Source of the DNA: Patescibacteria group bacterium | Lineage (GTDB): Bacteria > Patescibacteriota > Minisyncoccia > Phycocordibacterales > SIBU01 | Direction of reading: 5' to 3' | Length of the DNA: 64,000 nucleotides | Assembly: GCA_040390045.1 (NCBI GenBank) | Contig: JAZJZC010000002.1 | Span: 37,113 to 101,112, forward strand | Notes under the pieces: generated by a model | Seen by the model: the letters and a program-made list of their open reading frames with translations, nothing else | What the model was told of the DNA's origin: nothing | The model's database searches: none | Part shown: piece by piece, positions 1-64,000 of the stretch | Layout: each line of letters starts with the position of its first letter | Numbering within the stretch: position 1 is the first letter of the stretch | Made by a program: the position numbers and the translations under genes

Positions 1-1
1 T

Positions 2-499
2 TCAATCAAGGGAGGAGTTATTCCACAGGAATTTATTCCCGCCGTTGAAAAGGGAGTTAAGGAAGCGATGGAACGCGGAATTGTGGCCGGTTACAAAATG
101 GTGGATATTTCTTGTGAACTGACTTACGGTTCGTACCACGATGTCGACTCATCAGAAATTGCTTACAAAATTGCGGCTTCGCAAGCTTTTCAAGATGCGG
201 CCAAACGAGCCAAGCCAGTTATTTTGGAACCAATTATGAAAGTTGAAGTGGTGACTCCAGAAAAATTTGTGGGAGATGTCACGGGACACCTTTCTTCAAA
301 ACGCGCTGAAATTCAAGACGTCGGCGAACGAGGAATGAACAAGGTGATTGACGCTAAAGTACCACTCGCCGAAATGTTCGGATACATTACTACGCTTCGA
401 TCGATGACCGAAGGCCGCGCGGGATACACGATGGAATTTGATCACTATGAAGCAGTACCGGGGAACGTCGCGGCGGGAATTATTGAAGCAAGAAAGTAA
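2..499 (+). CDS. fusA: elongation factor G, C-terminal fragment (5' end outside window)
   Basis: Frame-2 translation [35 protein letters not shown]...[27 protein letters not shown] matches the EF-G C-terminal domains. Confidence 0.9.
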
Positions 500-520
500 A
501 AAATAGACAATAGAAATAAA

Positions 521-557
521 CTGAAAGCCCGGCGCACGAAGCGCGCCGGGCTTTCAG
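521..557 (+). terminator. rho-independent terminator hairpin after fusA
   Basis: Perfect GC-rich inverted repeat ctgaaagcccggcgc..gcgccgggctttcag followed by a T-run. Confidence 0.7.
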
Positions 558-615
558 TTTATCCACTTTCGTGGTACTATGTGAGCTCTATCGCTTACCA
601 ATAATTTTTTCAATT

Positions 616-3249
616 ATGAAGAAGCTATTACTCACCCTTTCTCTCGTCGTCTCTTTAGCCTTCGCCTCAGTGGCTTTTGCCGAAACTTCAACTTCAGTTG
701 CGGCCAATCTTCAAGCGCAAATTAACACCATCCTGGCTCAAATTCAAAAACTTCAGCTCCAGCTCAATGCTCAAGCAGGAGTTTCAACTACTGTTCTTCC
801 GGTTGTTCCAACAACCTCAACTTCCGCTTCTGACGGATTTTGTTTTGCTTTTGTAAATAACTTAAGAATTGGAGATCAAAATCCCGATGTCACAAATCTC
901 TACCGTGCGCTCATCGCTGAAGGACTTTTTGACAAAGACGAAGCCTTTCAAGACGGCCGACAGGTTCTGTATTTCAGTGAACGATTAGCTTCCGCTGTTT
1001 CTGAATTTCAAGAAAAATATGCTTCTGAAGTTCTCGCTCCCGCTGGCCTAAAGCGCGGCACAGGCTACGTGGGTCCTTCGACGAGAGCGAAACTCAATGC
1101 TCTGTATCCATGTTCAAAAACTATTCCACCTGTAGAATGTCCGCTCGTCTACGGCTCTGACGGAGTAGTTCGTCACGAGTGTTCAACGAATTCTCAGTCT
1201 CCCGTCATCAATGGTGTCAGTGGCCCTCAGTCACTAACAGTAAATCAGCAAGGTACGTGGACTGTAAAAGCTTCCGATCCAAGTGGAGGAGCTCTTTCGT
1301 ACTCAGTTATTTGGGGGGACAGTACATCTGTGCCTATGGCAACAGGTGAGAATGGTTTTCCTTCGGCGAGTACATTTACGCAGACTGCAACATTTACTCA
1401 CACCTATACACAAGCAGGAAGCTTTTATCCGCAGTTCTTTGTAAGAAATAATGTTGGAACACAGGGTACGGGCTTGAGTGTGAATGTGGTTGGTGTCAAA
1501 ACCGCTTCTTCTATTACCGTTTCGCGTCCAAATGGCGGAGAAGCATGGACCAAAGGAACAACCCAAACAATCAGTTGGAACGACACTTCAAATAATCTTC
1601 CAGCTGGATGTAATCAAAACGGTCTTTACTGTATGCCTCCTGTTCCGAGATCCTATGATATAAAACTTATCCCATACTGTATTGGAACTTGTACGGCTAT
1701 ACCACACGCTCCTTATACAATTGCAAGTAATGTTTACTCAAATAGCTATTATTGGAATGTTGGGAGTATTACCTATGCGTATGCAACGCAACCAAATCCT
1801 ACTACTATTGTTCCTGACGGCGCGTACACTATTCAAGTTTGCCAAACGGGCATCTCAGTTTGTGATTCAAGTGATTCGTATTTCAAAATTATTTCTGGTG
1901 TCGCACAGCCTTCTATCACTGTTCTTAGTCCAAATGGGGGAGAGACATTTACGCAAGGAAGTCTGTTGACTGGTTCGTTTACAACATCAAATATAGCTTA
2001 CGGTACATTTTGTGAGGCAGCCATTGTTGGTAGGAAGTCAGATGGTAGCCCCGTTGATGCTACTATCGCAACTTTGAGCATGTCAGCTACAGATAAACAG
2101 GTTTATTCTGGAACAATTCCAGCTAACCTTGTGCCCCCAGGAAGTTACAGAATTAGAGTTGATTGTGGTGGTGGAGTTTTGATTGCCCAAGATCAAAGCG
2201 ACAATTCTTTTACAATAACTACACCCACTAATTCTACAACTCCTACAGCCTACCTTTCTGCTTCGAGCGGGAATAAAACAGTTTCTTCATCAGGTTCTAA
2301 CAGTACAACGGGAGTTCTGACCGTAAATGTTGGTGATGTTGTTTCATATACATGGAATACAAACGGTACTTCTGCCACATCAGGCTACACAGTTTCAGGC
2401 GGGGCTGATCCTTGTGGTTGGTATCCAGTTAGCTCTGGGCCAAATTATCCTTGGGTTGCTCACGACACAAATGGTTCTTATTCAATGCCAAATGCTATTC
2501 AAAGTTGCCAAGCCGGACATACCTACTACATCACTTACAAAGGCACCAACAGCGCTGGATCAAATTCCGCGACGGTTGCGGTGGTGGTTAATCCAGTAGT
2601 TTCATCACAACCTACTATTACTGTAACCAGCCCAAACGGTGGAGAGACATTGACGATGGGTAAAACCTATACCGCTTCTTGGACTTCATCAGGAGTTTCA
2701 AGTGTCATGGTTGATTTAGTACGACCCGGATACGAATGCCATCTCACTAATGGGGACGTGTCTAATACTGGAAGTCTAAATTTTTCATTGACGAGCTGTG
2801 TCAACGGTCTAGCAATATCTCCAGCCACTGATTATAAGATCGTGGTGATGTATCGAAGTAATGCAGCGATTGTCACTAAGGATGAGAGTAATTCATATTT
2901 TACTATCATGACAACTTCCACCCTTAACAATCAGTCGCCGATTATCGATAGCATAACGGGCCCAACAGCGGTTGGAGTTAACCAGGCCGGTACGTGGAAT
3001 GTGAAAGCTACTGATCCAGAAAGCGGCAATCATGTTGTTTTTGGAGTAAATTGGGGAGACGGTAGCATTTCAGCTAATACATTTTTTTCTTCAACTGATC
3101 CCAAATACGCCCTTGCTACTTTGAGTCATACCTACACTCAAGCCGGAGCATACACTATTACCTTTAGTGTTGATGATGGCGACGGAGGAATTACGACACA
3201 GCAAAGAACGCTCAACGCGTGGGTAGTCGGGACGTTCACAGTCAATTAA
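616..3249 (+). CDS. large secreted cell-surface protein with a PG-binding-like domain, two PKD-like domains and repeated PNGGE-W (Kre9/KNH-like) modules
   Basis: Signal peptide MKKLLLTLSLVVSLAFASVAFA. PG_binding_1-like segment (GDQNPDVTNLYRALIAEG...VGPSTRAKLNALY). WGDS/WGDG..HTYTQAG PKD motifs near aa 230 and aa 830. Four or more repeats of SPNGGE(T/A)(F/W/L)T.G. Start chosen at the ATG at 616 inside the ORF 571-3249. Confidence 0.7.
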   Translation: MKKLLLTLSLVVSLAFASVAFAETSTSVAANLQAQINTILAQIQKLQLQLNAQAGVSTTVLPVVPTTSTSASDGFCFAFVNNLRIGDQNPDVTNLYRALIAEGLFDKDEAFQDGRQVLYFSERLASAVSEFQEKYASEVLAPAGLKRGTGYVGPSTRAKLNALYPCSKTIPPVECPLVYGSDGVVRHECSTNSQSPVINGVSGPQSLTVNQQGTWTVKASDPSGGALSYSVIWGDSTSVPMATGENGFPSASTFTQTATFTHTYTQAGSFYPQFFVRNNVGTQGTGLSVNVVGVKTASSITVSRPNGGEAWTKGTTQTISWNDTSNNLPAGCNQNGLYCMPPVPRSYDIKLIPYCIGTCTAIPHAPYTIASNVYSNSYYWNVGSITYAYATQPNPTTIVPDGAYTIQVCQTGISVCDSSDSYFKIISGVAQPSITVLSPNGGETFTQGSLLTGSFTTSNIAYGTFCEAAIVGRKSDGSPVDATIATLSMSATDKQVYSGTIPANLVPPGSYRIRVDCGGGVLIAQDQSDNSFTITTPTNSTTPTAYLSASSGNKTVSSSGSNSTTGVLTVNVGDVVSYTWNTNGTSATSGYTVSGGADPCGWYPVSSGPNYPWVAHDTNGSYSMPNAIQSCQAGHTYYITYKGTNSAGSNSATVAVVVNPVVSSQPTITVTSPNGGETLTMGKTYTASWTSSGVSSVMVDLVRPGYECHLTNGDVSNTGSLNFSLTSCVNGLAISPATDYKIVVMYRSNAAIVTKDESNSYFTIMTTSTLNNQSPIIDSITGPTAVGVNQAGTWNVKATDPESGNHVVFGVNWGDGSISANTFFSSTDPKYALATLSHTYTQAGAYTITFSVDDGDGGITTQQRTLNAWVVGTFTVN

Positions 3250-3270
3250 TTTTATCAAAGTGTTTCCTGA

Positions 3271-3306
3271 AAACTCCCCGTCGGCCGCGGCCGACGGGGA
3301 GTTTTC
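3271..3306 (+). terminator. terminator hairpin after the surface-protein gene
   Basis: aaactccccgtcggccgcggccgacggggagtttt inverted repeat. Confidence 0.7.
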
Positions 3307-3428
3307 TTAAAGCTAACAGCCATCAGCTCTAAGCTGTCAGCTTCTCTAGCTTTGCGTTTGCGTTTTTTTTCTCTTATGCTAGTATATGAATCTCGCGTCA
3401 CGCGCTTCTTTTCAGAACTTGCGATTTT

Positions 3429-3520
3429 GGCGAACTTCTTTGTTGCTTCGCTCGTTTGCTCCCGCAATGTATATGAATACATTTTGGTCGCAAGCCGAGC
3501 TCGCGCTTCGAATTTCATCC
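3429..3520 (-). repeat. copy A of a ~90-nt conserved element (inverted relative to copies B and C), 123 nt upstream of tuf
   Basis: Reverse complement aligns with 29978-30070 and 44209-44290: ggatg.a.ttcga.gcgc...aaaatgtattcatatacattgc.ggagcaaa.cg.gaagcaac.a.gaag. Contains the palindrome atgtat-tcat-atacat. Confidence 0.6.
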
Positions 3521-3642
3521 AAACTCACAATTTCTGACGAGCGATTACCATTATTATAATTTATTAGTTTAATTTTATTGATAGTTATTTAAATTAAGCA
3601 AACTTCTCGTGCGCTTACTTTAGATAAGTATCACACACACAT

Positions 3643-4833
3643 ATGGCAGAATTTAATCGAAGCAAGCCGCACGTAAACGTTGGTACTATTGGCCACGTTG
3701 ACCACGGCAAGACCACTTTGACAGCCGCGATTTTGAACTCCCTTCATCTCGCCGGAAACATCGTCAAGTTGAAAAAAGTTGACGAAATTGACTCAGCTCC
3801 TGAAGAAAAGGCTCGCGGAATTACTATTGCCCTTTCTCACAACGAATACGAGACAGCAAATAGACACTACGCGCACATCGACGCTCCAGGTCACGCTGAC
3901 TACATCAAGAACATGATCACCGGTGCCGCTCAAATGGACGGTGCTATTCTCGTGGTTGCTGCAACTGATGGAGTTATGCCTCAGACTCGCGAACACGTGT
4001 TGCTCGCAAAGCAAGTCGGAGTGCCAAAAATTATCATTTTCCTCAATAAGGTAGACATGGTAGAAGACAAGGATCTTGTTGATTTGGTTGAAGAAGAAGT
4101 TCGAGAACTTTTGACCAAGCAAGGTTTTGATGGAAAAGGAGCTCCTGTTATTCGCGGATCAGCCTTGAAGGCTCTTGAGGCCACTGATGTTAACAACGAA
4201 TGGGTCAAGAAAATTCTTGAATTGACCGCAGCTCTTGATACCTACATTCCAGTTCCAGTTCGCGATACCGACAAGCCATTCCTTATGCCAATCGAAGACA
4301 TTTTCTCAATCGAAGGCCGAGGAACTGTAGTTACCGGAAGAATCGAACGAGGAATTATCAAAGTCGGTGAAGAAGTTGAAATTGTTGGTATCAAACCAAC
4401 AGCTAAGACGACTGTTACCGGTATTGAAATGTTCAACAAATCTCTCTCAGAAGGTATGGCCGGAGATAACGCCGGAATTCTTCTTCGAGGAACCAAGAAA
4501 GAAGATGTGCACCGAGGGCAGGTTTTGGCCAAGTCTGGTTCAGTAACCCCTCACACCGATTTCGAAGCTGAAATTTACGTTTTGAAGAAAGAAGAAGGTG
4601 GACGACACACACCATTTTTCTCTGGATACAAGCCACAATTTTACATTCGAACTACTGACGTTACTGGAGATGTGACTCTTCCTGATAAAGTAGAAATGGT
4701 TATGCCAGGAGATACCATTACCTTCAAAGTTAAATTGGTAGCCCCAGTTGCCCTAGAAGAGAAGACACGTTTTGCCATCCGAGAAGGAGGTAAGACTGTC
4801 GGAGCCGGAGTGGTCACGAAGATTGTCGCGTAA
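3643..4833 (+). CDS. tuf: elongation factor Tu
   Basis: [26 protein letters not shown] motifs. 396 aa. Confidence 0.97.
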
Positions 4834-4908
4834 AAGAGAAGGGTATAGGGTTGAGGGTCTAGACCGAATTCGGAAAACTAAACCCTAAAACCTAAACCCT
4901 AAAACCTA
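4834..4908 (+). repeat. intergenic hairpin element with agggtatagggttgaggg / aaaccctaaaacctaaaccct arms and a conserved aattcggaaaact loop
   Basis: Near-identical elements recur at 8588-8660 and 11664-11740. The arms are imperfectly complementary (CCCTAAA-like repeats). Confidence 0.6.
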
Positions 4909-4913
4909 TTCAA

Positions 4914-5318
4914 ATGCCAACCAAACCTACAACAGAAAAAACCGTAACTAAGCCAAAGGCCGTTTCGAAATCCCGCGCCAAGGCTTCTTCCACCACTCCA
5001 AAAAAGGATGTTGTGCAGAAACTTCGCATTCGAGTTCGAGCCTATGAACATAAAATTCTTGACGCTTCAGTCAAGCAGATTATTGACACCGCGCTCCGAT
5101 TCGATGCTTCAATCTTGGGTCCGATTCCGCTTCCAACCGAAATTAAAAAATACACGGTCAATCGCTCCGCTTTCGTCTACAAAAACGCACGAGAACAATT
5201 TGAGATGCGAGTGCACAAGCGCTTGATCGATATCGTCAACCCAAACGCAAAAATTATTGAATCTCTCACCAATCTTTCTCTGCCAAGTGGCGTAAATATT
5301 GATGTGAAGATGATCTAA
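4914..5318 (+). CDS. rpsJ: 30S ribosomal protein S10 with a Lys-rich N-terminal extension
   Basis: [26 protein letters not shown]...GPIPLPT...HKRLIDIV matches S10. Confidence 0.9.
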
Positions 5319-5353
5319 CAAAAATGGCTCCCGAACGGGAGCCATTTTTGTTA
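5319..5353. terminator. bidirectional terminator hairpin between rpsJ (+) and the yafQ-like gene (-)
   Basis: acaaaaatggctcccgaacgggagccatttttgt. Confidence 0.7.
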
Positions 5354-5357
5354 GACG

Positions 5358-5651
5358 CTAATTCCTGCCTACCCATTCAAACAAATCGGAATGACTGCCG
5401 ATGTCGACAATACTTAGAAGCCTTTTCTCTTCGTGAATTTTGTAAATAAGTAACAAGTCATTCTTGATATGGCACTCAAAACAATCCGCATACTCCCCGT
5501 GAAGGGTATGGTTTTGATGTCTTGCTTCCAATGATTTTCCCGTGGCTAAAGTTCGAATTACGTCAGATACAGAGCGTTCATCAAACTGACCAGATTTACT
5601 TAATCTTTTTAGCGATTTTCGACTTTTTCGCGAGAAAGAAATTTCAAACAT
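5358..5651 (-). CDS. yafQ: type II toxin, YafQ/RelE-family mRNA interferase
   Basis: HTLHGEYADCFECHIKNDLLLIYKIHEEKRLLSIVDIGSHSDLF aligns with E. coli YafQ HPLQGSWKGYRDAHVEPDWILIYKLTDKLLRFERTGTHAALF. Confidence 0.78.
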   Translation of the reverse strand: MFEISFSRKSRKSLKRLSKSGQFDERSVSDVIRTLATGKSLEARHQNHTLHGEYADCFECHIKNDLLLIYKIHEEKRLLSIVDIGSHSDLFEWVGRN

Positions 5652-5654
5652 GAA

Positions 5655-5927
5655 TTATTTTTCTTTTAGAATATCGGAGAATGCCTCCTCAACAGTTTTA
5701 TAGCGCTTGCCATTTTTGAGCATGTCATCTATCTCTTTTCTGTAAATATGCCCATACCGCAACTTGTGTTCCACGGGGGTCACCGCTGAAAAGGGAATAG
5801 ATTGGGTTGTGATCACTTGTTCCAAAAATAGTTTTACTCCAGAAGAAATATCAAGCCCCAGATTCTCAAGTGTCTTCTTGGCTTTCCTTTTGGTTTTCTC
5901 ATCGATGCGAATTTGTAGTGTAGTCAT
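5655..5927 (-). CDS. dinJ: type II antitoxin, DinJ/RelB family
   Basis: IRIDEKTKRKAKKTLENLGLDISSGVKLFLEQVI...IPF resembles DinJ ARIDEDLKNQAADVLAGMGLTISDLVRITLTKV. Ends 4 nt before the toxin gene starts. Confidence 0.72.
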   Translation of the reverse strand: MTTLQIRIDEKTKRKAKKTLENLGLDISSGVKLFLEQVITTQSIPFSAVTPVEHKLRYGHIYRKEIDDMLKNGKRYKTVEEAFSDILKEK

Positions 5928-6059
5928 AAGTCTAGTATATACAATGTCATTACATTGTCAACACAAGATAGATGGTCTTTTGACTTTATCGTAATTGCGC
6001 ATATAGTTTCTTACAGAAAAAGATTCCGTCAGTTCACTGAAACCAAACCTGTTCTTATT

Positions 6060-6626
6060 ATGAATCGACAAAGATTGCCGTCATACAAGCTTGTCTCAGC
6101 CCAAGCGCCACGACCACTTGCCCAGGCCTTGAACGAGGCGGGAATTCAGATCATCGACCGACGAAAGGTTGCCGCTCACAAACGCGAATATCGCAAGAAG
6201 GTCTGCGTTGAATTTTGCCGATACACCCGCTCACAGGCAGTCGAAGATTTTCTCGGACCCTTCCTGTGTTTCGCCGCCGTCCTTTGGTGTTTTTGGTTTA
6301 GAGCTGACTCGTGGATTTTGCGGCCAAGTCCATTCTGGGCAGTTCCGATTGGTCTCATTCTTTCGGCGGGCTTCGCACTAATTCAAGCTCCCAGCCAACG
6401 CCGGAGCTTTGAAAAAGGCCGTCGGCGAGATGCCCGTTTTATAGAGTGGCAAGAAACTCCTCTCGAGGAATTTTACCGAGCTCCCCAGGAGGCACGCCGA
6501 ATCTACGAGAGGGTGAGCAAGCTGTTACCCGGTGTCACCGCAACGGTTCACTGGCTCTACACAGACCCTTTTCTTGAAGTTGCGAGTGGTGATGAATCAT
6601 ACTTCATTCTTCACTGGGACGAATAA
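6060..6626 (+). CDS. hypothetical membrane protein, GC-rich relative to neighbours
   Basis: ORF 5955-6626. Two hydrophobic segments (FLCFAAVLWCFWF, WAVPIGLILSAGFALI). Local GC is clearly above the window average. Start uncertain (5955 or 6060). Confidence 0.4.
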   Translation: MNRQRLPSYKLVSAQAPRPLAQALNEAGIQIIDRRKVAAHKREYRKKVCVEFCRYTRSQAVEDFLGPFLCFAAVLWCFWFRADSWILRPSPFWAVPIGLILSAGFALIQAPSQRRSFEKGRRRDARFIEWQETPLEEFYRAPQEARRIYERVSKLLPGVTATVHWLYTDPFLEVASGDESYFILHWDE

Positions 6627-6816
6627 GCTGATTCTCCCACGCGTTGATTTTCAGAGTCTATCCACCCGGGTAGACTTTTTCTTTGACTTTTTTCACGGGG
6701 TTTGCTACTCTTCTTCAACTGTTATCCCAGTAGCAGAAATCAGAATTTCGCTACGGGACATGCCTACGGATGTTATTCAGGCACAGGAACCAACAGCCTT
6801 GAGCTGTGTTCATAAA

Positions 6817-7434
6817 ATGAAATTTATACTCGGAGCAAAATTACATATGGCCCAGGTTTGGGACGAGAATGGTCAGGTACATCCTGTTACCGTTGTTGCC
6901 GTTGGTTCAAACGTGGTGACCGCAGTTAAGACCAAGGAGAAGGATGGCTATGTCGCGTTGCAGGTTGGTATTGGCGAGAAAAATCCAAAAAATATCAACA
7001 AGGCAGAAAAAGGTCATCTTAAGGAACTTGGAAATTTTTCAACCCTCAAAGAATTTCGACTTGATACGGTAGGAGAAGCAAAGGTTGGAGATAAAATTGA
7101 AGCTACGATTTTTAAAGCCGGAGACGCCGTAGTCATTTCAGCAATTTCAAAAGGAAAAGGTTTCCAAGGAGGTGTTAAGCGACACGGTTTCCACGGAGGC
7201 CGCCGAACTCACGGTCAAAAACACTCTGAACGAGAACCAGGAGGCATCGGAGGTGGAGGACGAGCCGGAGGCCGCGTGGCGAAAGGAATTCGTATGGCCG
7301 GGCGCATGGGTAGCGATCGAGTTACCATCAAGGGTTTGAAGATTGTTCAGGTTGATCCAGCCAATAGTTTTATTTTAGTTGGCGGACCAATTCCGGGACA
7401 TCGAGGGACGATCGTAGAGATACGAGAAAGTTAA
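6817..7434 (+). CDS. rplC: 50S ribosomal protein L3
   Basis: MKFILGAKLHMAQVWDENGQVHPVTVV...GKGFQGGVKRHGF. Internal start at 6817 of ORF 6532-7434. Confidence 0.9.
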   Translation: MKFILGAKLHMAQVWDENGQVHPVTVVAVGSNVVTAVKTKEKDGYVALQVGIGEKNPKNINKAEKGHLKELGNFSTLKEFRLDTVGEAKVGDKIEATIFKAGDAVVISAISKGKGFQGGVKRHGFHGGRRTHGQKHSEREPGGIGGGGRAGGRVAKGIRMAGRMGSDRVTIKGLKIVQVDPANSFILVGGPIPGHRGTIVEIRES

Positions 7435-7518
7435 AAGTTATCAAGTTCGTCAAGTTTATCAAGTCAGAGAAAACTTTATGAACTTTACAAACTTTAAGAA
7501 CTTGATGAACTAAATCAC

Positions 7519-8178
7519 ATGGAAACAACAATTTACAATCAAAACGGAAAAGAAAATGGCTCAATGAAATTGCCTGAGAGCATTTTCGGTTTGCCTTGGA
7601 ATGCTGACCTCGTGCACCAAGTGTATGTTTCAATGCAAGCCAATCTCCGCAATCCAGTTGCACACGTCAAAGATCGTGGGGAAGTACGCGGAGGAGGAAA
7701 GAAACCTTGGAGACAAAAAGGTACTGGACGCGCCCGACACGGATCAAGCCGATCACCAATCTGGGTTGGTGGAGGTGTTACTCATGGACCAACGAAGGAT
7801 AAGATTTTTGCCCGAAAGATAAATAAAGTCATGAAGGCCAAGGCGCTCAAAGTTTTGCTTTCCAAGAAATTTAAGGAAAATGAAGTATTATTTGTTGATA
7901 GTCTTTCTTTGAAAGCTTCAAAAACCAAGGAGGCGAAAGCAGTTTTGGCAAACCTCGCAGGCATCAAGGGTTTTGAATACTTGACCAAGAAAACCAAAAA
8001 CGCCCTTTTCTTGGCGCTTCCTAAAAAAGATATTGCACTTGAAAGAGGTTTTTCAAATTTTAACAACATGTCCTTTGGTGAAATTCGAAACTTGAATGTT
8101 TTGGATTTGATGAATGCTAAACATTTGGTGATTGTCGATCCAAAAGAATCTTTGACCTTTCTAACATCTAAGAACTAA
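7519..8178 (+). CDS. rplD: 50S ribosomal protein L4
   Basis: GGGKKPWRQKGTGRARHGSSRSPIWVGGGVTHGP. Confidence 0.9.
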   Translation: METTIYNQNGKENGSMKLPESIFGLPWNADLVHQVYVSMQANLRNPVAHVKDRGEVRGGGKKPWRQKGTGRARHGSSRSPIWVGGGVTHGPTKDKIFARKINKVMKAKALKVLLSKKFKENEVLFVDSLSLKASKTKEAKAVLANLAGIKGFEYLTKKTKNALFLALPKKDIALERGFSNFNNMSFGEIRNLNVLDLMNAKHLVIVDPKESLTFLTSKN

Positions 8179-8189
8179 TTACTATTCCA

Positions 8190-8588
8190 ATGGCCACCCT
8201 TAATTCAAAAAAGAATATCGTCACTGCAAAGCCTAAAGCTGCTAAAAAATCGGTTGCCAAAACTTCAACAAAAAGTTTGGCCGTGGTTTCTGCTGCGCCT
8301 ACGATGATCTCAACGGGCGTGATTGTGAAGCCTCGAGTTACCGAGAAGGCTAGTCAACTTTCTGGAAACGGCGATCGAATGGTTTACGTTTTTGAAGTAA
8401 CTGCTTCAGCTAACAAGCAAAATATTAAAGCGGCAATTCAGGCATTGTACAAAGTAGTTCCAGAAAAAGTGGCTGTTCTCCGAGTTCCTTCCAAAAAATC
8501 TTTTGTACGAGGAAGAGTTTCGAAAGGTAAGACGGGCCGCAAAGCCTATGTCTATTTGAAAAAAGGCGAAAAGATCGAAATTATATAA
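8190..8588 (+). CDS. rplW: 50S ribosomal protein L23 with an N-terminal extension
   Basis: MVYVFEVTASANKQNIKAAIQALYKVVPEKVAVLRV. Confidence 0.85.
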   Translation: MATLNSKKNIVTAKPKAAKKSVAKTSTKSLAVVSAAPTMISTGVIVKPRVTEKASQLSGNGDRMVYVFEVTASANKQNIKAAIQALYKVVPEKVAVLRVPSKKSFVRGRVSKGKTGRKAYVYLKKGEKIEII

Positions 8589-8660
8589 GAAGGGTATAGG
8601 GGTAAGGGTTTAGTCTAAATTCGGAAAACTAAAACCTAAACCCTCCACCCTAAACCCTAG
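8588..8660 (+). repeat. second copy of the CCCTAAA-arm hairpin element
   Basis: aagaagggtataggggtaagggt...aaattcggaaaact...aaaacctaaaccctccaccctaaaccct. Confidence 0.6.
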
Positions 8661-8665
8661 ATTTT

Positions 8666-9520
8666 ATGAAATCATACAAACCCACATCAAAATCCCGCCG
8701 TCACATGACAACCATTTCGTATGGTGACATTTTGACTACCTCAGAACCAAGGAAGGCTTTGACCTCAGGTTTCAAGCGACATGTTGGACGAAATAATCGC
8801 GGACGTTTGACTACTCGACACAAAGGAGGTGGCCACAAACGATTGTACCGAGAAATTGATTTTATTTTTGATAAAAAAGAAATTCCAGCAGTTGTTGAAA
8901 CTGTTGAATATGATCCAAACCGCACGGGCTTCATTAGTCTCGTTTGTTACAAAGATGGTGAACGCCGATACGTGTTACTTCCAAAATCTGTAAAAGTTGG
9001 CGACACCTTTCTCGTTTCAGAGAACGCACCGCTTAAACCTGGTAATCGATTGCCTTTGAAGAAAATTCCCGTTGGTACTTTTGTCTACAACCTAGAGCTT
9101 AAGCCAGCTGGTGGAGCTAAGGTTGGCCGTTCTGCAGGAAATTACGCCGAGGTAATTGCACAAGATGCGGGTTACACTCACATCAAAATGCCTTCAACCG
9201 AAGTTCGAAAAATTGTTGAAACCGCTTGGGCTTCTGTTGGTGAAGTTTCAAATGATGAAAACCGCTTGGTAAATATTGGCAAGGCAGGACGTTCACGATG
9301 GCTCGGCATTCGACCAACCGTTCGAGGTTCAGCTCAAAACCCAGTTGACCACCCATACGGAGGAGGTGAAGGTAGACAGGGCCGAGGATTGCGATTTGCG
9401 AAGACTCGTTGGGGTAAGCACGTCGGCAAGGGTCAGAAATCACGAACTCCAAAGAAATATTCAAACGTCTTTATTGTCTCTCGAAGAAAAGTAGGAAAAG
9501 GAAAGAAGAGTAGTTTGTAG
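8666..9520 (+). CDS. rplB: 50S ribosomal protein L2
   Basis: 284 aa. GGGHKRLYR, VRGSAQNPVDHPYGGGEG. Confidence 0.95.
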   Translation: MKSYKPTSKSRRHMTTISYGDILTTSEPRKALTSGFKRHVGRNNRGRLTTRHKGGGHKRLYREIDFIFDKKEIPAVVETVEYDPNRTGFISLVCYKDGERRYVLLPKSVKVGDTFLVSENAPLKPGNRLPLKKIPVGTFVYNLELKPAGGAKVGRSAGNYAEVIAQDAGYTHIKMPSTEVRKIVETAWASVGEVSNDENRLVNIGKAGRSRWLGIRPTVRGSAQNPVDHPYGGGEGRQGRGLRFAKTRWGKHVGKGQKSRTPKKYSNVFIVSRRKVGKGKKSSL

Positions 9521-9550
9521 AAAATAGTTGGTAGTTTTTAGAAAAGATAA

Positions 9551-9583
9551 AATCCCCCGAATCGCGAAGCGATTCGGGGGATT
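9551..9583. terminator. terminator hairpin after rplB
   Basis: aatcccccgaatcgcgaagcgattcgggggatt. Confidence 0.65.
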
Positions 9584-9591
9584 GCGTTTTG

Positions 9592-9774
9592 CTAACTGAA
9601 GGGGTGCTTTAAGTGTTCAAACACTTTATAAGTTTTCCACCACATCGGTAATTTTTGCAGTAGAAAAATGAGGCAACCCACCAATGCGATCACAGCTACT
9701 ATTGCAAAACTGTCTAAGAATTCCTCAGTACGTTTTTTCATAGAGGCATGAGCTTTATAACTACCTACAACCAT
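9592..9774 (-). CDS. small hypothetical membrane protein (antisense insert between rplB and rpsS)
   Basis: 60-aa ORF with one TM helix (AIVAVIALVGCLIFLL). Flanked by hairpins. Confidence 0.3.
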   Translation of the reverse strand: MVVGSYKAHASMKKRTEEFLDSFAIVAVIALVGCLIFLLQKLPMWWKTYKVFEHLKHPFS

Positions 9775-9856
9775 AGCACAAGCACTTCAAGATCAAAAGG
9801 ATTTGGTTTTAAGAAAAATCCCGATTCGCATACGTGTAACCGTTGGCGAATCGAGA

Positions 9857-10087
9857 TCAGGTTTTTGAAAAATATCGGCAGGCAAAAGCGATAGGGAAGA
9901 ATAAGATTACGAGGCCGAGGCCAAAAATTTCCTCAAAGGGAGTTTGGAAGAACTGAAAATAGGCTTGGCACTTCCACCGGAAAAGAAACAAGCCCGCTAG
10001 AAGACAGAAGCTTAAAAGCCCCATTCCGAGAGAAATTGTGCTCAAGCCTCGGAGGACGAAAGGTTTATTCATCGTAGAATCTTTCAC
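9857..10087 (-). CDS. small hypothetical membrane protein
   Basis: 76-aa ORF with two hydrophobic segments. Followed by the hairpin cgattcgc..gcgaatcg at 9815-9860. Confidence 0.35.
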   Translation of the reverse strand: MKDSTMNKPFVLRGLSTISLGMGLLSFCLLAGLFLFRWKCQAYFQFFQTPFEEIFGLGLVILFFPIAFACRYFSKT

Positions 10088-10211
10088 TATTCTTGACCCA
10101 CCTTAGTGTTTAGGGCCCTAAGAGTCAAGCCTCGGTTGACTTTATTGTTCCTTCTGTTAGGATAGTAGCCACGCTCTTAACGGGGCTTGTTTAATTTTAA
10201 GCCAGCATTTA

Positions 10212-10553
10212 ATGACCCGATCAGTTGCAAAAGGACCATACGTTGACCCGCGTCTTCTCAAAAAGATTGCCGGAAAAAGACCAGAACAATCTGCGCCTAT
10301 TAAAACGTGGTCACGAGACAGTCAGATCGCTCCTGAAATGGTAGGTTTTAAATTTTTAGTGCACAACGGTAAGGATCACCCAGAAGTTTTTGTAACAGAA
10401 GACATGGTAGGACATCGACTAGGTGAATTTTCATTAACTCGCAAGTTTATTAAGCACGGAGGTAAGATGCAGAAAGATATTGAAACCAAAGCCAAAGAAG
10501 GTGAGGTTGCTGCCGCTCAAGCCGCTAAAGCTGCCGTTGCTGATAAGAAATAA
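10212..10553 (+). CDS. rpsS: 30S ribosomal protein S19 with an Ala/Lys-rich C-terminal tail
   Basis: [43 protein letters not shown]. Confidence 0.9.
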
Positions 10554-10558
10554 TTTTT

Positions 10559-10960
10559 ATGATTACCGCGCAACTCAACACATACAGACAATCCCCTCGA
10601 AAAGTTCGATTGGTTTCTGATTTGGTAAAAGGCAAAGGTGTTGTTGAAGCACTTCTACTCTTGTCTGTCACGACAAAAGAGGCGGCTGGCCCACTCCACA
10701 AGTTGATTACCAGCGCGGTGAAGAACGCTAAGAACTCTTTTAATATCGAAGAAAAAAATTTGTTTGTAAAAGAATTTCGTGTTGATGCCGGAGCGGTTTT
10801 GAAACGAAGTATGCCAAGAGCTCGCGGAAGCGCGTTTCCAATTTTGAAACGAACGAGCCATATTAAGCTTGTTCTTGGGGAACGAGAAGGAGGCGAAAAA
10901 TTGAAAACGAAAAGTGTAAAACACACAGAGGATTCAAAGAAAGAGAAGCACAATCATTAA
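10559..10960 (+). CDS. rplV: 50S ribosomal protein L22
   Basis: SPRKVRLVSDLVKGKGVVEALLLL...AVKNA. Confidence 0.9.
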   Translation: MITAQLNTYRQSPRKVRLVSDLVKGKGVVEALLLLSVTTKEAAGPLHKLITSAVKNAKNSFNIEEKNLFVKEFRVDAGAVLKRSMPRARGSAFPILKRTSHIKLVLGEREGGEKLKTKSVKHTEDSKKEKHNH

Positions 10961-10995
10961 TTTTAAATTTTTCATTTTTACTTTTACATTATTTT

Positions 10996-11661
10996 ATGTC
11001 CCACACCGTTCACCCATACTCACATAGACTTGGAATCATCCGCGACTGGAAAAGCCGCTGGTTTTCTCTTGATAGTAAGTACAAAGAATTTCTCCGTTGC
11101 GACATTACGGTTCGAGAATTTTTGGAAAAACGATTGCGTGGTATGTATGTCAGTGGCGTAGATCTTGAACGAAGTCAAAAAACTTTTCGAGTTGTTATTA
11201 AAACCTCACGCCCAGGTATGATCATCGGCAAGAGTGGGGAAGGCTCGGTCAAACTGAGAAATGAAATTCTTAAAGTGTTGCATCGCGCCAAAGTTTTGAC
11301 GACCCAAGAATTGAAGCTTGATATTGAAGAAGTTCGCTCTCCAGAATCCAATTCCGCTATTGTCGCTCAGATGGTTGCCGAAGGCTTGGAAAAGCGTATG
11401 CCATTCCGCCGCGTGATGAAGCAAACCATTGAAAAAGTGATGGCCAACCGCGACGTCAAAGGAGTCAAAATTTATCTCGGAGGCCGTTTGGGAGGAGCTG
11501 ATATGGCGCGTTCAGAAGAATTGAAAAAAGGTCAGATTCCACTCCAGACTTTCCGCGCCGACATTGATTTCGCTCGTGAGAAAGCCCACATGACATACGG
11601 AGACATCGGAATTAAAGTTTGGATTTACAAAGGGGAAGTTTTTGATAAGGAGAAGAAATAG
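10996..11661 (+). CDS. rpsC: 30S ribosomal protein S3
   Basis: KH and S3-C domains (IGKSGEG..., YLGGRLGGADMARSE). Confidence 0.92.
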   Translation: MSHTVHPYSHRLGIIRDWKSRWFSLDSKYKEFLRCDITVREFLEKRLRGMYVSGVDLERSQKTFRVVIKTSRPGMIIGKSGEGSVKLRNEILKVLHRAKVLTTQELKLDIEEVRSPESNSAIVAQMVAEGLEKRMPFRRVMKQTIEKVMANRDVKGVKIYLGGRLGGADMARSEELKKGQIPLQTFRADIDFAREKAHMTYGDIGIKVWIYKGEVFDKEKK

Positions 11662-11663
11662 TA

Positions 11664-11740
11664 AGAAGGGTATAGGGGTTAGGGTATAATCTGAAAATTT
11701 CAGAAAACTCAACCCTAAACCCTCCACCCTAAACCCTACA
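11664..11740 (+). repeat. third copy of the CCCTAAA-arm hairpin element
   Basis: gtaagaagggtataggggttagggt...aaatttcagaaaactc...aaccctaaaccctccaccctaaaccct. Confidence 0.6.
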
Positions 11741-11743
11741 TTT

Positions 11744-12166
11744 ATGTTGTTACCAAAAAAAGTTAAATACAGAAAGTGGCATACCAGCCGACGCAACGAT
11801 AAGCGTCCGTGGGTTGAAACTCGTGGCACCGAACTCTCTTTCGGTTCTTTCGGTTTGAAAGCCATGTCTTCATTCCGTGTTGAATCAAAACAACTTGAGG
11901 CCGCTCGAAAAGTTTTGGCTCGTTCTGCGGGCAAAGCCGGCAAGATTTGGATCCGCATTTTCCCTGACCGACCGTTTACACAAAAGGCTGCTGAAGTAGG
12001 AATGGGTAAGGGGAAAGGAGATCCCCAAGGTTACTGTGTACAAGTTAAACCAGGAAGAATGATTTTTGAACTTGATGGAGTAGAAAGTGTTGGCGCAAAA
12101 GAGGCGCTCCGCAAGGCTGGTACCAAATTGCCACTCAAAACCAAAATTATCAGTCGAGAAGCATAA
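11744..12166 (+). CDS. rplP: 50S ribosomal protein L16
   Basis: MLLPKKVKYRKWHTSRRNDKRPWVETRGTELSFGSFGLKA. Confidence 0.92.
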   Translation: MLLPKKVKYRKWHTSRRNDKRPWVETRGTELSFGSFGLKAMSSFRVESKQLEAARKVLARSAGKAGKIWIRIFPDRPFTQKAAEVGMGKGKGDPQGYCVQVKPGRMIFELDGVESVGAKEALRKAGTKLPLKTKIISREA

Positions 12167-12170
12167 TCCC

Positions 12171-12356
12171 ATGAAAGAATTTAAAGGAAAACCGGCTGAT
12201 GAGTTGGAAAAAATTTTGGCAGAGAAACGTGAGGCGCTTCGAGTTTTTCGTTTTGAGGCTGCAAGTGGCAAAAATAAGAATGTGAAAGCGGGAAGAGAAT
12301 TGCGAACCAGTATTGCCCAGATTTTAACCGAGATGCGTTCTCAGAAAGTTAATTAA
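12171..12356 (+). CDS. rpmC: 50S ribosomal protein L29
   Basis: MKEFKGKPADELEKILAEKREALRVFRFEAASGKNKNVKAGRELRTSIAQILT. Internal ATG of ORF 12087-12356. Confidence 0.85.
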   Translation: MKEFKGKPADELEKILAEKREALRVFRFEAASGKNKNVKAGRELRTSIAQILTEMRSQKVN

Positions 12357-12419
12357 TCAAGCCCGATAGACAACAGTATCTTTTTAGGTTAGTATCACTT
12401 TTCAATAACAAGCATTACG

Positions 12420-12674
12420 ATGAAACAAGCCAACGAACAACAGAAAAAAACAGGTGGAAAAATGCTCCGAGGCAAGGTGGTTTCAGTGAAAATGAAAGAC
12501 ACCATTGTTGTTGCCGTTGATAGTTTTGTAAAACACCCAAAATACGAGAAATACATTCAGATCACCAAGAGATACAAGGCTCATGATGTCGGTAATACCA
12601 AAGCGCTCGGGGAGGTTATCGACATTGTCGAATGTAGGCCCTTGTCGAAAGATAAACATTTTAAAGTAGCATAA
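12420..12674 (+). CDS. rpsQ: 30S ribosomal protein S17
   Basis: LRGKVVSVKMKDTIVVAVDSFVKHPKYEKYIQITKRYKAHD. Confidence 0.88.
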   Translation: MKQANEQQKKTGGKMLRGKVVSVKMKDTIVVAVDSFVKHPKYEKYIQITKRYKAHDVGNTKALGEVIDIVECRPLSKDKHFKVA

Positions 12675-12678
12675 AACC

Positions 12679-13050
12679 ATGATTCAGCCACGATCAATTG
12701 TCACCATCGCTGATAACTCCGGAGCAAAAGTCGGAAGAATTTTTAAAGTGCTTGGAGGTTCAATGAAACACTACGCAGAACTCGGCGAGATCGTCGTGCT
12801 TTCAGTGCAAAAAGCTGAACCTCGAAAATCTGTCAAGAAGAAAGATGTGCTTCACGCGGTGGTAGTCAGACAGAGAAAAGCCTACCGACGTAAAGACGGT
12901 TCATACATCCGTTTTGACGAAAACGCCGTGGTGATTTTGGAAAAAGGAAAGAAAGAGCCGATTGCTGGTCGCGTGTTCGGTCCAATCCCACGTGAAATTG
13001 CCGATGCTGGTTTCCAGACTATCGCTTCACGGGCGCCGGAAATAGTCTAA
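12679..13050 (+). CDS. rplN: 50S ribosomal protein L14
   Basis: MIQPRSIVTIADNSGAKVGRIFKVLGG. Confidence 0.95.
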   Translation: MIQPRSIVTIADNSGAKVGRIFKVLGGSMKHYAELGEIVVLSVQKAEPRKSVKKKDVLHAVVVRQRKAYRRKDGSYIRFDENAVVILEKGKKEPIAGRVFGPIPREIADAGFQTIASRAPEIV

Positions 13051-13094
13051 GAAGCTGTAAGCTGACAGCTAATAGCTTTAAGCTTTTAAATTCA

Positions 13095-13400
13095 ATGAAA
13101 ATTAAACAAAAAGACAACGTAATCATAATTGCTGGCAAAGATAAGGGTAAAACCGGCAAGATTACCCGTGTGTTTCCAAAGAAAGACATGGTTTTGATTG
13201 CAGGATTTAATCTCAAGAAAAAACACCAGCGCGCTCGAAAATCTGGTGAGAAAGGACAGATTATTGACCGACCAATGCCGATTCATGTTTCCAACGTCAT
13301 GATTGTTGATCCAGATACCGCAAGGCCTGTTAAGACTGGCCGCAAGCTTGTCGGTGAACGATTTGTCAGAATTAACAGAAAGAGTGGGAAGGAGATTTAG
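13095..13400 (+). CDS. rplX: 50S ribosomal protein L24
   Basis: MKIKQKDNVIIIAGKDKGKTGKITRVFPKKDMVLIAGFNL. Confidence 0.9.
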   Translation: MKIKQKDNVIIIAGKDKGKTGKITRVFPKKDMVLIAGFNLKKKHQRARKSGEKGQIIDRPMPIHVSNVMIVDPDTARPVKTGRKLVGERFVRINRKSGKEI

Positions 13401-13443
13401 GAAGCTTTAAGCTTGTAGCTTACAGCTGTAAGCTTTAAATAAA

Positions 13444-13992
13444 ATGAAAACAACACGAGAAAAAGAAAAAGAAATATTCGGATCTCTCAAACAAGAGTTT
13501 GGTTATACAAACATCATGCAAGTTCCTCGACTCGTGAAAATCATGCTCTCCTCAGGCATCGGTTCTTTTAAAGATAAGAAAAAAATTGAAATTGTGAAGG
13601 ATCGTTTGGCAAAAATTTCCGGCCAGAAACTTTCAGTCAAGGGTGCCAAAAAATCTATAGCATCTTTTAAAGTTCGCCAAAATGATCCTGTCGGAACTCA
13701 GACCACCCTTCGCGGCGCTCGCATGTACGATTTCTTGGACAAGCTTCTCAACATCGCTCTTCCTCGAACCAAAGACTTTCGTGGGCTCACCAAATCTTCA
13801 ATCGATGAAATGGGAAACATCAGTATTGGTCTGAAAGAACACACTATTTTTCCTGAAACTACTGACGAAGAATTGAAAGATGTGTTCGGTATTGGCGTCA
13901 CTGTCGTTACCACTGCTAAAAATAAGAAGGAGGCAGCGGTATTCTTTGAGAAGCTAGGCTTTCCATTTAAGAAAGACGAAAAGGCAAAATAA
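13444..13992 (+). CDS. rplE: 50S ribosomal protein L5
   Basis: MQVPRLVKIMLSSGIG...GNISIGLKEHTIFPE. Confidence 0.92.
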   Translation: MKTTREKEKEIFGSLKQEFGYTNIMQVPRLVKIMLSSGIGSFKDKKKIEIVKDRLAKISGQKLSVKGAKKSIASFKVRQNDPVGTQTTLRGARMYDFLDKLLNIALPRTKDFRGLTKSSIDEMGNISIGLKEHTIFPETTDEELKDVFGIGVTVVTTAKNKKEAAVFFEKLGFPFKKDEKAK

Positions 13993-14327
13993 TTAAAAAC
14001 CGTCCAGTACTCTGGGCGGTTTTGCTATCTTGAAAAGATTCCCTTAAGGACTATTTTGTAACAGCGAGCGCAGAGATGGAGCTTTCGACATTTTCCACGT
14101 CTATCCGGCGGACTCCAAAGAATGGCGCCGAGTTCCATGAGCTCGTTCTGACACTTGTCACATTTTGGTTGAATTGCCATACTAAATTCAGTGTTGCGCC
14201 CCGTACCAATATTTCCATTAGTTACAATACTTTACTATAAGGGTAGGGGTCAAATCCGGTTGACTTTATAGGGCTCTCTTGTTAACATGGTTCGGAAGCT
14301 CGTACGGAGCTTTTTACTTTCATAACG

Positions 14328-14513
14328 ATGGCAAAAACATCAGTAATCGCAAGGTCACAAAAGAAACCTAAATTCAGTACTCGTATTGTCCGACGCTGCT
14401 TTCGCTGTGGAAGAAAGCACGGGTACATGAGAGATTTTGGTTTGTGCCGCATTTGTTTTAGAGAATATGCCAATGAAGGTATGATTCCGGGCATTAAGAA
14501 GTCATCGTGGTAA
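14328..14513 (+). CDS. rpsN: 30S ribosomal protein S14, type Z (zinc-binding)
   Basis: 61 aa with [20 protein letters not shown] (CxxC..CxxC). Confidence 0.9.
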
Positions 14514-14534
14514 TTTGATCTAGCTTCACCGTTT

Positions 14535-14930
14535 ATGGTATCAACCGATTCAATAGGAGACATGATTGTTAGAATTAGAAACGCTTCGGCTACAAACAAA
14601 AGCCAAGTGGTTTTCCCGTTGTCTAAAAATATTTTGGCTGTTGCTCAGGCTCTTGAACGTGTTGGGTATTTGGATCTCATTTCAAAAAAGGGTAAAAAGA
14701 CTCACCGACAGATTGAAGCCAACTTAGTCTACGTCGGCGGCAAACCTAAATTTAAAGGCGCTCGCCGAATTTCTAATGTTTCAAAGCGCGTCTACAAAAA
14801 AATTAAAAATGTTTCTCCAATTAAAAGTGGTTACGGCAGTCTTATCATGTCGACCCCTAAAGGTATTTTGACAGACAAGGAGGCGAGAAAAGAAAATGTC
14901 GGAGGAGAAGCGTTGTTTCAAATATGGTAG
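14535..14930 (+). CDS. rpsH: 30S ribosomal protein S8
   Basis: DSIGDMIVRIRNASATNKSQVVFPLSKNILAVAQALERVGYL. Confidence 0.92.
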   Translation: MVSTDSIGDMIVRIRNASATNKSQVVFPLSKNILAVAQALERVGYLDLISKKGKKTHRQIEANLVYVGGKPKFKGARRISNVSKRVYKKIKNVSPIKSGYGSLIMSTPKGILTDKEARKENVGGEALFQIW

Positions 14931-14957
14931 TCGTAAACGGATAAATATTTTAAATTT

Positions 14958-15491
14958 ATGTCAAGAATCGGAAAAAAACCAATAACCATTACTGCAGGAA
15001 CAACCGCTACTATTTCCGGTAATTCTTTGACCGTGAAAGGACCACTCGGTACACTCACGAGAGATTTCAAACCAACTATCGCTGTTGAGGTTGTTGATGG
15101 CACATTGCAATTTACACCAAAAAAGAAAGATGGTGGAACACTCGCACTTTGGGGAACCTATGCCTCTCACGCGGCCAACATGATCAAGGGCGTCAATACT
15201 CTTTTCCAAAAGAAACTTATCATTGAAGGAATTGGTTTTAAAGCAGAAGTGAAGGGCGAAGAGCTTGTCCTTAACCTTGGTTTTTCACATCAAGTTAAAG
15301 TAAAAATTCCAAAAACTCTTACGGTAAAATCAGAAAAAGGAGTCGTTTCAATTTCAGGAATTAATACTGAAGAGGTTGGTCAGTTTGCCGCCGCTATCCG
15401 AGACTTGAAGAAACCTGAACCGTATAAAGGAAAGGGAATTCGATACGACAATGAAGTTATCCGCAGGAAGCAAGGTAAGAAGACAGCATAA
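14958..15491 (+). CDS. rplF: 50S ribosomal protein L6
   Basis: MSRIGKKPITI...GPLGTLT...GFSHQVKVKIP. Confidence 0.92.
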   Translation: MSRIGKKPITITAGTTATISGNSLTVKGPLGTLTRDFKPTIAVEVVDGTLQFTPKKKDGGTLALWGTYASHAANMIKGVNTLFQKKLIIEGIGFKAEVKGEELVLNLGFSHQVKVKIPKTLTVKSEKGVVSISGINTEEVGQFAAAIRDLKKPEPYKGKGIRYDNEVIRRKQGKKTA

Positions 15492-15588
15492 AGAAGTTTA
15501 TAAAGTTTCAAGTTTATAAAGTTCATCAAGCAAAAATGCAAATTACTTTATAACTTTAAGAACTTTATAACTTGATGAACTAAAGCAA

Positions 15589-15951
15589 ATGGACAAAAAT
15601 AAAATTAAAATTGAAAAGAGAACTCGCCGACACAAAAAGATTCGTTCTAGAGTTTCTGGAACGGCGGCTGTTCCTCGACTCTCAGTGTTCCGATCAAATT
15701 CATACGTCTACGCTCAGCTTATCGATGACGAAAATCAGAAAACTTTGGCTTCAGTTTCATCAATGGTTGCTGAAAAAGGCAAATCTACTTTAAATAAAAC
15801 AGCGGCGTCACTCGAAGCGGGAAAAACTTTGGCGAAAGAGGCTTTGGCTAAAAAAATTAAGAAAGTTGTTTTTGACCGAGGTGGTTTCATTTACACCGGA
15901 AGAATAAAGGCCTTGGCTGACGGCGCAAGGGAAGGAGGTTTAGATTTTTAA
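15589..15951 (+). CDS. rplR: 50S ribosomal protein L18
   Basis: PRLSVFRSNSYVYAQLIDDENQKTLASVSS...VVFDRGGFIYTGRIKALADGAREGGL. Confidence 0.9.
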   Translation: MDKNKIKIEKRTRRHKKIRSRVSGTAAVPRLSVFRSNSYVYAQLIDDENQKTLASVSSMVAEKGKSTLNKTAASLEAGKTLAKEALAKKIKKVVFDRGGFIYTGRIKALADGAREGGLDF

Positions 15952-15957
15952 TTTTTT

Positions 15958-16656
15958 ATGGAAAATAACACACCACAACCAATAACAACTCCAGTAGCAA
16001 CTCCAGTAGCCGCCATGGCCGCTCCAGTTTCAGCTATTCCTCGCGATAACAAAGGAGGTCAGACCCAGAATCGCGGACGATTTTCAGGTGGCGCTCGACC
16101 GGATCGCAAAAAAGGCCCTCGAGAAGAGCGCGTTCGTTCAGAATTTGATTCTAAAATGCTTGCTATCAGACGCGTTACTCGTGTGGCTTCTGGAGGCCGA
16201 CGTTTTAGTTTCAGTGTCGCTTTGGTGCTTGGAAATAAAAAGGGTTCAGTTGGCGTGGGTACTGGCAAAGCAGGAGATACTTCTCTTGCTATCGACAAAG
16301 CCACTAAGAACGCTAAGAAACATTTGTTAAAATTGTCCCTTTCAAAAACTAACTCAATTCCCTACGAAGTTCGCACCAAATACTCAAGCGCTCGAGTGCT
16401 CATCATGCCAGCTCCTCGTCGAGGATTGATTGCGGGAAGCGCCCTCCGAGATGTTTTGGAGTTGGCTGGCGTTCGAGATGTTGCTGGTAAAATTTTCTCT
16501 GGTAGTAAAAATAAATTGAACATTGCTCGTGCCACTATCAAAGCGTTGGGAGAATTTGCGACTCCAATCAAGAAGACTGCTGATGTGGTTGTGGTCACTA
16601 AAGATATTGTTCCTGAAACTTTGGCCGCTGAAGAAACACTGGCTAAAATAATTTAA
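15958..16656 (+). CDS. rpsE: 30S ribosomal protein S5 with an N-terminal extension
   Basis: GGRRFSFSVALVLGNKKGSVGVGTGKA...LIAGSALRDVLELAGVRDV. Confidence 0.92.
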   Translation: MENNTPQPITTPVATPVAAMAAPVSAIPRDNKGGQTQNRGRFSGGARPDRKKGPREERVRSEFDSKMLAIRRVTRVASGGRRFSFSVALVLGNKKGSVGVGTGKAGDTSLAIDKATKNAKKHLLKLSLSKTNSIPYEVRTKYSSARVLIMPAPRRGLIAGSALRDVLELAGVRDVAGKIFSGSKNKLNIARATIKALGEFATPIKKTADVVVVTKDIVPETLAAEETLAKII

Positions 16657-16661
16657 AATTT

Positions 16662-17102
16662 ATGCAGAGCAACACATTACAAAGAGTTCACCCTAACAAA
16701 CGCAGCATTCAAGTTGGTCGCGGTTCTAAACGCGGAAAGACTTCTGGACGTGGAGGTAAGGGACAGACAGCGCGCGCCGGACACAAAGTTCGACCAGAAC
16801 TTCGAGACATGATTAAGCGCGTTCCGAAACTTCGCGGACGAGGAAAAAATATTTTCCAATCTTTCCAATCGCGAGCGCTTCCTGTGAACTTGGATCTTTT
16901 AGAGAAACATTTTGGAGCAGGGGAGACTATTAATCCTGAAACGCTGGCCACCAAAGGTCTCATTGAAATGAGAAAAGGAGATACTGTAAAAGTAAAAATT
17001 CTTGGAACAGGGGAGATCACAAAAAAATTTACAATCTCAGGGTGCGCCGTCTCAGCTTCTGCTCGAACGAAAGTGGAGAAGGCGGGAGGGACGATAGCGT
17101 AA
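16662..17102 (+). CDS. rplO: 50S ribosomal protein L15 (starts 5 nt after rpsE, leaving no room for rpmD)
   Basis: GRGSKRGKTSGRGGKGQTARAGHKVRPEL. Confidence 0.9.
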   Translation: MQSNTLQRVHPNKRSIQVGRGSKRGKTSGRGGKGQTARAGHKVRPELRDMIKRVPKLRGRGKNIFQSFQSRALPVNLDLLEKHFGAGETINPETLATKGLIEMRKGDTVKVKILGTGEITKKFTISGCAVSASARTKVEKAGGTIA

Positions 17103-17178
17103 ATACGAAATACAAATTAGTACAAAAGTACAAATTGTAAACATTCGTATATTCGTAAAGATTTGTATTTAGTATTTT

Positions 17179-18450
17179 ATGAACAATTTTTTCAACAAAA
17201 TCAAATTAGTTTTTCAAGATCGTCTTTTGCGAAAGAAGGTTTTGTTTATTTTAGTTTTATTGATAGTTTTCAGACTCTTGGCCGCTATTCCAATTCCGGG
17301 TATTGATTCGCTCAAGCTTCATGCGCTTTTGGCTGGTAACCAGTTTCTAGGTTTGCTCGATGTCTTTTCTGGTGGAGGACTTGGCAATCTTTCAATCGTC
17401 ATGCTCGGCGTTGGTCCATACATCACCGGTTCAATCATCATGCAACTTATGACCATGATGTCTCCACGACTTAAGGCGCTCTATCAAGAGGAAGGGGAAG
17501 CGGGTAAATTAAAATTTGCACAGTACACCAGAATGATTGCCGTGCCACTCGCTATCCTGCAAGCTTTCAGCTTTCTTATTTTGCTTGAGAGACAAGGTGT
17601 TTTGGGTGACCTAACCCTTTTCGCTCGCTTGGTGAATGTGATTGTAGTTACCGGGGGTGCTATGCTTCTTATGTGGCTTGGAGAGCTGATGACCGAATTT
17701 GGTATTGGTAACGGACTTTCACTCATTATCTTTGCCGGTATCGTGGCTCGTCTCCCAACGGTTATTAGTCAAACTTTGGTCAACTTTGATGTGGCTCAGA
17801 TTCCACTCTACTTAGGATTTGTGGTAGCCGCCGCACTTATTGTGTTGGGTGTGGTGATTGTCACTGAAGCTGAACGACCGATTCCTATTACCTATGCAAA
17901 ACGAGTTCGCGGTAACAAAGTGTACGGCGGTGTTTCAACCTACCTCCCATTGCGCGTTAATCAGGCTGGAGTAATTCCAATCATTTTCGCTCTTTCAATT
18001 CTTCTTTTCCCTCAACTTATTTTTAACTTCCTCTCGAACGTTGCTAATCCAACAGTTAAAAGCATTTCTACCTTTGTGCTCGGATTGATTTCCAATCAGT
18101 TGTTTTACGCCTCTGCTTACTTTATTTTGGTTTTCTTGTTCACCTATTTTTATACGGCTGTTACGTTTGACCCGGATTCAATTTCAACCAACCTTCAGAA
18201 AAGCGGCGCCTTTATTCCCGGCGTTCGTCCAGGTCAGGCTACCTCAGAGTACATTTCAAAAGTCTTGACCCGCATTACGCTTGTTGGTGCGCTCTTCCTC
18301 GGTGTCATTGCAGTCTTGCCGCTCGCCGTTAAGGCGTTTACTGGTATTGCTTCGCTTGCTATCGGAGGTACAGCGCTTCTCATTGTGGTTTCAGTGGTTC
18401 TCGATCTCGTTAAAAAGGTGGAGGCTCAGCTCTCAATGCGGGAGTATTAA
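17179..18450 (+). CDS. secY: preprotein translocase SecY
   Basis: 423 aa with 10 TM segments. SIVMLGVGPYITGSIIMQLMT. Confidence 0.95.
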   Translation: MNNFFNKIKLVFQDRLLRKKVLFILVLLIVFRLLAAIPIPGIDSLKLHALLAGNQFLGLLDVFSGGGLGNLSIVMLGVGPYITGSIIMQLMTMMSPRLKALYQEEGEAGKLKFAQYTRMIAVPLAILQAFSFLILLERQGVLGDLTLFARLVNVIVVTGGAMLLMWLGELMTEFGIGNGLSLIIFAGIVARLPTVISQTLVNFDVAQIPLYLGFVVAAALIVLGVVIVTEAERPIPITYAKRVRGNKVYGGVSTYLPLRVNQAGVIPIIFALSILLFPQLIFNFLSNVANPTVKSISTFVLGLISNQLFYASAYFILVFLFTYFYTAVTFDPDSISTNLQKSGAFIPGVRPGQATSEYISKVLTRITLVGALFLGVIAVLPLAVKAFTGIASLAIGGTALLIVVSVVLDLVKKVEAQLSMREY

Positions 18451-18470
18451 AAGGAAGAATCAGGATTTAA

Positions 18471-18577
18471 GACCTGCCTGCCGGCAGGCAGGTTCACGAA
18501 TCAAGAATAAGAAAAAACTGTACGATATATCGTACAGTTTTTTACAAAAAAATCGCCCAGATTTATGCCTGGGCGAT
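18471..18577. terminator. three consecutive hairpins after secY and after the antisense gene
   Basis: gacctgcctgccggcaggcaggt. aaaaaactgtacgatatatcgtacagtttttt. aatcgcccagatttatgcctgggcgat. Confidence 0.6.
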
Positions 18578-18589
18578 GAGAAAGCAAGG

Positions 18590-19066
18590 TCAATTTCTTG
18601 GCTCGTCAATTTCCGCAAGCTTTTTTCTCAGTTCATGCTGTGCGTGAAATTTCTGTTGCCCAAGCCAGTCGCGTAAAGTGAACGATGTAGGCAGTTTGTG
18701 CAAGGTCGCCCAGTTCCACTCAAACGCCAGGATGAAGCAAACTTCTCCGAGCATTTCCGAACCGGTGAAACTATCACCTACGCTCACGTTGTCGAGGATG
18801 ATTTTTTTCCGCCAAAAAATCCAATGCCTGACGATTTTACTGCCAACCTCAAGGAGTTCATTGCCATCCTTGTCTAGTAGGAAGTGGTATCGAGACCAGT
18901 TGCGGTCGGTCCCTTTTTCGAGGAGCTCCAGAGTAATTCCCTCTACCCTCACGTTCTCGATTGTCGGCCTGATTTCCAAGCCGCCATTTCGTTCGTGGAC
19001 TTTTTCAATATAGCCGGTGAGCCAGGGGAATTGTTTTAGGACGGTATTTGTCGATAGGGTGTTCAT
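18590..19066 (-). CDS. hypothetical protein, GC-rich relative to neighbours
   Basis: 158-aa ORF antisense to the operon flow. No motif recognised. Confidence 0.4.
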   Translation of the reverse strand: MNTLSTNTVLKQFPWLTGYIEKVHERNGGLEIRPTIENVRVEGITLELLEKGTDRNWSRYHFLLDKDGNELLEVGSKIVRHWIFWRKKIILDNVSVGDSFTGSEMLGEVCFILAFEWNWATLHKLPTSFTLRDWLGQQKFHAQHELRKKLAEIDEPRN

Positions 19067-19246
19067 CTTTTATCTGTGCGGTGTAGACGCTCATAGGTTC
19101 CAATGACCCAGTTTTTAGTCTGGTTTTGTTGATTCTCAATCTGCCCTCATTCCGAGAACGGGAAGAGCCAGTTGAGAAGAACGACTAAAAATCAAACTAT
19201 CACATTCATAGTGGAATGTCAAACGATGTATAGCAAATTTTCAGCT

Positions 19247-19816
19247 TTAGCCAGCAATCCAGTCCTTATAGCTCGAGACAATAGTATCTGCAACTTTTTC
19301 AAGACTATTTTCATTGGTGTTTATCACGAGGTCGAATTTAGTTTTGTCGGTGTGGTCAATGTTATAGTATTCTGTATATCTTTTTTTCTCACTATTTAAT
19401 CTCTGGATTATTTTTTCGTAAACTTCTTCAGGGGTTTTGGCATCTTCACTTTGCTGGCGCAGCGGATTCTCTGTAATATTTTTTAAGATTCTACCCTTGG
19501 CTATCTCCGGCGGAAGTTCAAGGTACACTTTGAAAGAATTCGGAATAAAGTGAAAGGCCATGCGAGCATCAATAACACTTTTTTCTGTTTCTCCCGCCTT
19601 CGTTAATTCTTCGTCCACTCTCAAATCTATACTTTTATCTTCCTCCTCTTTTTTAGAAAGCTCATTCAATGAAATGCCCATCTCAAGCGCAATTTTTCGA
19701 GTAAAGTCTCCAGCAGAAAAACGTTTAAATCCAAGTTTTTTTGCAACTAGATCAGCAGTGCTTGATTTACCACTACCGAGTGTGCCGGTTATCGATATGA
19801 TCTTCTTTTTTAGCAT
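19247..19816 (-). CDS. cmk: cytidylate kinase, archaeal-type P-loop NMP kinase
   Basis: IISITGTLGSGKSST...SAGDFTRK...KRYTEYYNIDHTDKTKFDLVINT aligns with archaeal Cmk (ITISGPPGSGKTT...KRYKEYYGIDIDDLSIYDLVINT). Confidence 0.8.
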   Translation of the reverse strand: MLKKKIISITGTLGSGKSSTADLVAKKLGFKRFSAGDFTRKIALEMGISLNELSKKEEEDKSIDLRVDEELTKAGETEKSVIDARMAFHFIPNSFKVYLELPPEIAKGRILKNITENPLRQQSEDAKTPEEVYEKIIQRLNSEKKRYTEYYNIDHTDKTKFDLVINTNENSLEKVADTIVSSYKDWIAG

Positions 19817-19893
19817 ATGTCAGACAATTAAAACATATTTTTCATACAAATGAAAATTTTGATTTTTAGCCGTAAATTAGCTATTCTTAAGCC

Positions 19894-20481
19894 ATGCAAG
19901 GCAATACATTCGTATTTTTTGGTATCGCTGGTTCAGGTAAGGGAACTCAGGTTAAACTCCTGCAGGATTTTTTGAAGGCTCGATTTAATCGGGAGGTGGT
20001 GTACGCATATCCGGGTAACGAGTATCGAAAAATCATCGAGTCAAAAACGTTGACAGGCTCTTTGGTTGTTACGACGCTTAACGCCGGCGGATTGCAACCT
20101 GATTTTTTGACCAATTCTATTTTTACCAATTTGCTCATTCGCGATCTTACAGACGAAAAAGATCTTATTGCCGATGGGTATCCGAGAACGATCGCCCAAT
20201 CAGAGTGCCTCGATGAGGTGGTAAAATTTTACAAAAGAAAAAACGTAAAACTTATCTACATTGAATTGAGTCGTGAGGAAGCCATGAAGCGAAATTTATT
20301 ACGTGGCAGGCATGATGATACCAAAGAGGGAATCGAAAAAAGGTTTGATGAGTACGTTAACAAGGTTATTCCAGCCATGAATTATTTTAAGAATAAAGAA
20401 AATTACGAAACCTTTACGATTAACGGTGAGCAGTCTATCGAAAGTGTGCATGCAGACATCATTAAAGCTTTACGTTTTTAA
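19894..20481 (+). CDS. adk: adenylate kinase-like
   Basis: FVFFGIAGSGKGTQ P-loop, the usual adk position after secY, 195 aa. Confidence 0.8.
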   Translation: MQGNTFVFFGIAGSGKGTQVKLLQDFLKARFNREVVYAYPGNEYRKIIESKTLTGSLVVTTLNAGGLQPDFLTNSIFTNLLIRDLTDEKDLIADGYPRTIAQSECLDEVVKFYKRKNVKLIYIELSREEAMKRNLLRGRHDDTKEGIEKRFDEYVNKVIPAMNYFKNKENYETFTINGEQSIESVHADIIKALRF

Positions 20482-20483
20482 AT

Positions 20484-21167
20484 ATGAAAAATCCCATTAT
20501 TATTTCTCTCGGCGGCTCGCTGATCGTGCCAGGTGAGCTCGATGTCAATTTCCTAAAGTCTTTCAGTGAGCTTATCAAGGCTCAGGTTGCACTCGGAAAA
20601 AAATTTGTGATTATTGCGGGAGGTGGTAAGACCTGTCGCCGATATCAGGATGCCGCAGTAAAAATCGTTTCTCCGAGTAAAGATGACTTGGATTGGATTG
20701 GTATTTCCGCTACCAAAATTAACGCCGAGCTCATTCGGGTGGTTTTTGCCGATCTTGCCCACGCTTCAGTTATTGTTGATGATGGTGTATTACCTAACGT
20801 ACAAACTTCGATTGCTATTGGAGCGGGAAGAGTGCCAGGACACAGCAGTGATTACGACGCTGTTCTTTTGGCGAGCGAGTCTGAAGCGTACTCGATTATT
20901 AATTTATCCAATATTGATTATTTGTACGACAAAGATCCTAAGAGATTTCCGGATGCTAAAAAACTTGAAAAAATTTCGTGGAGCGATTTCGGAAAAATTT
21001 TTCCAGAAGCTGAGTGGTCTCCGGGCGGCAATTGGCCGTTTGATCCGGTTGCCGCAAAAGAGGCTCAGAAACTCGGTCTTGAAGTGGTAATTATGAACGG
21101 TGCCAATTTGGATAATTTGAAAAACTATTTTGAGGGAAAATCTTTTGTTGGGACGACCATAAGATAA
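20484..21167 (+). CDS. pyrH: uridylate (UMP) kinase, amino-acid-kinase fold
   Basis: IISLGGS..., IIAGGGKTCRRYQ (compare E. coli VVIGGGNLFRG), and C-terminal PFDPVAAKEAQKLGLEVVIMNG. Confidence 0.75.
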   Translation: MKNPIIISLGGSLIVPGELDVNFLKSFSELIKAQVALGKKFVIIAGGGKTCRRYQDAAVKIVSPSKDDLDWIGISATKINAELIRVVFADLAHASVIVDDGVLPNVQTSIAIGAGRVPGHSSDYDAVLLASESEAYSIINLSNIDYLYDKDPKRFPDAKKLEKISWSDFGKIFPEAEWSPGGNWPFDPVAAKEAQKLGLEVVIMNGANLDNLKNYFEGKSFVGTTIR

Positions 21168-21290
21168 ATTCGAAGCACTAATTTCGAAATTCGAAACGAA
21201 CCCCGAAAATTTAAATGTTTAAAATTTTTTAAATTAGAATTTAGATATTGTTTCGGATTTCGTGCTTAGGATTTCGGATTTTAACTTTTT

Positions 21291-22064
21291 ATGAATATTA
21301 CAATTAAAACTCCAGAAGAAATTGCGATTTTACGCGAGGGTGGGAAACGTCTCGCGGAGATTTTGCATGCACTGGCCGCCGAAGTTCATCCGGGACAAAC
21401 TGCACTCGCGTTGAACGCACTTGCCGAAAAATTGGTCAAGGAAGGCGGAGACAAATCTGCATTTCTTAATTACAAACCCTACGGCGCCAACCGTCCTTAC
21501 CCAGCTTCGTTGTGTGTTTCGATTAACGATGAGATTGTTCACGGTATTCCAAATGAATCGTCTAAAATTTTGAAAGAAGGTGACATCGTGTCACTTGATA
21601 TGGGTCTTGTTCACAAGGGATTATTCACCGATATGGCGGTGACCGTCGCCGTGGGGAAAATTGATGCGTCGGCCAAAAAACTTTTGTCAGTGACGGAAAG
21701 CGCGTTGGCGGAAGGCATTGCAAAAGCGCGAGCCGGTAGTCGCGTGGGAGAAATTAGTTTTGCCATTGAAAGTTACATTAAATCGGCCGGCAATTACGGC
21801 ATTGTGGAAGAGCTTGCAGGACACGGCGTTGGCTACAAAGTGCACGAAGATCCCTATGTGCCAAACTACGGTAAGCGGACATCCGGGCCTGTTTTAAAGC
21901 CCTGTATGGTGCTTGCCATTGAACCCATGGTCAATGAGGGAGGCAAGCAGGTTCTTCTCGCACCGGACGGTTACACCTACAGAACAGCGGATGGCAAACG
22001 AAGTGCCCACTTTGAAAAAACAATTGTCATTACAGATGGAGAGGCGGAAATTTTAACTCAGTAA
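21291..22064 (+). CDS. map: methionine aminopeptidase type I
   Basis: pita-bread motifs: DIVSLDMG, HGIP, AIEPMVNEG, HFEKTIVIT. Confidence 0.92.
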   Translation: MNITIKTPEEIAILREGGKRLAEILHALAAEVHPGQTALALNALAEKLVKEGGDKSAFLNYKPYGANRPYPASLCVSINDEIVHGIPNESSKILKEGDIVSLDMGLVHKGLFTDMAVTVAVGKIDASAKKLLSVTESALAEGIAKARAGSRVGEISFAIESYIKSAGNYGIVEELAGHGVGYKVHEDPYVPNYGKRTSGPVLKPCMVLAIEPMVNEGGKQVLLAPDGYTYRTADGKRSAHFEKTIVITDGEAEILTQ

Positions 22065-22071
22065 AGGTTTT

Positions 22072-22989
22072 ATGGAGAATCAAGAAGAACAGCTCAAATT
22101 AAAAATTCAAGAACTTCTTGGTGAAGAAATTGCAGACTTCTCGTTAAAAGGAAAAGGCTACTGCAACGATGTCTATTACGCTCGAACTCGCAAGAGCGCC
22201 AAATATAGTATCAAAAAAGAAAGAACTGACGCCGGGGCTTCCAAGCAAGAAAACGATCTTTCTGTTGAAGCTGCTCTATTGCGATTATTACAAAATCTCG
22301 ACTTATCTATCCCTACGCCACGGGTGATTTTTGTTTCTGAGAATCCTAAAATGTTTGCCTATGAATACATCGAGGGCGAAATGCTTTTGGGTTTATGGTC
22401 ACTTTTTTCAGAGGAAGAAAAGATCAACACCTGTCGCGCGTTAGGATTTTTTCACGCAGAACTTGGCAAGAAAGTTACCAAGGAGATGCTGGAGCCAATG
22501 AATATCCAGATCAATATGTCTTCCGACCTTCACCCTGAAGTTTCTGCTGATTTTGGTCGATTGATTCTCGACCCCGATGTCCCTGAGGAATTTAAAATTC
22601 TGGCGAAGGAGGCCAAAGTGATTTTCGACAGGACTCAAGATAAACAATTCTTTCAGTTTCTTCATAATGATTCACACCACGAAAATATTCTCATTAAAGA
22701 AAAAAAAATTTCCGGAATTATTGATTTTGGCGCCGCAGAATTTGGCGAGGTGGCCAAAGAATTTTCTCGATACATCAGGGATTTCCCGGATTATTTCCAA
22801 TACATCGTTTCTGCCTACGAAGAAAAATCCGGTAACAAACTTTCCTACGAGCGACTTGTCAGTTTTGCTTTTTTGAACGATTTTGTGGATGTAATTGCAA
22901 ACCACAGGAAAGGAGCTGTCGATCGAATAAAAGCAGAAAGTTCTTTGGCTACTTACCAAAGATTGTTGCACCGAGGTGTTGTTAATTAG
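22072..22989 (+). CDS. aminoglycoside-phosphotransferase (APH)/choline-kinase-family protein kinase-like enzyme
   Basis: Catalytic loop HNDSHHENILI and IIDFGAAEFG (DFG-like). Confidence 0.65.
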   Translation: MENQEEQLKLKIQELLGEEIADFSLKGKGYCNDVYYARTRKSAKYSIKKERTDAGASKQENDLSVEAALLRLLQNLDLSIPTPRVIFVSENPKMFAYEYIEGEMLLGLWSLFSEEEKINTCRALGFFHAELGKKVTKEMLEPMNIQINMSSDLHPEVSADFGRLILDPDVPEEFKILAKEAKVIFDRTQDKQFFQFLHNDSHHENILIKEKKISGIIDFGAAEFGEVAKEFSRYIRDFPDYFQYIVSAYEEKSGNKLSYERLVSFAFLNDFVDVIANHRKGAVDRIKAESSLATYQRLLHRGVVN

Positions 22990-23059
22990 CTTCTCTCTCG
23001 CTGATTGCTCTTTTGAGAGAGGGGGAGTACAATTTCCAGATATAAACTAATTTAAAACT

Positions 23060-24253
23060 ATGGATAATCCAGCTCCGGAAAAGAAGCCTCCAGTCATTGA
23101 AACACCACCTTTCGACATTGACGTTGCCATGAAGAACGCTAAGTTTGTGCAGTATTTAAACGAGATTCCTGGTATTGAGAACAGTCTCGATGATGTTGAC
23201 GCTATTAAGCAACGATTTGAAACATTTCAAAAGAAAGATACAGTTTCAAGAGGATTGCAGGAGTTTTTCAAACAACAATTCGAATTAGAAACGGAGAATA
23301 AACTTTCTCCTACCGAGCTCGCATCAGTTGCTAAATTTATTGAAGATCAGGTAAAAAATAACCCTGAATTGATCAGCGAGTTTGAGGGACAATTGACCAG
23401 AATTAAAAACGGCCCGGCTGAAATTGCGGCACTTGAGAAGCAGGTGGCCGATGTGGCTAATGTTGACTTGAAAAATTTGCAAGATGAGCACGGAGAATTG
23501 CTAAAAAGACAGGCTGATTTGAAGGAAAAAGCTTCGGACGCTATAGAAACAAGGGGTGATACATGGCGTGGTATTTTAGAGAAACAGGAAAAATTTCCAT
23601 TTCTCGCAAAATTTGCAGGCAAATCTTTGGACAAACGACAAAAATCTTTTGAAAATGAACTTAAGGATATTGACGAAGATATACAGGCTAATCTAGAGGC
23701 CCAAAAAGAAGCTGGAGCTACAAAAGTAGCGCTTGCCGAGGCAAAGGAGCGTTATGCGTCAATGCGTCAGGAAATTCTCCGAAACACTCCACTCGCTGGA
23801 GAGATTACTAGAATTGCTCAGGCAAAAGCTCAGGAAAAATTAAAGAGTCTCATTGATCCGAAGGCTGGACTAGAGAAAATTGAACAAGGCAGAAAATATC
23901 TTGAAAAGTTAATTGCCAGCAGAGATTCCGAATCGGGCTCTGGGGCAGATTACCTTAACGGTGAGACAGAAGAGACGGTCAGACAAAGAATTGATACGGC
24001 GGTAGAGGGAGTTATTACTGGTAAAATAGTTGAAACCGTTAAGAAATTGAATTTTAGTGACGGAGCCTCGGAAAAGCTCGCTAAATCTCTCGAGAAATTT
24101 GCAGAAAAAGTAGGCGCTAAAGATCAAGGCGAATCACGAGCTTTTGTTGTGAATATTTTGGAGGGTATATTGGCTGGCAAGGACGGTGTTGAGGCAGAGA
24201 AAGGCCCGAAAAGACTTTTAATTAAGCGTCTCATTATTAATCTCACAAAATAA
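23060..24253 (+). CDS. hypothetical acidic coiled-coil protein
   Basis: 397 aa, Glu/Lys-rich with heptad-like repeats, no TM. Confidence 0.5.
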   Translation: MDNPAPEKKPPVIETPPFDIDVAMKNAKFVQYLNEIPGIENSLDDVDAIKQRFETFQKKDTVSRGLQEFFKQQFELETENKLSPTELASVAKFIEDQVKNNPELISEFEGQLTRIKNGPAEIAALEKQVADVANVDLKNLQDEHGELLKRQADLKEKASDAIETRGDTWRGILEKQEKFPFLAKFAGKSLDKRQKSFENELKDIDEDIQANLEAQKEAGATKVALAEAKERYASMRQEILRNTPLAGEITRIAQAKAQEKLKSLIDPKAGLEKIEQGRKYLEKLIASRDSESGSGADYLNGETEETVRQRIDTAVEGVITGKIVETVKKLNFSDGASEKLAKSLEKFAEKVGAKDQGESRAFVVNILEGILAGKDGVEAEKGPKRLLIKRLIINLTK

Positions 24254-24256
24254 TTT

Positions 24257-24541
24257 ATGGCCGACATTGATACAGAAAAATTGGAAGAGCTTTTAGCTCA
24301 AAAGAAAGGCAAGGAAGCGGCTGAGCTCTTGAAAAACTTTTTCGACAATATTTCTGAAGAGCAAAAAGGAGCGGCGTATGCTGAGTATGCCCTAATTCAC
24401 ATGAAGGTCATGAATGCTATTGATGATGAGTATAAGGAGTACCTCAAAGACGTTTTAGCAAAACTTCAAATGCTCAAGTCAGCTGAAAGTAAGACTACGG
24501 ATATGATTAAGCTTAAGCAGGCACGAGTGAGTTTGAGCTAA
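24257..24541 (+). CDS. small hypothetical protein
   Basis: 94-aa ORF starting 3 nt after the preceding gene. Acidic and helical. Confidence 0.4.
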   Translation: MADIDTEKLEELLAQKKGKEAAELLKNFFDNISEEQKGAAYAEYALIHMKVMNAIDDEYKEYLKDVLAKLQMLKSAESKTTDMIKLKQARVSLS

Positions 24542-24546
24542 TACCG

Positions 24547-24584
24547 AAAACGCCCCAATCTGCCGCCGCGGATTGGGGCGTTTT
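24547..24584. terminator. terminator hairpin
   Basis: aaaacgccccaatctgccgccgcggattggggcgtttt. Confidence 0.65.
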
Positions 24585-24626
24585 CACTATCACTATCTTC
24601 AGAAAATAGGGTATAATTTCTCCTAT

Positions 24627-27386
24627 ATGGAAAATCGATCTCTGGGCGTTGAGACCAAACAGTTTAGTTCTCCTGAAGATGAACTGAAATTTTTGCGTGA
24701 GGAAGTTTCTCGGCATCAAGTTGAAGCCAAAAAAGTTGGAACAGAACAAGCTCCTGATGTGGCTGCGAGTAGGGTACTTAAAGAATATGCCGCCAAACCT
24801 GTAGAAAAAGTGTTAGCACCTAATTATGCTTTGGAGCAGGTGCACAAGGAAGCCATTGTTCTCGAACTTTCTCCGGAAGAGCATGATAAAAAAATTGAAG
24901 AACTGATTGCTGTGCTTGAAGAGAAAGGCATAAAAAACACTCTGAGTATTATTCAAAAACTCGGGGATTTTCACCTGGAAGATGATTTTCATCGATTTTT
25001 AGTTCAGTATGTTAAAGCAGGGTTTGTGATCAAAGGTTTGCAGGAAAAAACCCCGCTTGCAAAGGCTTTTCATAGCACGCTCTATGAAATCAGTTTGCCT
25101 GAACTTTCAAAAGAAGATGGAGAAAAAGAATTAAAGGACCTGATTGCTGGCATGGAGCAATTTTACGCCGGCATGATGAGCGTTTCGCCTGACGGCAAAT
25201 CGAACAGTGACTCATTCAGTGTGGAAATTGCTAATGCCAACGGTAGTGAAGAATTTATTTTTTATGTTTCAGTGCCCGATAGTAAGCGCGCGCTTTTTGA
25301 AAAGCAGATTATGTCGATTTTTCATAACGCTAAAATCAAGGAAGCCAAAAATGATTATAATATATTTAATGAATCCGGTGTTTCGATTGCTTCACAGGCA
25401 TATTCTGGAAGAAAGCCGGTGTTTCCACTTAAAACTTATGAGGAATTTACTGTTGATCCTCTAAACGTACTGCTCAACGGTTTTTCAAAAATCAAAAAGC
25501 ATGGTGAAGGCGCCGCAGTGCAAATGGTTTTTCGCCCAGCTCCACACATGTACCTCGAAAAATATCGAGAAGCTTTGCAGAAATTACAGAAAGGTTCATC
25601 GGTTTCGCGTGCCACCGACATTCGCATGACTATCTTCGGCGCTATTATGAAGGAGGCTAAAGATATCATTACCAATCGAGACGCCAAACAGCTGAAGAAA
25701 AAGGAAAACCGCTCAACTAACCCGCAACTCGATGATGTGGCAATTGAACAGGTGAAGAATAAAGTGAGCAGTCCGATGCTTTTGACTTCGATTCGGGTTG
25801 TCGCCTCGGCAGAAAATGACGCTCGAGCCGAAGCTATTTTGAGTGATCTTGAAGCGGCATTCAATCAATTTGAAAACACTCACGGTAATAAACTTTCTTT
25901 CAGACAGATTAAAAATAAATCGAAGCTCACGGAATTTTTGCACGCTTTTTCTTTTAGAATTTTTGGAGACGATGATGCCGTGCCACTTAATCTCAAAGAG
26001 GTGACGACCATGATGCACTTCCCGTCGAGTCGTATCCAGTCGAGTCCGCAGTTAAAACATGCGAAAGCAGGCTCAGCCGCCGCGCCGCTCGACCTCCCAC
26101 ACGAAGGAGTGATACTGGGCGTCAACCGCGACCGCTCGGTTGAGACTAAGGTGTTCATGACCAAGGAAGATCGTTTACGTCATTTTTACGTCATTGGGCA
26201 AACCGGAACTGGTAAAACCACGCTTTTGAAAAACATGATCGTGCAGGATATTCAAAATGGGGAAGGGGTTTGTATGATTGATCCCCACGGCGCCGATATT
26301 CAGGATATTTTGGCTTCTATTCCGCCGAACCGCTACGAAGATTTAATTTACTTTGATCCGAGCAACACCGCGCGTCCGATGGCGCTTAACATGCTTGAGT
26401 ACGATTTGAGATTTCCTGAACAGAAAACCTTCGTGGTCAACGAAATGTTAAGCATTTTCAATAAACTGTTTGATATGAAAACGGCGGGAGGTCCGATGTT
26501 CGAACAGTATTTCCGCAACGCCGTTCTCTTAACGATTGAAGACCCAGAGTCAGGCAACACCCTTCTCGATGTTTCTCGCGTGCTTGCCAACAAAACCTTT
26601 CGTGAAATGAAATTGGCCAAGTGTAATAATCCAATCGTTACCCAGTTTTGGCGCGAAGTGGCGGATAAAGCGGGTGGGGAAGCGTCACTGGCCAACATCG
26701 TGCCCTACATCGTTTCCAAATTCGACAACTTTTTGGCGAACGACATCATGCGTCCGATTATCGCCCAAGAAAAATCCAGTTTCAATTTCCGCGAAATTAT
26801 GGATAACAAAAAAATTCTTTTGGTTAATTTGGCCAAAGGCAGACTGGGAGATATCAACGCCAACCTCATTGGTCTTATTTTAGTCGGCAAGATTTTAATG
26901 GCGGCGTTGTCGCGGGTTGATTCATACGGAAAAGATTTGCCGCCGTTTTATCTCTATATCGACGAATTCCAAAATATTACGACTGATTCAATTGCCACGA
27001 TTCTTTCCGAGGCTCGCAAGTACAAACTCTCGCTTCATGTCGCTCACCAGTTCATCGCCCAACTTGAGGATGAGATTAAAGACGCAGTGTTTGGCAACGT
27101 CGGTTCTTTGGCCGTGTTTCGGGTTGGATCTGAGGACGCGGAATTTTTGGCTAAACAGTTGGAACCGGTTTTTACAGAGCACGATATCGTCAATTTGGAC
27201 AACCGCAATGCGTATTTGAAACTTTTGGTAAATGGACGTCCTGTGAAGCCCTTCAATATTGAAACCATGGCGCCGCCAGTCGGCAATCGAGATAACATCG
27301 AGAAACTGAAAGAACTTTCCTATTTGAAATTCGGCCGCGATCGAGAAGAGGTAGAAGCGGAGATTATGAAAAAATACCAAAAGTAG
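24627..27386 (+). CDS. large P-loop ATPase of the VirB4/VirD4 (TraC/TraG/HerA-FtsK) clade, type IV secretion-like
   Basis: Walker A HFYVIGQTGTGKTTLLKNMI. Walker B FYLYIDEFQNI followed by ARKYKLSLHVAHQFIAQL (TraG/VirD4-like RK..hQs..Ql). About 480-aa N-terminal domain of unknown function. Start at the ATG at 24627 within ORF 24573-27386. Confidence 0.65.
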   Translation: MENRSLGVETKQFSSPEDELKFLREEVSRHQVEAKKVGTEQAPDVAASRVLKEYAAKPVEKVLAPNYALEQVHKEAIVLELSPEEHDKKIEELIAVLEEKGIKNTLSIIQKLGDFHLEDDFHRFLVQYVKAGFVIKGLQEKTPLAKAFHSTLYEISLPELSKEDGEKELKDLIAGMEQFYAGMMSVSPDGKSNSDSFSVEIANANGSEEFIFYVSVPDSKRALFEKQIMSIFHNAKIKEAKNDYNIFNESGVSIASQAYSGRKPVFPLKTYEEFTVDPLNVLLNGFSKIKKHGEGAAVQMVFRPAPHMYLEKYREALQKLQKGSSVSRATDIRMTIFGAIMKEAKDIITNRDAKQLKKKENRSTNPQLDDVAIEQVKNKVSSPMLLTSIRVVASAENDARAEAILSDLEAAFNQFENTHGNKLSFRQIKNKSKLTEFLHAFSFRIFGDDDAVPLNLKEVTTMMHFPSSRIQSSPQLKHAKAGSAAAPLDLPHEGVILGVNRDRSVETKVFMTKEDRLRHFYVIGQTGTGKTTLLKNMIVQDIQNGEGVCMIDPHGADIQDILASIPPNRYEDLIYFDPSNTARPMALNMLEYDLRFPEQKTFVVNEMLSIFNKLFDMKTAGGPMFEQYFRNAVLLTIEDPESGNTLLDVSRVLANKTFREMKLAKCNNPIVTQFWREVADKAGGEASLANIVPYIVSKFDNFLANDIMRPIIAQEKSSFNFREIMDNKKILLVNLAKGRLGDINANLIGLILVGKILMAALSRVDSYGKDLPPFYLYIDEFQNITTDSIATILSEARKYKLSLHVAHQFIAQLEDEIKDAVFGNVGSLAVFRVGSEDAEFLAKQLEPVFTEHDIVNLDNRNAYLKLLVNGRPVKPFNIETMAPPVGNRDNIEKLKELSYLKFGRDREEVEAEIMKKYQK

Positions 27387-27425
27387 TTCAAAAGTTTTGA
27401 AGTTAAAAAGTTTAAAGTTAAAATC

Positions 27426-28088
27426 ATGTCCGAAAAATTCCCAGAACCAAATCAAAAACAATCTGATAGTTTGAGAGATACGTTGAAGAAGGGTGTGGCG
27501 CTAGGCGCAGTTGCTGTGGCGGTTCTTTCTGCGGAAGGCTGTTCTCCAGACGATAAGAATGATGCGTCAAAGACTTCAGACAATCCAAGCCATACTCGCG
27601 TTGAAACGCGTAATGCTGGTGGCCGATTGGCGGAACAGCATAAACAACTCAGTGAGCGTAATGCGCATATCAATAAAATGATTTTGGATAATGAACAAGC
27701 CGTAGCTAAGGGAGCAGAACTCTCCAGCAATGTTTTTCTTCAAGGTTATTATCAATTACTAAACAAGGGATATGTGGATGCTGCCGACGCCGCTCTTTTT
27801 CAGGAAGGGATGAAAATGAGGGTGCTCGAATTGGCTCAGAAGAAAGGAATCAGTGTGGATGTATCAAAAAATTTTAAAATAGAAATTGTGGGAGGTTTGG
27901 TTCCAACTGCCGCTACGGTAAACGGTACCTCTATTCCGATTGTTGATTCAGATTACACACCGAGAGAGCGGGAACTTTTAGATATGCAAAGTGGTCTACG
28001 TCATCAGCCGGCCACTAAAGAAGCAAACTCTGAATCAAAACCTGTTCGTTCATCTCCAGATTTTGATGGTAAGAATGTAGATTTTTAA
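27426..28088 (+). CDS. hypothetical lipoprotein
   Basis: LSAEGC lipobox-like site after a hydrophobic stretch. N-terminus MSEKFPEPN is shared with the next gene. Confidence 0.5.
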   Translation: MSEKFPEPNQKQSDSLRDTLKKGVALGAVAVAVLSAEGCSPDDKNDASKTSDNPSHTRVETRNAGGRLAEQHKQLSERNAHINKMILDNEQAVAKGAELSSNVFLQGYYQLLNKGYVDAADAALFQEGMKMRVLELAQKKGISVDVSKNFKIEIVGGLVPTAATVNGTSIPIVDSDYTPRERELLDMQSGLRHQPATKEANSESKPVRSSPDFDGKNVDF

Positions 28089-28116
28089 TCATATATCAAG
28101 GGTTAAGTATAAGAAT

Positions 28117-28857
28117 ATGTCTGAAATGTTTCCAGAACCAAATTCGCTTGATTCTCTAGAGGGGGTATCAAAACAAGAAATCATTCAAGTTAGGCCACAA
28201 GCAGAGAAAGAAAAAGATACTTCCGTAGCTCAGGATAGTTTATTGGCTCGCGAGCGTGATAAGGAAAAAATTAGGAAGGTCAGAAGCAGTTTAAATCCCA
28301 ACCAAAACCCATCTGATTCGATAGTGGCCACTACGGATGCAATAAGGAATGAAGAGGCTTTAGAAAAAATAGATAAACCTGTTGTTGAGTTGACGCCTGA
28401 AAAATGGGAAAAGTATAAAAAACTTCGCTTGAGGGGTTTCGAGACTGATGCGGCGGCGTGGGGAACATCTGTGCGCAAAGAACCCGAGCAAGGTGAAGCC
28501 TACTGGCGAGAAAAATTAGGTGATCCTAGTATAAAAATGTTTGGTATTGAGCAAAATGGAGAGATTGTGGCAATGGCAGGGTTACAAGAAAAACCTGTTG
28601 GTCGGTTTCTATTAAGACGAGTGTATACCATTCCAGAAATGGCAGGACGAGGTTTTAGCAAGACTTTAATTACTAAAGTTTTTGATGAAGCAAAAATGCG
28701 TGGCGCAAAAAACATCGAGCTTGATGTTATTGAAGATGCATTACCGGCTATAGGCTTATACAAAAAGATGGGATTCGAAGAGTTTGATGGGAAAAAAGGA
28801 GAAAAAGGCGACGGTCAAGTTCATACCCAAATTTTGATGAGAAAGAATTTTGAATAA
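28117..28857 (+). CDS. GNAT-family N-acetyltransferase with an N-terminal extension
   Basis: C-terminal GNAT motifs (VAMAGLQ..., RGRGFSKTLITKVFDEAK, YKKMGFEE). N-terminus MSEMFPEPN resembles the preceding gene. Confidence 0.7.
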   Translation: MSEMFPEPNSLDSLEGVSKQEIIQVRPQAEKEKDTSVAQDSLLARERDKEKIRKVRSSLNPNQNPSDSIVATTDAIRNEEALEKIDKPVVELTPEKWEKYKKLRLRGFETDAAAWGTSVRKEPEQGEAYWREKLGDPSIKMFGIEQNGEIVAMAGLQEKPVGRFLLRRVYTIPEMAGRGFSKTLITKVFDEAKMRGAKNIELDVIEDALPAIGLYKKMGFEEFDGKKGEKGDGQVHTQILMRKNFE

Positions 28858-28929
28858 TTTTTAATGAGAATTGCTTTTTTGTCCAAAACCCTATAAGCTA
28901 CCAGCTATTAACTAACAGCTCATAATAAA

Positions 28930-29532
28930 ATGAACCACCCAAAAACCGAAAGAACCTTTGTCATTATCAAGCCCGATGGAGTCCAAAGAACCTTACTCGG
29001 CGAGATTATTGAACGATATGAACGCACAGGGCTCAAACTCGTAGCAATGAAATTTGGCATGGGGGATGAAAAAGTTTTTTGGAAACACTATAACAAAGAT
29101 GATGCCTGGTTTTTGAAAAAGGGAACAAAAATTTACGAAGACAAGAAAAGTTCTGGTCAAACGGTGGATAAAGAGCCGATTGAGTATGGAAAAGCGATCA
29201 TCGGCCAATTGGTGAAATTTATGACCTCTGGTCCTGTAGTGATGCTTGTCTGGGAAGGTAATCAGGCCGTAGCAGTAGTTAAAAAAATTACTGGTAGTAC
29301 CGAACCTTCAACCTCTGATGTTGGAACCATCCGCGGTGATCTCACAACTGACTCCTATGGAATTTCAGCGGTTGACGATCGCGCTGTCAGAAACTTAATT
29401 CATTGTTCAGATTCAGTAGAAGAAGCTCAGCGTGAAATTGGATTGTGGTTTAAAGAAAGTGAAATTTTGAAATACCGTTTGGTGCAAGAAGGAATTTTGT
29501 ACGATGTCAATTTGGACGGAATTATGGAATGA
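28930..29532 (+). CDS. ndk: nucleoside diphosphate kinase with an insertion
   Basis: ERTFVIIKPDGVQR, NLIHCSD (active-site His). Confidence 0.85.
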   Translation: MNHPKTERTFVIIKPDGVQRTLLGEIIERYERTGLKLVAMKFGMGDEKVFWKHYNKDDAWFLKKGTKIYEDKKSSGQTVDKEPIEYGKAIIGQLVKFMTSGPVVMLVWEGNQAVAVVKKITGSTEPSTSDVGTIRGDLTTDSYGISAVDDRAVRNLIHCSDSVEEAQREIGLWFKESEILKYRLVQEGILYDVNLDGIME

Positions 29533-29555
29533 TCTCGCGTGTATTTATTTAAGAT

Positions 29556-29589
29556 AAAAACCCTAATTCGCTCGGCGAATTAGGGTTTT
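29556..29589. terminator. terminator hairpin after ndk
   Basis: aaaaaccctaattcgctcggcgaattagggtttt. Confidence 0.65.
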
Positions 29590-29894
29590 GGCGTATAGGA
29601 CGAAAGATCGATTGGCCGCCGATCCGGAATTTTGATATACAACCTAATCCTTTCCCCAAATGTCAGTGACATCAAAGCTTCACGAAGAGGTATGCCAAAT
29701 TTTTCCCGCACATTACGCTCGTGGAAGCGAAGGAGTTCACGGTATTTGCGCTTCTGGCTAGCGCCGAGGGATTTTGGCGTCATGATTATTGTTGGTGAGC
29801 CAACGTCCTTTGCTAGCTGTTGAAGTTCTCTTTTGGCTACAATCTCGCTAAATTTCCACAGGACGGGATAACGATGGCCTTTTTTGGCAGGCAT
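29580..29894 (-). CDS. hypothetical basic protein
   Basis: 104-aa ORF. Its start lies 84 nt from copy B of the 90-nt element. Confidence 0.35.
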   Translation of the reverse strand: MPAKKGHRYPVLWKFSEIVAKRELQQLAKDVGSPTIIMTPKSLGASQKRKYRELLRFHERNVREKFGIPLREALMSLTFGERIRLYIKIPDRRPIDLSSYTPKP

Positions 29895-29977
29895 AATATT
29901 TTGGAACGTTTTCTACGTGCCACAATAACAAAGCATTTTAAAGTTGCAAGTAATTTAAGGTATAGAATTTCGCGCTC

Positions 29978-30070
29978 GGATGCAATTCGAGGCGCAAGCG
30001 ATTTTGTGATTAAGGTGTATTCATATACACCGCAGGAGCAAAATCGTGAAGCAACGACGAAGGGCGCCGA
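29978..30070 (+). repeat. copy B of the ~90-nt conserved element
   Basis: ggatgcaattcgaggcgcaagcgattttgtgattaaggtgtattcatatacaccgcaggagcaaaatcgtgaagcaacgacgaagggcgcc. Confidence 0.6.
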
Positions 30071-30373
30071 GCGTGAAGTTCTATCAAGCTTGCATTTATT
30101 TTAAGAGGAGTATAATAGAAAGTAGGGTTATTTGAGATAGTTACTCTATAACAATTTTTAAGGGAGACCTACATTGTTGCAATCAGATGAGCGCTTCTCA
30201 TTGAGACGAAAAAATTCGTAGCAACGAGAAGCGTTCTGAAGAATGCAATTGCGGTCACCCACTTAGCCTTGTGCTAGGTGACTATCTCACGATAACCCTA
30301 ATCGAAAACACCTTCCCGATGTACATCGGGAAGGTGTTTCGCTTTAGCTCGGTTCTTTTAGTATACTTCTTGC

Positions 30374-30775
30374 ATGTCATCATCCGCGTTACTTCGCCTG
30401 TCATTTTTTGTTGCGGTCATCGTGGCCGCGCTTCACACGCTCGCGGTGACTTTTTTCTTGTACTGGCACTACTGGTGGTTTGACAACATCCTTCACTTTT
30501 TAGGGGGATTGTGTTTGGGATTCGCCTCTCTCGGGATTTTTTTCTTGTATCGCAAAAGCCGCGTTTCTCCAAAGCCCAACACTGTCCTCCTCGTTGCTCT
30601 TATTAGCGTGCTCATTGTTGGCGGGGTGTGGGAAATTTTTGAATATTGTAATGGCTTCACAGATAACTCGATTGGCAGTTATCCGCTCGATGTTGTTAAA
30701 GATCTCACGTTTGGTGTTATTGGCAGTTATGTTGCATATCGATATTCGTTAAAAAGTCCGGATCATAAATTATAA
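30374..30775 (+). CDS. small integral membrane protein, possibly VanZ-like
   Basis: 4 TM helices. WWFDNILHFLGGLCLG resembles the VanZ D(K)xxHF motif. Confidence 0.45.
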   Translation: MSSSALLRLSFFVAVIVAALHTLAVTFFLYWHYWWFDNILHFLGGLCLGFASLGIFFLYRKSRVSPKPNTVLLVALISVLIVGGVWEIFEYCNGFTDNSIGSYPLDVVKDLTFGVIGSYVAYRYSLKSPDHKL

Positions 30776-30781
30776 ATTACT

Positions 30782-32194
30782 ATGTCTCAAAAATCTCAAC
30801 TTAGTTTTTTCGGGGGAGTGGGAAGTGTAACGGGCGCTAATTTTCTCTTAGAAGTCGGGGGTAGCCCCGATGCCGAGGCGGTTCGGGGAGCCGATCAGAA
30901 GCATCGGCTAAAAATTTTGGTAGATTGTGGCATGGTCCAAGGATCAAATTTTGCTGATGAGGAAAATCAGAGTTCTTTTCCGTATGAGCCTAGCTCGATT
31001 GATTTTTTGTTGGTAACGCATGCTCACATTGATCACATTGGTAGAATTCCCAAACTTGTGCGAGATGGTTTTCGCGGGAAGATTTACAGTACACCCGAAA
31101 CCCACGCCATTACTGAACTTATGTTCAACGATGCTTTAAAGCTGATTGAGGAGGAATGCAGGAGGAAGGGTACGCTTCCACTTTACGAGCAAAAAGACGT
31201 TTCAGCAGCTCTCAGACTTTGGGGGAATATTCCGTACCACCAAAATTTTTCACTTTCGGAAAACGTTAGTGTGTATTTAAAAGATGCCGGGCATATTTTG
31301 GGTTCTTCTATGTACGAAATTTCTTTTTTGAATGAAGCTGGAGAAAAAAGAAAAATTGTTTTCACGGGGGACTTGGGTAATACTCCAACTCCCATTTTGC
31401 GTGACACCGAAACAATTACTGATGCTGACTATATGGTGATGGAGAGTGTGTACGGAGATCGCAATCACGAAGATCAAACTTCTCGCCGCAGACACCTCAA
31501 AGATATTATTACCGAGTCAGTGCAACGAAAGGGAACCCTCATTATTCCAATTTTTTCGCTTGAAAAAACTCAAGTTCTTTTATATGAATTTCACGAACTC
31601 GAAGAGGCGCACGAAATCCCGATTGTTCCTGTGTATTTAGATTCTCCGTTGGCGATTGAAGTAACAAAAGTCTACCAATCAATGAAAGAGAATTGGAATG
31701 TAGCCGCTATGGCAGAACATGATATTTTTAAATTTCCCAGACTAAAGTACACGCCACACTCTGAAGAATCAAAAGCCATTCTTCACGCCCCAGCTCCGAA
31801 AATTATCCTCGCTGGTTCGGGTATGTCCCACGGTGGACGAATTTTGCATCATGAAGTTAATTATTTACCTGGTGCGGAAAACACTATTTTATTTGTTGGC
31901 TATCAAGCTGCGGGCAGTCTTGGTCGGATCATTCAAGACGGCGCAAGGGAGGTTCATATTAATGGCCAAAAAATTGCGGTGCGCGCCCACGTTGAAAATA
32001 TCTCTGGCTACTCTTCGCACAAAGACTCTGACCATTTGATTGAATTTGCCGCGAATACCGCTCAAACCGTGAAAAAAGTTTTTGTGGTAATGGGGGAGCC
32101 AAAGTCCGCTAATTTTCTAGTTCAGCGTTTACGTGATTATGCTGGTATCAGTGCCATACATCCGGAGCAAGGGGAAACTGTTGAGTTGGAATAA
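30782..32194 (+). CDS. metallo-beta-lactamase-fold beta-CASP ribonuclease (RNase J/CPSF family)
   Basis: HAHIDHIG (HxHxDH). Later D/H motifs (GDLGN, HHEV, SGYSSHKD). 470 aa. Confidence 0.75.
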   Translation: MSQKSQLSFFGGVGSVTGANFLLEVGGSPDAEAVRGADQKHRLKILVDCGMVQGSNFADEENQSSFPYEPSSIDFLLVTHAHIDHIGRIPKLVRDGFRGKIYSTPETHAITELMFNDALKLIEEECRRKGTLPLYEQKDVSAALRLWGNIPYHQNFSLSENVSVYLKDAGHILGSSMYEISFLNEAGEKRKIVFTGDLGNTPTPILRDTETITDADYMVMESVYGDRNHEDQTSRRRHLKDIITESVQRKGTLIIPIFSLEKTQVLLYEFHELEEAHEIPIVPVYLDSPLAIEVTKVYQSMKENWNVAAMAEHDIFKFPRLKYTPHSEESKAILHAPAPKIILAGSGMSHGGRILHHEVNYLPGAENTILFVGYQAAGSLGRIIQDGAREVHINGQKIAVRAHVENISGYSSHKDSDHLIEFAANTAQTVKKVFVVMGEPKSANFLVQRLRDYAGISAIHPEQGETVELE

Positions 32195-32195
32195 T

Positions 32196-32230
32196 AAAAA
32201 TCCCGCCGCGCTTTGCGCGGCGGGATTTTT
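32196..32230. terminator. bidirectional terminator between the beta-CASP gene and rplT
   Basis: aaaaatcccgccgcgctttgcgcggcgggattttt. Confidence 0.7.
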
Positions 32231-32258
32231 CGTGATTCATGATTCTAAATTCCTAATT

Positions 32259-32597
32259 CTACTTTGCGTGTGCCAAAACTTTTTTAAAAGTCTCAGGAGA
32301 ATGTTCTGCGAGATCAGCCAAAATTTTTCGATCAAGCTCAATATTCTTTTTCTTCAACATCCCAATAAATTTACTGTAGGAAAGTTCACCAAGGGCGGCG
32401 TTAATTTTTACATTCCAAAGTTTTCGGAAATCATTTTTCTTATCGCGACGATGAGCGAAGGCGTAGGTTCCAGCGTGGAAGATCGCTTCCTGTGCCATCT
32501 TTTCTTTGGTGCCACGTCCAAAGCGGTAACCTTTTACCTGCTTTAACATATTGCGGCGTGTCTTGAGCGCGTTGACTGCTTTTTTTACTCGGGTCAT
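32259..32597 (-). CDS. rplT: 50S ribosomal protein L20
   Basis: MTRVKKAVNALKTRRNMLKQVKGYRFGRG...FRKLWNVKINAA...SYSKFIGMLKK...IELDRKILADLA. Confidence 0.9.
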   Translation of the reverse strand: MTRVKKAVNALKTRRNMLKQVKGYRFGRGTKEKMAQEAIFHAGTYAFAHRRDKKNDFRKLWNVKINAALGELSYSKFIGMLKKKNIELDRKILADLAEHSPETFKKVLAHAK

Positions 32598-32650
32598 AAA
32601 ATAAGTTTAAAGTTGAAAGGTTAAAGTTAAAAGATAAAGAAAAGAGGGAA

Positions 32651-32842
32651 CTATTTACTGACACCGTTAAGAAATCGGCTTCTTAGTTGGTTTGTCATCT
32701 GAATAGCCATTGAACGATTCTTCTTCATTTGAGAACGCCCCGACTCCTTGGCATTAAAGTGGTTTTGACCCGCTTTTCGAGCCGTTATTTTGCCGTTTTT
32801 GCTTACTTTAAGCCGTTTGGCGTATGATTTGTTGGTTTTCAT
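32651..32842 (-). CDS. rpmI: 50S ribosomal protein L35
   Basis: MKTNKSYAKRLKVSKNGKITARKAGQNHFNAK. Confidence 0.85.
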   Translation of the reverse strand: MKTNKSYAKRLKVSKNGKITARKAGQNHFNAKESGRSQMKKNRSMAIQMTNQLRSRFLNGVSK

Positions 32843-33043
32843 ATATTTTCTTAATGAGTCTGCCTGCTGTTAAGCAGGTTAGCGAGTTTAGAAAATAATG
32901 ACCCTCCCACCATTTTCAGAAACTGCCCTATAGTGTTAATTTAGCCAGTGAAGAACACTTTACCAGAACGTTGGTAGAAAGTAAAGCTGGGTGAAAATAG
33001 TGGGAGGGTAAGTAAAATATACTCGCTTTGCTCGTTATTTTAC

Positions 33044-33541
33044 TTAGGCTTTCTCAATCATGAGAGAGACACCCTTTGGTCCTTTTTTAGCGGTGTCAGA
33101 TATTTTGTATTGTTCAGTCACCAATCGCAAAACACGGTTGATCCTTTCCTCAAGGAATTTCATATCCATAAATTTTGAACGGCCCGTAAGGAAAAGATTG
33201 ATTCTCACGCGGTTGCCATCCTTCAACCACTCAGAAGCTTTTTTGGCTTTAAGTTCCAAATCGTGATCTCCAGTACCAACCTTGATCTGAACACTCTTCA
33301 CTTCAGTAATTTGCACCTTGGCTTTCGAAGCCTTTTGTTTTTTGCTCTCTGTGTACTGGTATCTGCCATAGTCCATGATTTTGGCAATCGGTGGCACGGC
33401 GTTTGGAGAAATTTCAATAAGATCAAGCCCTTGGGATTGAGCTTGAGTTATGGCATTTTGGAGTGTCATGACACCGAAGTTTTGACCGTCTTCTCCAACT
33501 ACTCGTACTTCGGCTACCCGAATCTGATGATTTATTCTCAT
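33044..33541 (-). CDS. infC: translation initiation factor IF-3
   Basis: INHQIRVAEVRVVGEDGQNFGVMTLQNAITQAQSQGLDLIEISPNAVPPIAKIMDYGRYQY. Confidence 0.9.
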   Translation of the reverse strand: MRINHQIRVAEVRVVGEDGQNFGVMTLQNAITQAQSQGLDLIEISPNAVPPIAKIMDYGRYQYTESKKQKASKAKVQITEVKSVQIKVGTGDHDLELKAKKASEWLKDGNRVRINLFLTGRSKFMDMKFLEERINRVLRLVTEQYKISDTAKKGPKGVSLMIEKA

Positions 33542-33644
33542 TATTAGTTTTTGTTGCTCAAACGTTGAGTAACGTTGTTAGTATATTTAAGCACAGTGGA
33601 GACTCTAATTCAAGTTATATAAAGCCTCATGATATAATTCTCAC

Positions 33645-34352
33645 ATGAATTCCTTTTCACTCTATATAGCTTTTGTCGGGGGTTTAGTTTCTTTTGCGTC
33701 ACCCTGCGTGTTGCCAATCATTCCCGGATTTCTTTCCTATTTAGCTGGAAGCTCTCTTAATGGGGGAGATGTTAAAAAGAAAGATATTTTTTTAAACTCA
33801 TTATTTTTTGTCGTGGGATTTTCTGTTGTGTTCGCGCTTCTTGGGGTCTTACTTAACACCGCTCTTGTTTCTGTGGCCTACGACGTTCAAATTTGGTTGT
33901 CTCGAGCCGGCGGCCTTTTGGTAATTCTTTTTGGTCTGTATCTCACTGGTCTTTTAAAAATTTCCTTCCTTGATCAGCCTCACACATTTAAAGTTAAAAC
34001 CGGCATTCATTCAAAATATGTCACCTCATTTCTTTTTGGTTTGGCTTTTGCTGCTGGTTGGACGCCCTGCGTTGGCGCGGCGCTCGGAGCGATTTTAGGT
34101 TTGGCGGCAAGCCAGCCTGGTTCAGCCTTTGTGTTGCTTTTGGCATACGCCCTAGGTTTAGGGTTGCCATTTTTAGTAATCGGATTTTTTACCAGCCAAG
34201 CTTCCACGCTCATTGAGAAATACGCAACAACACTCAAGTACGTCAATATTTTCTTCGGAGCGCTACTTGTAATTCTCGGTATTTTAATTTTTACCGGAAA
34301 TTTAAGTCGGATTGCCAGCTTTGAATTATTAAATCAGTTTTTGCTTAAGTAA
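33645..34352 (+). CDS. ccdA: cytochrome c-type biogenesis / thiol-disulfide transporter CcdA (DsbD family)
   Basis: FASPCVLPIIPGFLSYLAG and a second conserved Cys (WTPCVGA). 6 TM. Confidence 0.8.
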   Translation: MNSFSLYIAFVGGLVSFASPCVLPIIPGFLSYLAGSSLNGGDVKKKDIFLNSLFFVVGFSVVFALLGVLLNTALVSVAYDVQIWLSRAGGLLVILFGLYLTGLLKISFLDQPHTFKVKTGIHSKYVTSFLFGLAFAAGWTPCVGAALGAILGLAASQPGSAFVLLLAYALGLGLPFLVIGFFTSQASTLIEKYATTLKYVNIFFGALLVILGILIFTGNLSRIASFELLNQFLLK

Positions 34353-34363
34353 AAAACCCGGAA

Positions 34364-35551
34364 ATGGGAACCAAAAATACAACTTTGCTCGTGATCGTAA
34401 TCTGTAGTATTGTCGGGGCGATTTTGTATTTGCAAAATCAATTACCCGCGCGCATTTCTGGAAATTCTGTCGCCATTGTTCCTTTTGGAGTTTCTGTTGC
34501 CACGAGCACGAGCGATGTTTCAAAAACCTTGCCTGATTTGTCTACAGTCGCATCGCTTCGTCAGGCTGAAAAATCTAAAAAATATCCTCTCGCAAAAGAA
34601 ATTGTAAGTCCTACCGGATTTATCAACACCGATCTTGATGCTACCGGTAAACCCTTGGCGCTCACTATTCAAAGTTTAATCGGTAAAAAAGTAATTTTAC
34701 TCGATATCTGGACATACAGCTGTATCAATTGTCAGAGAACGTTGCCGTATCTCAAAAGTTGGTATGACAAATATAAAGATCAAGGTTTGGAAATTATCGG
34801 ACTCCATGTGCCGGAGTTTGAATTTGAAAAAGATTACGCCAACGTTTCCGCGGCCGTGAAAAAATTTGGCATTACCTATCCTGTGGTACTCGACAGTAAC
34901 GCTAGTACAGCGCGCGCCTATGGCATGCAGTATTGGCCGGAAGAATATTTGATCGACATTGACGGATTCATTGTTCACAAGTCGATAGGGGAAGGGGGGT
35001 ATGAAGAAAAAGAAAATAAAATTGTAGAATTGCTCAATGAGCGAATGAAGGTGTTTGGTCTCTCAGGTCAGGTGAAAACCTCGGTTACCAAAATCGATGA
35101 ATTAGTTTCACCACGTCCAGAAAGTCCAGAAACCTATTTTGGTTCTGATCGTAATCAATACTTGAGCAATGGAGTTGCGGGAAAAAGTGGTGTGCAAAGT
35201 TTTTCTTTACCAAAAACAGCTACTATAAACGCTCTGTATCTTGGAGGCGATTGGGACGTACAACCTGAATTTGCAGAAAATAAAAAGGCTGGAGCTACTA
35301 TTGAGTTTCGATATAAAGCTCAGGAAGTATATTTTGTGGCGAGTTCACTACAAGGAGCCCAGATTAAAATTTACCAAGATGGAGTTTTGGTGACAGATGC
35401 AAGAGGGGAAGATGTTGCAGCTGACAGCACCGCGCAAATAAAAGAGGATCGCTTGTACAAACTAATTAAAAATAAAACGGTAGAAGAGCACACGCTTAAA
35501 ATTGAAATGGAGTCTTCTGGGCTCGATGCCTATACGTTTACTTTCGGTTGA
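34364..35551 (+). CDS. membrane-anchored TlpA/ResA-like thioredoxin-fold thiol-disulfide oxidoreductase with a C-terminal extra domain
   Basis: WTYSCINCQ (CxxC) in a redoxin-like context, N-terminal TM anchor, 395 aa. Confidence 0.7.
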   Translation: MGTKNTTLLVIVICSIVGAILYLQNQLPARISGNSVAIVPFGVSVATSTSDVSKTLPDLSTVASLRQAEKSKKYPLAKEIVSPTGFINTDLDATGKPLALTIQSLIGKKVILLDIWTYSCINCQRTLPYLKSWYDKYKDQGLEIIGLHVPEFEFEKDYANVSAAVKKFGITYPVVLDSNASTARAYGMQYWPEEYLIDIDGFIVHKSIGEGGYEEKENKIVELLNERMKVFGLSGQVKTSVTKIDELVSPRPESPETYFGSDRNQYLSNGVAGKSGVQSFSLPKTATINALYLGGDWDVQPEFAENKKAGATIEFRYKAQEVYFVASSLQGAQIKIYQDGVLVTDARGEDVAADSTAQIKEDRLYKLIKNKTVEEHTLKIEMESSGLDAYTFTFG

Positions 35552-35588
35552 AATGCTTTCTTGACATAAGTTTATCTTAAGATAAACT

Positions 35589-35828
35589 TTGCACATGAAA
35601 GTAATCAAGTCTAAAAGCAACATCGTGGGTCTTAAAGAGCTACGAAATAATATTGAAACCTATATTAAAAAGGTTGATAAAGGTGAATCGTTCACCGTGG
35701 TTCGTCGTTCCTCGCCAGTGTTTAAAGTTTCTCCAGTAGATGATGAAAATTTGTGGGAAGAAGTTATTGATTTTACGAAATTAAAGAAAGGCGGGGTAGA
35801 AATTGGCGAAATGATTTCACGTCTCTAA
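35589..35828 (+). CDS. type II antitoxin, Phd/YefM family
   Basis: LKELRNNIETYIKKVDKGESFTVVRRSSPVFKV has the Phd/YefM pattern. Confidence 0.6.
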   Translation: MHMKVIKSKSNIVGLKELRNNIETYIKKVDKGESFTVVRRSSPVFKVSPVDDENLWEEVIDFTKLKKGGVEIGEMISRL

Positions 35829-35832
35829 TTCT

Positions 35833-36075
35833 ATGGATAGAATTAACAAGGAGTTACGGAAACTTTCTGAAAAAGAACGAGCGTTCGTCAAAGAAATTTT
35901 ACAGAAAATTCAAAAGGGAAATACCACTAGTCTCGATATTAAAAAGTTAAAAGGCCGGACGGATATATTTCGAGTTCGAAAAGGTACAGTACGGATTATC
36001 TATCAGAAAACAGAGAGCGGTATATTTATTCTTGCTCTCGAACGTCGCAATGAAAGCACTTATAGAGATTTTTAG
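35833..36075 (+). CDS. type II toxin, RelE/ParE family
   Basis: IFRVRKGTVRIIYQKTESGIFILALERRNESTYR resembles the RelE C-terminal core. Starts 4 nt after the antitoxin gene. Confidence 0.65.
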   Translation: MDRINKELRKLSEKERAFVKEILQKIQKGNTTSLDIKKLKGRTDIFRVRKGTVRIIYQKTESGIFILALERRNESTYRDF

Positions 36076-36098
36076 CATATTTTGCTAGACTTATCCGC

Positions 36099-37328
36099 AT
36101 GAGCGGAGCATCTATTACAAAAAACAAAAATTATTGTCCCGATTGTGGCACTGCACCACTCAATCATTTTGCCTCACGAACCACTATTGGTTTGGGATTT
36201 TTAATAAAAGTTATTACTACTCCTTTAGGAAAACTTGAGGATATTGTAGTTGATATTGTTTTTCCGAAATTGGAAATGATTATGCCGGCGATTTTCCGAG
36301 TGCTTTCGTGGGTGCATTTGGTTCGCATTACTGATGTACTAGAAGACGACAATATCGATCGAACAAAATGTTTGTGGAAGGCAGCCGAAGCTCGGGGAAT
36401 CAAGATGCGCCAGTTTAGAATTTTAAATCGCCCGAGCATTCTTTTTATTGCTGAATTTAAAGGAGAAAAAGTTTTGTTTGAAGGATTGCCTCGACCAAAA
36501 AAAGATTCTCGGGCTGCGCTTGAGTGGATGGATAACAAGGTCACTATGAAAAAGAAATTTCGAGCCGGAGGCATTCCAGTTGCCAATGGCGGAGTAGCGA
36601 TGACCGAACGCGGCGCTTTGAAACTTTTTCATACACTCAATCATCCGGTAATCACTAAACCAAACCTCGGATCTCGCAGTCGTCATACGACGACGCACAT
36701 TTCCACAGAAACAGAGCTTCTCAAGGCTTTCCGAAAAGCTCGACAGTTGTCACCCTGGGTTGTCATTGAAGAAGAATTACAAGGTTTTGTCTTTCGCATT
36801 ACGTTGATCGGCGGCAAACTTGCAGGCGCACTCAGGCGTGAGCCACCATTTGTAATAGGAGACGGTGTTACCCCTGTCCGCGCACTAGTTGAAAAGGAAA
36901 ATGCTAATCCAAAACGACACAACTGGGTTTTTCATGAAATTGCGTTGGACAAAGAGGCCGAGGAAGAACTGACTCGACAAAATTTATCCTGGACTGCAAT
37001 TCCAGAGAAAGGACGTTTTGTGACGTTGAATCAAAAAGTAGGAAGAGGTCAGGGTGGATCCAATACTGAGATGCTTCCCAAGGTTCATCCGGAAAATGTA
37101 AAAATTTTCGAAAAGCTGGCGCGGGTGCTCGACAACTCCCTTGTAGGAGTGGATTTCATTATGCAAGACATTGAAAAGCCGTGGACAGAACAGAAGCTCG
37201 TTGGTGCAATCGAGTGCAATAGTTTGCCGTTTCTCGATTTGCACCATATGCCGCTCTACGGGGAGCCCCTCGACCCTTCGTCGGCTCTCTGGGACGTCGT
37301 ATTTCCAAACTCTCACAAAATACGTTAG
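36099..37328 (+). CDS. ATP-grasp family ligase/kinase (RimK/CphA-N-like)
   Basis: VITKPNLGSRSRHTTTHISTETELLKAF, GGKLAGALRREPPFVIGDG, and NSLVGVDFIM are typical ATP-grasp nucleotide-binding elements. Confidence 0.65.
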   Translation: MSGASITKNKNYCPDCGTAPLNHFASRTTIGLGFLIKVITTPLGKLEDIVVDIVFPKLEMIMPAIFRVLSWVHLVRITDVLEDDNIDRTKCLWKAAEARGIKMRQFRILNRPSILFIAEFKGEKVLFEGLPRPKKDSRAALEWMDNKVTMKKKFRAGGIPVANGGVAMTERGALKLFHTLNHPVITKPNLGSRSRHTTTHISTETELLKAFRKARQLSPWVVIEEELQGFVFRITLIGGKLAGALRREPPFVIGDGVTPVRALVEKENANPKRHNWVFHEIALDKEAEEELTRQNLSWTAIPEKGRFVTLNQKVGRGQGGSNTEMLPKVHPENVKIFEKLARVLDNSLVGVDFIMQDIEKPWTEQKLVGAIECNSLPFLDLHHMPLYGEPLDPSSALWDVVFPNSHKIR

Positions 37329-37338
37329 TATCCGCTAT

Positions 37339-38835
37339 ATGGACAATCATTATTTTCACACCGAACTTGTTAAAGTCGGGAAGTGGCCACTTCTGCCGCT
37401 TGATTGTGATACTTGGTTTTCCCAAGAAGTCTCGGACAATTTCAAAAAAATTTTTGGAATACCAAAAGGTTTTTTGTGGATTAATACACTTGAAGATGGT
37501 TATTTGCATGACTATGTACCGCTCTCCTATTTCAGATTGCTGTATTCAACAATTGACGCAATCAAAAAGAAAAATTACAAAGGTCTCGAAAAAAAGATTC
37601 GCGTAGTTTATGGTTTAAAAAAGATGGCAAAGAAAAGTTTGCCAAAAGTTAACCCAAGAAATCTTTCAGAAATTTCGAACGAAGGTCTTATTAAGGCATA
37701 TACAAAGAACCGTTCAATTGTTCATGAGCTAACAGTATTCGACCAGTTTGGTTTTCTCGGAGAGGAATATTGGACGCCACACATGGAAAGTATTCTAATC
37801 AAAAAGCTCGGTCTTGCGAAAGATTCTGTTGAATACCATCGAGTTATTTTTGCTTTGACCAAGCCCGAAGAAATTTCCACAACACTTGAAGAGAAACGAG
37901 CAGTTTTAGGTGAGGCTTTGAAAATTAAGAAGGGCAAAACTTCTGTTGAGAGTGCATCAGAAAAATTATCACAAAATTTTGGTTGGATGCCGGTTTTTAC
38001 GTTTGGAACTGCTTGGGATTCAGCATGGTATAAAAAGGAACTTACTGACGTTTTGAAAAAGGAACAGGATGTTCTGGAGCAAGAATTTGCCGAACTTAAA
38101 AATTATTCAAAATCACGAAATGCCGAGATTAAAAAAATCGTAAAACAGTACAATCTTTCAAAAGAAGATCTTCAGGTCTTTGTTGATTTTGGTTTAGCGC
38201 TCGATGGCAGAAATGAAGCTGAATACATCGTTAGTTTGGCTGGGTTTTATTTGATGCCTGTCTACACTGAGATAGGGGGGCGACTACAAATTCCAGTTAA
38301 TGATTTAAGAAAATTTTACGAGACCGACGTGGTCAATTGTCTTTTAGGAAAGGCTGTGCCTGTGGAAGTTCTTGTTTCGAAAGGAAATATTGTGGCAGTT
38401 GGCACTGATGAAAGTGTTGAACGCCGTATCAATTTTTCTCCCGCTGAGGCACGGGCTCTTTTCGAGCACATGGAAAAAAATGCCAAGAACGCCCAAGGTA
38501 ACAATGAATTTAAAGGTGTCTGCGCTAGCACAGGAACTGCGGTTGGTATCGCGCGCATCGTTCATTCTCCGAGTGAAAACAACAAAGTACAAGAAGGTGA
38601 CATTTTAATTACGCATGCCACGACTGTTGACTATCTTCCCGCCATGAAAAAAGCAGCCGCGATTGTTACCGAAGTTGGGGGATTAACCTGTCACGCCGCT
38701 GTAGTCTCACGTGAATTTAAAATTCCGTGCGTCGTCGCGCTTAAAAATGCTACGACCAATTTTAAGGATGGAGATATGATTGAGGTACTGGCCGATCGTG
38801 GTATGGTTACGGTCGTTAAAAGAGCAAATATATAG
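37339..38835 (+). CDS. protein with a C-terminal PEP-utilizing enzyme mobile (phosphohistidine swivel) domain, paralog 1
   Basis: C-terminus GVCASTGTAVGIARIVHSP...GDILITHATTVDYLPAMKKAAAIVTEVGGLTCHAAVVSREFKIPCVV matches the PEP-utilizers swivel domain with the catalytic His in TCHAA. Start at the ATG at 37339 within ORF 37171-38835. Confidence 0.7.
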   Translation: MDNHYFHTELVKVGKWPLLPLDCDTWFSQEVSDNFKKIFGIPKGFLWINTLEDGYLHDYVPLSYFRLLYSTIDAIKKKNYKGLEKKIRVVYGLKKMAKKSLPKVNPRNLSEISNEGLIKAYTKNRSIVHELTVFDQFGFLGEEYWTPHMESILIKKLGLAKDSVEYHRVIFALTKPEEISTTLEEKRAVLGEALKIKKGKTSVESASEKLSQNFGWMPVFTFGTAWDSAWYKKELTDVLKKEQDVLEQEFAELKNYSKSRNAEIKKIVKQYNLSKEDLQVFVDFGLALDGRNEAEYIVSLAGFYLMPVYTEIGGRLQIPVNDLRKFYETDVVNCLLGKAVPVEVLVSKGNIVAVGTDESVERRINFSPAEARALFEHMEKNAKNAQGNNEFKGVCASTGTAVGIARIVHSPSENNKVQEGDILITHATTVDYLPAMKKAAAIVTEVGGLTCHAAVVSREFKIPCVVALKNATTNFKDGDMIEVLADRGMVTVVKRANI

Positions 38836-38857
38836 TTATGTTAAGTTTAGTATTACT

Positions 38858-38995
38858 GTGGAACTAGGTCCTGAGATCAGCAGATCGAAGGGCAAGATCG
38901 TGGTATGGTTAGGGTAGTTGAAAAAGCAAAAAGATAGTATTTAAAATCTTTAGTGTAAATATGGAACTATGTCCTGAGACCACCAGGTCGAAGGG
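38858..38995 (+). repeat. two tandem copies of a 40-nt repeat (tggaactaggtcctgagaccagcaggtcgaagggcaag) that can encode MELGPETSRSKGK...
   Basis: Copies at 38858 and 38952. Copy 1 also duplicates the 3' end of the upstream gene. A third copy is at 41432. Confidence 0.45.
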
Positions 38996-39092
38996 CAAGA
39001 TAAGGGGCTTGTACGAAAAGTTATGTAATTCTCAAGATTTTTAAAAAAATAAAAACGGAACAAGTAGTTCCGTTTTGTGAGACAGTGATCAG

Positions 39093-39710
39093 TTAATCAT
39101 AGAGAGCCAGGTGAGCAGTCCCGTTGTGGCCGATGAAAAAGCTACCACCTTCTCCGACTTCTCGGCCGAGACAAATTTCTTCGGCTTTCGATCCACCACC
39201 AACGAGAGTCGCAAGGTAGAGAGCCACGAAGTTGATGAGTGGCCCGTGCGTGAAGAACAGGGCTTTTGAATTCCTGTCGAGCTCCCTAACAGAGTCGGCG
39301 ATTTTTTCGGCGGCACTTTTGCCGAGTCGAGAAAGCGCCTTTCGCACGTCGTTGTTGCTCAGGTACTTTCCCAGCTCGTTGCCGTACTCATACCAAGCCC
39401 AGCGGATGAGCCGGCCGTCTCGTGTGTCACCCGGGTAGAGCTGGGGGACAATGATGGGTGAGTTACAAAACTCGTTACCTAGCGTCGCAAATAGGAGCGA
39501 CTGTCGGGCGCGGTAGGCGGGGGAAGAGCCTTGCACGACGATACTCCCTTTGCCCGCATCGCCATGAATCCTGGTTTCCAGATTTTCCCGAAACGCCATC
39601 GCTTGCTTTCCGGATGCCTCCAGGTTGAGTGGTCGGTCGAGATCCACCGCGCCAGGCAACGCCTTAAAGTGGCGTGCAACAATTACGTTGCATAAGATAT
39701 GTGTGCTCAT
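39093..39710 (-). CDS. histidine phosphatase superfamily protein (SixA/phosphoglycerate-mutase-like), GC-rich
   Basis: N-terminal RHFKA (RHG-like) and distal THGPLINF His motif. Start at the ATG at 39710 within ORF 39093-39767. Confidence 0.6.
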   Translation of the reverse strand: MSTHILCNVIVARHFKALPGAVDLDRPLNLEASGKQAMAFRENLETRIHGDAGKGSIVVQGSSPAYRARQSLLFATLGNEFCNSPIIVPQLYPGDTRDGRLIRWAWYEYGNELGKYLSNNDVRKALSRLGKSAAEKIADSVRELDRNSKALFFTHGPLINFVALYLATLVGGGSKAEEICLGREVGEGGSFFIGHNGTAHLALYD

Positions 39711-39836
39711 GTTTATTTTGTTTTCGAAGCTAATCAGGACACTAGCATATTTATAGTCTTTCGTCAAGGATTGTAGTTGAGTTACACCTATACCCTTATA
39801 TGATATTCTTGACCTATCTTATTACAATAAATTTCT

Positions 39837-41402
39837 ATGAATCCTACTATTTTAGAAAAAATAAAAAGTTTGCATTGGATAAATGCTTGGGCGGGGAACT
39901 GGCCCCATCTGGATACGTTAGTTTTGCGCGGGGAAGCTTACGAAAAAGAGGCTGTAAAAATTTGCGGTCTATCATTACGACTTATTGAAATAATTTTGAC
40001 ACAAGATGGTATTGTCACTTTCTACCGAGCGGCTGAATGCTACGAGGCTATCGATAAAGATCTTCTAAAAAAATTCGAGGACGACCCTGGTTTTATAAAA
40101 AATTCCGCTACAGGATATAGCAAGCGCGTAGCCAGTGATGTCCGCGAACTTCAGAAAATTAAAAAAATAAAAAATCTTGCCAAACTTTCAAATTCGGAAT
40201 TGGCGGAATTGTTTGAAAAAGCCCGCAGACATTTCGAATACAATGGCATGATCGATATTTATGACTGGTATGTTGAAAAATTGTTTACGCCGGTTCTTGA
40301 AAAGATTTTGACAGAACGTCTGACAAAAATGGGGAAGGGTAATCTTGTTTCAGAATATATTTCAACCTTGGTTATTCCACATAAAATATCGGTGATTTTT
40401 AAAGAACGACAGCAATTGTTTGCGATTATAAAATATATTCGGGTGCACGAACCTTTACTGGCTTTAATAAAATCTGGCGCTGCATATACGGAAGCTTTGG
40501 GTGCAGACACTCAGTTTGCCAAGTTGTTTAAAGCCTATTTCCGAAAGTATCAATGGATGCCAGTTCTCGTGAACAATCCACCGCATACACTCGAAACAGT
40601 CTTTAAAGAAATTACTGATTTTGTAATACCTGACGCACCACTTGAAATAAAAACCAAAAGACTTGGCGATAATCATGATGAGGTGGCAATTGAAAAGTCT
40701 CACGGGTATTTGAAGGAACTCAGACTTTCTCGCCGCGAGAAGTTGCTTGTCCTAGGGTTACGAGCTATGGCTTTTCTTCGGACCGAGGATTACTGGGTGA
40801 TGAGCAAGTCTTCGTTTTTGGTTATGCCGCTTTATACTGAAGTTGCGAAAAGGCTAGGACTGACATATTCCGAACTCAAGCAATTTTTCCCAAAAGAAAT
40901 TTCAAAACAACTACGCGAGGGTACAAAAATTTCTGCCGATGAAGTACAGAGCCGTTTTAAGTTGAGTGCGTACGTAACTCTTGAAAATGACGAGCAGTTT
41001 TTTACCGGTTCGAATGCTGGTTTAATCAAGGCTGTTGTGGATGAACAGTTAAAAACTAAAAAGCATTCAAGTCAGACTAGCTGGAAGGGCGTTGTGGGAA
41101 ATGGTGGAAGCGTGCGAGGTCTTGTGCGAGTGGCGCTTGATCCAAAAGAGGCGTCGCTTATAAAAGATGGTGAGATTTTGGTGGTTACTGCCACGAGTGC
41201 TGGCTTCGTGCCGTTTCTGAGAAAAGCCGGAGGCATTATTTCTGAGTTTGGTGGACTAACGTCGCACCAAGTCATTGTTGCGCGAGAGTTTGGAGTTCCT
41301 TGTTTGGTTGGAGTTAAGGAAATTACAAAGTATCTTTCGACAGGAGATCGGGTAGAAATAGATGCCGAACGCGGTGAGGTTACTTTAGTAAAAAAAATCT
41401 AA
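39837..41402 (+). CDS. protein with a C-terminal PEP-utilizing enzyme mobile domain, paralog 2
   Basis: C-terminus GVVGNGGSVRGLVRV...GEILVVTATSAGFVPFLRKAGGIISEFGGLTSHQVIVAREFGVPCLV. The N-terminal ~400 aa are of unknown function. Confidence 0.7.
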   Translation: MNPTILEKIKSLHWINAWAGNWPHLDTLVLRGEAYEKEAVKICGLSLRLIEIILTQDGIVTFYRAAECYEAIDKDLLKKFEDDPGFIKNSATGYSKRVASDVRELQKIKKIKNLAKLSNSELAELFEKARRHFEYNGMIDIYDWYVEKLFTPVLEKILTERLTKMGKGNLVSEYISTLVIPHKISVIFKERQQLFAIIKYIRVHEPLLALIKSGAAYTEALGADTQFAKLFKAYFRKYQWMPVLVNNPPHTLETVFKEITDFVIPDAPLEIKTKRLGDNHDEVAIEKSHGYLKELRLSRREKLLVLGLRAMAFLRTEDYWVMSKSSFLVMPLYTEVAKRLGLTYSELKQFFPKEISKQLREGTKISADEVQSRFKLSAYVTLENDEQFFTGSNAGLIKAVVDEQLKTKKHSSQTSWKGVVGNGGSVRGLVRVALDPKEASLIKDGEILVVTATSAGFVPFLRKAGGIISEFGGLTSHQVIVAREFGVPCLVGVKEITKYLSTGDRVEIDAERGEVTLVKKI

Positions 41403-41431
41403 CCTACAATGTTTAAAATTTTAGTATCAAT

Positions 41432-41475
41432 ATGGAACTAGGTCCTGAGACCAGCAGGTCGAAGGGTAGAGAGAG
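41432..41475 (+). repeat. third copy of the MELGPETSRSKG-encoding repeat
   Basis: atggaactaggtcctgagaccagcaggtcgaagggtagagag. The ORF 41432-41707 runs through the terminator and is doubtful as annotated. Confidence 0.45.
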
Positions 41476-41514
41476 GAAATTAAAAAGGTTGGCTAAGAGA
41501 AAATCAGCCAAACA

Positions 41515-41548
41515 AAAAGCCCCCGGCCGTAAGGCCGGGGGCTTTTTG
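41515..41548. terminator. bidirectional terminator hairpin
   Basis: aaaaagcccccggccgtaaggccgggggcttttt. Confidence 0.7.
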
Positions 41549-41557
41549 AAGCGGCGA

Positions 41558-41755
41558 TTACGCGCGCTGTACGTTAACGGCATTCATTCCTTTTGGAGAC
41601 TCTTCAGTCTCGAAAGAAACGGTGTCGCCTTCGTGAAGTTCGTTGAACTGTACTCCTACCAAAGCATTGCTGTGGAAGAAAAGGTCCTTACTCAAGCCTT
41701 CGCCTGAGATAAATCCGAAACCTTTGTCAGTTAACTTCTTGATTGTTCCTGTCAT
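41558..41755 (-). CDS. cspA: cold-shock protein
   Basis: MTGTIKKLTDKGFGFISGE...DLFFHSNAL. 65 aa. Confidence 0.9.
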   Translation of the reverse strand: MTGTIKKLTDKGFGFISGEGLSKDLFFHSNALVGVQFNELHEGDTVSFETEESPKGMNAVNVQRA

Positions 41756-41951
41756 ATTATTTTATGAGGTTCTTCGAGTAAAATACAAAAATAAGTATAG
41801 TTCGACTTGTTATTGCTACAACACTCTTTTGTCCTAATAGCCTATCATGCATTAGTTTTTTTGTCAACCCGGTAGTGAATTTTGGCCACGGATGCTGTCT
41901 CGCGCCTTGGGTATCGCCAAAATCTACTACCGGTTCAAGAAACTGCATCAA

Positions 41952-42215
41952 TTAGTCCTTACTTGGGAAAATTTCCAAATGCAAAAGGAGCAAAAAAAAT
42001 TTTAGCTTAATGGAGCGTTGAAAAGAGTCAAAAACCTTTAATACTCCATATCGGTTCCAGAATTTTGAAATTTCGTTCGCACGAGATTCTGTCGGAGCGG
42101 CAGCAGGGTGGTTTTCCACAAACTCCACAATTTTTCCAAACATAATTTCTTTTTCCCGACCTGACATCGAAACTTCTTGGGCTCTGGTTACTATTTTTTT
42201 AAATTCCTCGTTCAT
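41952..42215 (-). CDS. hypothetical protein downstream of the ECF sigma factor (possible anti-sigma partner)
   Basis: 87-aa ORF overlapping the sigma gene by 4 nt. Confidence 0.35.
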   Translation of the reverse strand: MNEEFKKIVTRAQEVSMSGREKEIMFGKIVEFVENHPAAAPTESRANEISKFWNRYGVLKVFDSFQRSIKLKFFLLLLHLEIFPSKD

Positions 42216-42718
42216 GATGTGTGATCAAATATAGTTTTTACTTTTTTTAAACCTCGGTGAATTTTAACAGCCACCGCATTTTCAGATTCTTCGGTGATCT
42301 CGGCTATTTCTTTCAAGGATAATTCTTGAACATATTTCATGAAAATAACTTCGCGATATAGTTCGGGGATTTGTTTCAATGTTTCTAGGGCTTTGGCTCC
42401 ATCAATCTGATTTTCCAGCTGTTCGGTTGTGCTGAACCCTTTATCAAATCCTGTTTCAATCATCGCGTCGAGCGAAACGGCGCGTTTTTTTCGATAGTAG
42501 TCGGTGACCAAATTGCCCAAAACTTTGTATATAAAAGCTTTCATGTTCAGGATCTGTTCACCTTTGGCAATGTGGGTCCAGGTTTTCAAAAATGCCTCCT
42601 GCAAAAGATCCTTGGCCATTTCCCGGTCATTTATCTTAAAGAAGCAGTATCGGTATAGGGCGTCCGAATACTCTTCGTATACTTTTATAAATTGCTGTTT
42701 CCTGTTGTCTGATCCCAT
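42212..42718 (-). CDS. ECF-type RNA polymerase sigma factor
   Basis: Region 2 (LLQEAFLKTWTH) and region 4 (LSLKEIAEITEESENAVAVKIHRGLKKV). Confidence 0.8.
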   Translation of the reverse strand: MGSDNRKQQFIKVYEEYSDALYRYCFFKINDREMAKDLLQEAFLKTWTHIAKGEQILNMKAFIYKVLGNLVTDYYRKKRAVSLDAMIETGFDKGFSTTEQLENQIDGAKALETLKQIPELYREVIFMKYVQELSLKEIAEITEESENAVAVKIHRGLKKVKTIFDHTS

Positions 42719-42832
42719 GATGAGACGTAGTTACGGGCTTTCTATTACAATTCTAATTATAAATAGTACACCTCTGTCAAAACAGAGGCTAGAGTTGTTA
42801 TACACAGGTATTTTTAACCAAAATTAAGGTAG

Positions 42833-42868
42833 AAAACAGCCCCCGGCCTTACGGCCGGGGGCTGTTTT
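42833..42868. terminator. terminator hairpin, an inverted copy of the hairpin at 41515
   Basis: aaaacagcccccggccttacggccgggggctgtttt. Confidence 0.7.
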
Positions 42869-42869
42869 C

Positions 42870-43616
42870 TTAGTAGTTTGGTATTGTCACCCTAGGTGGA
42901 AATTTACTAATGCCGAAGGCTTCAATGGTATTGCCGTGTCTGTCGCCGGCGATGAAAATGATGTCGCCGATAGAGAGGGAGGTCGTAGCCATCGGATCGT
43001 CAGGCGGAACAATGATGATGAGGCGAGTTGAGGTTCCCGTATTAATATCATAGACACTTAATTTATTTCCTAAAATGTCAGTCACGACGCATCGACAAAT
43101 ACCGGTCTCATCCGGTAGATGATTTCGCGCTCCCTGAAAATATCCGCCGAAGGGCGAAGGGAGGTGATGGGCTTCAGCCTGATCTAAAAAGTCGTCGTTG
43201 AGCGCAGTGCCACGATCAATTAAAAGTCCGAGCGCAATCGTGGCTGAAAAAATGCCAATTAAGAGGTAGACCACTGGAGTTCGGTATCCAAAACGAAATT
43301 TCCGTACCATCCATTCCAAAAACAAAATTAAAATAACGTCGAGAAACAACAGTGACCAGGGGAAAATTTCCACAAACAAGAAAAGTCCGCGCCAACCGAA
43401 TAAGAGAAGGGAATCGTGGCCGTTAATGCGCAGTGTGAAAAATATAAAATTAAAAATGAGTACTGATACTAATAGTATGGCCACTGAGATACCCACGAGA
43501 ACCGCCACTTTCGCCACAAAATATCCCTTCGGACGCATAGTCAATTCTTCAGTTCTGATTTTATTGAGAATGGTTTCCTTGATGGTATATATTTTTTGTT
43601 CGGGGTTATTGTTCAT
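42870..43616 (-). CDS. membrane protein, putative anti-sigma factor
   Basis: Overlaps the upstream ECF sigma gene by 11 nt. Cytoplasmic N-terminus then 4 TM segments. Confidence 0.5.
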   Translation of the reverse strand: MNNNPEQKIYTIKETILNKIRTEELTMRPKGYFVAKVAVLVGISVAILLVSVLIFNFIFFTLRINGHDSLLLFGWRGLFLFVEIFPWSLLFLDVILILFLEWMVRKFRFGYRTPVVYLLIGIFSATIALGLLIDRGTALNDDFLDQAEAHHLPSPFGGYFQGARNHLPDETGICRCVVTDILGNKLSVYDINTGTSTRLIIIVPPDDPMATTSLSIGDIIFIAGDRHGNTIEAFGISKFPPRVTIPNY

Positions 43617-44178
43617 GGTGTATTGGTTCTAAAAGTTTTTTCAATTCGACCTTCGCTCGTTTGATCCGGATGCCGACCGTGCCCGCGGGAACTTGCAAGA
43701 TGTCGGCGATTTCTTTATAAGGCATTTCTTCTAAATAATAGAGTATCAGAATTTCGCGATATTTTGGAGAAAGTTGGTTGAGTCCGCGGTCTATCATTGT
43801 TCGCATCTCTTTTTGTTCACGTTCATCTCCCGCGGGGTCGTCGTAGGCGGTGTGAGAAACGAGAATATCAAAATCAAACAAGGTGAGCGGGTTGAGAGAA
43901 TTTTTCTTCAGAGCATTTACGAAACAATTGTGAGCGATTCGATAAATCCACGAAGAAAATTTTTGCGACGGGTTGAAACTTTTAATATTTTGGTACACCT
44001 TAATAAAAACATCTTGCACGATGTCTTCGACGTCTTCAGTCCGTGCCAGAAATTTATTGCCGTATCGCAAAAGTTTTGGTTCAAAGCGCTCGACGAGTAC
44101 GCCAAAAATTTCCTTGTCGCCGGCTTTGACAAGTAGGGCTATTTCTTCGTCTGTGTGTAGGTTTTCGCTCATCTTCAA
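43606..44178 (-). CDS. ECF-type RNA polymerase sigma factor
   Basis: Region 2 (VQDVFIKVYQNIKSF..., WIYRIAHN) and region 4 (MPYKEIADILQVPAGTVGIRIKRAKVELKKL). Confidence 0.85.
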   Translation of the reverse strand: MKMSENLHTDEEIALLVKAGDKEIFGVLVERFEPKLLRYGNKFLARTEDVEDIVQDVFIKVYQNIKSFNPSQKFSSWIYRIAHNCFVNALKKNSLNPLTLFDFDILVSHTAYDDPAGDEREQKEMRTMIDRGLNQLSPKYREILILYYLEEMPYKEIADILQVPAGTVGIRIKRAKVELKKLLEPIHHEQ

Positions 44179-44208
44179 TATTTGGAACCTTCGGAATCGG
44201 ATGCAGCT

Positions 44209-44290
44209 CGAGGCGCGAACGATTTTGCGACTAAAATGTATTCATATACATTGCAGGAGGAAAATCGTGAAGTAACGACGAGGGGCGGCG
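44209..44290 (+). repeat. copy C of the ~90-nt conserved element, 31 nt upstream of the ECF sigma factor start
   Basis: ggatgcagctcgaggcgcgaacgattttgcgactaaaatgtattcatatacattgcaggaggaaaatcgtgaagtaacgacgaggggcggcg. Confidence 0.6.
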
Positions 44291-44393
44291 ATTATGAAGA
44301 TTCCATTAATAGTACACTTTTGGGGGAAGGTTTGCTCTCACTGCAACAAACCCCCTGAGGAGGGGGTTTGTTGCCATAGTTAGTTTAATTGAA

Positions 44394-45101
44394 TTAGTTA
44401 GAAGTTGGTTTTGGGGGCTTTGGGAATTTCGGCAATACGCCGTCTAAGATATTTGTTGCTGTCACTTGGGTGCCAGAAACGCTACCTTGGATTCCCACTG
44501 TATCACCAACCTTGATATCAGCGACTGATAATTCGACCACTTTGAAAATTTTGGCGCCACCGGCATTTACCGTGTAGATAGTACCGTCGGGTCTCTTCAC
44601 GGTGAGCGTATTACCGCTCACTGCAGAAACCGTGCCGCCTAAACCTCTCTTACCTTCGCCTTGATCACCGTGATGTCCAAGGTTTGGCTTGAAGAGACCA
44701 TCGATCACTTCAGTTGCAACAACCGAAGTGCCTGTGACGGTACCGCGAACGCCTACAGTGTCGCCAACTTTGATGTCAGCGATTGTGGCAGTTGTCGGTT
44801 TCTTTCCGTCTGTCATTTTAAAGAACTTTGCGTTGGCGGCATTCACCGAGTATGTGGTTGTGGAATTTTTGCCTGTGACAGCAATGATATTGCCACTAAC
44901 TGATAGGACGGTGCCCGAAACGCCTGGACCTTTTGTGAGAAGAGAACCTTCAAACTTTGATCCGAAATGTAGGGCTTGCGGAGGAGGGGTGCTAGATGTG
45001 CTTTGGGCGTTAGCAACAGCTACCAGACCCGCTCCGCCGCCGAGTGCTACGAGGGAGGCAAGTGCGAAGAGAGATTTTTGTATTGTACTTTTTATTGGCA
45101 T
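44394..45101 (-). CDS. secreted Gly/Thr/Val-rich tandem-repeat protein
   Basis: Signal peptide. Two ~80-aa repeats (SVSGN.I.VTGKN.TTYSVNA..AK.FK ... IADIKVGDTVG..G.V.GT.V.AT.I.DG). GC-rich. Confidence 0.5.
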   Translation of the reverse strand: MPIKSTIQKSLFALASLVALGGGAGLVAVANAQSTSSTPPPQALHFGSKFEGSLLTKGPGVSGTVLSVSGNIIAVTGKNSTTTYSVNAANAKFFKMTDGKKPTTATIADIKVGDTVGVRGTVTGTSVVATEVIDGLFKPNLGHHGDQGEGKRGLGGTVSAVSGNTLTVKRPDGTIYTVNAGGAKIFKVVELSVADIKVGDTVGIQGSVSGTQVTATNILDGVLPKFPKPPKPTSN

Positions 45102-45239
45102 TGTATTTGCATAGTATTTTTTGATTGGCTAGTAACGTGAGAGGGAAGATTAGATGGCCAACTCTTAATCTCGCTCTCGTAATAGTTAATACAATCGAGG
45201 TTTCCCTTTTATTTCACATACCGCTGATTTAATTAAAAA

Positions 45240-46019
45240 CTAGAGTACAAACAAAAACACAATAAGAGCTAGGGCGAGGCGATAGTATCCAAAACCCGTG
45301 AGGGAAATTTTTGGCAAATACTTTTTAAGTATGTACAGTGTGGCAAGGGCAGTAACGAAAGAAAGTAAAAAACCAGAAATTAAATTACCAAAAGAATTCA
45401 AATGCATGAGCAGGTCGCGAGATTTGAAAGTGTCGTACGCCACTGCCGCGCCGAGGGTCGGAAGAGCTAGGAGAAAGGTATATTCGATAATGGTGGCTTT
45501 TCGTATACCTCGTAGAATGCCGGCTACGATCGTGGCACCCGAACGGGAAACCCCGGGAATGATGGCGATTGCTTGAGCGAGACCAATAATCAGCGCGTCC
45601 TTTTTGGAAATTTCCGTTGTGCCAAAACCTTCGGGGCCGCAGTGATTTTTCATGTATCCTTTTTCTAGATAGATAAAGATGGCACCGCACAGCGCAAGCA
45701 TTGCTCCAAGCAATATCATGTTGCCCTCAAGTAGCAGTTTAAATAATTTGTAGAAAATAAAACCGATTACCGCGCTTGGAATAAAACTAATACAGAGATT
45801 CGTCAGCAATTTTTTATCCGTTAAAACTTTTCTGGAAAACAAGATAATGCCAGCCAGTAACGCGCCGAGCTGAATGAAAAGTAGAAAAAATTTAATGTAA
45901 GGCTCCGCGGTATCTATTTGGAGAATTTTTGAAACAATAATGAGGTGCGCCGTTGAAGAAACCGGAAGAAATTCCGTAAGGCCTTCAAGAACAGAAAGAA
46001 TCAATAAGCCTGTGTTCAT
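45240..46019 (-). CDS. uppP: undecaprenyl-diphosphate phosphatase
   Basis: LEGLTEFLPVSSTAHL and PGVSRSGATI motifs. Start at MNTGLL within ORF 45240-46073. Confidence 0.85.
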   Translation of the reverse strand: MNTGLLILSVLEGLTEFLPVSSTAHLIIVSKILQIDTAEPYIKFFLLFIQLGALLAGIILFSRKVLTDKKLLTNLCISFIPSAVIGFIFYKLFKLLLEGNMILLGAMLALCGAIFIYLEKGYMKNHCGPEGFGTTEISKKDALIIGLAQAIAIIPGVSRSGATIVAGILRGIRKATIIEYTFLLALPTLGAAVAYDTFKSRDLLMHLNSFGNLISGFLLSFVTALATLYILKKYLPKISLTGFGYYRLALALIVFLFVL

Positions 46020-46174
46020 GGTTACATAATAGCGTTGATTTTGTTTTGAGAACAGGATCAGTGGTCGTTTCAAAGGAGAGATCGAGGTTTCGGGGGTGAG
46101 GATTGGAGGGTAGGTTTAAATAAAAAACCTCGACTGGAAGATTCGAGGTCTTCTAATCGAGGTAACTCGCGGGA

Positions 46175-46666
46175 TTATTTTCCGACTACAACGCCGAATT
46201 TCTTGAAGTCCGCATAGAGCGTTTCCCAGTTCGGCCAAACCACGAAAACGGTTTGTAGAAGAGGATATTTTGTTTTGTCCTCGACAGAAAAACCACACTC
46301 AACCCCAAGCATTTTATTGTCGTGGCCGAATGATGGCATAAAAGGACAGCGATTACGGGGTTTTCCCATGTCCTCTATGTCGTCTTGGGTAATGAGGCCT
46401 TGTTCGAACGCGGCGCCAAGGGATGTGAATTTGGCCGACTTTTTATACCACTCTGTTTCGTTGGTTGGTTCAAAGAGCTCGAAATCTTTGAATGACACTG
46501 CCGGGCTCCCGTAGGTAACCGGTCCAGCGCTCAGATCAGGAGTATGAGGGTCACCAAACATATCAAACAAAGTGACCGTTTTAAGTTCCGGCCTCGTTTC
46601 CAAGACCCTGAACGTTTCTTTACCGTCTATCCTCCCGAAGGCCTTGTTTTCTCCTACATACACCAT
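46175..46666 (-). CDS. hypothetical protein, GC-rich
   Basis: ORF 46175-46900. Likely start MVYVGENK. No recognised motif. Confidence 0.4.
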   Translation of the reverse strand: MVYVGENKAFGRIDGKETFRVLETRPELKTVTLFDMFGDPHTPDLSAGPVTYGSPAVSFKDFELFEPTNETEWYKKSAKFTSLGAAFEQGLITQDDIEDMGKPRNRCPFMPSFGHDNKMLGVECGFSVEDKTKYPLLQTVFVVWPNWETLYADFKKFGVVVGK

Positions 46667-46975
46667 GTTGTAGACTCGACCCTTTACGAGCTTGGAGTAA
46701 TCTTTTAATTTTTTCACGTGCGAGAACTGTTGTCGAACTGGCAATACGATAGAATATATAAGTATTTTTGTCAAGGCATGATATGGGTGGAAGCTAGATC
46801 TTCGGGGGACTCCTCCGTTCTCAACGCTCGAAGACTCACTGCTCTCCGCCACGGGAAAACAAATGTTTTCCCGACCCTTTCTTGGTTCAATTCTCCCCAT
46901 CTCTACCTAATACCTTTTCAAGGTAGTTTTGGAATTACCAAAACAAAACCACCGCCTTCTCAGGCGGTGGTTTAA

Positions 46976-47377
46976 TGGTGGAGATGGGGAGAATTGAACT
47001 CCCGTGCACATGATTGCTCTTTTTGGATCTACATTGTTTAGTCAATTTTTATCCTTGCGGATTTTAAACTCTGAAATTTTAAAATTAACAAAATGTTTCA
47101 GTGTCGATTCTCTTTGGTTAAAGCGTGTTACGAGAAGGGAACACACTCGATTCCGAGGTATGAACGCTTATGTGTGCCTATCGGACGTTGGCACAATAAT
47201 CGTCGCTTAGGCTAATGCGTAAGCGAAAGCAAAGTCTCTACCCGCAAAATACGGAGAAAGTTGTTTTGCTTTTGAAAGTAAGTTTTTTGCACTTAACTTT
47301 TCCAGCAGTTTAAGGAATTACTGGAGTTCCACAATGCGCATAAAGATGCTGGTCACATGTCTAGGCCGGTCATCCCC
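46976..47377 (-). ncRNA. ssrA: tmRNA (ssrA)
   Basis: Minus strand begins GGGGAUG and ends GGGAGUUCAAUUCUCCC-CAUCUCC-ACCA: T-arm plus acceptor with the G3:U70 pair and encoded CCA. Candidate tag frame ...GRDFAFAYALA-stop. Lies 46 nt downstream of smpB on the same strand. Confidence 0.8.
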
Positions 47378-47423
47378 CTAGAAAAATTTTAGAGAAAATT
47401 TCTCTAGGCGAAAGGCCGGCCGA

Positions 47424-47867
47424 TTATTGATATTTCAAAGTTCTTTCAATCTCACGTTTTGCCTCGCGTTTCTTGAGATCTTGGCGTTTATCAAATTTTT
47501 TCTTACCACTCGCGATGGCAATATCTAGCTTGATTTTCCTGCCAGTATTATACATCGAAATAGGCACGATTGTCAATCCTTTCTTTTTTTCATTTCCAGC
47601 GAGCTCGGCAATTTCTTTTTTAGTAAGCAGGAGCTTCCTATTTCGCAAGGGGTCGTAATCCTTCGGCGCGTTGTTCGGCTGAAAAGCAGGGATATTGGCG
47701 TTGATGAGGAAGGCTTCGGCGCCACGAATCGAAACATAGGAACCCTCAAGTGAGCCCTGTTTGTTTCTAATAGCTTTCACCTCAAAACCAAGCAGTTCGA
47801 TGCCTGCGGTAAATTTTTCCAATATTTCGTAGTCAAAGCCTACTTTTTTATTCAAAACCAATGACAT
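47424..47867 (-). CDS. smpB: SsrA-binding protein
   Basis: KKVGFDYEILEKFTAGIELLGFEVKAIRN...YNTGRKIKLDIAIASGKKKFDKRQDLKKREAKREIER. Confidence 0.9.
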   Translation of the reverse strand: MSLVLNKKVGFDYEILEKFTAGIELLGFEVKAIRNKQGSLEGSYVSIRGAEAFLINANIPAFQPNNAPKDYDPLRNRKLLLTKKEIAELAGNEKKKGLTIVPISMYNTGRKIKLDIAIASGKKKFDKRQDLKKREAKREIERTLKYQ

Positions 47868-47985
47868 GGTACGGTCATCATATCAAAATTCGGATTCTTT
47901 ACAAAATTATTTCTCGTGGTACTCTGATTCTTTTAAAGAAATCTAAATGAAGGTATAATGCCTTTACATCTCAATTTTAAAAAAT

Positions 47986-49920
47986 ATGAAATTACCTAAA
48001 TTTAATTCCAAAAAAGATCCCAAGAACAATGGCGTGCCAAAGCCCAAAGGTTTTTGGAATAACGCGATTACAACCCTTTTTATTTTTCTGATACTGATGA
48101 CCGTCTATTCTTTTCTGACTGAAGGTGCTTCAAAGACCCCCGTAATTTCTATTTCGCAGATGGCCAGTGATGTCTCGTCTGGATTAGTTTCAAAAATTAC
48201 GGTGCGAGGGGATGCGCTTGAAATTGAATATTTGAAAAATGCAGAAATTAAGGAATCAAAAAAAGAGGAGGGGACAGCGCTTACTGACACATTGGTTAAC
48301 TATGGTGTACCGCTCGCGAAATTAAACACCTTACAGATTGAGGTAAAATCGGAATCAGGAATCGGGTACTGGATACTCAATCTCGCTCCGTTTGTTTTCC
48401 CAATTATTTTTATCTTGGTTTTTGTGTGGTATCTGTCTCGCCAAGTCAAAGGCTCTGGCATGCAAGCCTTTACCTTCGGACAATCGAAAGCTCGAATCAC
48501 ATTTCCTTCAGATAAAAAACAACGAGTAACCTTTAAAGATGTCGCGGGAGCTAAAGAAGCTAAAGAGGAGTTGAAAGAAATTGTAGATTTCCTGAAGAGC
48601 CCGAAAAAATTTCTCGACATTGGAGCGGTTATTCCGAAGGGTGTACTTCTCATGGGTGCGCCAGGAACTGGAAAAACCTTGCTTGCGAGAGCGGTGGCAG
48701 GTGAAGCCGGCGTGGCCTTCTTCTCGATTTCTGGATCAGAATTTGTGGAAATGTTTGTAGGTGTTGGGGCGTCTCGAGTTCGTGATTTGTTTAAATTGGC
48801 AAAAACTGCCGCGCCTTCCATTATTTTCGTAGATGAAATTGATGCAGTGGGACGGGTGCGTGGAACAGGTGTTGGAGGAGGGAATGACGAACGAGAGCAA
48901 ACTCTCAACCAGATTTTGGTGGAGATGGACGGATTTGAACAAAATGAAAAAGTAATTGTCATGGCAGCAACCAACAGGCCTGACGTGCTAGATCCTGCGC
49001 TTTTACGACCAGGAAGATTTGATAGGCGTGTGACCATTGATTTGCCCGACCGTTCTGATCGAGAAGAAATTTTGAAAATTCATTCGGCCAAAAAACCTTT
49101 TGCAGAGGATGTTAATTTGTCGGTGGTAGCCGAGCGAACCCCAGGATTTTCCGGCGCGGATTTGTATTCTTTGATGAACGAAGGCGCAATTTTGGCAGCG
49201 CGAGAAAATCGTACCAAAGTAGCGCAGTTTGATTTGATTCGTTCGATTGAAAAAGTAATGTTGGGTCCTGAACGCAAGAGTCACATTCTTTCTGAACAAG
49301 AAAAAGAAATTACGGCCTACCACGAGGCGGGGCACGCGCTCGTGGCATCGGTTTTGCCATTTGCTGATCCGGTTCACAAAATTTCAATTATTTCACGAGG
49401 CCGGGCCGCGGGTTACACATTGAAATTGCCACTCGAGGATCGAAAACTTCAGTCACGAAAAGAATTTCTCGATGACATCGCGGTTTCTCTCGGTGGATAC
49501 GTGGCGGAAAAAATGGTTTTCGGTGATTTGACCACGGGACCATCGAATGATTTGCAAGTTTCCACTGCGCTGGCGCGAGATATGGTTACCAAGTATGGAA
49601 TGTCGGACAAGATGGGACCAGTGGCGCTCGAAGGCGCGGGCGGACGAGTATTGTTTGGCAGGGGAATGGATGATCGAGAATTTTCAGAGCGAGTTGGGTC
49701 AGAAGTTGACGCTGAAGTTTCAAGAATTATGACTGAAGCTCGCGTGAAGGCAGAAGAAATTTTGAACACCAATCGCAAAGCGCTCGATGCTATTTCTAAG
49801 CGACTGATTGAAGTGGAAAATATCGAACAAGCCGAATACGAAACGATCATTTTGGCGTTCGGAATTATTCTAAAAAAGAAAAAAGTTATTGTACCTCAGG
49901 CGAAGACTATTGTTGGGTAA
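47986..49920 (+). CDS. ftsH: ATP-dependent zinc metalloprotease FtsH
   Basis: AAA Walker [17 protein letters not shown], and HEAGHAL zinc motif. 644 aa. Confidence 0.95.
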
Positions 49921-50049
49921 GTGCTCAAATTTCAGCTGAATATCGCGCTATAGACAAGTTGACCTTTCTGTGTTGACTTTAGTCTTTTTGCGTTGTAACA
50001 TCCAACACAGGTAGAGCGTTAACTAAGGTAGATTTGCCCCTTGTTTTTT

Positions 50050-50436
50050 ATGAATCTAAAGCAATTTTTCGCCGCATGCGGCGATTTAGTAGACCTTGGC
50101 TGGAAAGCAGAGGTTTGGACCAACGGACTTGTGGTTTTCCGTAGCCCTCGACCTGAGCTCGGTAGCCTAAACCATTGGGATCCCACCTCCGCCGTTTGGC
50201 AGGAATGGACAAGACGTCCGCGCACAGATTTGGAAAGTGACTTTAAGGCCGAACCTCGGTCTTCTAAATTGCGCTACGCTCCCACTGCGGCCGCCGACGA
50301 ACTTGGGGTTTCCCGAACCGATCTCGGTATTATCAATCGCGTGAGTTGCAATTTGCGCGAGCTCGTTGAAGCCGAGGATTGCGACGCTGAATTTCTTTTC
50401 GACACTCTTGGTCGCCCCGCATCTTTCGCATTCTGA
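50050..50436 (+). CDS. hypothetical protein in a GC-rich segment
   Basis: ORF 50041-50436. Local GC well above the window average. Confidence 0.35.
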   Translation: MNLKQFFAACGDLVDLGWKAEVWTNGLVVFRSPRPELGSLNHWDPTSAVWQEWTRRPRTDLESDFKAEPRSSKLRYAPTAAADELGVSRTDLGIINRVSCNLRELVEAEDCDAEFLFDTLGRPASFAF

Positions 50437-50582
50437 TTTCTCAAGCCGTTCTCACCCGAGAGCGGTTTTTCTTTTGTAATTTTTTTCCATACGTTTTTGT
50501 TGCACTATGCAGACTCGAGGTGATAGTATGCCTCGAGAAAAATCAACCACCTCTTGGGTGATCCACGAGGAAGAAAGGTAAT

Positions 50583-51746
50583 TTGAAAACTATTCAGAAA
50601 AATTTTCGAATCGGTAGGGAAATCTACTCTTTTCGAGTGCATGCGTTAAATCATGCGTTTAGGGATTCACATCCACCCATTCCCGCTGTTCTCGGCGATC
50701 CGCAGGAACCCTTGCAAATGTATCCGCAGGAAATTGCAGGATTTGGTCAGGCTGTCGGACCCGGGTACGTTTCTGTGCCGTTTGTATTTCCGCAAGTTGG
50801 AAATCAGCGCTACGGAGATTTTGTTGGGATCGCTGGTCAGCGGGAGTTTGCTCACACGCGGGTTACGATTTCCGACGAACCTCTGCGGTTAGTTCGACCA
50901 ATGCAAGACGTGCGACGTTTCGCAGAATTGGCGCAACTCCTCCGTTTTCCGAAGTCGGACCATTGCGCCTGCGTGCGGGGTTTACATCTCGTCGACGGTC
51001 AGCCCACATTTATTCTGGGATCGGGGCCCTACGAGGAAGTGTTCGCGACTATGAACTCGCAGGGTTTGCGGTTCGAATTGTCGGAGCGACAAAAAGACGC
51101 GGCAGAACTCATCGCCGGTAAGAGGGGGCGCAAGGAACTCGAGTCCCTGGCTCTCGATCTACAGAAACGCTACGGCACTGTCACCGTGAGGCAGGCGGTT
51201 CACAAACACTGTGGCGGGTTGCCCGGTTTTGGCGATGCGGTTGCGAGTTACTTGATTGGGATGGCCGCAATTATCACCACTTCTGACGGTTACGTGGTGT
51301 TTGGGCGCAGGGCCCGACAGCGTGTGTCAGTTAACACGGGCATCAATCTCGCAACTTCCGGTGGTTTCATTTTTGACCGAGAACACATCGAAGGGTTAGG
51401 CTTCGCTCGATTTGTCGTCGATGAAATTCATCGGGAGATGCATGAGGAGGTGGGTTTGCTCGGGAGTGATTGCGCTGTGACTGTCTTGGCACTTTTGCGA
51501 GAAATCGCGCGCGCCGGTAGTCCTGAAATTCTTGCCCTCATCGAGTTCTTTGGTACCTTGCGCGACTTTCTAAAAGTCGTCGAATCGAATCATCATCCCG
51601 AGCAGGATGTCGATGCCATTTTTGCTCTGCCACTGCGGCATGCGCGCCAATTGGTTCACGATCCGAAGGCTGGGAAAGTTCTTCAGCCTAAGGCTTTGGC
51701 GGCACTCATCATGCTCGACCGGCATCTTCGGGCGAATGGCTCGTGA
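50583..51746 (+). CDS. hypothetical protein with a weak Nudix-box-like segment, GC-rich
   Basis: 387 aa. REMHEEVGL resembles the RExxEExGU core of a Nudix box, but the spacing is non-canonical. Confidence 0.4.
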   Translation: MKTIQKNFRIGREIYSFRVHALNHAFRDSHPPIPAVLGDPQEPLQMYPQEIAGFGQAVGPGYVSVPFVFPQVGNQRYGDFVGIAGQREFAHTRVTISDEPLRLVRPMQDVRRFAELAQLLRFPKSDHCACVRGLHLVDGQPTFILGSGPYEEVFATMNSQGLRFELSERQKDAAELIAGKRGRKELESLALDLQKRYGTVTVRQAVHKHCGGLPGFGDAVASYLIGMAAIITTSDGYVVFGRRARQRVSVNTGINLATSGGFIFDREHIEGLGFARFVVDEIHREMHEEVGLLGSDCAVTVLALLREIARAGSPEILALIEFFGTLRDFLKVVESNHHPEQDVDAIFALPLRHARQLVHDPKAGKVLQPKALAALIMLDRHLRANGS

Positions 51747-51831
51747 GTTCTTTATATGTAGTCTACAACCCGTTCCAAATTTTGGCGCGGGTTTTTCTTT
51801 TGGTTGTTTTTGGGGTAGTATTGTTTTAAAT

Positions 51832-51904
51832 ACGCGCGTAGCTCAGTTGGTAGAGCGGTCGACTTATACTCGACTGGTCGGGGGTTCGAGTCCCTCCGCG
51901 CGTA
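51832..51904 (+). tRNA. tRNA with anticodon UAU (Ile2-type), from a manual cloverleaf
   Basis: Acceptor acgcgcg/cgcgcgt, D arm gctc-agttggta-gagc, anticodon arm gtcga-cttatac-tcgac, variable tggtc, T arm ggggg-ttcgagt-ccctc. 73 nt, no encoded CCA. Confidence 0.7.
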
Positions 51905-52070
51905 GCGGAGCGTCATTTTGTGCGCGCGAGGAAGCTCCTGTGGAGCTTTCGGGAGGGGCTCGAACACCGGAGTCATGTTTTTTCAGCAGAAAAAACAGAC
52001 GAGGTGGTGGCCAGACCTAAACGAGCGACGGCGAGTTTAGAGTCGCGGCCGAGTCCAAGCACGCGCACAA

Positions 52071-54233
52071 TTATTCAAAATGTACTCCCTCACCTCGCTT
52101 TGAAACCGCTTCAGCCAAGAGTGGGTAGCGGGAGAGGGTTTCGTCATCAGCGATGAGCCGCGCAGCCTCCAGCCGCGCGGCTTCAACCATTTTCAAATTT
52201 TGTAACGCTTCCATGGCGATATCAGAAACGCCCCACTGCTTGGCACCAGAAAGTTCTCCAGCTCCGCGAAATTTTAAATCATATTCTGCCAATTCAAATC
52301 CATTTTTGGCAGTTTGGACAGCTTTCAGTCGGTCAACGGTTTTAGAAGTTTTAGCTTCCGCGAAAACGTAACAATAGGCTTGGTCGTTGCTCCTGATGAC
52401 TCGCCCGCGGAGTTGGTGAAGCTGTGCGAGACCAAAGCGCTCAGCGCCTTCAATCACAATAACCGTGGCGTTAGGAACGTTTACGCCAACTTCCACGACG
52501 GACGTCGCTACCAAAATTTTTGTCTCGCCCGATTTAAATTTTTCCATGGCGCGATCTTTGGCGTCAGGAGTCATTTTGCTGTGGAGAATATCGATTTCAT
52601 ATTCAGGGAAAATTTTTTCTTGCAACCGTTCTGCTTCTTCCATCACCGACTTGGCAATCATCGCACTTTCTTTGTTTGGATCAGGTAAATTAATTCGTGG
52701 GCAAATGACGTAGGCCTGTCGGCCCGCGCGGAGTTCTTGGCGAATTTTTTCGTACGTTGCTTCTCGCGCGGTCGGCAAAACAATTTCAGTAATGATCGGT
52801 TTCCTTCCGACTGGCATTTGGTCGAGCAGGGTTAAATCAAGATCCCCGTACATGGTAAGCGCGAGGGTTCTTGGGATTGGCGTGGCTGTCATGGAAAGTA
52901 AATGAGGGGCGATGTTATCTTTCCTAACCAGTTTTTGTCTTTGAGCGGTTCCGAAGCGGTGTTGTTCGTCAATAATAACGTACGCCAGATTTTTAAATTT
53001 TACGGCTTTTTGAATAAGCGCATGGGTGCCGATAAGAATGGGAATTTCGCCGTTCGCGAGCCATTTCAAAAGTTGAGTGCGGGAAATATCCGTCCAGCCG
53101 TCAGGATTGACCTTCGAGGGAAATTTTCGACAGCCCGAGCCGGTGATAAGCGCAATTTGGATTGGTAGATGAGAAAAATATTTTATAAATGATTCAAAAT
53201 GTTGTGTGGCGAGAATTTCGGTCGGGCACATGTACGCGGTTTGCAATGCGCCAAAATTTTGCCCCTTTGGTCTGCTGGTTGTTACCGCATACACTGTTGT
53301 GGCTGCCACTGCGGTTTTTCCAGAACCCACATCACCCTCAAGGAGGCGGCTCATGGCATGGCCTTTTTTAAAATCATCAAAAATGGCTTGGTTGGCTTTT
53401 TGTTGCGCCTCGGTTTGTTTGAAAGGAAAACGAGAGGTGAAGGATTCGATTTCTGCAGCCGATTTTTCAATCACGAAACTTTTATTTTTCTGCCAGGCCT
53501 TTTTAGCGCGCTGTTTCCCCAGTTGAATTAAAAATACCTCTTCGAAGGCGAAACGTTTTCGGGCAGATTGCGCGTCAGCAATTTTAAGAGGGGAGTGAAT
53601 CCAGACTAGAGCAGTTTTAATTCCCGGTAAGTTGTATCTCTCGAGAATGTCAGTAGGAATCGGGTCGGGAAAATTTTCTAAAATTCCAGACTTGAAAATT
53701 TTCCCGACCGCGTGGAAAATCCAGTTGGACGTGACGCCACGAGATTCAGGATAGACCGGGTAAAGCGCATGTTTTTCTCCTTCTGCGCCGAAAAGATTTT
53801 CACCGACGCCAATTGGGAGTTTGTCGACAGTTTCAATTTTAGGATTGCTAAAATAGAGCTCTTGGGTTTTCTTGCGTTGCGAAATTTTACCCTCGATGCG
53901 TACGAGCGATCCTTCCGTGGTCATTTTTGCGAGGTATGGTTGGTTAAACCAAACTGCCTTAATCCTCCCTGTGTCGTCTGTAACCCAGCCGTCGGCCATA
54001 CTGATTTTAGTTTTGAAACCTTTGCCGGTTTTCAGCCCTGAGATTTTTCCAAAAACGACCGCTTGCTCGCCAGCCACGAGGTTGGCAATATTTTTCATTT
54101 CCGAAGTGTCGCCATAGCGAGTGGGGAAATGGTACAGCAGATCGAGCACTGTTTTAATGCCAAGTTTCCTGAGCGCTTCTTTCTGAAATTTACTCAGTCG
54201 AAATTGAGTTTCAATACTTTCGGTTTGCAACAT
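52071..54233 (-). CDS. recG: ATP-dependent DNA helicase RecG
   Basis: 720 aa. Wedge/OB N-terminus. Helicase motifs GDVGSGKT and DEQHRFG. Confidence 0.92.
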   Translation of the reverse strand: MLQTESIETQFRLSKFQKEALRKLGIKTVLDLLYHFPTRYGDTSEMKNIANLVAGEQAVVFGKISGLKTGKGFKTKISMADGWVTDDTGRIKAVWFNQPYLAKMTTEGSLVRIEGKISQRKKTQELYFSNPKIETVDKLPIGVGENLFGAEGEKHALYPVYPESRGVTSNWIFHAVGKIFKSGILENFPDPIPTDILERYNLPGIKTALVWIHSPLKIADAQSARKRFAFEEVFLIQLGKQRAKKAWQKNKSFVIEKSAAEIESFTSRFPFKQTEAQQKANQAIFDDFKKGHAMSRLLEGDVGSGKTAVAATTVYAVTTSRPKGQNFGALQTAYMCPTEILATQHFESFIKYFSHLPIQIALITGSGCRKFPSKVNPDGWTDISRTQLLKWLANGEIPILIGTHALIQKAVKFKNLAYVIIDEQHRFGTAQRQKLVRKDNIAPHLLSMTATPIPRTLALTMYGDLDLTLLDQMPVGRKPIITEIVLPTAREATYEKIRQELRAGRQAYVICPRINLPDPNKESAMIAKSVMEEAERLQEKIFPEYEIDILHSKMTPDAKDRAMEKFKSGETKILVATSVVEVGVNVPNATVIVIEGAERFGLAQLHQLRGRVIRSNDQAYCYVFAEAKTSKTVDRLKAVQTAKNGFELAEYDLKFRGAGELSGAKQWGVSDIAMEALQNLKMVEAARLEAARLIADDETLSRYPLLAEAVSKRGEGVHFE

Positions 54234-54335
54234 GGCTTTATTCTATCAGAGCAGGGGAGACAGAAATATAGCAAAATTCTTGATTATGTGGCGTTTTTGT
54301 GTAGGATGGCTGGAGTTAAGTTTGATTTTTAAGTA

Positions 54336-54680
54336 ATGAATAAGGCGAAACTCAACGGAGGACACACGGCGATTTCAAACGGCGCGCCGAAAGTGAACAT
54401 CGACAAACTACCAAGATATGACGCTGATATAGTTCGCGCGGTCGGCATTAGAAAGCGTCGGCCAGTGTTTCCACAGAAACCTAAGCCTGTTGATGCGGGA
54501 TTTGTCCGGATTGCCGCTGTGTTCGGTCGGTATTTTCAATACGGTATCGATGTCACTAATCCTGAGGTCTATCTCGCACTAGCCCAGGAAAAGAAAAAGG
54601 GTGGCAAGAAAATTTTACACGTCGAGCTCATTTTGGTAGAGCGGGGTAAGCTCCCAGCGTGCCGTCAAAAGCAAATGTAA
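54336..54680 (+). CDS. hypothetical basic protein
   Basis: 114-aa ORF with no recognised motif. Confidence 0.35.
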   Translation: MNKAKLNGGHTAISNGAPKVNIDKLPRYDADIVRAVGIRKRRPVFPQKPKPVDAGFVRIAAVFGRYFQYGIDVTNPEVYLALAQEKKKGGKKILHVELILVERGKLPACRQKQM

Positions 54681-54740
54681 TTTCGAGACAGTGAAATTTC
54701 ACTGTCTTTTTTCTTGTTCATTTTTCCGAATCCGAATATT

Positions 54741-54788
54741 CTCACATACACTGATTGTACACGGCCGTGTACAATCAGTGTATGTGAG
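54741..54788. repeat. 48-nt perfect palindrome with a GGCC centre
   Basis: ctcacatacactgattgtacac-ggcc-gtgtacaatcagtgtatgtgag. Confidence 0.6.
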
Positions 54789-55057
54789 GTACTTGAGTTT
54801 TTAAGCGGTTATAGACATACAATGGGAGTGCTGATATATTCTCCAAAGTAGTTAGATTTTTGGAGGAAAAAAGTTATGGCAAAACCACACGGGTCACCTG
54901 CCGATTGGCAGAGGGAATTGGTCGCCGATATTCTGGCACTGAAAAATGATTCGCGAGCTCCGGGACCGGTGAGCCGGAACATTTTGTCGAGTCGCAAGGC
55001 TCTTCGTGTTAGGAAACTCAAACCTGCGAGAAAAAAACGATTTACGTCCGGCCGAAT

Positions 55058-55465
55058 TTAATTCGCCGGATTTTTTGTTACATATTCCAAGAGCTTCGGA
55101 GGAAAACTTTGAATGGCTAATGTCGCGGTAGCGAATAAAATAGTGACGTCTCGGAAAAGTACATCCATAGAGCCGAGATTGAACACCAATAATCCTGCGA
55201 GAGAGAATGTGGCAAAAAGACTTGGAATGAAAATATATTTTCCGGAAAGAATCCAAAGCGCGGTGATAATTTCGTAGACGCCCCACATTTTGAGAAGGAG
55301 AAGTCCTGGAATAATATCCTTCATAAATTTTGGAAACCAGCCGATCCACGCTTGCGGATTAACAAATCCTCCAATGCCAGCGTACAAAAAACAAAATGCC
55401 ACGCCGATTCTCAAAACCAGCCATGCTATTTTTTCTCGTCCTTCTTGTGTTGATATTTTTTCCAT
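55058..55465 (-). CDS. DoxX-family membrane protein
   Basis: 4 TM helices. LRIGVAFCFLYAGIGGF pattern is typical of DoxX. Confidence 0.55.
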   Translation of the reverse strand: MEKISTQEGREKIAWLVLRIGVAFCFLYAGIGGFVNPQAWIGWFPKFMKDIIPGLLLLKMWGVYEIITALWILSGKYIFIPSLFATFSLAGLLVFNLGSMDVLFRDVTILFATATLAIQSFPPKLLEYVTKNPAN

Positions 55466-55506
55466 AATTAATTTCTAACGTACTTACTATCTAACCTACT
55501 TCTTCT

Positions 55507-55926
55507 CTATTTCGCTAACTCTCCAATTTTAAATGACGCTAACATTGCTTCTGGTCGAGGTTCTCCTGCGTGTTGAGTGGTGAAAGCGCTTGTGCCGTCT
55601 TTGCCACAAATTGAAAGTATTCTGGCAGAACCTCCTGGGTGTTTGTAAATCCACGAAGTGAGATCGTAGACTGAGCCGCGAATGGCGCTATAGCAACTGC
55701 TGTCATTATTATGCGTTGCCACTTCTGCAAGCGTAAATGTTTTTGGAGTTTCGGTGGAAGTTGTGGTCGAAGTTGCTACCACAGGCGTTTGCTCGGTCGG
55801 AGTCACTTGATTACTTTTTTTAACACTGGCGAGACTAACGCCAACCACGATGACTGCCGCGATAACAAGACCGATAATATATTTTGACCCGCCGGTTGAT
55901 TGTGTTGGTTGTTGTTCTGGTTCCAT
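55507..55926 (-). CDS. membrane-anchored cytochrome b5-like heme-binding domain protein
   Basis: N-terminal TM anchor. LAEVATHNNDSSCYSAIRGSVYDLTSWIYKHPGG...ICGKDGT matches the cyt-b5 family. Confidence 0.6.
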   Translation of the reverse strand: MEPEQQPTQSTGGSKYIIGLVIAAVIVVGVSLASVKKSNQVTPTEQTPVVATSTTTSTETPKTFTLAEVATHNNDSSCYSAIRGSVYDLTSWIYKHPGGSARILSICGKDGTSAFTTQHAGEPRPEAMLASFKIGELAK

Positions 55927-56048
55927 AATTTAAATAGTATGACTGGTTAATACTTTGATTATACCAGAACTTTTTCTATTAGAAAAAGTCAAAACGTTGT
56001 GGTAATCTGAAGCTTCAAGCTGTAAGCTAGTAGCTGATAGCTTTTCAC

Positions 56049-56185
56049 GGAGAGGTGTCAGAGTGTTGAATTGCGAAGGCTTGGAGCAATTCAAGGCCGG
56101 AGTCCGACGGGACGAGGCGGGGTCGCGAGATTCGCCAGTAGGCGAATACTTGTGACCTAATGTGCAGCTTTTAAAGCTGCAACGG
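56049..56185 (+). pseudogene. tRNA-Ser-derived 5'-half element carrying a ~90-nt insert in the D-loop (E1)
   Basis: ggagaggtgtcagag-[56064-56153 insert]-gacctaatgtgcagc-ttttaaa-gctgc matches the first 45 nt of the adjacent tRNA-Ser but has no variable or T arm. Confidence 0.5.
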
Positions 56186-56227
56186 AAGTTTTGAAACGAG
56201 GCATAAAATAATTAAATACATAATATT

Positions 56228-56317
<90 letters not shown>

Positions 56318-56367
56318 AATGAACCGCAAGAAAGTCTAAATGACTTTCGCGCGGCTCATCATTGCGT

Positions 56368-56605
56368 GGAGAGGGAGGGATTCGAAAGACGGAATCCGCC
56401 TTCGGCGGATGAGTCGGGGTCGCGAGTACTTAGGCTTTTGTTGGTCCGCCGCGGCGGACAACAAAAGACTTAGTAACTTGTGACCGAATCTCGATTCGAA
56501 CAGCGGAGCGAAATTTTTACTAAAAAATTTCGCGAGCTGGTGCCCAGACCAAAATTTTCGACGGAAAATTTTGAGTCGCGGGAGAAACTCCCTCCCTCTC
56601 CGCCA
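56368..56605. other. structured tRNA-Ser-derived element E3, bounded by ggagagg ... cctctcc-g-cca
   Basis: Termini equal the tRNA-Ser acceptor strands. Contains the UUCG hairpin ccgccttcggcgg, a 16-bp hairpin, and the module cggggtcgcgag..acttgtgacc shared with E1. Strand undetermined. Confidence 0.5.
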
Positions 56606-56668
56606 GATTACCAAGTTTGAACCGAAGTAGAATAAGGGTTTTGTGGCCAATTTAATAAAAACAAATTT

Positions 56669-57151
56669 ATGAAGAAAAATATCGCACTCATAATACTCAT
56701 TGTTCTCGTCCTGGTCTTGGCCTGGCTCGTGTTCTCGCCTAATTCTCCTGCAACTTCGGTTAATCAACCCCACTACGATACAGCGCTCTCTGCATCGGGC
56801 AATATCACTTGTACCTACCCTCGAGTCTTACACGCAAGTTACCAGAGCGGTGAAATAACACACGAGTTACCTAAACCCGAAACAAACCCGATCATAATGA
56901 CTTTTAGCGGGATTGATTCGGAGACACCAAAAGTACAATTTATCGATTCTACTCAAACAATCTCTGAGGTTCCTATTATGAAAGTTGTAGATACAAATGA
57001 AAAGTTGATGTTTGTCGAGGGTGATGGTGATCCTTATTTGACCGTGCATACAATATACAAAAATGTAGGAATTGGAACTTATGAAAAATCAATGTCACTT
57101 TTGGGTATCCCAGTAGGAACAATTGCTATGGGTAGCTGTGTGGATTATTGA
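56669..57151 (+). CDS. hypothetical N-terminally anchored secreted protein
   Basis: 160 aa with a signal/anchor segment. Confidence 0.45.
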   Translation: MKKNIALIILIVLVLVLAWLVFSPNSPATSVNQPHYDTALSASGNITCTYPRVLHASYQSGEITHELPKPETNPIIMTFSGIDSETPKVQFIDSTQTISEVPIMKVVDTNEKLMFVEGDGDPYLTVHTIYKNVGIGTYEKSMSLLGIPVGTIAMGSCVDY

Positions 57152-57159
57152 TGGTGCAT

Positions 57160-57483
57160 ATGAAAAAAGCTATTAAATGGATCGTAGGAATAGTACTTAT
57201 ACTCTGGATATTTTCTGCCGCCCCTTCGTTTCTGGCTGGCGTTTTCTGGTCAGAAAGTAATGCACCTTGGGAGAAGGTCGATGCCTTCTACTATCCAGAT
57301 GCAAACAACTTATCCGAATGGGAAAGTCAGATAGATGTGGGTTCGGTCCAAGCTTGCCGTGATTGGGTTGAAGATTCAGCTGCCGCAAAGGGTGACCCAA
57401 ATCTAGAACGAGGTGATTATGAATGTGGAGTTAGTTGCAAAAGCAAAGATGGTTTCAATGTATGTCGTCTAACTGTTGAATAA
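57160..57483 (+). CDS. hypothetical small anchored Cys-containing protein
   Basis: Start at MKKAIKW within ORF 57148-57483. TM anchor. 4 Cys in the C-terminal part. Confidence 0.4.
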   Translation: MKKAIKWIVGIVLILWIFSAAPSFLAGVFWSESNAPWEKVDAFYYPDANNLSEWESQIDVGSVQACRDWVEDSAAAKGDPNLERGDYECGVSCKSKDGFNVCRLTVE

Positions 57484-57485
57484 AT

Positions 57486-57992
57486 ATGGACAAGAAAAAT
57501 ATCATAATTATCGTGTTGATAATCGCACTCGGAGCGACGGTTTATTTTACCTCTCAAAAAAATCAAGCTTCCCAACTAGAAAATTCTGGAACAAATTCAA
57601 TTTTGCCAAGCCAGGAACTAAGAGCGGCTTACACAGAATCTCTACAGCATTCTGCTATGGTAGATATCGCGGAACTTTCTTGTTTCCCGACAAGTCGGTT
57701 TGATTGTGGTGGGGGGAGTTGTACAGCTTCCGCTCCAGCAACTTATTATTTCGTAGATTATGGAACAGAGAGTGCAACCTATTTTAGGTGCGATGCCAAA
57801 GGATGCGATCCATACCCAGTTGAAGTAACCACTTCTGGAGAATTTACCCAATTTACTCCATCGCAAGGTCAAGCAATGATGTTCAAGGTCGCCACCGGAG
57901 ATATTTGGGACAACAAAGGAGAATTTATTGATATTGCAACACTCGGAACTGGAGCAATAGTATCTTCGGGTAAATGCGAATTCACAAAATAA
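57486..57992 (+). CDS. hypothetical anchored Cys-rich secreted protein
   Basis: 168 aa. TM anchor. CFPTSRFDCGGGSC..., CDAKGCD. Confidence 0.45.
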   Translation: MDKKNIIIIVLIIALGATVYFTSQKNQASQLENSGTNSILPSQELRAAYTESLQHSAMVDIAELSCFPTSRFDCGGGSCTASAPATYYFVDYGTESATYFRCDAKGCDPYPVEVTTSGEFTQFTPSQGQAMMFKVATGDIWDNKGEFIDIATLGTGAIVSSGKCEFTK

Positions 57993-57996
57993 ATTT

Positions 57997-58791
57997 ATGG
58001 TAAAGAGAAAACAACCCGAACCAATAGAAGCAAATCTGTCATATCAACAAATGGAGGCAGCTATTCCTAAAATTGACAGGAGGATAGCCGATCTTGAAAA
58101 TTTCGATGTCAATTCCATTACTGACCGAAGCGATGCAAGAATTAATGCACTCGAGAAATCATTAGATGCACTACTGGTTTCCGTTTTTGGGGCGGGAACA
58201 GTGGAATACGATCGTTACCATTGGCAAGTTACACGTTTGGATATTGCTTCAATGAACATGATGCATCGAACCCCAATTCATGAAATTCACGAAGGGTTAC
58301 GTCGCGGTATTGCTACCGCTAAAGCTCATTTGGAAGTAATCAAAAAAGGATTTCTTGAAGAACTTGGAGATGCGGGACTTAATTCTGCGGGAAAAACTCT
58401 AAAAGCATATGAAGGACTTGAACTACATCCCGAAATTGAGCGTGCGGTCGGTAATCTATACAGAGATGGTCACTATGCAAATGCTGTGGAGGATGCAACC
58501 AAAGCGCTCAACGCTTTGGTACGAATGCGTAGCGGCATTGAAGACAAAGATGGTAGTACGCTGATGGAGACGGTTTTTAGTCCAAAAAATCCACTTCTGA
58601 AATTTAACAAACTCGTTGATGTTTCTGATATAGATGAGCAAAGGGGATTTATGATGATGTTTGCTGGAGCTGTAGCTGGATTGCGCAATCCGCGCGCTCA
58701 TAAGATTATCAAGGATGACCCAGAGATGGCGTTGGAATTTATTGCCTTTGTCAGTCTTCTGGCAAAACTAGTGGATAAAAGCTCAAAATAA
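57997..58791 (+). CDS. HEPN-superfamily protein, Ymh (TIGR02391)-like C-terminal domain, predicted RNase/defense
   Basis: C-terminal MMMFAGAVAGLRNPRAHKIIKDDPEMALEFIAFVSLLAKLV carries an Rx4H motif (RNPRAH) in a helical context typical of the Hypoth_Ymh HEPN family. Confidence 0.55.
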   Translation: MVKRKQPEPIEANLSYQQMEAAIPKIDRRIADLENFDVNSITDRSDARINALEKSLDALLVSVFGAGTVEYDRYHWQVTRLDIASMNMMHRTPIHEIHEGLRRGIATAKAHLEVIKKGFLEELGDAGLNSAGKTLKAYEGLELHPEIERAVGNLYRDGHYANAVEDATKALNALVRMRSGIEDKDGSTLMETVFSPKNPLLKFNKLVDVSDIDEQRGFMMMFAGAVAGLRNPRAHKIIKDDPEMALEFIAFVSLLAKLVDKSSK

Positions 58792-58810
58792 TTCAGCTAC
58801 TTTTTAAGTC

Positions 58811-59512
58811 ATGAAGGATCTAAAAAATATCTTAAAGGGGAAAATAATAGAGATATTGATAATAATTGTTGTTTTACTTTTTATTCTATATTTGGTATGT
58901 CCGACACTCAGGGATTATATTTTTGAGCAAAAAATTGAAGCGAACTTTGTACTCGGATTCTTAACAGTCATTACCTTGATGGTCAGTATTTGGCAGAATA
59001 CAAAAGATAGGAAGCTAACCTACAACATAAATGTTTGGGAATCGGTAAGAAATAATGGCTTAGCAATAATAAGCAAACTGATCGCAATTAAGCAAAAAAG
59101 TGACATTATCGTCAAAACTCTAAAAAGCCATCAGGATGCCATAAAGAAAAGACAGGTATTCATGGATTCTAACGATACCTTGTCAAAGAGAGATATTGAC
59201 GATGGATTTCAGATAGTTGCTGCTTATGCGGATACATATTTTAGAGATGAATGTGAGAAGTGGAATGAAATGTTAAACAAGTTGAGTGCTATGGCAACAG
59301 ATAATATAAACGTAATCAAGAATTACGAGATAAATTTGCAGTTAATTATGAGTGGAACTGATTTTAGAAATTCAACTCTAGACAAACTAGATGAAATTGT
59401 TGCTAACGCAGAGAAAGCAGACAAAGAAATTGCTCAGATCACTGAGGAGATGAGAAATAAAATTATTGGAAAGACAAATAGTATTAGCGATAAAATCAAG
59501 AATAATTTATAG
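58811..59512 (+). CDS. AT-rich hypothetical membrane protein (2 TM) with a long helical C-terminus, possible partner of the HEPN gene
   Basis: 233 aa. GC visibly lower than the flanks. Confidence 0.45.
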   Translation: MKDLKNILKGKIIEILIIIVVLLFILYLVCPTLRDYIFEQKIEANFVLGFLTVITLMVSIWQNTKDRKLTYNINVWESVRNNGLAIISKLIAIKQKSDIIVKTLKSHQDAIKKRQVFMDSNDTLSKRDIDDGFQIVAAYADTYFRDECEKWNEMLNKLSAMATDNINVIKNYEINLQLIMSGTDFRNSTLDKLDEIVANAEKADKEIAQITEEMRNKIIGKTNSISDKIKNNL

Positions 59513-59644
59513 CACAGAGATTAAATTATTGGATAATCCACGATGTTTTGCCCCTTATCCGACTTCGGCTTGGGCACCTCGAACCAGTCTGGATGGACTT
59601 TGTAGAAGCTCTGATTTCTGTATCCTTTTTCGGACAATCAACTC

Positions 59645-59848
59645 CTATCTTTTATACTCCAAAATATCCCCCGGTTGACAATCAAGCGCTTTGCAAACAG
59701 CCTCTAGTGTCGATAGCCGAATCGCTTTGGCTTTTCCATTTTTCAAAACGGAAATGTTGGCCATCGTGATGCCAACTTTCTCGGCGAGTTCGGTGACGCT
59801 CATTTTTCGCTTGGCCAAATAAACGTCTATGTTGATAATGATCGCCAT
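59645..59848 (-). CDS. XRE-family helix-turn-helix transcriptional regulator
   Basis: MSVTELAEKVGITMANISVLKNGKAKAIRLSTLEAVCKALDCQPGDIL. Confidence 0.75.
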   Translation of the reverse strand: MAIIINIDVYLAKRKMSVTELAEKVGITMANISVLKNGKAKAIRLSTLEAVCKALDCQPGDILEYKR

Positions 59849-59852
59849 GGTT

Positions 59853-60335
59853 TTAAACAGTTAAGTCGTTTTCGGATTTTATGTCCACTGCTTTTTGCAA
59901 AATTCGTTCAAACATTGCGGCCACACTGGCGCCTAGGCCAGAGATAGCAATTATTAAAAGACCCATGAAAACACCACCCGCAATGTCATCCTTACCGCGC
60001 TGAAATACAAATAGATAGGCCTCTGCTCCAAGCGCAAAAGCAACGAGGGTTATTGCGCAGTATCTTATAATTTGTAAAGCCCTCACGGAATTTATTGAGA
60101 AGATTTTATTTTTTCCAATATATCCGAGCAACTTGAACGCTTGGTAGAGTGCTACAAAAAACGCGATGGACGCTGTATACGCACACGCTAAGAATGGGTC
60201 GTTGAAATATATTTGAAAGAGGGTAGCGTTTACATTTCTGCCCTCGATGTGAGGTTCCCAAAGCATAAAGGCAAGAGCGCCGAGGCCGATGAGCACAATA
60301 ACCACCTGAAGCAATATTGTTGAACTTTTTTTCAT
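59853..60335 (-). CDS. DUF2975-like membrane protein, typically paired with a small XRE HTH regulator
   Basis: 4 TM helices. 5 nt upstream of the HTH gene on the same strand. Confidence 0.5.
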   Translation of the reverse strand: MKKSSTILLQVVIVLIGLGALAFMLWEPHIEGRNVNATLFQIYFNDPFLACAYTASIAFFVALYQAFKLLGYIGKNKIFSINSVRALQIIRYCAITLVAFALGAEAYLFVFQRGKDDIAGGVFMGLLIIAISGLGASVAAMFERILQKAVDIKSENDLTV

Positions 60336-60486
60336 GAAAGATTTATATTAAATTATAAGAGCCGGCGCTCAATGGACGTTGCGCCGACATGATTTCGCTA
60401 AATCACATCTTAATTTATCACTTATTGTTTGTCAATATATATTTATCGTTATTTTTACATAGCTTGAAACATTCGAGCTGTTCATT

Positions 60487-60792
60487 ATGTTACAAGAGTA
60501 CATGAATTCTCTAATTAAAAAACCCAGCGCTTGGATGCCTATAGCTTTTTCGTTGACGATGTTGGCGTCATTTTTTATTGTGCCGATGCTTTCTGGACCT
60601 CTAGTTCGGCAAGCGGATGAGGGAACTGGCGCACACCTTTTTCAATTGTGGTTAGTTTTAGAGGTCGTGATGATAACTATTTTTGCCATTAATTGGTTAC
60701 CGAAAAAACTGAAAGAGACTTTTGTAGTTTTAGTAATTCAGGTTGTCGCGGTGGTTGCGGCCTGTGCTCCGGTTTTCTATTTCAACGTTTAG
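60487..60792 (+). CDS. small hypothetical membrane protein
   Basis: 101 aa, 3 TM. Confidence 0.35.
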   Translation: MLQEYMNSLIKKPSAWMPIAFSLTMLASFFIVPMLSGPLVRQADEGTGAHLFQLWLVLEVVMITIFAINWLPKKLKETFVVLVIQVVAVVAACAPVFYFNV

Positions 60793-60876
60793 ATTATTTC
60801 CCCTTTAACTTTCTGCCCAATTGCTGTAGTATACTTATTTCACACTTTAACAAAATTAAATTTTTAACTAAAACAG

Positions 60877-61779
60877 ATGCGTAAAATTATTTCAATTGTC
60901 GTGGTAGTGGCTATCATTCTTGTTGCTGGGTTTTTTTACTTGAATAATTATATCTATCAAGAGAAGCAGGGTCCCACAGACTACAAAGACGCCACGTTTC
61001 TAATAGAGAACAAGTCTGTCACACTTGTTGACGGCGTATCTGAAGTGGCACAAGAAGGTTCGTCTTCAAAAATAGTCACCAAGTATTTTGGCAATCAGGC
61101 GAAAGGGGATTTGAACAAGGATGGCATTCCTGATCTTGCGTTTATTCTTACTCAAGAAACAGGTGGAAGCGGCACTTTCTTTTATGTTGTCGGAGCGATT
61201 CAAACTCCAAACAATACTTACAATGGCACGGACGGAGTTTTGCTTGGAGATAGGGTTGCTCCACAGTCAACAGAAATTCGTAGTGACGGAATATTGGTGG
61301 TAAATTTTGCAGTTCGACAGCCGAACGAGCCGATGACTGCATCACCTTCGGTTGCTAAAAGTATCTGGCTTAAACTTGATCTTGAAAGCTTGAGATTTGG
61401 CATAGTCGAACAGAATTTTGAAGGTGAAGCTGACCCTGCACACATGACACTTACTATGAAGCCTTGGAGTTGGGTTTCCGTGTTGTATAACGACGCCCGA
61501 GAGATCAAACCAAATCGCGCAGATGTTTTTGTTCTAACCTTTGGAGGCGACGGTAAATTTACAGCGAAGACTGATTGTAACAGCGCAGGAGGGCAGTATG
61601 TTGCGAAAGATGGTACGATCACCTTTAGTAATATTTTTGCCACGAAGATGTATTGTGAAGGATCACAGGAAGCGGAATTTTTAAAACTTCTTGAGAATAC
61701 GAGTAGTTATCACTTTACGTCGCGAGGACAACTGATTCTTGACCTCAAGTTTGATAGCGGTTCGGTGATTTTTCAATAG
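60877..61779 (+). CDS. membrane-anchored protein with a C-terminal META (HslJ-like, DUF306) domain
   Basis: DCNSAGGQYVAKDGTITFSNIFATKMYCEGSQEAEFLKLLENTSSY. Confidence 0.6.
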   Translation: MRKIISIVVVVAIILVAGFFYLNNYIYQEKQGPTDYKDATFLIENKSVTLVDGVSEVAQEGSSSKIVTKYFGNQAKGDLNKDGIPDLAFILTQETGGSGTFFYVVGAIQTPNNTYNGTDGVLLGDRVAPQSTEIRSDGILVVNFAVRQPNEPMTASPSVAKSIWLKLDLESLRFGIVEQNFEGEADPAHMTLTMKPWSWVSVLYNDAREIKPNRADVFVLTFGGDGKFTAKTDCNSAGGQYVAKDGTITFSNIFATKMYCEGSQEAEFLKLLENTSSYHFTSRGQLILDLKFDSGSVIFQ

Positions 61780-61799
61780 CCCTGACAGGCTATTTGAAT

Positions 61800-61886
61800 G
61801 GAGAGATGGATGAGTGGTTTAAATCAACGGTTTACTAAACCGTCGACCTTTAATTAGGTCCGCGAGTTCGAATCTCGCTCTCTCCG
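61800..61886 (+). tRNA. tRNA-Ser-like (long variable arm) with an unusual ACU anticodon
   Basis: Acceptor ggagaga/tctctcc, anticodon arm acggt-ttactaa-accgt, variable arm gacc-tttaatta-ggtc, T arm gcgag-ttcgaat-ctcgc, discriminator G. Confidence 0.65.
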
Positions 61887-61927
61887 CATTTGAAAATCCG
61901 CCCTTTTGGGGCGTGATTTTCTTATGC

Positions 61928-62058
61928 GGAGAGAAGAAAGCATGGGAATGCTTTCGCGCGAGATTCGAAGCCCGATTGAGCTTTTTCTGGAAGCGAAGCG
62001 TACCAGAAAAACCAATCGGGGTACTGACCCTGTAAGGGTCGAACTCGCTCTCTCCGCA
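61928..62058. other. structured tRNA-derived element F, bounded by ggagaga ... tctctcc-g
   Basis: Termini equal the acceptor strands of the adjacent tRNA (61800). Internal gcgag..ctcgc T-stem-like pairing, hairpin gaaagcat-ggga-atgctttc, and the core cggggtactgaccc related to the E3 module. Confidence 0.45.
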
Positions 62059-62125
62059 ACGAAAATTTACCCGCGGGCGAATCTCACTCCCCGCTAACTG
62101 ATTTTAATTCTGTTATACTTCATTA

Positions 62126-62701
62126 GTGATAAAAATATCTTTAGTCGTAATTGCTTGTCTGCTAGCATTACTAGGAAATATTCCTTACGTACTAGATGTT
62201 GTTAAGGGCAGGGTGAAACCTCATCCCTATACTTGGTTTGTCTGGACGATAGTTTCCTGTGTTGTCTTTTTTGGACAGCTTGCAAAAGGCGGTGGAATAG
62301 CGGTAATTGCCACAGGAGTTTCAGAAATTTTTACAATAATTATATTTTTACTATCTTTAAAGTATGGATTTAAAAATCCTCCAAAGGTAGACAACTATTT
62401 CCTAGTTTTCGCTCTTTTGGGTTTAATCCCGTGGTTTATCACTAAAGATCCTACTATTTCTGTCATAACGGTTGTTTCGATAGATCTTATTGCTTTTATT
62501 CCAACCCTTCGTAAAACCTACTGCTTTCCAAAAAGTGAAACTCCACTGTTGTATGGAAGTAATGTGTTAAGACATTTTTTAATATTGGCAACTTTGGGTT
62601 CTTACAACGTAGCGACCATGCTTCATTCAATATCAATGATCGTTACCAATTCAATTATGGTAATTTTTATAAAAACTTGTAAAGAAAAGGAGGCGGCCTG
62701 A
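62126..62701 (+). CDS. hypothetical polytopic membrane protein, AT-rich
   Basis: 191 aa, about 5 TM helices. Confidence 0.4.
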   Translation: MIKISLVVIACLLALLGNIPYVLDVVKGRVKPHPYTWFVWTIVSCVVFFGQLAKGGGIAVIATGVSEIFTIIIFLLSLKYGFKNPPKVDNYFLVFALLGLIPWFITKDPTISVITVVSIDLIAFIPTLRKTYCFPKSETPLLYGSNVLRHFLILATLGSYNVATMLHSISMIVTNSIMVIFIKTCKEKEAA

Positions 62702-62759
62702 CTATCAGCAACTAAAAATCACCAGTCGGTTAGGCTGGTGATTTTTCTAAAGTGTAAAC

Positions 62760-63266
62760 TTATCTTGTAATCGAAATCTCCGCACTTCCAGCAATCGCCG
62801 GCTCGACCCCCTTACTTGCGTACACCGTAATTCTTCCGTTGGCATCGACACTGATGTCATAACCTGTGTACGGCGCAACAGAATATGTTGTATCAGGATC
62901 GGTTGGTAATGCGGGAATGTACGTCGGCGTCAAACATGAAAGATCAATTCCAGTTCCTGTTGATCCAGAATCGATATGCTCTCTTGTTGTCGAGGCGGTA
63001 AGAGCGGGGCAGGCGGGAGTGCCGCCAAGAAAAACTCCTTTGTTGTCCGCAATGTGTTGTCCGATTGCATTAAGAAGCGTTTCGACGTGGCTTGTTCTTT
63101 GCGTGTTTCTCGCTTGAGCAAATTGCCTCGCGGGATTAATCGCGATCATGACGATGGTGGCTAGGACTGCGATGATGCCGATGACTACCAAAATTTCAAT
63201 AAGCGTGAAACCCGAATTTTTTGTGGGCGCACTTTTTATATTGAATTTTGAAAAAAGTTTTTTCAT
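62760..63266 (-). CDS. type IV pilin / pseudopilin with a prepilin N-terminal methylation motif
   Basis: GFTLIEILVVIGIIAVLATIV: class III signal with G|F cleavage and Glu at +5. Start at MKK within ORF 62760-63272. Confidence 0.75.
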   Translation of the reverse strand: MKKLFSKFNIKSAPTKNSGFTLIEILVVIGIIAVLATIVMIAINPARQFAQARNTQRTSHVETLLNAIGQHIADNKGVFLGGTPACPALTASTTREHIDSGSTGTGIDLSCLTPTYIPALPTDPDTTYSVAPYTGYDISVDANGRITVYASKGVEPAIAGSAEISITR

Positions 63267-63357
63267 ACACAATATTTTTACTAATAATAAGAATACTCTA
63301 CACCCACCACTATTTAATTCAAGTTGTTACCTGTTGACAACAAAAGTAGTAAATCTC

Positions 63358-63849
63358 TCATTCAATACCGGAGATTTCAGTCCACAACTTCACGTCGATG
63401 TTCGGAGGCGTAGGAACAATCATGCTTGCTATTCCCGGATTGTAGGTGGTGATTTCAACTTTCAAGTTACTAAAAGTATTTCTGTAGATTCCTTGGGTGA
63501 TGATGGTAATTTCGCTCAGTGCTCCCGCCCGCGGGGCGGGCGGGAGCACTGAAACAATCAAACATTCACCATCTTCGATACTAATGGGCAAGCCTTTTCC
63601 AGTCACAAAATCCGGATCAGTTGTCGGATCATAAGAATAGTTTTTAGCCAATCTCAGCAATGTTTCGTTGGCGCAGGATTCTGCTAAGGCAAAAGCCTTA
63701 CGTTTAAATTCTCCGTCAAGCGCGTCGAAGCGAGCGTAGAAACTCGACATGTTTGTGGTGAATACAATCGCCATCAAAATAGTTGAAATAATAATGGTCG
63801 ACATGAGTGCTATGAAGCCTTTGTTTTTCTGCGGGGAAGTTAGAATCAT
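63358..63849 (-). CDS. pilin-like protein with a divergent prepilin N-terminus
   Basis: KGFIALMSTIIISTILMAIVF: hydrophobic pilin-like helix with no Glu at +5. Confidence 0.5.
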   Translation of the reverse strand: MILTSPQKNKGFIALMSTIIISTILMAIVFTTNMSSFYARFDALDGEFKRKAFALAESCANETLLRLAKNYSYDPTTDPDFVTGKGLPISIEDGECLIVSVLPPAPRAGALSEITIITQGIYRNTFSNLKVEITTYNPGIASMIVPTPPNIDVKLWTEISGIE

Positions 63850-64000
63850 TTTCTTAAATATTTTGTGGACGAAAAAATTCGGGAAATTTCAAAACCTTCT
63901 GAAGTTTTGGCGATGAGCATAAATGTGGCGGTTAGACTTTCCGGAAGGACGCTTTCTTCAGAAGGGGTGACATGTGTAAATGTCAGATTTTGTAGTTTCA

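Follow-up and report, generated by a model that had tools for sequence, protein, structure and literature searches.

A probable ERIC/RPE/MITE-like family of dispersed imperfect palindromes in Paceibacteria

The stretch of DNA analyzed here (the window, 64,000 nucleotides from a Patescibacteria group bacterium) carries a tuf gene whose product, EF-Tu, corresponds to NCBI entry MES2087749.1 and has its nearest named relatives in Parcubacteria and Candidatus Taylorbacteria. Ahead of tuf, and at two other places, lie three related hairpin-forming sequences. Copy A, a 124-nt imperfect palindrome at 3414 to 3537 on the plus strand, sits in the predicted leader of tuf, whose ATG (3643) follows 106 nt later. 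Copy B, a 127-nt unit at 29961 to 30087 on the minus strand, occupies a divergent intergenic region between ORF 29580-29894 (minus strand) and ORF 30374-30775 (plus strand). Copy C, of 129 nt, is found at 44181 to 44309 on the minus strand, with a terminator-like hairpin (44351-44365) on one side and, on the other, the start of an ECF sigma factor gene (TTG at 44178, ATG at 44172) whose product has the sigma-70 r2 and r4 domains. A profile of the three copies used with nhmmer returned exactly three matches in the window, with E values of 2e-40 for B, 3e-38 for C, and 9e-34 for A. The best non-copy match to the same profile had an E value of 0.06, and a fourth copy is absent.

The original prediction had described three copies of a conserved element of ~90 nt at these places, lying 123 nt upstream of tuf, 84 nt upstream of ORF 29580-29894, and 31 nt upstream of the ECF sigma factor gene. 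The positions and distances were as claimed and the conserved stretch is real, but the true repeat unit is larger, an imperfect hairpin of 124 to 129 nt in the window. Read on the strand of the downstream gene, A, B, and C have a mean column identity of 76% in a three-way alignment, in agreement with the roughly 75% first estimated. Pairwise, they are only 75 to 82% identical, which makes them old copies rather than evident products of recent movement. Each window copy was compared with 200 shuffles of its sequence, none of which folds as well. The resulting fold z-scores range from -4.5 to -6.8 on the strand directed toward the gene (the gene-ward strand) and from -6.0 to -10.3 on the opposite strand. 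For copy A, the values are -37.9 kcal/mol (z = -4.5) on the plus strand and -46 kcal/mol (z = -6.1) on the minus strand; for copy B, z is -6.8 on the minus and -10.3 on the plus strand; and for copy C, it is -5.7 and -6.0 on the two strands.

To briefly describe the structure, the unit forms a single long irregular helix. Its apical stem-loop in copy A (3467 to 3482, plus strand), ATGTAT-ATGA-ATACAT, is the 6-4-6 palindrome that was originally called invariant, with equivalents at 30030-30015 in B (GTGTAT..ATACAC) and 44251-44236 in C. Invariance holds within the window, but relatives differ in both stem and loop, with variants that include ATGTAT-TCCGA-ATACAT, ATGTAT-TCTGA-ATACAT, and, in loci L108 and L110, CTGTAG-N7-CTACAG. 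The apical loop can be 4, 5, or 7 nt long, and a change of half-site (ATGTAT, GTGTAT, or CTGTAG) is matched in its partner. A stem that covaries around a loop of variable length is what a folded single strand tolerates, and a dimer operator of fixed spacing is thereby excluded. The compensatory middle stem proposed from the window copies is also real, reading CGATTTTG/CAAAATCG in B and C and GCTCG..TTTGC/GCAAG.CGAGC in A.

The suggestion that the element is held together by pairing was borne out by covariation in an alignment of 13 copies. Standard pairing is present in 93.4% of cells, and 25 of 41 pairs have changed on both sides. None of 500 shuffles matches any of five pairing measures, and when partner columns are slid out of register, 31 to 47% are paired. 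The outer stem, ~17 bp, evolves fastest; in helix 1, 18 of 23 pairs show changes on both sides and 92% of cells are paired. Conservation is lowest in the outer 15 bp of the unit, where a loose end consensus, TAGRAC...GTYCTA, remains. It is highest around the internal loops (GGCGCATTTCTTCGTTGC and GCGCCTCGAACTGCATCC) and in the apical region, CTCCCGCAATGTAT..ATACATTTTGG. Overall, neutral decay would have left pairing much poorer than it is. Selection acts on the fold, or else complementarity has been restored at the DNA level, since template switching during replication can repair the complementarity of a quasipalindrome without selection. Which strand would be the functional RNA? As RNA, the opposite strand is 5 to 22 kcal/mol more stable in all 13 copies compared. 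Two G-U pairs on the gene-ward strand, however, are invariant in all 13 aligned copies and become A-C mismatches on the opposite strand. These signals point to different strands, if either is a functional RNA.

Conservation of this kind could also come from protein coding. The original prediction had argued otherwise on the grounds that the ORFs overlapping the copies are in different frames. Copies B and C do in fact share open frames, but the conclusion stands for another reason, namely, that there is no three-base periodicity on either strand. Substitutions between B and C fall 15/13/9 over the three phases (P = 0.47), and all pairs together give 22.6/28.1/24.0 per column. Stop codons are scarce in the units, with a mean of 2.5 of the six frames open compared with 0.8 in shuffles and 5 of 6 open in L008; as the copies share ancestry, this amounts to about one observation. 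The ORFs of 82 to 126 amino acids that run through several units (window 3255-3518, minus strand; 29820-30104 and 43973-44275, both plus strand; L010 3159-3407; L008 3229-3609) are a side effect of this shortage. For gene callers, the units are thus a source of spurious ORFs of 60 to 130 amino acids, and misannotation as hypothetical proteins is likely. A protein search with five open frames joined, aimed at in-frame insertions elsewhere, returned nothing. Consensus scans for promoters and terminators found no site in A or B, and near C only the terminator-like hairpin upstream of it. Two candidate identities were also dismissed. An ECF-type promoter (GGAAC..CGTC in the 5' arm) was rejected on reading because its spacer of 18 to 23 nt is too long, and an integron attC site was rejected by eye for want of arrays and of an R'/R'' box consensus.

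How far does the family extend? A core pattern, GCRRTGTATATGAATACAYYTT, was searched against 185,579 species genomes and against metagenome contigs. Among the species genomes there was one true relative, in a Candidatus Lloydbacteria MAG (L001), and metagenome contigs contributed eight true matches (L004, L005/L007, L008, L009/L011, L010, and L012). A covariance model built from nine copies (CM R1) then added copies whose cores are altered, in L010, L012, L108, and L110. Its scores were 133.6 (A), 122.7 (B), and 121.2 bits (C) for the window copies and 78 bits, across the full length, for the Lloydbacteria copy. In ~1 Mb searched, the model found 14 full-length copies at 78 to 146 bits and nothing else. 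Counted from CM R1 and the metagenome loci, which are fragments only, the family comprises 14 copies at 13 sites, the window copies included. Its units are 124 to 136 nt long, and its hosts are a patchy set of small groundwater Paceibacteria (Patescibacteria/CPR).

Several other matches proved to be chance. L002 (Eubacteriales), L003 (an hsdM-like coding sequence, GDVYEY), and L006 share just the 22-nt core and score 13 to 19 bits, and a 21.7-bit match at window 511-567 is a GC-rich terminator-like hairpin after fusA. Viral contigs had no exact match to the core pattern. Their 86 matches to a 14-base flank motif are attributable to chance, with nothing found by CM R1 in the 80 fetched loci searched. 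A search of Rfam 15 gave nothing at the gathering threshold and, up to E = 10, only chance matches of 10 to 15 bits, so that the element corresponds to no curated RNA family. Within the family, the copies at L010 3225-3356 and L012 4576-4708 have in common a distinct 3' middle arm, TAGGAAGCTCGGCTC, joined to 5' arms of two subtypes, one L008-like and one A-like. Such mixed arms suggest that recombination or conversion may have taken place between copies.

The genes beside the copies have little in common. In the window, they are tuf (A), ORF 29580-29894, also called ORF104 (B), and the ECF sigma factor gene (C). Elsewhere, they are dnaN and the yidC|jag spacer in L012, the rpsO|NYN spacer in L008, scpA in L005, rpmA in L009, clpP|rny and rny|hup in L010 (both in opposite orientation), and rplC in L108 and L110 (also in opposite orientation). 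All three window copies have the same orientation relative to the gene, as originally claimed, but across related contigs this is true of only 10 of the 13 sites. The three opposed sites are the two in L010 and the one at rplC, and the 10:3 split has a two-sided binomial P value of ~0.09. Nor do copies always lie upstream of genes, as one is inside an ORF (described below). The distance from unit to start codon varies from ~3 to ~105 nt, and many copies are found in operon spacers or 3 to 25 nt from a start.

The tuf site allows filled and empty versions of one locus to be compared. Among relatives with EF-Tu proteins 92 to 96% identical to that of the window (L014-L020 and L107-L111), no locus has the element upstream of tuf. 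In ~155 kb of tuf loci from eight sets of these relatives (all but L108 and L110), there is no copy anywhere. The orthologous site is empty in L014, L015, and L108, with both flanks of copy A aligning. In an alignment of window 3370-3660, the left flank, TGCTAGTAT...GCGCGTTCTTTT, is common to the window, L014, and L108 until the base preceding copy A, and the right flank restarts at ATTATT...ATTTATTARTTTAAT. Between the flanks, the relatives hold just 30 to 38 unrelated bases. The motif TGCTAGTAT itself (3377 to 3385, plus strand) resembles an extended -10 element; it lies upstream of copy A, outside the repeat, and is conserved in relatives that are free of the repeat. In L014, a TTGACA precedes TAGTAT by 16 nt, and on this basis TGCTAGTAT is a putative extended -10 that would place copy A ~22 nt into the tuf leader, although the consensus scan reported no site. 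The converse case is rplC. The copy upstream of it is orthologous in L108 and L110, with conserved flanks, and the window is without it. Several stem positions differ between the L108 and L110 copies, which by eye stay largely paired, the differences looking mostly compensatory.

The surroundings of copy A are variable in other respects. In the normally tight str operon, the slot between fusA and tuf holds a large variable protein gene (window 571-3249, L014 7227-9767, L108 4902-9242, L110 269-2716, and L111 6086-9805) that differs in each genome. It encodes 815 to 1,446 amino acids where large and ~260 in L018/L019. Most versions have PKD, TIG, dockerin, or PG_binding_1 domains, and none is on record for L111. 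The slot has the look of a hot spot. Likewise, the S10 operon is interrupted at its L2-S19 junction, in the window by ~690 nt (9520-10212) without an ORF of at least 80 amino acids, in L018 (15862-19026) and L020 by an N6/N4 DNA methyltransferase gene and several unknown genes, and in L019 (15369-17049) and L109 by a PaaX-like gene.

The window also holds repeats of other kinds. A second, unrelated hairpin family of ~80 nt, GGGTATAGGGTTGAGGGTCTAG ... CTAAACCCTAAAACCTAAACCC, occurs at 4835-4913, 8586-8664, and 11662-11743, all on the plus strand, with fold z-scores of -3.2 to -4.1 on both strands. Its three copies occupy spacers of the S10 ribosomal-protein operon, one of which is tuf|S10. Short hairpins of the AAGCTGTAAGCTGACAGCTAATAGCTT type are found at 3302-3343, 13052-13079, 13402-13440, and 56005-56044; one of them is just upstream of copy A, after the PKD-domain gene. 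A 75-nt direct repeat has three copies ending in GGAACTAGGTCCTGAGACCAGCAGGTCGAAGGG (38818-38892, 38921-38995, and 41392-41466) and directly follows each of two paralogous genes with a PEP-utilizing mobile domain. At 54741-54788 there is a perfect 48-bp palindrome made of two 24-nt arms without a spacer, CTCACATACACTGATTGTACACGG/CCGTGTACAATCAGTGTATGTGAG. Among stable RNAs, ARAGORN reports a tRNA-Ser with the unusual anticodon ACT at 61800-61887, and there is a tmRNA with a long, 27-residue tag, AKNLLSKAKQLSPYFAGRDFAFAYALA, at 46976-47377.

The copy in L004 is the one that lies inside a gene. Its unit falls within the ORF of a 409-residue GT4 glycosyltransferase, in frame and without a stop codon, and accounts for an insert of 43 residues (EYDLRS...DCVGPT) between the conserved motifs NGIDxxFM and FILSVGKDMGRDY. 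The insert is missing from all eight of the closest homologues aligned (62 to 70% identical), and all 62 homologues found are shorter, with 260 to 378 amino acids. The hairpin predicted at the insert is 128 nt long, outer stem included, and 43 codons make 129 nt; the whole hairpin is therefore the inserted unit. This bears on the idea that only the conserved core moves and lands in local hairpins that already exist. That idea was rejected because the outer stems share a loose consensus and because the L004 insert is the whole hairpin. It also fails at the empty tuf sites of L014 and L108, where the hairpins are not significant (z = -0.8 and -1.1).

To which of the known repeat systems, then, is the family closest? 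The origin and mobility of ERIC/IRU elements are unclear. Correia elements have well-conserved terminal inverted repeats and TA duplications, and in the RAYT-mobilized REP/REPIN elements, which are intergenic hairpins, compensatory changes maintain the pairing. ERICs are scattered between genes in numbers that vary widely, and now and then a copy lies within a gene (PMC10969869). The present family resembles ERIC/IRU in being an imperfect palindrome of ~125 bp with a conserved center, placed in transcribed intergenic regions in either orientation, and in its lineage-variable copy number and occasional intragenic case (PMC10969869). It is unlike them in that sequence and host (enterobacteria in their case) are unrelated. 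Transcription of the present units is judged from their position within operons and leaders. RPEs are ~150 bp, carry an open reading frame, and are frequently fused in frame to metabolic genes; RPE-1 to RPE-10 are palindromes of ~100 to 150 bp, spread over a small genome, that occupy intergenic sites and, in frame and without a stop codon, sites within conserved genes, to whose products they contribute a peptide segment (PMC10969869). The 43-residue insert of L004 and the shortage of stop codons are the points of likeness. RPE hosts are Rickettsiales rather than Patescibacteria, however, and the present family, likened to RPEs by description only, is an analogue and not a member. RPEs are also reported mostly as in-frame fusions, whereas 1 of 13 sites is intragenic here.

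Correia/NEMIS elements of Neisseria, the classical bacterial MITE, are similar in being short hairpin repeats in leaders and operon spacers, and transcripts containing Correia elements are cut by RNase III (PMC10969869), an effect of the type proposed below for the present units. In the present family, by contrast, variation is greatest at the termini, and a TA duplication is indistinguishable from the end of the stem: the TA..TA that borders 7 of 13 copies forms the final two pairs of the stem as well. No consistent direct repeat accompanies the copies, and the empty site of L004 is known at the protein level only. The MITE-like alternative mentioned in the original prediction fits much better than a regulator, even though target site duplications are not demonstrable. 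The unit is short (124 to 136 nt) and non-coding and occurs at 13 non-orthologous sites; a copy occupies the tuf site in the window alone and the rplC site in L108 and L110 alone. Against a simple selfish MITE, conservation is lowest at the termini, the opposite of what is seen in terminal repeats bound by a transposase; no partner transposase or parent insertion sequence was noticed in an unsystematic look through the fetched DNA. REP units are 20 to 40 nt long, and a REPIN is a doublet whose ends are conserved and whose loop varies, whereas here the center is conserved and the ends vary. Structured leaders such as riboswitches and ribosomal-protein leaders also have folds supported by covariation, and copy A does lie in a predicted tuf leader. 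Unlike them, the family has no positional conservation at orthologous genes and no Rfam match, and it occurs in both orientations and once within an ORF.

Taken together, the copies probably belong to a dispersed, non-coding family of imperfect palindromes in Paceibacteria that is ERIC/RPE/MITE-like in character and is not a co-regulator of tuf and the sigma factor. The whole hairpin is a unit that is present or absent at each site, and copies occur at non-orthologous sites beside unrelated genes, in either orientation, with one in frame inside a gene. This combination, along with patchiness among close relatives, points to a dispersed repeat rather than a regulon element. The original prediction had proposed a shared cis-regulatory unit through which tuf and the ECF sigma factor gene would be co-regulated, whether as an operator with a promoter or as a motif in the 5' UTR. 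That proposal is unsupported: the element is upstream of tuf in none of the relatives examined, although both flanks can be aligned, and the neighbors are many, unrelated, and in both orientations. The repeat does not bind tuf, ORF 29580-29894, and the ECF sigma factor gene into one regulon. Stated as a duplex-DNA operator for a dimeric regulator plus a promoter, co-regulation of these three genes is very improbable. It would explain the perfect 6-4-6 palindrome in all three window copies, each upstream of a gene. It does not explain why half-site sequence and spacing vary in relatives (loops of 4, 5, and 7 nt; CTGTAG/CTACAG) with pairing retained, and it leaves ~110 further conserved paired bases superfluous. 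Copies inside an ORF and between operon genes are at odds with it, as are relatives that have no element at the tuf promoter despite a conserved -10 region. No sigma-70-type site was detected, and the GGAAC/CGTC-like ECF motif is too widely spaced. Hardly any weight can be given to the view that the units are small protein-coding sequences or remnants of them. Most copies have between two and five of their six frames open, on both strands (..NVYEYILVA.. and ..KMYSYTLREQ.., for example), and the core GATGTATATGAATAC also occurs by chance in the hsdM-like coding sequence of L003. But indels shift the frame between copies, frame use differs from copy to copy, periodicity is lacking (B versus C), and the joined five-frame search found no protein.

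Two further explanations take the hairpin to be a functional RNA. That it represents a family of stand-alone small RNA genes, transcribed from the strand opposite to the gene-ward one, is unlikely. The greater stability of that strand in 13 of 13 copies is as expected, but flanks differ between copies and no promoter-like or terminator-like site is present at the units. The best internal match, TTGCGA-16-TACATT, agrees at just 8 of 12 positions and is lost in the L108 variant. Some copies fill an entire operon spacer or lie within an ORF, and the two invariant G-U pairs would be A-C mismatches in such an RNA. A more serious possibility, though one we would still bet against, is a domesticated cis-acting RNA module, in which the hairpin is kept for control of mRNA processing, stability, or translation, with host function first and mobility second. 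Examples would be an intercistronic cleavage site for a double-strand-specific RNase or a protective 5' stem, and this explanation overlaps the best one. It accounts well for the very strong covariation, the fast-evolving outer stem included, for the two G-U pairs that are invariant on the gene-ward strand in 13 of 13 copies, and for the 10:3 orientation. The many copies in operon spacers or 3 to 25 nt from a start codon also suit it, as does retention of the orthologous rplC copy in L108 and L110. Correia and ERIC repeats have been reported to be cut by RNase III or to expose RNase E sites (PMC10969869). Yet position is not conserved at orthologous genes, and relatives manage without the element at tuf. 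The distance to the start codon ranges from ~3 to ~105 nt, three sites are opposite in orientation, and one copy is translated inside an enzyme. The better-folding strand is, in all 13 copies, the opposite of that of most host genes, and template switching can restore complementarity without selection. The repeat family that we favor has difficulties of its own. Strong covariation and the rplC copy retained in two genomes argue that the fold is maintained, against a purely selfish, decaying repeat, and the orientation leans 10:3 toward the neighboring gene.

How might such a repeat spread and act? If the copies arose by insertion, they may have been placed by an enzyme acting in trans or by recombination. 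Because the termini are the least conserved part, the insertion mechanism probably recognizes the conserved core or the fold. The repeat would have no promoter of its own and, judging from its position in operons and leaders, would be transcribed passively with its neighbors. Once in a transcript, a long RNA hairpin may alter the processing, stability, or translation initiation of its own mRNA; a double-strand-specific RNase, for instance, could act on it. There is precedent in the effect of ERIC insertions on mRNA decay via RNase E (PMC10969869).

The most immediate consequence is that a tempting but wrong inference is removed, that of a shared regulator of translation capacity (tuf) and an ECF sigma factor. 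The family is apparently the first ERIC/RPE-type palindromic repeat family documented in Patescibacteria, as we found in the literature no report of such repeats, or of an RPE-like in-frame insertion, in CPR bacteria. The unusually clean covariation also makes it a good case for separating selection on RNA from palindrome correction at the DNA level. Patescibacteria genomes are ~1 Mb and are usually described as streamlined. Those with the repeat nonetheless keep long hairpins in core-gene leaders and spacers and, once, inside an enzyme. One interesting speculation, which we hold only loosely, is that this is a structure-defined CPR element, recognized via its internal loops and apical stem, moved or copied by an enzyme yet to be linked to it, and selected as a modular RNA hairpin in leaders and spacers. 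If so, proteins could also gain new surface loops from it, and the process, RPE-like but set in a lineage that is streamlined and either free-living or episymbiotic, might involve a new mechanism of mobilization.

Follow-up and report, generated by a model that had tools for sequence, protein, structure and literature searches.

Two paralogous genes, B and D, in a 64,000-nucleotide stretch of patescibacterial DNA (the window) probably each encode the substrate-binding and phosphocarrier subunit of a two-component, ATP-dependent small-molecule dikinase, a reading drawn by analogy with characterized enzymes. They lie in a group of four open reading frames together with a ligase gene, A, and a histidine-phosphatase-family gene, C (Table 1). 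An ORF check of the window found all four exactly where an earlier, sequence-only reading of this DNA had placed them. The reading frame of B is part of a longer frame that opens at 37171, and an alternative opening of the C frame is possible at 39767. Gene C converges on B and diverges from D.

Table 1 Features of the locus, in window coordinates
Feature	Coordinates	Strand	Description
A	36099-37328	+	409 aa, predicted ATP-grasp ligase that stands alone and resembles the G domain of cyanophycin synthetase
B	37339-38835	+	498 aa, probable dikinase module; helical substrate-binding domain of the rifampin phosphotransferase (RPH) type at ~1-385, swivel domain at 418-488
C	39093-39710	-	205 aa, member of histidine-phosphatase superfamily branch 1
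D	39837-41402	+	521 aa, probable dikinase module paralogous to B, same architecture; swivel domain at 442-513
Phd/YefM antitoxin ORF	35589-35828	+	PF02604, E 4.6e-7; TIGR01552, E 2.4e-7
Small ParE/Gp49-like ORF	35833-36075	+	Below threshold, E 0.006-0.008

Both B and D end in a swivel domain, recognized by Pfam as PEP-utilizers (PF00391) with E values of 2.5e-24 and 2.4e-22, respectively. The catalytic histidine is His452 in B, within GGLTCH (codon 38692-38694), and His477 in D, within GGLTSH (codon 41265-41267); the surrounding sequences, TEVGGLTCH and SEFGGLTSH, fit the swivel motif T/SxxGGxxxH. When 25 B orthologues were aligned, the swivel residues G447, L449, T450, C451, H452, A453 and A454 were invariant, as was a set of polar residues in the N-terminal domain (D135-Q136, S180, T182, E185, D289 and R291-N292-E293). 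B and D are true paralogues, as previously claimed: they are 27% identical over 411 amino acids (E 4e-41), and the match extends well into the N-terminal region.

The N-terminal ~400 residues had been described as resembling no known substrate domain. Structural comparison overturned this view, as the region matches the rifampin-binding domain region of RPH, albeit at 19% identity and with the caveat that all-helical domains may align loosely. All other matches to the fold and architecture of B were limited to the ~100-residue swivel domain, and at the sequence level the N-terminal domains of B and D matched known dikinases only just upstream of that domain. The same holds for the NCBIfam models PRK08296 (hypothetical protein, ~600 aa) and RedH, whose similarity to B and D falls only in and just before the swivel domain; RedH aligned with D residues 287-519 and thus reached beyond it. 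In both proteins an RPH-type substrate-binding domain is followed by the swivel domain, and PPDK_N and PEP-utilizers_C are absent. This architecture is that of rifampin phosphotransferase minus its ATP-grasp domain. RPH-Lm (PDB 5FBT and 5HV1) has the same order of substrate domain and C-terminal swivel histidine domain; B and D, which are 15-19% identical to it, lack its ATP-grasp domain, and two fused relatives (P0064 and that of locus L035) show the full RPH order of ATP-grasp, substrate and swivel domains.

We did not assign B and D to RPH proper. The NCBIfam model NF041857 scored 69.9 and 58.5 bits for B and D against a cut-off of 999, and NF000283 scored 52.9 and 48.0 bits against a cut-off of 1700, all far too low and in the swivel domain only. 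It is also highly unlikely that B or D, or both, inactivate antibiotics as phosphotransferases of rifamycin-type resistance. RPH is the closest solved structure, and a resistome survey reported rph-like genes in CPR genomes (PMC8651080), but RPH model scores of 53-70 bits against cut-offs of 999-1700 argue against this role. So does the distribution of the family: B orthologues are conserved at 48-77% identity and often occur in multigene arrays in the genomes of Patescibacteria and DPANN archaea, which fits core or salvage metabolism better. Finally, the invariant residues of the N-terminal domain are mostly polar or charged, whereas rifampin is large and mostly hydrophobic.

The nearest swivel-domain sequence to those of B and D is that of PEP synthase (NF005057, E 2.3e-34; PDB 8a8e, E 1.2e-22), which shares their Thr-Cys/Ser-His triad, and PEP synthase and PPDK carry PPDK_N, which is also the partner domain in relatives of B and D. 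The sequence-only reading had noted truncated PEP synthases as an alternative identity for the two paralogues, and we rejected it on domain order and content: PF00391 stands alone at the C terminus of B and D rather than centrally, PPDK_N and the PEP-utilizers_C TIM barrel are missing, and the N-terminal domain has the RPH-type helical fold. PEP synthase models scored 83-119 bits against cut-offs of 598-740, in the swivel region only. The prodigiosin ligases PigC and RedH combine PPDK_N, a central domain and a C-terminal swivel domain; in contrast, B and D scored 65-84 bits against cut-offs of 1300-1350, have no N-terminal ATP-grasp domain and lie in no pigment-biosynthesis context.

A split architecture like that of B and D is found in HpeHI, CreHI and PpsAB (phenylphosphate synthase; PMC12167813), and by this comparison B and D are probably HpeH/PpsA/CreH-like subunits of two-component small-molecule dikinases. 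HpeH, CreH and PpsA each consist of an RPH-type substrate-binding domain and a C-terminal swivel histidine domain, matching B and D, and the ATP-grasp domain (PPDK_N) is a separate protein, HpeI, CreI or PpsB. The T/SxxGGxxxH motif near the C terminus is common to HpeH-type proteins and our pair. HpeHI was described as a two-component RPH homologue, and mutation of the conserved histidine abolished its activity (PMC12167813). There are also differences. At 498 and 521 aa, both proteins are smaller than HpeH, for which a mass of 71 kDa is given, and the residue two before the histidine is threonine in B, D and PEP synthase but methionine in HpeH and RPH. The hosts of the B/D family are Patescibacteria and DPANN archaea, whereas those of HpeHI, CreHI and PpsAB are degraders of aromatic compounds. 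Unlike these systems, B and D have no nearby partner gene in the window, and their family occurs in arrays of up to 12 modules and in multi-module fusions.

Other genomes point to a PPDK_N protein as the partner of B and D, through its fusion or adjacency to B-type modules. PPDK_N is fused to a B-type module in L022 (853 aa, P0064), L035 (810 aa), L016 (1602 aa) and L041 (1650 aa), and in all four proteins the B-like module directly follows PPDK_N. In L038 and L018 a stand-alone PPDK_N gene is found at a distance of 45-800 nt from B, and in L009, L013, L024 and L026 such a gene is part of the array that includes B. D orthologues adjoin B orthologues in L005 and L035, and in the latter the PPDK_N-B fusion comes first and the D orthologue second. 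Among related loci of Patescibacteria and DPANN archaea, arrays reach 12 modules (12 paralogues in 20 kb), and single open reading frames combine PPDK_N with three modules. B and D belong to an extensive family, so far uncharacterised, that is found in ultra-small bacteria and archaea; our literature search found no paper on swivel-domain gene arrays in CPR or DPANN.

Using the PPDK_N part of P0064 as a tblastn query, we found no PPDK_N gene in the 64-kb window. The ~10 kb past its downstream end contained none either, only pilus and type II secretion genes. B is also solitary, with no PPDK_N within reach, in 16 of the 37 B-orthologue loci. Both observations would suit proteins that work without an ATP-grasp partner, with B and D shuttling phosphate between phosphorylated and unphosphorylated small molecules through the swivel histidine or using another donor, and C acting on the same pool; HpeH by itself transferred phosphate from 4-phosphoacetophenone to acetovanillone (PMC12167813). 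We consider this unlikely, as four independent fusions of B-type modules to PPDK_N argue that these modules were originally, and are still normally, charged with ATP. A solitary B could, moreover, still have a partner acting in trans, since two-component dikinases form no stable complexes (PMC12167813). ATP-dependent dikinase subunits charged by a PPDK_N protein encoded elsewhere remain our preferred account of B and D.

A had been proposed as the phosphodonor of the swivel proteins. It is an ATP-grasp protein, as claimed, but of the ligase type: its sequence places it with carboxylate-amine ligases of the CphA G-domain/GshB type and not with PPDK_N-type ATP-grasp proteins. Residues 89-407 aligned with positions 161-476 of the 862-position model TIGR02068 (E 3.5e-57), corresponding to the ATP-grasp G domain of CphA, CphA2 and GshAB (PDB 7ta5 and 7wac), and the match to CphA2 (7ta5) had an E value of 2.8e-36. 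The nearest relatives of A are the CphA G domain, CphA2, GshAB and N-acetylglutaminylglutamine synthetase, and more than 1,000 homologues of ~400 aa were found. A is not a full cyanophycin synthetase, as only the G domain aligned, at 194 bits against a cut-off of 850; unlike CphA, it stands alone at ~400 aa, lacks the N and M (Mur-ligase-like) domains and has its own ~88-residue N-terminal region with a CPDC motif. Pfam reported no PF01326 match in A, and tblastn with the PPDK_N domain found nothing in it.

The neighbourhood of A tells the same story. A belongs to a conserved backbone, IF3-DsbD-thioredoxin-A...CSD, and of the 37 B-orthologue loci only one has an A orthologue next to B, that of the closest relative (L003). 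There, as in the window, A and B are on the same strand with a gap of 10 nt, and the two are therefore probably co-transcribed in this lineage. Orthologues of A at 74-77% identity keep the backbone with no adjacent swivel gene. Among close orthologues, those in L086 and L087 show IF3-DsbD-thioredoxin and no swivel gene, and in L090, with the same backbone, two opposite-strand genes separate the A orthologue from B. More distant orthologues (L088 and L089) occur in unrelated contexts.

These data bear on a scheme in which A replaces PPDK_N and phosphorylates the swivel histidines of B and D, a SixA-like C dephosphorylates them, and the four genes form a self-contained system. In broad terms ATP-grasp and PPDK_N domains share one fold class, and the tight A-B pair, here and in L003, and the lack of a PPDK_N gene in the window or 10 kb beyond would fit such a scheme. 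We regard it as extremely improbable, because A is closest to carboxylate-amine ligases and has no PF01326 match, its orthologues rarely adjoin B and keep the backbone or lie in unrelated contexts, and the B family has been fused repeatedly to PPDK_N but never to an A-like domain. A is thus ligase-type and not co-conserved with the swivel genes, an outcome that the sequence-only reading had itself named beforehand as telling against its model. Of the split phosphotransfer system that it proposed, B and D survive as modules of a split swivel enzyme, most likely acting on small molecules, and A as phosphodonor does not. We judge that A is outside the phosphotransfer system and that its adjacency to B is local; it appears to act independently, as an amino-acid/carboxylate ligase encoded in the conserved backbone of the chromosome. 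In practice, the four genes should not be treated as one annotation unit: A is a separate ligase, and a PPDK_N gene is the missing piece.

C gave no direct sequence match in Pfam, NCBIfam or PDB, and a word-indexed homologue search returned C alone. An exhaustive HMMER search recovered homologues, which form a family with only 11 cluster representatives among 1.84 billion representative sequences. Compared with PDB, the family profile matched SixA (4hbz, E 6e-8), then PGM, PspA and CobC, and also 2rfl and 1ujb; 7 of 12 family members matched His_Phos_1 (PF00300). An AF2 model of C (pLDDT 89.1) retrieved CobC, dPGM, PhoE and RosC in Foldseek at E ~5e-7, with phosphoserine phosphatase also among the best matches. 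On the basis of the family profile, the His_Phos_1 members and the modelled fold, C is a divergent member of histidine phosphatase superfamily branch 1, in line with its original description. It shares the RH...R...R...H core (Arg13-His14, Arg26, Arg67 and the invariant His155 in the alignment) and a predicted alpha/beta fold with SixA, CobC, PhoE and dPGM.

The proposed link between this phosphatase family and swivel modules also held up. The nine loci that could be retrieved (the window, L003 and L079-L085) all have a swivel gene next to the C homologue or no more than two genes away. The family is missing from the other 76 swivel loci that we examined, so C is not a general component. C-family genes are always GC-rich outliers relative to their own genome.

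C most likely hydrolyses a phosphorylated small molecule, for example the product of a neighbouring module, by analogy with CobC and PhoE, whose cap its helical insert resembles; resetting of phosphohistidine is the less likely role. In the latter case, C would be a SixA-type protein phosphohistidine phosphatase that strips the neighbouring swivel histidine as an off-switch or a brake on futile cycling, which we consider possible but doubtful. The best profile-to-PDB match is a putative SixA (4hbz; also 2rfl and 1ujb), the linkage to swivel genes is complete in the nine loci, and a regulator might well be expected between two swivel genes, converging on one and diverging from the other. However, the SixA match lies mainly over the N-terminal ~70 residues, and, unlike the compact ~160-aa SixA, which has no cap insert, C has 205 aa and a three-helix insert at ~97-140 in the AF2 model. 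Its best fold matches are instead ~200-aa small-molecule phosphatases (CobC, PhoE, RosC and phosphoserine phosphatase). The sequence and fold matches do not settle which of the two roles applies.

The segment had been thought GC-enriched and accessory or horizontally acquired. Its GC content is 0.426 compared with 0.429 for the window (55th percentile of same-size windows), and the surrounding genes are housekeeping ones (EF-Tu, ribosomal proteins, SecY, IF3, FtsH, RecG and tmRNA), and we rejected a horizontally acquired GC-rich island on these grounds. Only C is compositionally odd (GC 0.552, GC3 0.61). Of the toxin-antitoxin pair reported upstream, the Phd/YefM antitoxin barely reached the Pfam threshold (30.0 versus 29.8 bits) and the ParE/Gp49-like frame stayed below it. 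The pair sits between a thioredoxin-like gene and A and is missing at the matching position in the relatives L086, L090 and L003. A search with PADLOC gave no meaningful match to an anti-phage defence system. A 50-nt element with weak folding z-scores lies 3' of B and D, with two copies downstream of B, for which Rfam reported no family, and one downstream of D.

For the catalytic cycle we draw on homology with RPH, PpsAB and HpeHI, added to the domain identities, fold, paralogy, co-occurrence and fusions observed above. A separate PPDK_N-type ATP-grasp protein, assumed to be encoded elsewhere in the genome, would bind ATP. The swivel histidine (His452 of B or His477 of D) would attack the beta-phosphate, and the gamma-phosphate would leave as Pi. 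The swivel domain would then rotate back onto its own N-terminal helical domain and pass the phosphate to a bound small molecule, yielding AMP, Pi and the phosphorylated substrate. As their N-terminal domains have diverged (27% identity overall), B and D probably accept different substrates, and they probably share one ATP-binding partner. C, which is genetically coupled to the swivel modules, may hydrolyse a phosphorylated small molecule.

More tentatively, Patescibacteria and DPANN archaea could have a modular dikinase system, not described before, that includes B and D and in which one PPDK_N protein charges many different modules, each with an RPH-type substrate domain and a swivel domain. 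By phosphorylating a range of scavenged host metabolites, such a system may trap or activate them, with B as the conserved primary module and C-like GC-rich phosphatases as accessories. Although these organisms are host-dependent and their genomes minimal, the B family persists in many of them, in some at a dozen copies. Its retention in minimal genomes at 48-77% identity and in such numbers suggests that it carries out an important kind of phosphorylation that is still uncharacterised. Among two-component relatives, the only ones characterized so far act on phenolic compounds, and it was proposed that they phosphorylate scavenged substrates in order to trap them. Should this trapping logic apply here too, the B and D genes could reveal how ultra-small symbionts acquire metabolites from their hosts.

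The four ORFs that a sequence-only reading of this segment had joined into one phosphotransfer system were all recovered in place: A, an ATP-grasp gene; B and D, which encode swivel-domain proteins; and C, of the histidine-phosphatase family. Twenty-four orthologues have N termini that agree with an ATG at 37339 as the start codon of B. A and B are separated by 10 nt, B and C converge with a spacing of 257 nt, and C and D diverge with a spacing of 126 nt. The window carries housekeeping genes of a Patescibacteria genome (EF-Tu, ribosomal proteins, SecY, Map, L20/L35/IF3, FtsH, RecG and tmRNA). This otherwise housekeeping region also holds a DUF87/TraG-like ATPase and an ORF for an APH-family phosphotransferase (PF01636, E 1.6e-14), and a Phd/YefM antitoxin with a small ParE/Gp49-like ORF lies between a thioredoxin-like gene and A. 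L086, L090 and L003, all syntenic relatives, lack the latter pair at this site, and we therefore regard it as a local insertion. The segment itself, previously thought to be GC-enriched, has a GC content of 0.426 versus 0.429 for the window.

Features of the locus and of related loci in other genomes
Locus	Feature	Position	Strand	Description
Window	APH-family phosphotransferase	22072-22989	+	ORF
Window	DUF87/TraG-like ATPase	24573-27386	+	937 aa
Window	Phd/YefM and ParE/Gp49-like pair	35589-36075		antitoxin and small ORF
Window	A	36099-37328	+	409 aa ORF
Window	B	37339-38835	+	498 aa ORF
Window	Tandem duplication	38794-39001		~102 nt
Window	~50-nt element, first copy	38846-38898	+	3′ of B
Window	~50-nt element, second copy	38949-39001	+	3′ of B
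Window	C	39093-39710	-	205 aa ORF
Window	D	39837-41402	+	521 aa ORF
Window	~50-nt element, third copy	41422-41470	+	3′ of D
L003	C-family gene	8168-8794
L079	C-family gene	1618-2238
L080	C-family gene	1804-2445
L082	C-family gene	1676-2305
L083	C-family gene	1246-1854
L084	C-family gene	44-679
L085	C-family gene	3610-4206
L016	PPDK_N with three modules	9038-13846		1602 aa, single uninterrupted ORF
L041	PPDK_N with three modules	3018-7970		1650 aa, single uninterrupted ORF

In both B and D, Pfam detected the PEP-utilizers swivel domain only, at residues 418-488 of B (E 2.5e-24) and 442-513 of D (E 2.4e-22), with the catalytic histidine at His452 (in GGLTCH) and His477 (in GGLTSH), respectively. 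The two proteins are paralogous, as proposed, and the similarity between them (27% identity over 411 aa, E 4e-41) is not confined to the swivel domain. They diverge most in the first ~110 residues, which, together with their low overall identity, makes different substrates likely. Hundreds of full-length B orthologues (48-77% identity) are present in Patescibacteria, with some assigned to DPANN archaea, and the swivel motif and many polar residues of the N-terminal domain are invariant among them. In the fetched loci, a single N-domain superfamily takes in 178 of the 213 swivel ORFs, and B and D belong to it. Models for PEP synthase, rifampin phosphotransferase (RPH), PigC and RedH all scored far under their cut-offs against B and D. 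The suggestion that the two are truncated PEP synthases was rejected on this score and because the swivel domain is C-terminal and is not accompanied by PEP-utilizers_C.

In other genomes, the partner of the B/D family is a protein with the PPDK_N ATP-binding domain (PF01326). An 853-aa protein from Moranbacteria (P0064) has PPDK_N fused to a B orthologue (49% identity across 99% of B), and locus L035 encodes a similar fusion of 810 aa, with a D orthologue directly after it. Longer polypeptides encoded in L016 and L041 consist of PPDK_N followed by three substrate-domain-plus-swivel modules; each has three PF00391 domains and RPH-type substrate domains, and the first module is B-like. These multi-module dikinase polypeptides come from two unrelated MAGs. 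Stand-alone PPDK_N genes (~310 aa) adjoin B in L038 and L018, and share an array with B in L009, L013, L024 and L026. No PPDK_N was found in the window or in the ~10 kb past its downstream end, and we infer that a PPDK_N partner would act in trans in the source genome.

Swivel modules also occur in tandem arrays that reach 12 per 20 kb (for example, L020 and L044), and 8-12 swivel-domain genes lie in tandem within ~20 kb in L020, L044, L043, L048, L009 and L025. The MAGs with arrays are labelled as Saccharibacteria, Doudnabacteria and Woesearchaeota and, in two cases, as Gammaproteobacteria. Several of the surveyed array loci (for example, L009, L013 and L024) have one PPDK_N gene and others have none within reach; the array of L001 also includes an opposite-strand LMWPc phosphatase gene.

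A had been cast as the phosphodonor of the system. Judged from its sequence, A belongs to the carboxylate-amine ligases among the ATP-grasp proteins. Its residues 89-407 match cyanophycin synthetase over the G domain (positions 161-476 of the 862 in model TIGR02068, E 3.5e-57); lacking the N and M domains, it scores 194 bits, far under the cut-off of 850 bits. Weaker matches were to GshAB, N-acetylglutaminylglutamine synthetase, RimK and Ddl, and the nearest solved structures are 7ta5 (deposited as 'Glutathione synthase', E 2.8e-36, and presumably cyanophycin synthetase 2) and cyanophycin synthases such as 7wac. A Pfam search gave no PPDK_N signal in A. The family contains more than 1000 stand-alone proteins of ~400 aa, and these CphA-G-like ligases are widespread in Patescibacteria. 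The N-terminal ~88 residues (36099-36365) are family-specific, contain hydrophobic stretches and a CPDC motif, and had no match in the libraries searched.

A orthologues at 77% identity (L086 and L087) share the same backbone (L20-L35-IF3-DsbD-thioredoxin...A...CSD...SmpB-sigma70), with no swivel gene at these loci. At 74% identity (L090 and L091), a B orthologue lies past two opposite-strand genes, and relatives at 49-51% identity (L088 and L089) are found in unrelated contexts. An A orthologue adjoins B in only 1 of 37 B-orthologue loci, that of the closest relative L003; in L033, a weak A-like match lies 4 kb from the B orthologue. These neighbourhoods indicate that A is a member of the backbone, and that the genes lying between it and the cold-shock gene, B, C and D, are variable inserts. 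Lack of co-conservation was the outcome that the sequence-only reading had itself named as counting against its scheme, and we judge that A does not belong to the phosphotransfer system. It would instead work elsewhere, ligating an amino acid to a carboxylate. What stands of the proposed four-gene system is B and D as swivel modules and C as a gene linked to them.

C had no direct match in Pfam, NCBIfam, PDB sequence or homologue searches, and an exhaustive HMMER search of 1.84 billion cluster representatives returned ten relatives. Its assignment to the histidine-phosphatase superfamily holds: the alignment core is kept (R13-H14, R26 and R67, with H155 invariant), PF00300 is matched by 7 of 12 family members, and the AF2 model (pLDDT 89) resembles CobC, dPGM, PhoE, RosC and the SixA-like alr0221. 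The family profile best matched the putative SixA 4hbz (E 6e-8), followed by entries for PGM-like proteins, phosphoserine phosphatase and CobC. Removal of phosphate from the swivel phosphohistidine, as by SixA, is the less favoured reading. C is longer than SixA, with three helices inserted around residues 97-140, and its best fold matches are small-molecule phosphatases of ~200 aa; on the basis of these features, we favour a small molecule as its substrate. Linkage between C and swivel genes is strong in one direction only: a swivel-domain gene is adjacent or at most two genes away in all nine retrievable C-family loci (the window, L003 and L079-L085), and the other 76 swivel loci all lack a C-family gene.

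C has a GC content of 0.552 and a GC3 of 0.61, versus 0.35-0.46 for its neighbours. Every retrievable homologue is a GC-rich outlier in its own genome (gene GC 0.52-0.64 versus 0.35-0.53 in the flanks; GC3 0.55-0.71 versus mostly 0.30-0.46), yet the homologues are mutually only ~30% identical in amino acids. The swivel genes that adjoin them are host-like in composition. Repeated transfer, nucleotide-level selection or a mobile cassette are possible explanations.

Each of the three copies of a ~50-nt element in the window lies directly 3′ of the end of a swivel gene. Its core, GGAACTAKGTCCTGAGAYCASCAGRTCGAAGGG, had 3 matches versus 0 expected. The predicted hairpin (CCU-GA-GAYC-loop-GRUC-GA-AGG) includes tandem G.A pairs and shows a single compensatory change in pairing; the z-scores for its folding are weak. 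Neither copy 3′ of B matched an Rfam family, and none of 91 other loci, that of the closest relative among them, carries the element. Small ORFs could also begin in it, with M/V-ELGPE as their first residues. The tandem duplication repeats the final 43 nt of B (38794-38836) at 38896-38938 with 86% identity and a copy of the element after each, so that the spacer between B and C holds a pseudo 3′ end of B.

B and D are probably of a kind already known, the two-component small-molecule dikinase. HpeH is the swivel plus substrate-binding subunit of such a dikinase, HpeHI, the ATP-grasp being a separate protein, HpeI, and RPH was the sole structure that aligned across most of HpeH (PMC12167813). 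The N-terminal regions of B and D likewise match the rifampin-binding part of RPH in fold. The residue two before the catalytic histidine is Thr in the B family, as in PEP synthase, whereas it is Met in HpeH and RPH. We found no paper describing the very large Patescibacteria/DPANN swivel family, its arrays of up to 12 or the polypeptides of PPDK_N and three modules, nor one describing the Thr variant in the B-type family or a linked histidine phosphatase of aberrant composition. On the model of the homologous enzymes RPH, PpsAB and HpeHI, the PPDK_N protein would bind ATP, and the swivel histidine of B or D would attack the beta-phosphate, with the gamma-phosphate released as Pi. The phosphohistidine domain would then swing to its own N-terminal domain and phosphorylate a bound small molecule, and C may hydrolyse a phosphorylated metabolite arising from these reactions or, alternatively, reset the carrier.

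Follow-up and report, generated by a model that had tools for sequence, protein, structure and literature searches.

A solo Ymh-family HEPN gene and an AT-rich membrane-protein gene adjoin in a Patescibacteria genome, probably as independent accessory genes

Within the window, the whole 64-kb stretch of DNA analysed here, the gene for a Ymh-family HEPN protein (57997-58791, + strand, 264 aa) is followed after 19 nt by the gene for a protein with two predicted transmembrane (TM) helices (58811-59512, + strand, 233 aa). We find that these are probably two independent, horizontally mobile accessory genes lying in tandem by chance, and that they do not constitute a dedicated two-gene system. Among the loci examined, their adjacency is seen only in this genome. 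A previous reading made from the sequence alone (the sequence-only reading) had located both ORFs at these positions, and had proposed them as a candidate defence or abortive-infection pair; the tandem order it gave is retained, with a gap of 19 nt instead of 20. Taking adjacency here to define a system is a natural misreading, and one that the comparison with other genomes corrects. The same comparison exposed a small, wholly unannotated membrane-protein family that is found mostly in or beside restriction-modification (R-M) operons or mobile elements.

Results

The assignment of the upstream ORF to the Ymh-family HEPN proteins, first suggested by its sequence motif, is solid at the sequence level. 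The product matches PF09509 (Hypoth_Ymh) at E=7.2e-31 (107 bits; cut-off 25) in a stretch from aa 142 to 258 (58420..58770, +), and TIGR02391 at E=2.4e-24, with 85.8 bits against a cut-off of 39.45. This Ymh domain is the best-conserved part of the family alignment and contains the Rx4H motif RNPRAH (R230 to H235, aa 230-235; 58684..58701, +), which is predicted to be catalytic; the protein is a putative solo RNase. RNPRAH is intact in 29 of 30 aligned homologues at 35-91% identity, drawn from 37 genomic loci that range from Patescibacteria to Proteobacteria and include one archaeon; the sole exception (L034) reads RNPGAR and has lost the histidine. A significant profile match and a motif conserved among homologues, the two points on which the sequence-only reading had let its assignment stand or fall, were thus both found.

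Further profile matches concern the same half of the protein. The PADLOC model Aga_HEPN matches at E=1.5e-14, confined to the HEPN domain (aa 139-247), and PD-Lambda-3_B matches the Ymh half at E=4.4e-14 over model positions 125-264 of 270; a phage family of similar length, phrog_6297 from PHROGs, also matches this half. The AlphaFold2 model (pLDDT 86.9) is all helical. A fold search returned known HEPN structures as weak matches (E>1), a PDB sequence search detected no solved structure for the protein, and a literature search found no characterised Ymh protein.

The N-terminal helical domain (aa 1 to ~135; 57997..58401, +) has no Pfam match over its ~130 residues. Positions ~6-101 of the 264 positions of the PADLOC model PDC-S35 match this domain in all 25 proteins tested, namely the window protein and 24 diverse homologues (best E 7.4e-9), and no other PADLOC model matches it in any of the 25. 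To our knowledge, PDC-S35 itself is a prediction without experimental validation. The domain may be a sensor or regulatory module. Since no conserved neighbour could serve as antitoxin, the nuclease would most plausibly be controlled within the molecule, via the N-terminal domain. The combination of a PDC-S35-like N-terminus with a Ymh domain fits the published picture of single-gene Abi proteins, in which helical N-terminal domains are common to different effector domains (PMC3710099).

Databases contain more than 1360 homologues of the HEPN protein, 37 loci of which were examined. Relatives 86-91% identical to the window protein occur in other Patescibacteria/Saccharibacteria loci; identity to the window protein is 71-76% in Acidobacteriota, 73% in Dormiibacterota and 72% in Thermodesulfobacteriota. 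The protein is thus found across phyla at 70-90% identity, whereas the RecG proteins of the window and of a related Patescibacteria genome are only ~50-73% identical. This difference suggests that the HEPN gene spread horizontally in recent times and under strong constraint, as judged from these identities. What recurs in plasmids and phages is the HEPN domain alone, at less than 60% identity.

ORFs that flank the HEPN gene in the 37 loci are nearly all singletons in all-vs-all clustering. They include mobile genes (resolvases, integrases, transposases), defence-type genes (GmrSD/HNH, EcoRI methylase, RhuM, DruA, Eco57I, type II/IIG R-M) and, in some loci, housekeeping genes. A downstream gene is tightly coupled to the HEPN gene in 13 loci including the window, and these genes are mutually unrelated. 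We considered and rejected a general pattern of HEPN gene plus membrane partner: TM segments occur in only 3 of the 12 tight downstream neighbours outside the window, again in mutually unrelated proteins.

The membrane protein encoded by the downstream gene is an orphan. Its two predicted TM helices (aa ~12-30 and ~44-62; 58844..58996, +), indicated by hydropathy, flanking charges and alignments, are separated by a short loop with a conserved IDPNF; the flanking charges favour an N-in/C-in arrangement, i.e. both termini cytoplasmic. AlphaFold2, run with a 27-sequence alignment, yields an all-helical model (pLDDT 88.7) with a C-terminal domain of ~170 aa, in which TM2 runs on into a helix of ~68 residues followed by further long helices. 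The two hydrophobic segments noted from the sequence alone are therefore confirmed, whereas the long coiled C-terminus described with them looks, in the model, like an elongated, predicted cytoplasmic helical bundle rather than a simple coiled coil.

No family match for the membrane protein was found in Pfam, NCBIfam, PADLOC or PHROGs. A PDB sequence search with the family gave coiled-coil noise only, a fold search gave generic helical bundles only, all non-significant (E>0.07), and in these searches no described membrane defence, Abi or exclusion family matched the protein in sequence or fold. Conserved positions comprise the IDPNF before TM2, a basic stretch after TM2 and scattered aromatic and Asn residues (e.g. 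Y27, F144, W151, N152, Y172); as a set, they appear to hold no hint of catalysis.

The membrane gene is, as had been stated, strongly AT-rich. Its GC content is 31.8%, against a window mean of 42.8% (sd 3.4), and no other 702-nt stretch within the 64 kb is as GC-poor. The HEPN gene, at 41.9% GC, is ordinary for the genome, which leaves the two genes ~10 GC points apart. The sequence-only reading had taken a compositional shift of the pair as a sign of joint horizontal acquisition. This does not hold: the AT-richness is confined to the membrane gene, which exceeds its own flanks in this respect in 15 of the 15 loci checked, so that composition is no sign of the pair having been acquired together.

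Outside the window, we examined ~15 contexts of the membrane gene (~16 in all), in most of which it comes last behind unrelated R-M or defence genes, or lies inside mobile elements. At gaps of 2-30 nt to the upstream gene, it follows a GmrSD_N/HNH nuclease that is itself preceded by an EcoRI-type methylase and a T5orf172 protein (L001), a 1043-aa Type ISP R-M enzyme, with a Zeta toxin coming next (L003), HinfI R-M modules (L005, L007), and BglII or MvaI/BcnI endonucleases with a LexA-S24-methylase fusion and DUF2188 (L006, L046). After a 92-nt gap, it follows a methylase and a DUF6996/6997 pair (L049), and it has Eco57I (L060) or GmrSD/NYN genes (L056) nearby. Neighbours of divergent members are a Rep protein and a large serine recombinase together with a HigB/HigA-like pair (L053), an FtsK/SpoIIIE translocase 2 nt upstream plus an SNF2 helicase and a large methylase on the downstream side (L054), or an rve transposase (L047). 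The gene stands alone in L047, L050 and L056, and the contexts of L008 and L059 contain no defence or mobile-element genes. Because it occurs as last gene after unrelated genes, in mobile elements or alone, the membrane protein would most likely act autonomously, at the membrane.

Comparison of these contexts with those of the HEPN gene reveals that the same modules can end in either gene. An EcoRI-type methylase with a GmrSD_N/HNH nuclease has the HEPN gene behind it in three loci (L010, L014, L040) and the membrane gene in L001/L002, and the two versions of this module are homologous (methylase 50-57% identity, nuclease ~36%). Similarly, what follows a small DUF2188 gene is the HEPN gene in two loci (L023, L025) and the membrane gene in two others (L006, L046). 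The HEPN and membrane genes therefore occupy equivalent slots; in the window they simply lie in succession, without an R-M part.

The two genes do not co-occur elsewhere. By tblastn, a relative of the membrane gene was found in 0 of 37 HEPN loci from other genomes, including those in which the HEPN protein is 86-91% identical to that of the window, and the HEPN gene was found in 0 of the ~15 other membrane-gene contexts. These counts bear directly on the alternative that the genes form a dedicated defence, abortive-infection or toxin-antitoxin-like system, e.g. a sensor with an effector or a toxin with a partner. Such a system would be in keeping with the common strand, the 19-nt gap and the absence of a predicted terminator between the genes, and strand and gap suggest that the two are probably co-transcribed. 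It would also agree with the defence-type associations of both genes and with the observation that HEPN proteins often have adjacent partners and that membrane-linked HEPN proteins are known (PMC3710099). We nevertheless regard it as very unlikely, given the missing co-occurrence, in particular among the close Patescibacteria relatives, the many unrelated neighbours that each gene has (if it has any, since each is sometimes alone), and the 10 GC points between the two. As a conserved system it is largely refuted; a functional coupling of the two genes specific to this lineage may exist. The part of the proposed pair that endures is its defence flavour, in that the HEPN protein has the PADLOC matches to Aga_HEPN and PD-Lambda-3_B, and both genes recur beside R-M or defence genes in other genomes.

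The surroundings of the two ORFs in the window, which comprise RecG, tmRNA, tRNAs, a type IV pilin and small membrane proteins, are consistent with a Patescibacteria origin, and a hypothetical protein from a Patescibacteria metagenome-assembled genome has the same sequence as the membrane protein. The HEPN gene is preceded by genes for three small proteins that match no family and have hydrophobic segments at the N-terminus, and downstream of the membrane gene, on the opposite strand, Pfam identifies an HTH_26 regulator and a DUF2975 membrane protein. Pfam and PADLOC reveal no R-M or other recognisable defence gene within ~4 kb on either side of both ORFs, so that the notion of a second line behind R-M does not literally apply in this genome. 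We also looked for att-like repeats enclosing both genes and rejected them, as the tRNA-Ser 3'-end repeats bound only ~290 nt beside the tRNA. Likewise, the tRNA-Ser genes at 56228 and 61800 were rejected as duplicated att sites, being different isoacceptors of ~75% identity.

Our preferred reading treats the membrane gene as mobile. The main rival for this gene is that it is a non-defence, lineage-specific resident flanking an insertion hotspot by tRNA-Ser, with the R-M and HEPN genes as cargo. Parts of the local synteny fit this idea. L001 and the window have a common upstream backbone of tRNA-Ile, RecG and tRNA-Ser(gct), L007 and the window have common downstream DUF2975/HTH_26 genes, and the genes directly 5' of the membrane gene in L001 and L007 are unlike those of the window. 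The islands of L046 and L006 also begin right after a tRNA-Ser, and in the window, the presence of repeats and of tRNA-Ser(gct) fragments at 56.0-56.6 kb suggests that recombination occurred more than once. Other observations speak against a resident gene. The family is rare and patchy (15 close homologues, and 40 clusters in 1.84 billion (1.84e9) protein representatives), lies beside three different tRNA-Ser isoacceptors, and occurs in unrelated contexts including those with Rep and serine recombinase or with FtsK. Between related genomes, the membrane protein is 81-86% identical, compared with ~50-73% for RecG of the same genomes, and its gene is AT-rich relative to every host checked. In addition, the membrane gene begins only 2-30 nt behind upstream genes that are unrelated, which suggests that it moves together with the cargo. 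On balance, we consider the resident-gene explanation unlikely.

A different alternative assigns the membrane protein to the mobile element itself, in entry or surface exclusion or in element maintenance, possibly as a two-part module with a small convergent block next to it. This block (59521..59631, - strand), ending in ...FYKVHPDWFEVPKPKSDKGQNIVDYPII and a stop, is conserved beside the membrane gene in the closest clade: it is kept in the window, L001, L006, L007 and L046 although the genes further downstream differ. Its substitutions at codon positions 1:2:3 number 20:25:135, and it matches neither a protein domain in Pfam nor an RNA in Rfam. We regard it as a putative mini-ORF or coding remnant on account of this coding-like pattern. 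That a coding-like conserved block accompanies the gene in the closest clade would suit a two-part module, and the divergent members beside Rep and the large serine recombinase (L053), FtsK/SpoIIIE (L054) and the rve transposase (L047) would suit an element-borne function. The mini-ORF, however, has no consistent start codon, and divergent members of the membrane family do not have it. Most contexts, moreover, are R-M operons without recognisable mobility genes, and searches of viral contigs (6 metagenome loci, 0 viral, with the tighter family alignment) and of 72,556 plasmids yielded no relative of the membrane protein. We regard a primary role in the element as very unlikely.

Discussion

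In sum, co-occurrence, composition and gene context favour two accessory genes that move and probably act independently of one another. The HEPN protein would be self-contained, with a PDC-S35-like N-terminal domain fused to a Ymh domain with an intact Rx4H motif. By analogy with other HEPN proteins, dimerisation would most likely create a composite RNase site, and cleavage of RNA upon a trigger would make the protein a single-gene abortive-infection or second-line module, of a kind that would often ride behind restriction-modification operons. We thus infer, by this analogy, a latent RNase of abortive-infection or second-line type.

For the membrane protein, the two TM helices, the helical bundle, the lack of a catalytic motif and the operon slot shared with the HEPN gene suggest a membrane-acting role in accessory defence or exclusion. 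From gene context only, we infer either an accessory defence protein (an abortive-infection-like effector) or a DNA-entry/exclusion factor.

The HEPN gene is a further member of a known, catalogued and computationally well-described family, and alone it adds little. The N-terminal domain that it has in common with PDC-S35 does provide a handle on the possible regulation of solo HEPN nucleases. The membrane family, with its consistent association with defence genes and mobile elements, is an unproven yet reasonable candidate for a new accessory defence gene. The genomes of Patescibacteria are tiny, and restriction systems are thought to dominate their immunity; a recurrent accessory gene behind R-M is therefore a reasonable candidate for functional screening.

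We tentatively extend this to a possibility that we hold to be rather unlikely, namely that the 2-TM family is a new membrane-acting accessory defence family of Patescibacteria and relatives, which fills the last slot of unrelated R-M operons interchangeably with Ymh-HEPN genes and, in the closest clade, forms a unit with the mini-ORF. If true, this would reveal a cassette-like "terminal slot" for second-line immunity genes beside tRNA-Ser, in genomes that otherwise have very few known defence systems.

Comparison with known systems

RexB, the lactococcal Sie proteins and T4 Imm are small inner-membrane proteins of abortive-infection or superinfection-exclusion systems. The 2-TM protein resembles them in being a small membrane protein in defence or mobile-element contexts and without enzymatic motifs, whereas no sequence or fold relationship to any of them is detectable.

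In the HEPN protein, the N-terminal ~100 residues are homologous to PDC-S35, a PADLOC candidate single-gene system, in 25 of 25 proteins. The C-terminal effector part, in contrast, is unlike, and the Ymh domain has no PDC-S35 match. With only the N-terminal ~100 model positions matching, the protein is not a full-length PDC-S35.

PD-Lambda-3 is reportedly a two-gene defence system of E. coli, said to have been described by Vassallo and colleagues in 2022. A review table gives a PD-(D/E)XK nuclease domain for the system (PMC10952713). Its B protein, at 270 aa, is of about the same length as the window HEPN protein, and the Ymh-like domain at its C-terminus can be aligned to aa 126-263 of the latter. 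The system, however, needs a second protein, and the window HEPN gene has no such neighbour: PADLOC gives no match for the flanking proteins of the window, and PD-Lambda-3_A is absent from the top families of 123 neighbours of HEPN homologues. With the N-terminal ~125 residues unaligned and no A-type partner, we rejected an identification as PD-Lambda-3. A HEPN-MNT (type VII) toxin-antitoxin system was ruled out, as neighbouring ORFs contain no nucleotidyltransferase domain, and so was an Argonaute-linked HEPN, since the Aga_HEPN match is confined to the HEPN domain and the annotated neighbourhood contains no pAgo-like ORF.

Ymh domains have been described as occurring as "solos and fusions... 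in operon with R-M" (Anantharaman et al. 2013, PMC3710099). The window protein agrees with that description of the family in its strong profile match, conserved Rx4H motif, solo form, the frequent placement of its relatives beside R-M genes and their wide horizontal spread. It seems to differ in its N-terminus, which is PDC-S35-like, whereas the fusions given there are paraMORC, AbiJ-NTD1 and AbiTii, and it does differ in that the window locus has no R-M system nearby.

Finally, PrrC, RloC and the single-gene HEPN Abi proteins (AbiD/F/J/U2/V) have no sequence relationship to the window protein beyond the HEPN superfamily, nor does the window have an R-M partner; the N-termini of PrrC and RloC, moreover, are ABC-ATPases. 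Despite these differences, they and the window protein share a presumed general layout, in which a nuclease at the C-terminus is preceded by a regulatory part, and the same likely mode of deployment, that of a latent RNase carried as an accessory gene beside restriction systems (PMC3710099).

Variable blocks running from tRNA-Ser to the membrane gene

In four loci, a variable block with the membrane gene at its end starts directly after a tRNA-Ser gene: window 56228-59512 and, in other genomes carrying relatives of the membrane gene, L001 2853-6699, L046 2973-6693 and L006 766-4195. The isoacceptor heading the block varies between gct, gga and cga, and no integrase was seen inside any of these four blocks.

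In the window, the tRNA-Ser(gct) gene (56228-56317) is flanked on both sides by its own fragments, within 56049-56603. At lower coordinates lie a 35-nt copy of its 5' part (56049-56083; 74% identity) and 15 nt of its interior, repeated exactly (56157-56171); at higher coordinates its 3' end recurs as a perfect 19-nt inverted copy (56368-56386) and as an exact 15-nt direct repeat (56589-56603). These fragments resemble scars left by integration or recombination events that recurred at the tRNA. A further tRNA-Ser call by ARAGORN, at 61800-61887, has the anticodon ACT (Rfam tRNA, 56.6 bits); A34 would be unusual in a serine tRNA, and the window's tRNA-Ser(gct) already serves that codon box. The window also carries a tmRNA gene on the minus strand (46976-47377), with the tag peptide AKNLLSKAKQLSPYFAGRDFAFAYALA.

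A conserved peptide block and a regulator pair downstream

Just downstream of the membrane gene, on the opposite (minus) strand, we find a conserved peptide block (59521-59631) that recurs at L001 ~6700-6830, L006 ~4196-4330, L007 ~2889-3000 (a further locus with a relative of the membrane gene) and L046 ~6694-6830, and whose encoded peptide ends ...IDKSIQELRAIFKVHPEWFEVPKPKSDKGKNVVDYSIN*. Substitutions at codon positions 1:2:3 number 20:25:135, and the block therefore evolves as coding sequence. No consistent start codon was found across the compared loci, in-frame stops lie just upstream of the block in L001 and L046, and Pfam and Rfam searches with it gave no match. The block accompanies the membrane gene regardless of the genes further downstream. 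On this 3' side, two genomes share a conserved pair encoding an HTH_26 regulator and a DUF2975 membrane protein (window 59645-60335 and L007 3230-4438, both on the minus strand), with identities of 88% and 69%; the DUF2975 gene is present twice in L007.

Upstream neighbours and comparison with known systems

A small DUF2188 gene lies immediately 5' of the HEPN homologue in L023 (4725-4997) and L025 (4297-4533), and immediately 5' of the membrane gene in L006 (3247-3489) and L046 (5691-5978). Among HEPN neighbours, matches to DUF2188 and to the PADLOC defence candidate PDC-S16 coincide in number (2 upstream and 1 downstream each), which suggests that the two correspond. L006 (1566-3158) and L046 (3812-5677) also encode, on the minus strand, an unusual fusion of a LexA DNA-binding domain, an S24 peptidase and an N6_N4 DNA methylase, partnered by BglII or MvaI/BcnI endonucleases; this fusion may represent an SOS-type self-cleaving controller joined to a restriction-modification methylase. 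Finally, in L021 the gene at 3335-4984, directly 5' of a HEPN homologue, starts with a GHKL-ATPase-like motif, AELVDNSIDA. With this motif read only by eye, the arrangement recalls the paraMORC–Ymh association of the literature, here as separate genes.

Follow-up and report, generated by a model that had tools for sequence, protein, structure and literature searches.

Small structured cassettes downstream of Patescibacteria tRNA and tmRNA genes bear termini that match the 3' end of the resident gene

Cassettes beside two tRNA-Ser genes and tmRNA

The window (the whole 64,000-nt stretch of DNA analysed here) contains two tRNA-Ser genes 5.5 kb apart, each followed by a cassette, and a further cassette lies next to the tmRNA gene. 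The features are listed with the evidence for each in parentheses.

46790-46975 (46790 approximate), minus strand: tmRNA-linked cassette, downstream of the tmRNA gene (tail-copy search, sequence)
56049-56181, plus strand: E1, which partly copies the 5' half of tRNA-Ser(GCU) and lies upstream of the real tRNA (sequence; repeats D3, D12, D7 and D17)
56228-56317, plus strand: tRNA-Ser(GCU), resident gene of locus 1 (ARAGORN; Rfam tRNA model)
56318-56367, plus strand: E3 spacer hairpin (sequence, inverted repeat I3, fold prediction)
56368-56605, plus strand: E3, composite cassette with type C and type B modules (sequence, repeats, fold, alignments)
61800-61887, plus strand: tRNA-Ser(ACU), resident gene of locus 2, copied at its 3' end (ARAGORN; Rfam tRNA model, 56.6 bits; sequence)
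61888-61927, plus strand: F spacer with terminator-like hairpin (repeat analysis, fold prediction)
61928-61969, plus strand: F 5' arm (sequence; fold; layout recurs in other genomes)
61970-62043, plus strand: F type A module (alignments A2 and A3, RNAalifold; covariance model R1)
62044-62058, plus strand: F 3' arm, CTCGC-TCTCTCC-G-CA (sequence; direct repeat D1)
62073-62094, plus strand: putative remains of an older, decayed cassette on the distal side of F (sequence, inverted repeat I2; by eye)

ARAGORN and the Rfam tRNA model RF00005 called only 61800-61887 and 56228-56317 at the two loci, and neither F (61928-62058) nor E3 (56368-56605) was called as a tRNA or pseudogene, even at E <= 10. 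tRNA-Ser(ACU) has the T stem GCGAG/CTCGC, the T loop TTCGAAT (61867-61873), the acceptor 3' strand TCTCTCC (61879-61885) and the discriminator G at 61886. The acceptor strands are GGAGAGA/TCTCTCC in tRNA-Ser(ACU), as an earlier note on this DNA had read them, and GGAGAGG/CCTCTCC in tRNA-Ser(GCU).

The F spacer holds the hairpin CGCCC-TTTT-GGGGCG (61899-61913) followed by a T run. Its flanks (61879-61898 vs 61915-61934) are 90% complementary, which allows pairing of the leader and the F 5' arm with the tRNA 3' end and its trailer. The 5' arm opens with the acceptor-complement GGAGAGA (61928-61934), is interrupted by an inserted hairpin, GAAAGCAT-GGGA-ATGCTTTC (61936-61955), and resumes with the T-stem copy GCGAG (61958-61962) and ATTCGAA (61963-61969), the reverse complement of the T loop. 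The module consists of a long hairpin H1, GCCCGATTGAG...CCAATCGGGG (61970-62021), the invariant GTACTG (62021-62026), a short hairpin GACCC-TGTAA-GGGTC (62026-62040) and GAA. The terminus CTCGCTCTCTCCGCA (62044-62058) is an exact 15-nt direct copy of tRNA-Ser(ACU) 61874-61888. The fold z-score of F is -6.9. Distal to F, the remnant reads CGCGGGCGAA-TCTCAC-TCCCCGC and may represent the 3' end of a type B module joined to a tRNA-Ser(ACU) tail with the CTCAC T-stem variant found at the related locus L002.

E3 starts with the 5' arm GGAGAGG-GAGGG-ATTCGAA (56368-56386), and this start, GGAGAGGGAGGGATTCGAA, is a perfect 19-nt reverse complement of tRNA-Ser(GCU) 56297-56315. A type C module extends to about 56485, followed by the junction GAAT-CTCG-ATTCGAA and a type B module at about 56503-56588. 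The 3' arm TCCCTCCCTCTCCGC (56589-56603) is a 15-nt direct copy of the tRNA-Ser(GCU) tail, and together with the next CA it reads GCCA at 56602-56605. In the spacer, the outer flanks GCAATGA/TCATTGC lengthen the pairing of the tRNA 3' end with the E3 5' arm, and no T run follows the hairpin. The fold z-score of E3 is -10.5.

These observations agree with the boundaries that the earlier note gave to F (ggagaga...tctctcc-g, here 61928-61934 and within 62044-62058) and to E3 (ggagagg...cctctcc, whose ends match tRNA-Ser(GCU)). The note also saw in F a gcgag/ctcgc pairing around the T-loop sequence attcgaa. These letters are present, but ATTCGAA is the reverse complement of the T loop rather than a T loop, and it pairs with CGAAT of the 3' arm. 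Nor is cggggtactgaccc a shortened form of the module in E1 and E3: the F module is type A, with the invariant core GTACTG-stem-TGTAA-stem-GA, and not type C. F and E3 have a tRNA-derived platform in common and differ in module class.

The tmRNA-linked cassette comprises a terminator hairpin, an inverted copy of the tmRNA tail, AGAGATGGGGAGAATTGAA (46904-46886, one mismatch), and a type E module, the fourth module type; no clear 3' arm remains. This cassette overlaps the nominal start of the ORF at 46175-46900. In E1, the tRNA-derived parts are GGAGAGGTGTCAGAG ... CTAATGTGCAGCTTT, and the D loop is interrupted by a hairpin and a type C module (to 56157), an arrangement also seen at L071. The TTTTAAA loop of E1 was considered as an ochre-suppressor anticodon and rejected: E1 has neither a T arm nor a 3' half, and its loop copies that of tRNA-Ser(GCU) with 2 nt deleted.

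Cassettes at other Patescibacteria tRNA and tmRNA genes

Patescibacteria relatives and metagenome contigs yielded dozens of cassettes that share the strand of a tRNA or tmRNA gene and lie 20-180 nt downstream of it. The earlier note had suggested looking for further elements next to tRNA genes of related genomes, and they occur beside tRNAs of at least 27 anticodon classes as well as tmRNA. Among RecG-anchored Patescibacteria relatives, 30 of 157 tRNA and tmRNA genes have their own 16-nt tail copied within 1 kb downstream. About one fifth of the genes examined in the sampled clade bear a cassette. In metagenome contigs, at least 120 stretches match one module motif, some of them by chance in GC-rich DNA. 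A same-strand tRNA precedes 62 of the 82 motif-confirmed type B or C cassettes, and some of the others follow tmRNA or an intron-bearing tRNA. The covariance model R1, built for type A modules along the lines proposed in the note, scored F at 84.6 bits (E = 1.5e-17), and of its 19 matches with E below 1e-4, 16 follow a tRNA or tmRNA on the same strand at a distance of 16-320 nt.

The inference of the note that the termini track the acceptor stem of the neighbouring tRNA holds at the two loci here and in numerous other genomes. Of 74 tRNA-linked metagenome cassettes, 42 are closed by the exact 12-mer of their own tRNA (T-stem 3' strand plus acceptor 3' strand), compared with 4 of 5270 mismatched pairs, in which tRNA and cassette belong to different anticodons. 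The own-tail match is far beyond chance. Furthermore, a direct repeat of the 3' part of the gene flanks the insert, with 15 nt at F and E3, and in 42-47 of the 74 cassettes generally. A full-text literature search found no published description of such cassettes, which apparently form a widespread and previously undescribed family in Patescibacteria.

A common unit built on the resident tail

Cassettes are non-coding, measure about 110-250 nt, and recur at this size in dozens of genomes. Each unit runs in the order spacer hairpin, 5' arm, structured module (A, B, C or E) and 3' arm; several modules can be present in one unit, and the spacer, usually a terminator-like hairpin, can hold a cargo gene. 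In the 5' arm, the resident tail appears as its reverse complement, covering the T loop, the 3' strands of T stem and acceptor, the discriminator and sometimes the trailer; a covarying hairpin usually splits this arm between its acceptor and T parts. The 3' arm is a direct copy of the resident tail from C56 of the T loop.

The 5' arm exactly complements the 3' arm and is not derived from the 5' strand of the tRNA: next to a tRNA-Ala with G3.U70, the element has A3-U70 instead. Likewise, the T-loop complement follows the loop variant, as TTCGATT, TTCGAGT and TTCAATT are matched by AATCGAA, ACTCGAA and AATTGAA, respectively. The left edge of the direct repeat is sharp, with a peak at 17 nt (C56; 29 of 63 cases). 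The right edge is variable, peaking 2 nt past the acceptor and reaching up to 66 nt into the trailer; the duplicated target measures 13-83 nt, and the repeat at L154 is a perfect 83-nt one. The copy of the acceptor 5' strand (the acceptor-complement) lies within one mismatch in only 32 of 74 cassettes, indicating that this part of the arm is dispensable. CCA is encoded in 19 of 63 elements (about 30%); in 9 cases the element has CCA and its tRNA gene does not, and in 3 cases the reverse holds.

Modules with features of structured RNA

The modules display generic marks of structured non-coding RNAs, namely compensatory changes and strand-specific G.U pairs. Compensatory changes affect 19 of 27 pairs in type C, 18 of 20 in type A and 15 of 23 in type B, counts that derive from related sequences and are no proof of transcription. 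One G.U pair on the tRNA strand is invariant in 22 of 22 type C modules. A minus-strand gene converging on a shared terminator was rejected, because both the covariation and the conserved G.U pairs agree with the tRNA-sense strand.

No Rfam 15 model matched the modules, either at gathering thresholds in the window, at E <= 10 at the two loci, or at E <= 1 at 15 further element-bearing loci. The models compared include the hammerhead, twister, HDV-like, pistol and hatchet ribozymes, group I and II introns, SRP RNA, RNase P RNA, Y RNA and riboswitches. Matches were limited to tRNAs, tmRNA and spurious hairpins on the palindrome that the tRNA tail makes with the 5' arm. Between tRNA-Ser(ACU) and F stands a terminator-like hairpin, and no promoter-like site was detected.

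Gain, loss and replacement of units

Comparison of related species revealed that sites differ in their content. L006 and L007 have an identical tRNA-Ser(GCU) and the same arms with different spacers, and carry a B unit and a C unit, respectively, whereas the tRNA-Ser(GCU) site of L042 is empty. Similarly, a site filled in L012 is empty in L009, L011 and L063. Tandem or partial units were observed at L006, L184, L097 and L022, and the unit of L002 encloses an ORF. Between the window and L002 (83% RecG identity), the 3' arm including CCA is identical, and the module sequence is markedly diverged by eye. Filled and empty alleles were not found within one species, module-free arm palindromes were absent from all loci (about 2 Mb), and the genes flanking the F and E3 sites are not conserved in relatives. 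Exact-protein look-ups returned matches in the same sample only.

The units are too small to encode an integrase, and Pfam scans of 20 window ORFs detected no integrase, transposase or reverse transcriptase domain. No recombinase, reverse transcriptase or nuclease was linked to the units, and the genes beside them in the window encode none of these domains. The F and E3 sequences had no match in plasmid or phage records, and 2.9 million viral contigs contained no match to the specific patterns for type C and type A; the 9 matches of a first viral scan were all due to chance in GC-rich coding DNA. L070 holds a conventional island with 45-nt tRNA-Ile repeats.

Arms probably copied from the resident gene

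F, E3 and the tmRNA-linked element probably belong to one cassette family, installed 3' of Patescibacteria tRNA and tmRNA genes in the same orientation. We lean toward a reading in which the arms are copied from the resident tRNA when a cassette is installed at its 3' end, and persist thereafter as the helix that closes an RNA fold. The arms would be made or supplied by recombination at the resident tail, in an event resembling att-site integration or target duplication. The termini would track the neighbouring gene because they are copies of its tail, and they would be retained, by selection or repeated conversion, because both arms form the closing helix of the module in the tRNA-sense strand. 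Copying from the adjacent tRNA, one of two explanations offered by the earlier note, fits the complementarity of the 5' arm to the 3' arm, the edge at C56 and the exchange of modules between the same arms. Units may move as a small circle, perhaps rod-like in shape, or through template switching at the palindromic core of the T loop. Transcription of the cassette could occur by read-through from the tRNA promoter, and its tRNA-like stem would let RNase P and 3'-end enzymes trim the product.

The acceptor-complement and the T-stem copy are interleaved with a hairpin conserved in the family, so a single copy-and-paste step is insufficient. Cassette lineages specialised on particular tRNAs could in principle carry their arms with them and spread horizontally, with no copying at each event. 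Three other routes were examined. Retro-copying of a mature tRNA is not supported in general, as the excess of CCA is weak (9 vs 3) and most repeats follow the gene trailer; a deletion derivative of an intron-bearing tRNA copy was rejected because the T loop is present in the 5' arm as its complement rather than as such; and 'empty' arm palindromes as a precursor stage were discarded, given that none was found.

An extension of arm copying, which we regard as possible and put forward tentatively, is that the cassettes form a class of mobile structured-RNA elements that target any tRNA or tmRNA tail and rebuild their own arms from the resident at each installation. The target, and not the element, would then program specificity. 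Installation might proceed through a small single-stranded circle of rod-like shape, or else through a template switch within the palindromic T-loop core. The modules would be the active parts, either ribozyme-like or serving as binding sites for an enzyme.

Alternative explanations for the matching termini

The other explanation of the earlier note was a functional tRNA mimic that must resemble its neighbour. On this view the element would be an RNA with an acceptor/T-arm minihelix, matched to its neighbour by selection alone, so that it shares the enzymes of that tRNA (aminoacyl-tRNA synthetase, EF-Tu, modification enzymes) or competes with it. The arms do pair into a helix of 12-17 bp whose sequence is that of the acceptor and T stems, they are as conserved as the tRNA between the window and L002, and CCA is present in some elements whose tRNA gene has none. 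However, such a mimic seems unlikely: the cassettes have no T loop, its complement being base-paired or in a junction; A-U stands in for the tRNA-Ala identity pair G3.U70; over half of the elements have a degenerate acceptor 5' copy; CCA is encoded in a minority; and in several cases the direct repeat runs far into the non-functional trailer. Judged from sequence, the cassettes do not show the combination of acceptor identity elements, a T loop and a 3' CCA expected of an RNA that can be aminoacylated. RNase P and the CCA-adding enzyme, for their part, do not need identity to one particular tRNA. As in the cassettes, an acceptor/T-stem-like helix closes a larger RNA in the tRNA-like domain of tmRNA, YrlA Y RNAs, MALAT1 mascRNA and viral tRNA-like structures, and this analogy suggests that tRNA enzymes may process the cassette ends. 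These domains keep a real T loop and a fixed sequence of their own, whereas the cassettes have a T-loop complement and the helix of the upstream tRNA.

The cassettes might also be relics of islands inserted by tyrosine or serine integrases at tRNA or tmRNA 3' ends, the modules being leftover attP-arm DNA of larger elements since deleted. Such integration is classically recognised by direct repeats of the tRNA or tmRNA 3' end, the island at L070 shows them in conventional form, a gene lies between the repeats at L002, and the arrays, with a decayed copy distal, resemble accretion. Phages, genomic islands and cis-mobilisable elements indeed share with the cassettes the target (from the T loop to the 3' end), the direct repeat of the tail on the far side, tandem accretion and an occasional cargo gene. 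Nevertheless, we consider this origin quite unlikely, since the units are complete at 110-250 nt and recur as such, with an inverted tail copy that integrase sites do not have and with an interior whose RNA-type covariation and invariant G.U are unexplained by protein-binding attP arms. Furthermore, no integrase is nearby in the window, and the viral contigs and the phage and plasmid records searched contain no copy.

Introns offer another comparison. Archaeal bulge-helix-bulge tRNA introns occupy non-canonical positions that include the T loop. In Patescibacteria, tRNA genes frequently contain introns, group I introns among them (PMC13011429). Like the cassettes, these are structured RNA inserts at tRNA genes, and they occur in the same phylum; the cassettes differ in leaving the resident tRNA intact upstream and in bringing a duplicate 3' exon. 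A cassette could be an intron-like insertion with a spare 3' exon: tRNA and cassette would form one transcript in which the proximal tail pairs with the 5' arm and the tRNA body with the distal 3' arm, placing the hairpin and module in the T loop, from which they would be excised by the module or a protein; in a variant, the alternative pairing would be a folding switch controlling tRNA maturation. This swapped topology is the predicted minimum-energy fold of the co-transcript at locus 2 (-136.0 vs -119.3 kcal/mol) and at locus 1 (-196.8 vs -191.8 kcal/mol), the sharp repeat boundary at 55/56 resembles a splice junction, and the leader complements the tRNA trailer and not the element's own tail. 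Even so, this reading is improbable. Both upstream tRNAs are complete, which makes splicing unnecessary; the terminator-like hairpin separates the tRNA from F; known ribozyme and intron models, including the group I model RF00028 at the window loci, do not match; excision would be needed from at least four unrelated module types; and no locus was seen with the distal 3' end as its only intact one. At an unrelated locus, L166, a true group I intron lies just upstream of a cassette.

Finally, a one-off tandem duplication or chance event confined to the window and devoid of structural conservation, for which two related tRNA-Ser genes 5.5 kb apart could have seeded the repeats and which the earlier note had named as the finding that would count against it, is refuted by the recurrence of the same architecture, with covarying modules, at so many anticodon classes and tmRNA in many genomes.

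Relation to other repeats and implications

Like MITEs and REP/BIME mosaics, the cassettes are small, non-coding, modular, bounded by inverted repeats and present in several copies per genome. In contrast to these, their inverted repeats come from the target and vary by locus, their sites are only tRNA and tmRNA tails (as in 16 of the 19 type A matches), and the duplication is long, at 13-83 nt. By analogy only, they also recall CRISPR arrays and casposons, which integrate in a staggered manner with a long target duplication. A partly palindromic repeat is duplicated at each insertion beside a fixed 'leader', here the tRNA body, and the distal position of the decayed unit in the window follows the same order. 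No cas1-like genes were found, however, and the 'spacers' consist of conserved structured modules instead of foreign DNA that was captured.

Patescibacteria account for a large part of bacterial diversity, and their tiny genomes nonetheless retain many copies of these non-coding cassettes. To our knowledge, almost no non-coding RNAs have been characterised in this group, and if the cassettes are functional RNAs they would add at least three or four new conserved folds. If they are mobile, they would insert at essential RNA genes without a linked recombinase and with arms that match any targeted gene, which would be relevant to research on mobile elements and programmable insertion. The tRNA-like fragments of the cassettes can mislead tRNA annotation and, together with the long palindromes, break short-read assemblies, as observed for Logan contigs, which break off exactly at cassette loci.

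Cassettes of the window

Each tRNA-Ser gene of the window is followed by a cassette, F after tRNA-Ser(ACU) and E3 after tRNA-Ser(GCU). A cassette, or unit, comprises a spacer hairpin, a 5' arm, one or more structured modules (types A, B, C or E) and a 3' arm.

Features of the window
46790-46975, minus strand: tmRNA cassette, with the tmRNA tail repeated in inverted orientation at 46904-46886 and a type E module
52071-54233, minus strand: RecG, with up to 84% identity to its counterparts in genomes of Patescibacteria assembled from metagenomes
56049-56181: E1, upstream of tRNA-Ser(GCU) and partly copying that gene's 5' half; the D loop of E1 holds a type C module
56228-56317: tRNA-Ser(GCU), called by ARAGORN and Rfam
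61800-61887: tRNA-Ser(ACU), called by ARAGORN and Rfam
61928-62058: F

The acceptor strands of the two tRNA-Ser genes differ by one base (GGAGAGG for GCU, GGAGAGA for ACU). F opens with GGAGAGA and a hairpin, continues with GCGAG-ATTCGAA and roughly 75 nt of structured sequence, and closes with CTCGC-TCTCTCC-G-CA, its final 15 nt being an exact copy of the tRNA-Ser(ACU) 3' end (61874-61888). The first 19 nt of E3 match the reverse complement of the tRNA-Ser(GCU) tail perfectly, and the element ends with a 15-nt direct copy of that tail followed by CA, so that the end reads GCCA. F (z-score -6.9), E3 (-10.5) and E1 (-6.6) all fold much more stably than shuffled controls. The description in the earlier note was thus correct in substance. 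F and E3 have a tRNA-derived platform in common but differ in their module.

A remnant located 3' of F (62073-62094) was read by eye as the 3' end, now decayed, of a type B unit. This distal remnant has the older T-stem variant CTCAC, as does the related locus L002, and F the current one, CTCGC; comparison of the two suggests that newer units sit beside the tRNA. The tmRNA cassette overlaps the nominal ATG of ORF 46175-46900, the true start of which probably lies further downstream. The arrangement of E1 is kept in a distant relative (L071, 4262-4380, 57% RecG identity); therefore, modules also occur grafted into a D loop.

Termini follow the resident gene across genomes

To look beyond the window, we used 80 RecG-anchored relatives. 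Together with the window, these contain 157 tRNA/tmRNA genes, 30 of which have a copy of their own tail within 1 kb downstream (16-nt tail, at most 2 errors, direct and/or inverted). They include tRNA-Ser (GCU, ACU, CGA), tRNA-Ile (UAU, GAU) and tmRNA genes, the window's own tmRNA among them. A metagenome scan with the motif common to types B and C gave at least 120 matching stretches, part of which are chance matches in GC-rich DNA. Among the matches listed, 74 of 131 have a same-strand tRNA 25-180 nt upstream, with nearly every anticodon represented. Motif-confirmed cassettes with sufficient upstream sequence numbered 62 with a same-strand tRNA versus 20 without, and some of these 20 come after a tmRNA or a tRNA bearing a group I intron.

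In 42 of the 74 cases, the cassette is closed by exactly the 12-mer of its own tRNA, the T-stem and acceptor 3' strands combined; among tRNA/cassette pairs with a different anticodon, this holds for 4 of 5270. The 12-mers comprise 36 distinct sequences from 27 anticodon classes. The proposal that termini track the neighbouring tRNA is therefore borne out.

Modules have the covariation of structured RNA

As read from the relatives' loci, a type A module has a long hairpin followed by GTACTG, a short stem capped by a TGTAA loop and, last, GA. Type B is CGCCGGAGC-hairpin-GAGGCGGTGCCCAGAC-hairpin-AGTCGCGGGCGA and type C is AGCCGGAGC-hairpin-GAGGCGGGGTCGCGAG-hairpin-CTTGTGACC; type E, which is rarer, occurs in L041 and at the tmRNA of the window. 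In RNAalifold alignments, compensatory changes affect 18 of 20 predicted pairs in type A, the family of F, 15 of 23 in type B and 19 of 27 in type C, where one G.U pair is invariant in 22 of 22 sequences. G.U pairs are consistent with the tRNA-sense strand. Judged from these alignments, the modules look like RNA.

Searched against 1.23 Mb, the type A covariance model scored F at 84.6 bits (E = 1.5e-17), and of its 19 matches with E <1e-4, 16 follow a tRNA or tmRNA on the same strand at a distance of 16-320 nt. E1 and E3 gave no match to this model. F is thus a type A element and not, as first thought, a shortened version of the E1/E3 module, the likeness being a chance resemblance. No Rfam 15 family matched any module in the window and 15 other loci.

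An extra small motif, GAAAAAyGTACyCrTGGTC, follows type A or B modules in L006 (7290-7310, 7460-7480), L031 and L112, and in L012, L101 and L143 a type B or C module is followed by a minimal unit, GTACTG-stem-TGTAA-stem-GA, indicating that sub-modules combine.

Arms match the resident tail

From the tRNA onward, the layout is a trailer with an often terminator-like hairpin, the complement of the acceptor 3' strand, a covarying hairpin, the complements of the T-stem 3' strand and of the whole T loop, the module(s), and finally T-loop positions 56-60, the T-stem 3' strand, the acceptor 3' strand and the discriminator. The 5' arm complements the 3' arm and is not copied from the tRNA 5' strand; T loops TTCGATT, TTCGAGT and TTCAATT correspond to 5'-arm AATCGAA, ACTCGAA and AATTGAA. 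T-stem copy and loop complement are kept in 53 of 74 cassettes, the direct repeat in 47 of 74, and the acceptor complement (at most 1 mismatch) in 32 of 74, almost always 31-32 nt before the module. The direct repeat starts at a sharp left edge (17 nt from C56 in 29 of 63 cases). On the right it varies, usually ending 2 nt beyond the acceptor strand and at times running 26-66 nt into the trailer and terminator; L154 has a perfect 83-nt repeat.

In the best-supported reading, which we consider somewhat probable, the cassettes are insertion elements of tRNA/tmRNA gene tails, with arms copied from the resident, the gene directly upstream; the likeness of the termini to the neighbour would then reflect copying of the neighbour's tail. 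A true tRNA mimic that needs likeness to its neighbour is unlikely, since the T loop is lost, the acceptor complement is degenerate, repeats extend into trailers, and the element after a tRNA-Ala with G3.U70 has lost this pair, carrying A3-U70 instead.

Turnover and persistence of units

The tRNA-Ser(GCU) gene is identical in L006 and L007, and its flanks are similar; the former has a type B unit and the latter a type C unit, with different spacers and the same arms. Only 13 nt separate the two tRNA-Ser genes of L042. The tRNA-Ile site is filled in L012 and empty in L009, L011 and L063, where the spacer hairpin is also missing. In L006, one tRNA is followed by two units that differ in module and have identical arms; further multi-unit or partial cases are L184 (1.5 tandem units), L097 (decayed second unit) and L022 (longer array). 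Module-free arm palindromes did not occur in the loci searched. A type B unit at tRNA-Ser(GCU) is common to the window and L002, with an unchanged 3' arm including CCA and a module that by eye is markedly divergent, partly via compensating changes. This unit and a same-subtype counterpart of F at tRNA-Ser(ACU) in L006 indicate that units can persist and that arms are under constraint.

Relics of ordinary integrase islands would account for the direct repeat, the arrays and a cargo gene, such as the ORF within the L002 unit, but leave the inverted copy, the constant small size and the RNA-type covariation unexplained; we regard this origin as slightly less likely again than mimicry. No integrase, transposase or reverse transcriptase was found among the window neighbours, and no cassette copy in viral contigs or phage and plasmid records. 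L070 carries, at a reverse-strand tRNA-Ile, two 45-nt copies of the tRNA-Ile 3' half, one 40 nt and the other 460 nt downstream of the gene, which enclose a small ORF. Given this conventional island signature, ordinary tRNA-targeted integration also occurs in the clade.

A tRNA-Ile with anticodon TAT (51831-51906) adjoins recG and is kept at 55 related loci; it has no cassette in the window and has one in L006, L033, L041, L055 and L073.

Proposed installation of the cassettes

For insertion at gene tails, the installed unit would be spacer, 5' arm, module(s) and repeat. Recombination at the resident tail would install it, arm copies being produced or selected then, and the arms would then persist for their joint role in closing the fold of the module. 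The intermediate may be a circular unit folded as a rod through pairing of repeat with 5' arm and of trailer with leader; or else installation could involve template switching at the T-loop core, the palindrome TTCGAA/TCGA. The main weaknesses of this account are that no linked enzyme was found, that no species yielded both a filled and an empty allele, and that resident-specific arm segments are interleaved with a family-conserved hairpin. The more radical version, in which arms are reprogrammed from the target at each installation, is a tentative possibility. Cassettes may be transcribed by read-through from upstream, with no terminator before E3 and a terminator-like hairpin before F, and their RNA could be trimmed by tRNA-end enzymes.

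In the lowest-energy predicted fold, the tRNA body is paired with the distal tail, and the proximal tail is held with the 5' arm in a long hairpin (swapped fold at F, -136.0 versus -119.3 kcal/mol), as would suit an intron-like or switch-like tRNA-cassette pair; however, the tRNA is complete without the cassette and ribozyme models gave no match, making this quite improbable. A single tandem duplication confined to the window is refuted, as the pattern is general and covarying.

The cassettes resemble tRNA-targeting integrative elements in position and in the repeat left, and tRNA-like-ended RNAs in fold, but fit the definition of neither, nor of any Rfam family. We file them as insertion elements of tRNA gene tails carrying structured RNAs. 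We found no description of them in the literature, the nearest papers dealing with group I introns of tRNA genes in Patescibacteria (PMC13011429) and with the pieces of tRNA genes that integrating elements leave behind (PMC9897764). Widespread in a major, poorly understood phylum, they merit follow-up.

Host and other features of the window

The RecG relatives' genomes are labelled Ca. Taylorbacteria, Paceibacteria or Parcubacteria. Based on this RecG match, FtsH and the tmRNA gene, the window is chromosomal DNA of a Candidate Phyla Radiation member. Positions 24573-27386 encode a large protein with VirD4/TraG-type coupling-protein domains, which are typical of type IV secretion-like systems in Patescibacteria. 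The 5 kb between the tRNA-Ser loci (56669-61779) contain small genes, including Hypoth_Ymh, DUF2975 and a META-domain protein, and may be a variable region, as the flanking ORFs tested have almost no syntenic counterparts among the 80 relatives. Contigs L001, L211 and L212 (Logan assembly of SRR26324623, same sample) end inside tRNA-Ser(ACU) or near the start of E3, breaks that apparently stem from the repeated tRNA tails.

The second tRNA-Ser (61800-61887) has anticodon ACT in the loop TTACTAA; A at position 34 is rare among bacteria. This gene was also called beside tRNA-Ser(GCT) in 19 relatives (among L002-L081), and AGT codons outnumber AGC codons (79 versus 46) in 15 long ORFs of the window.
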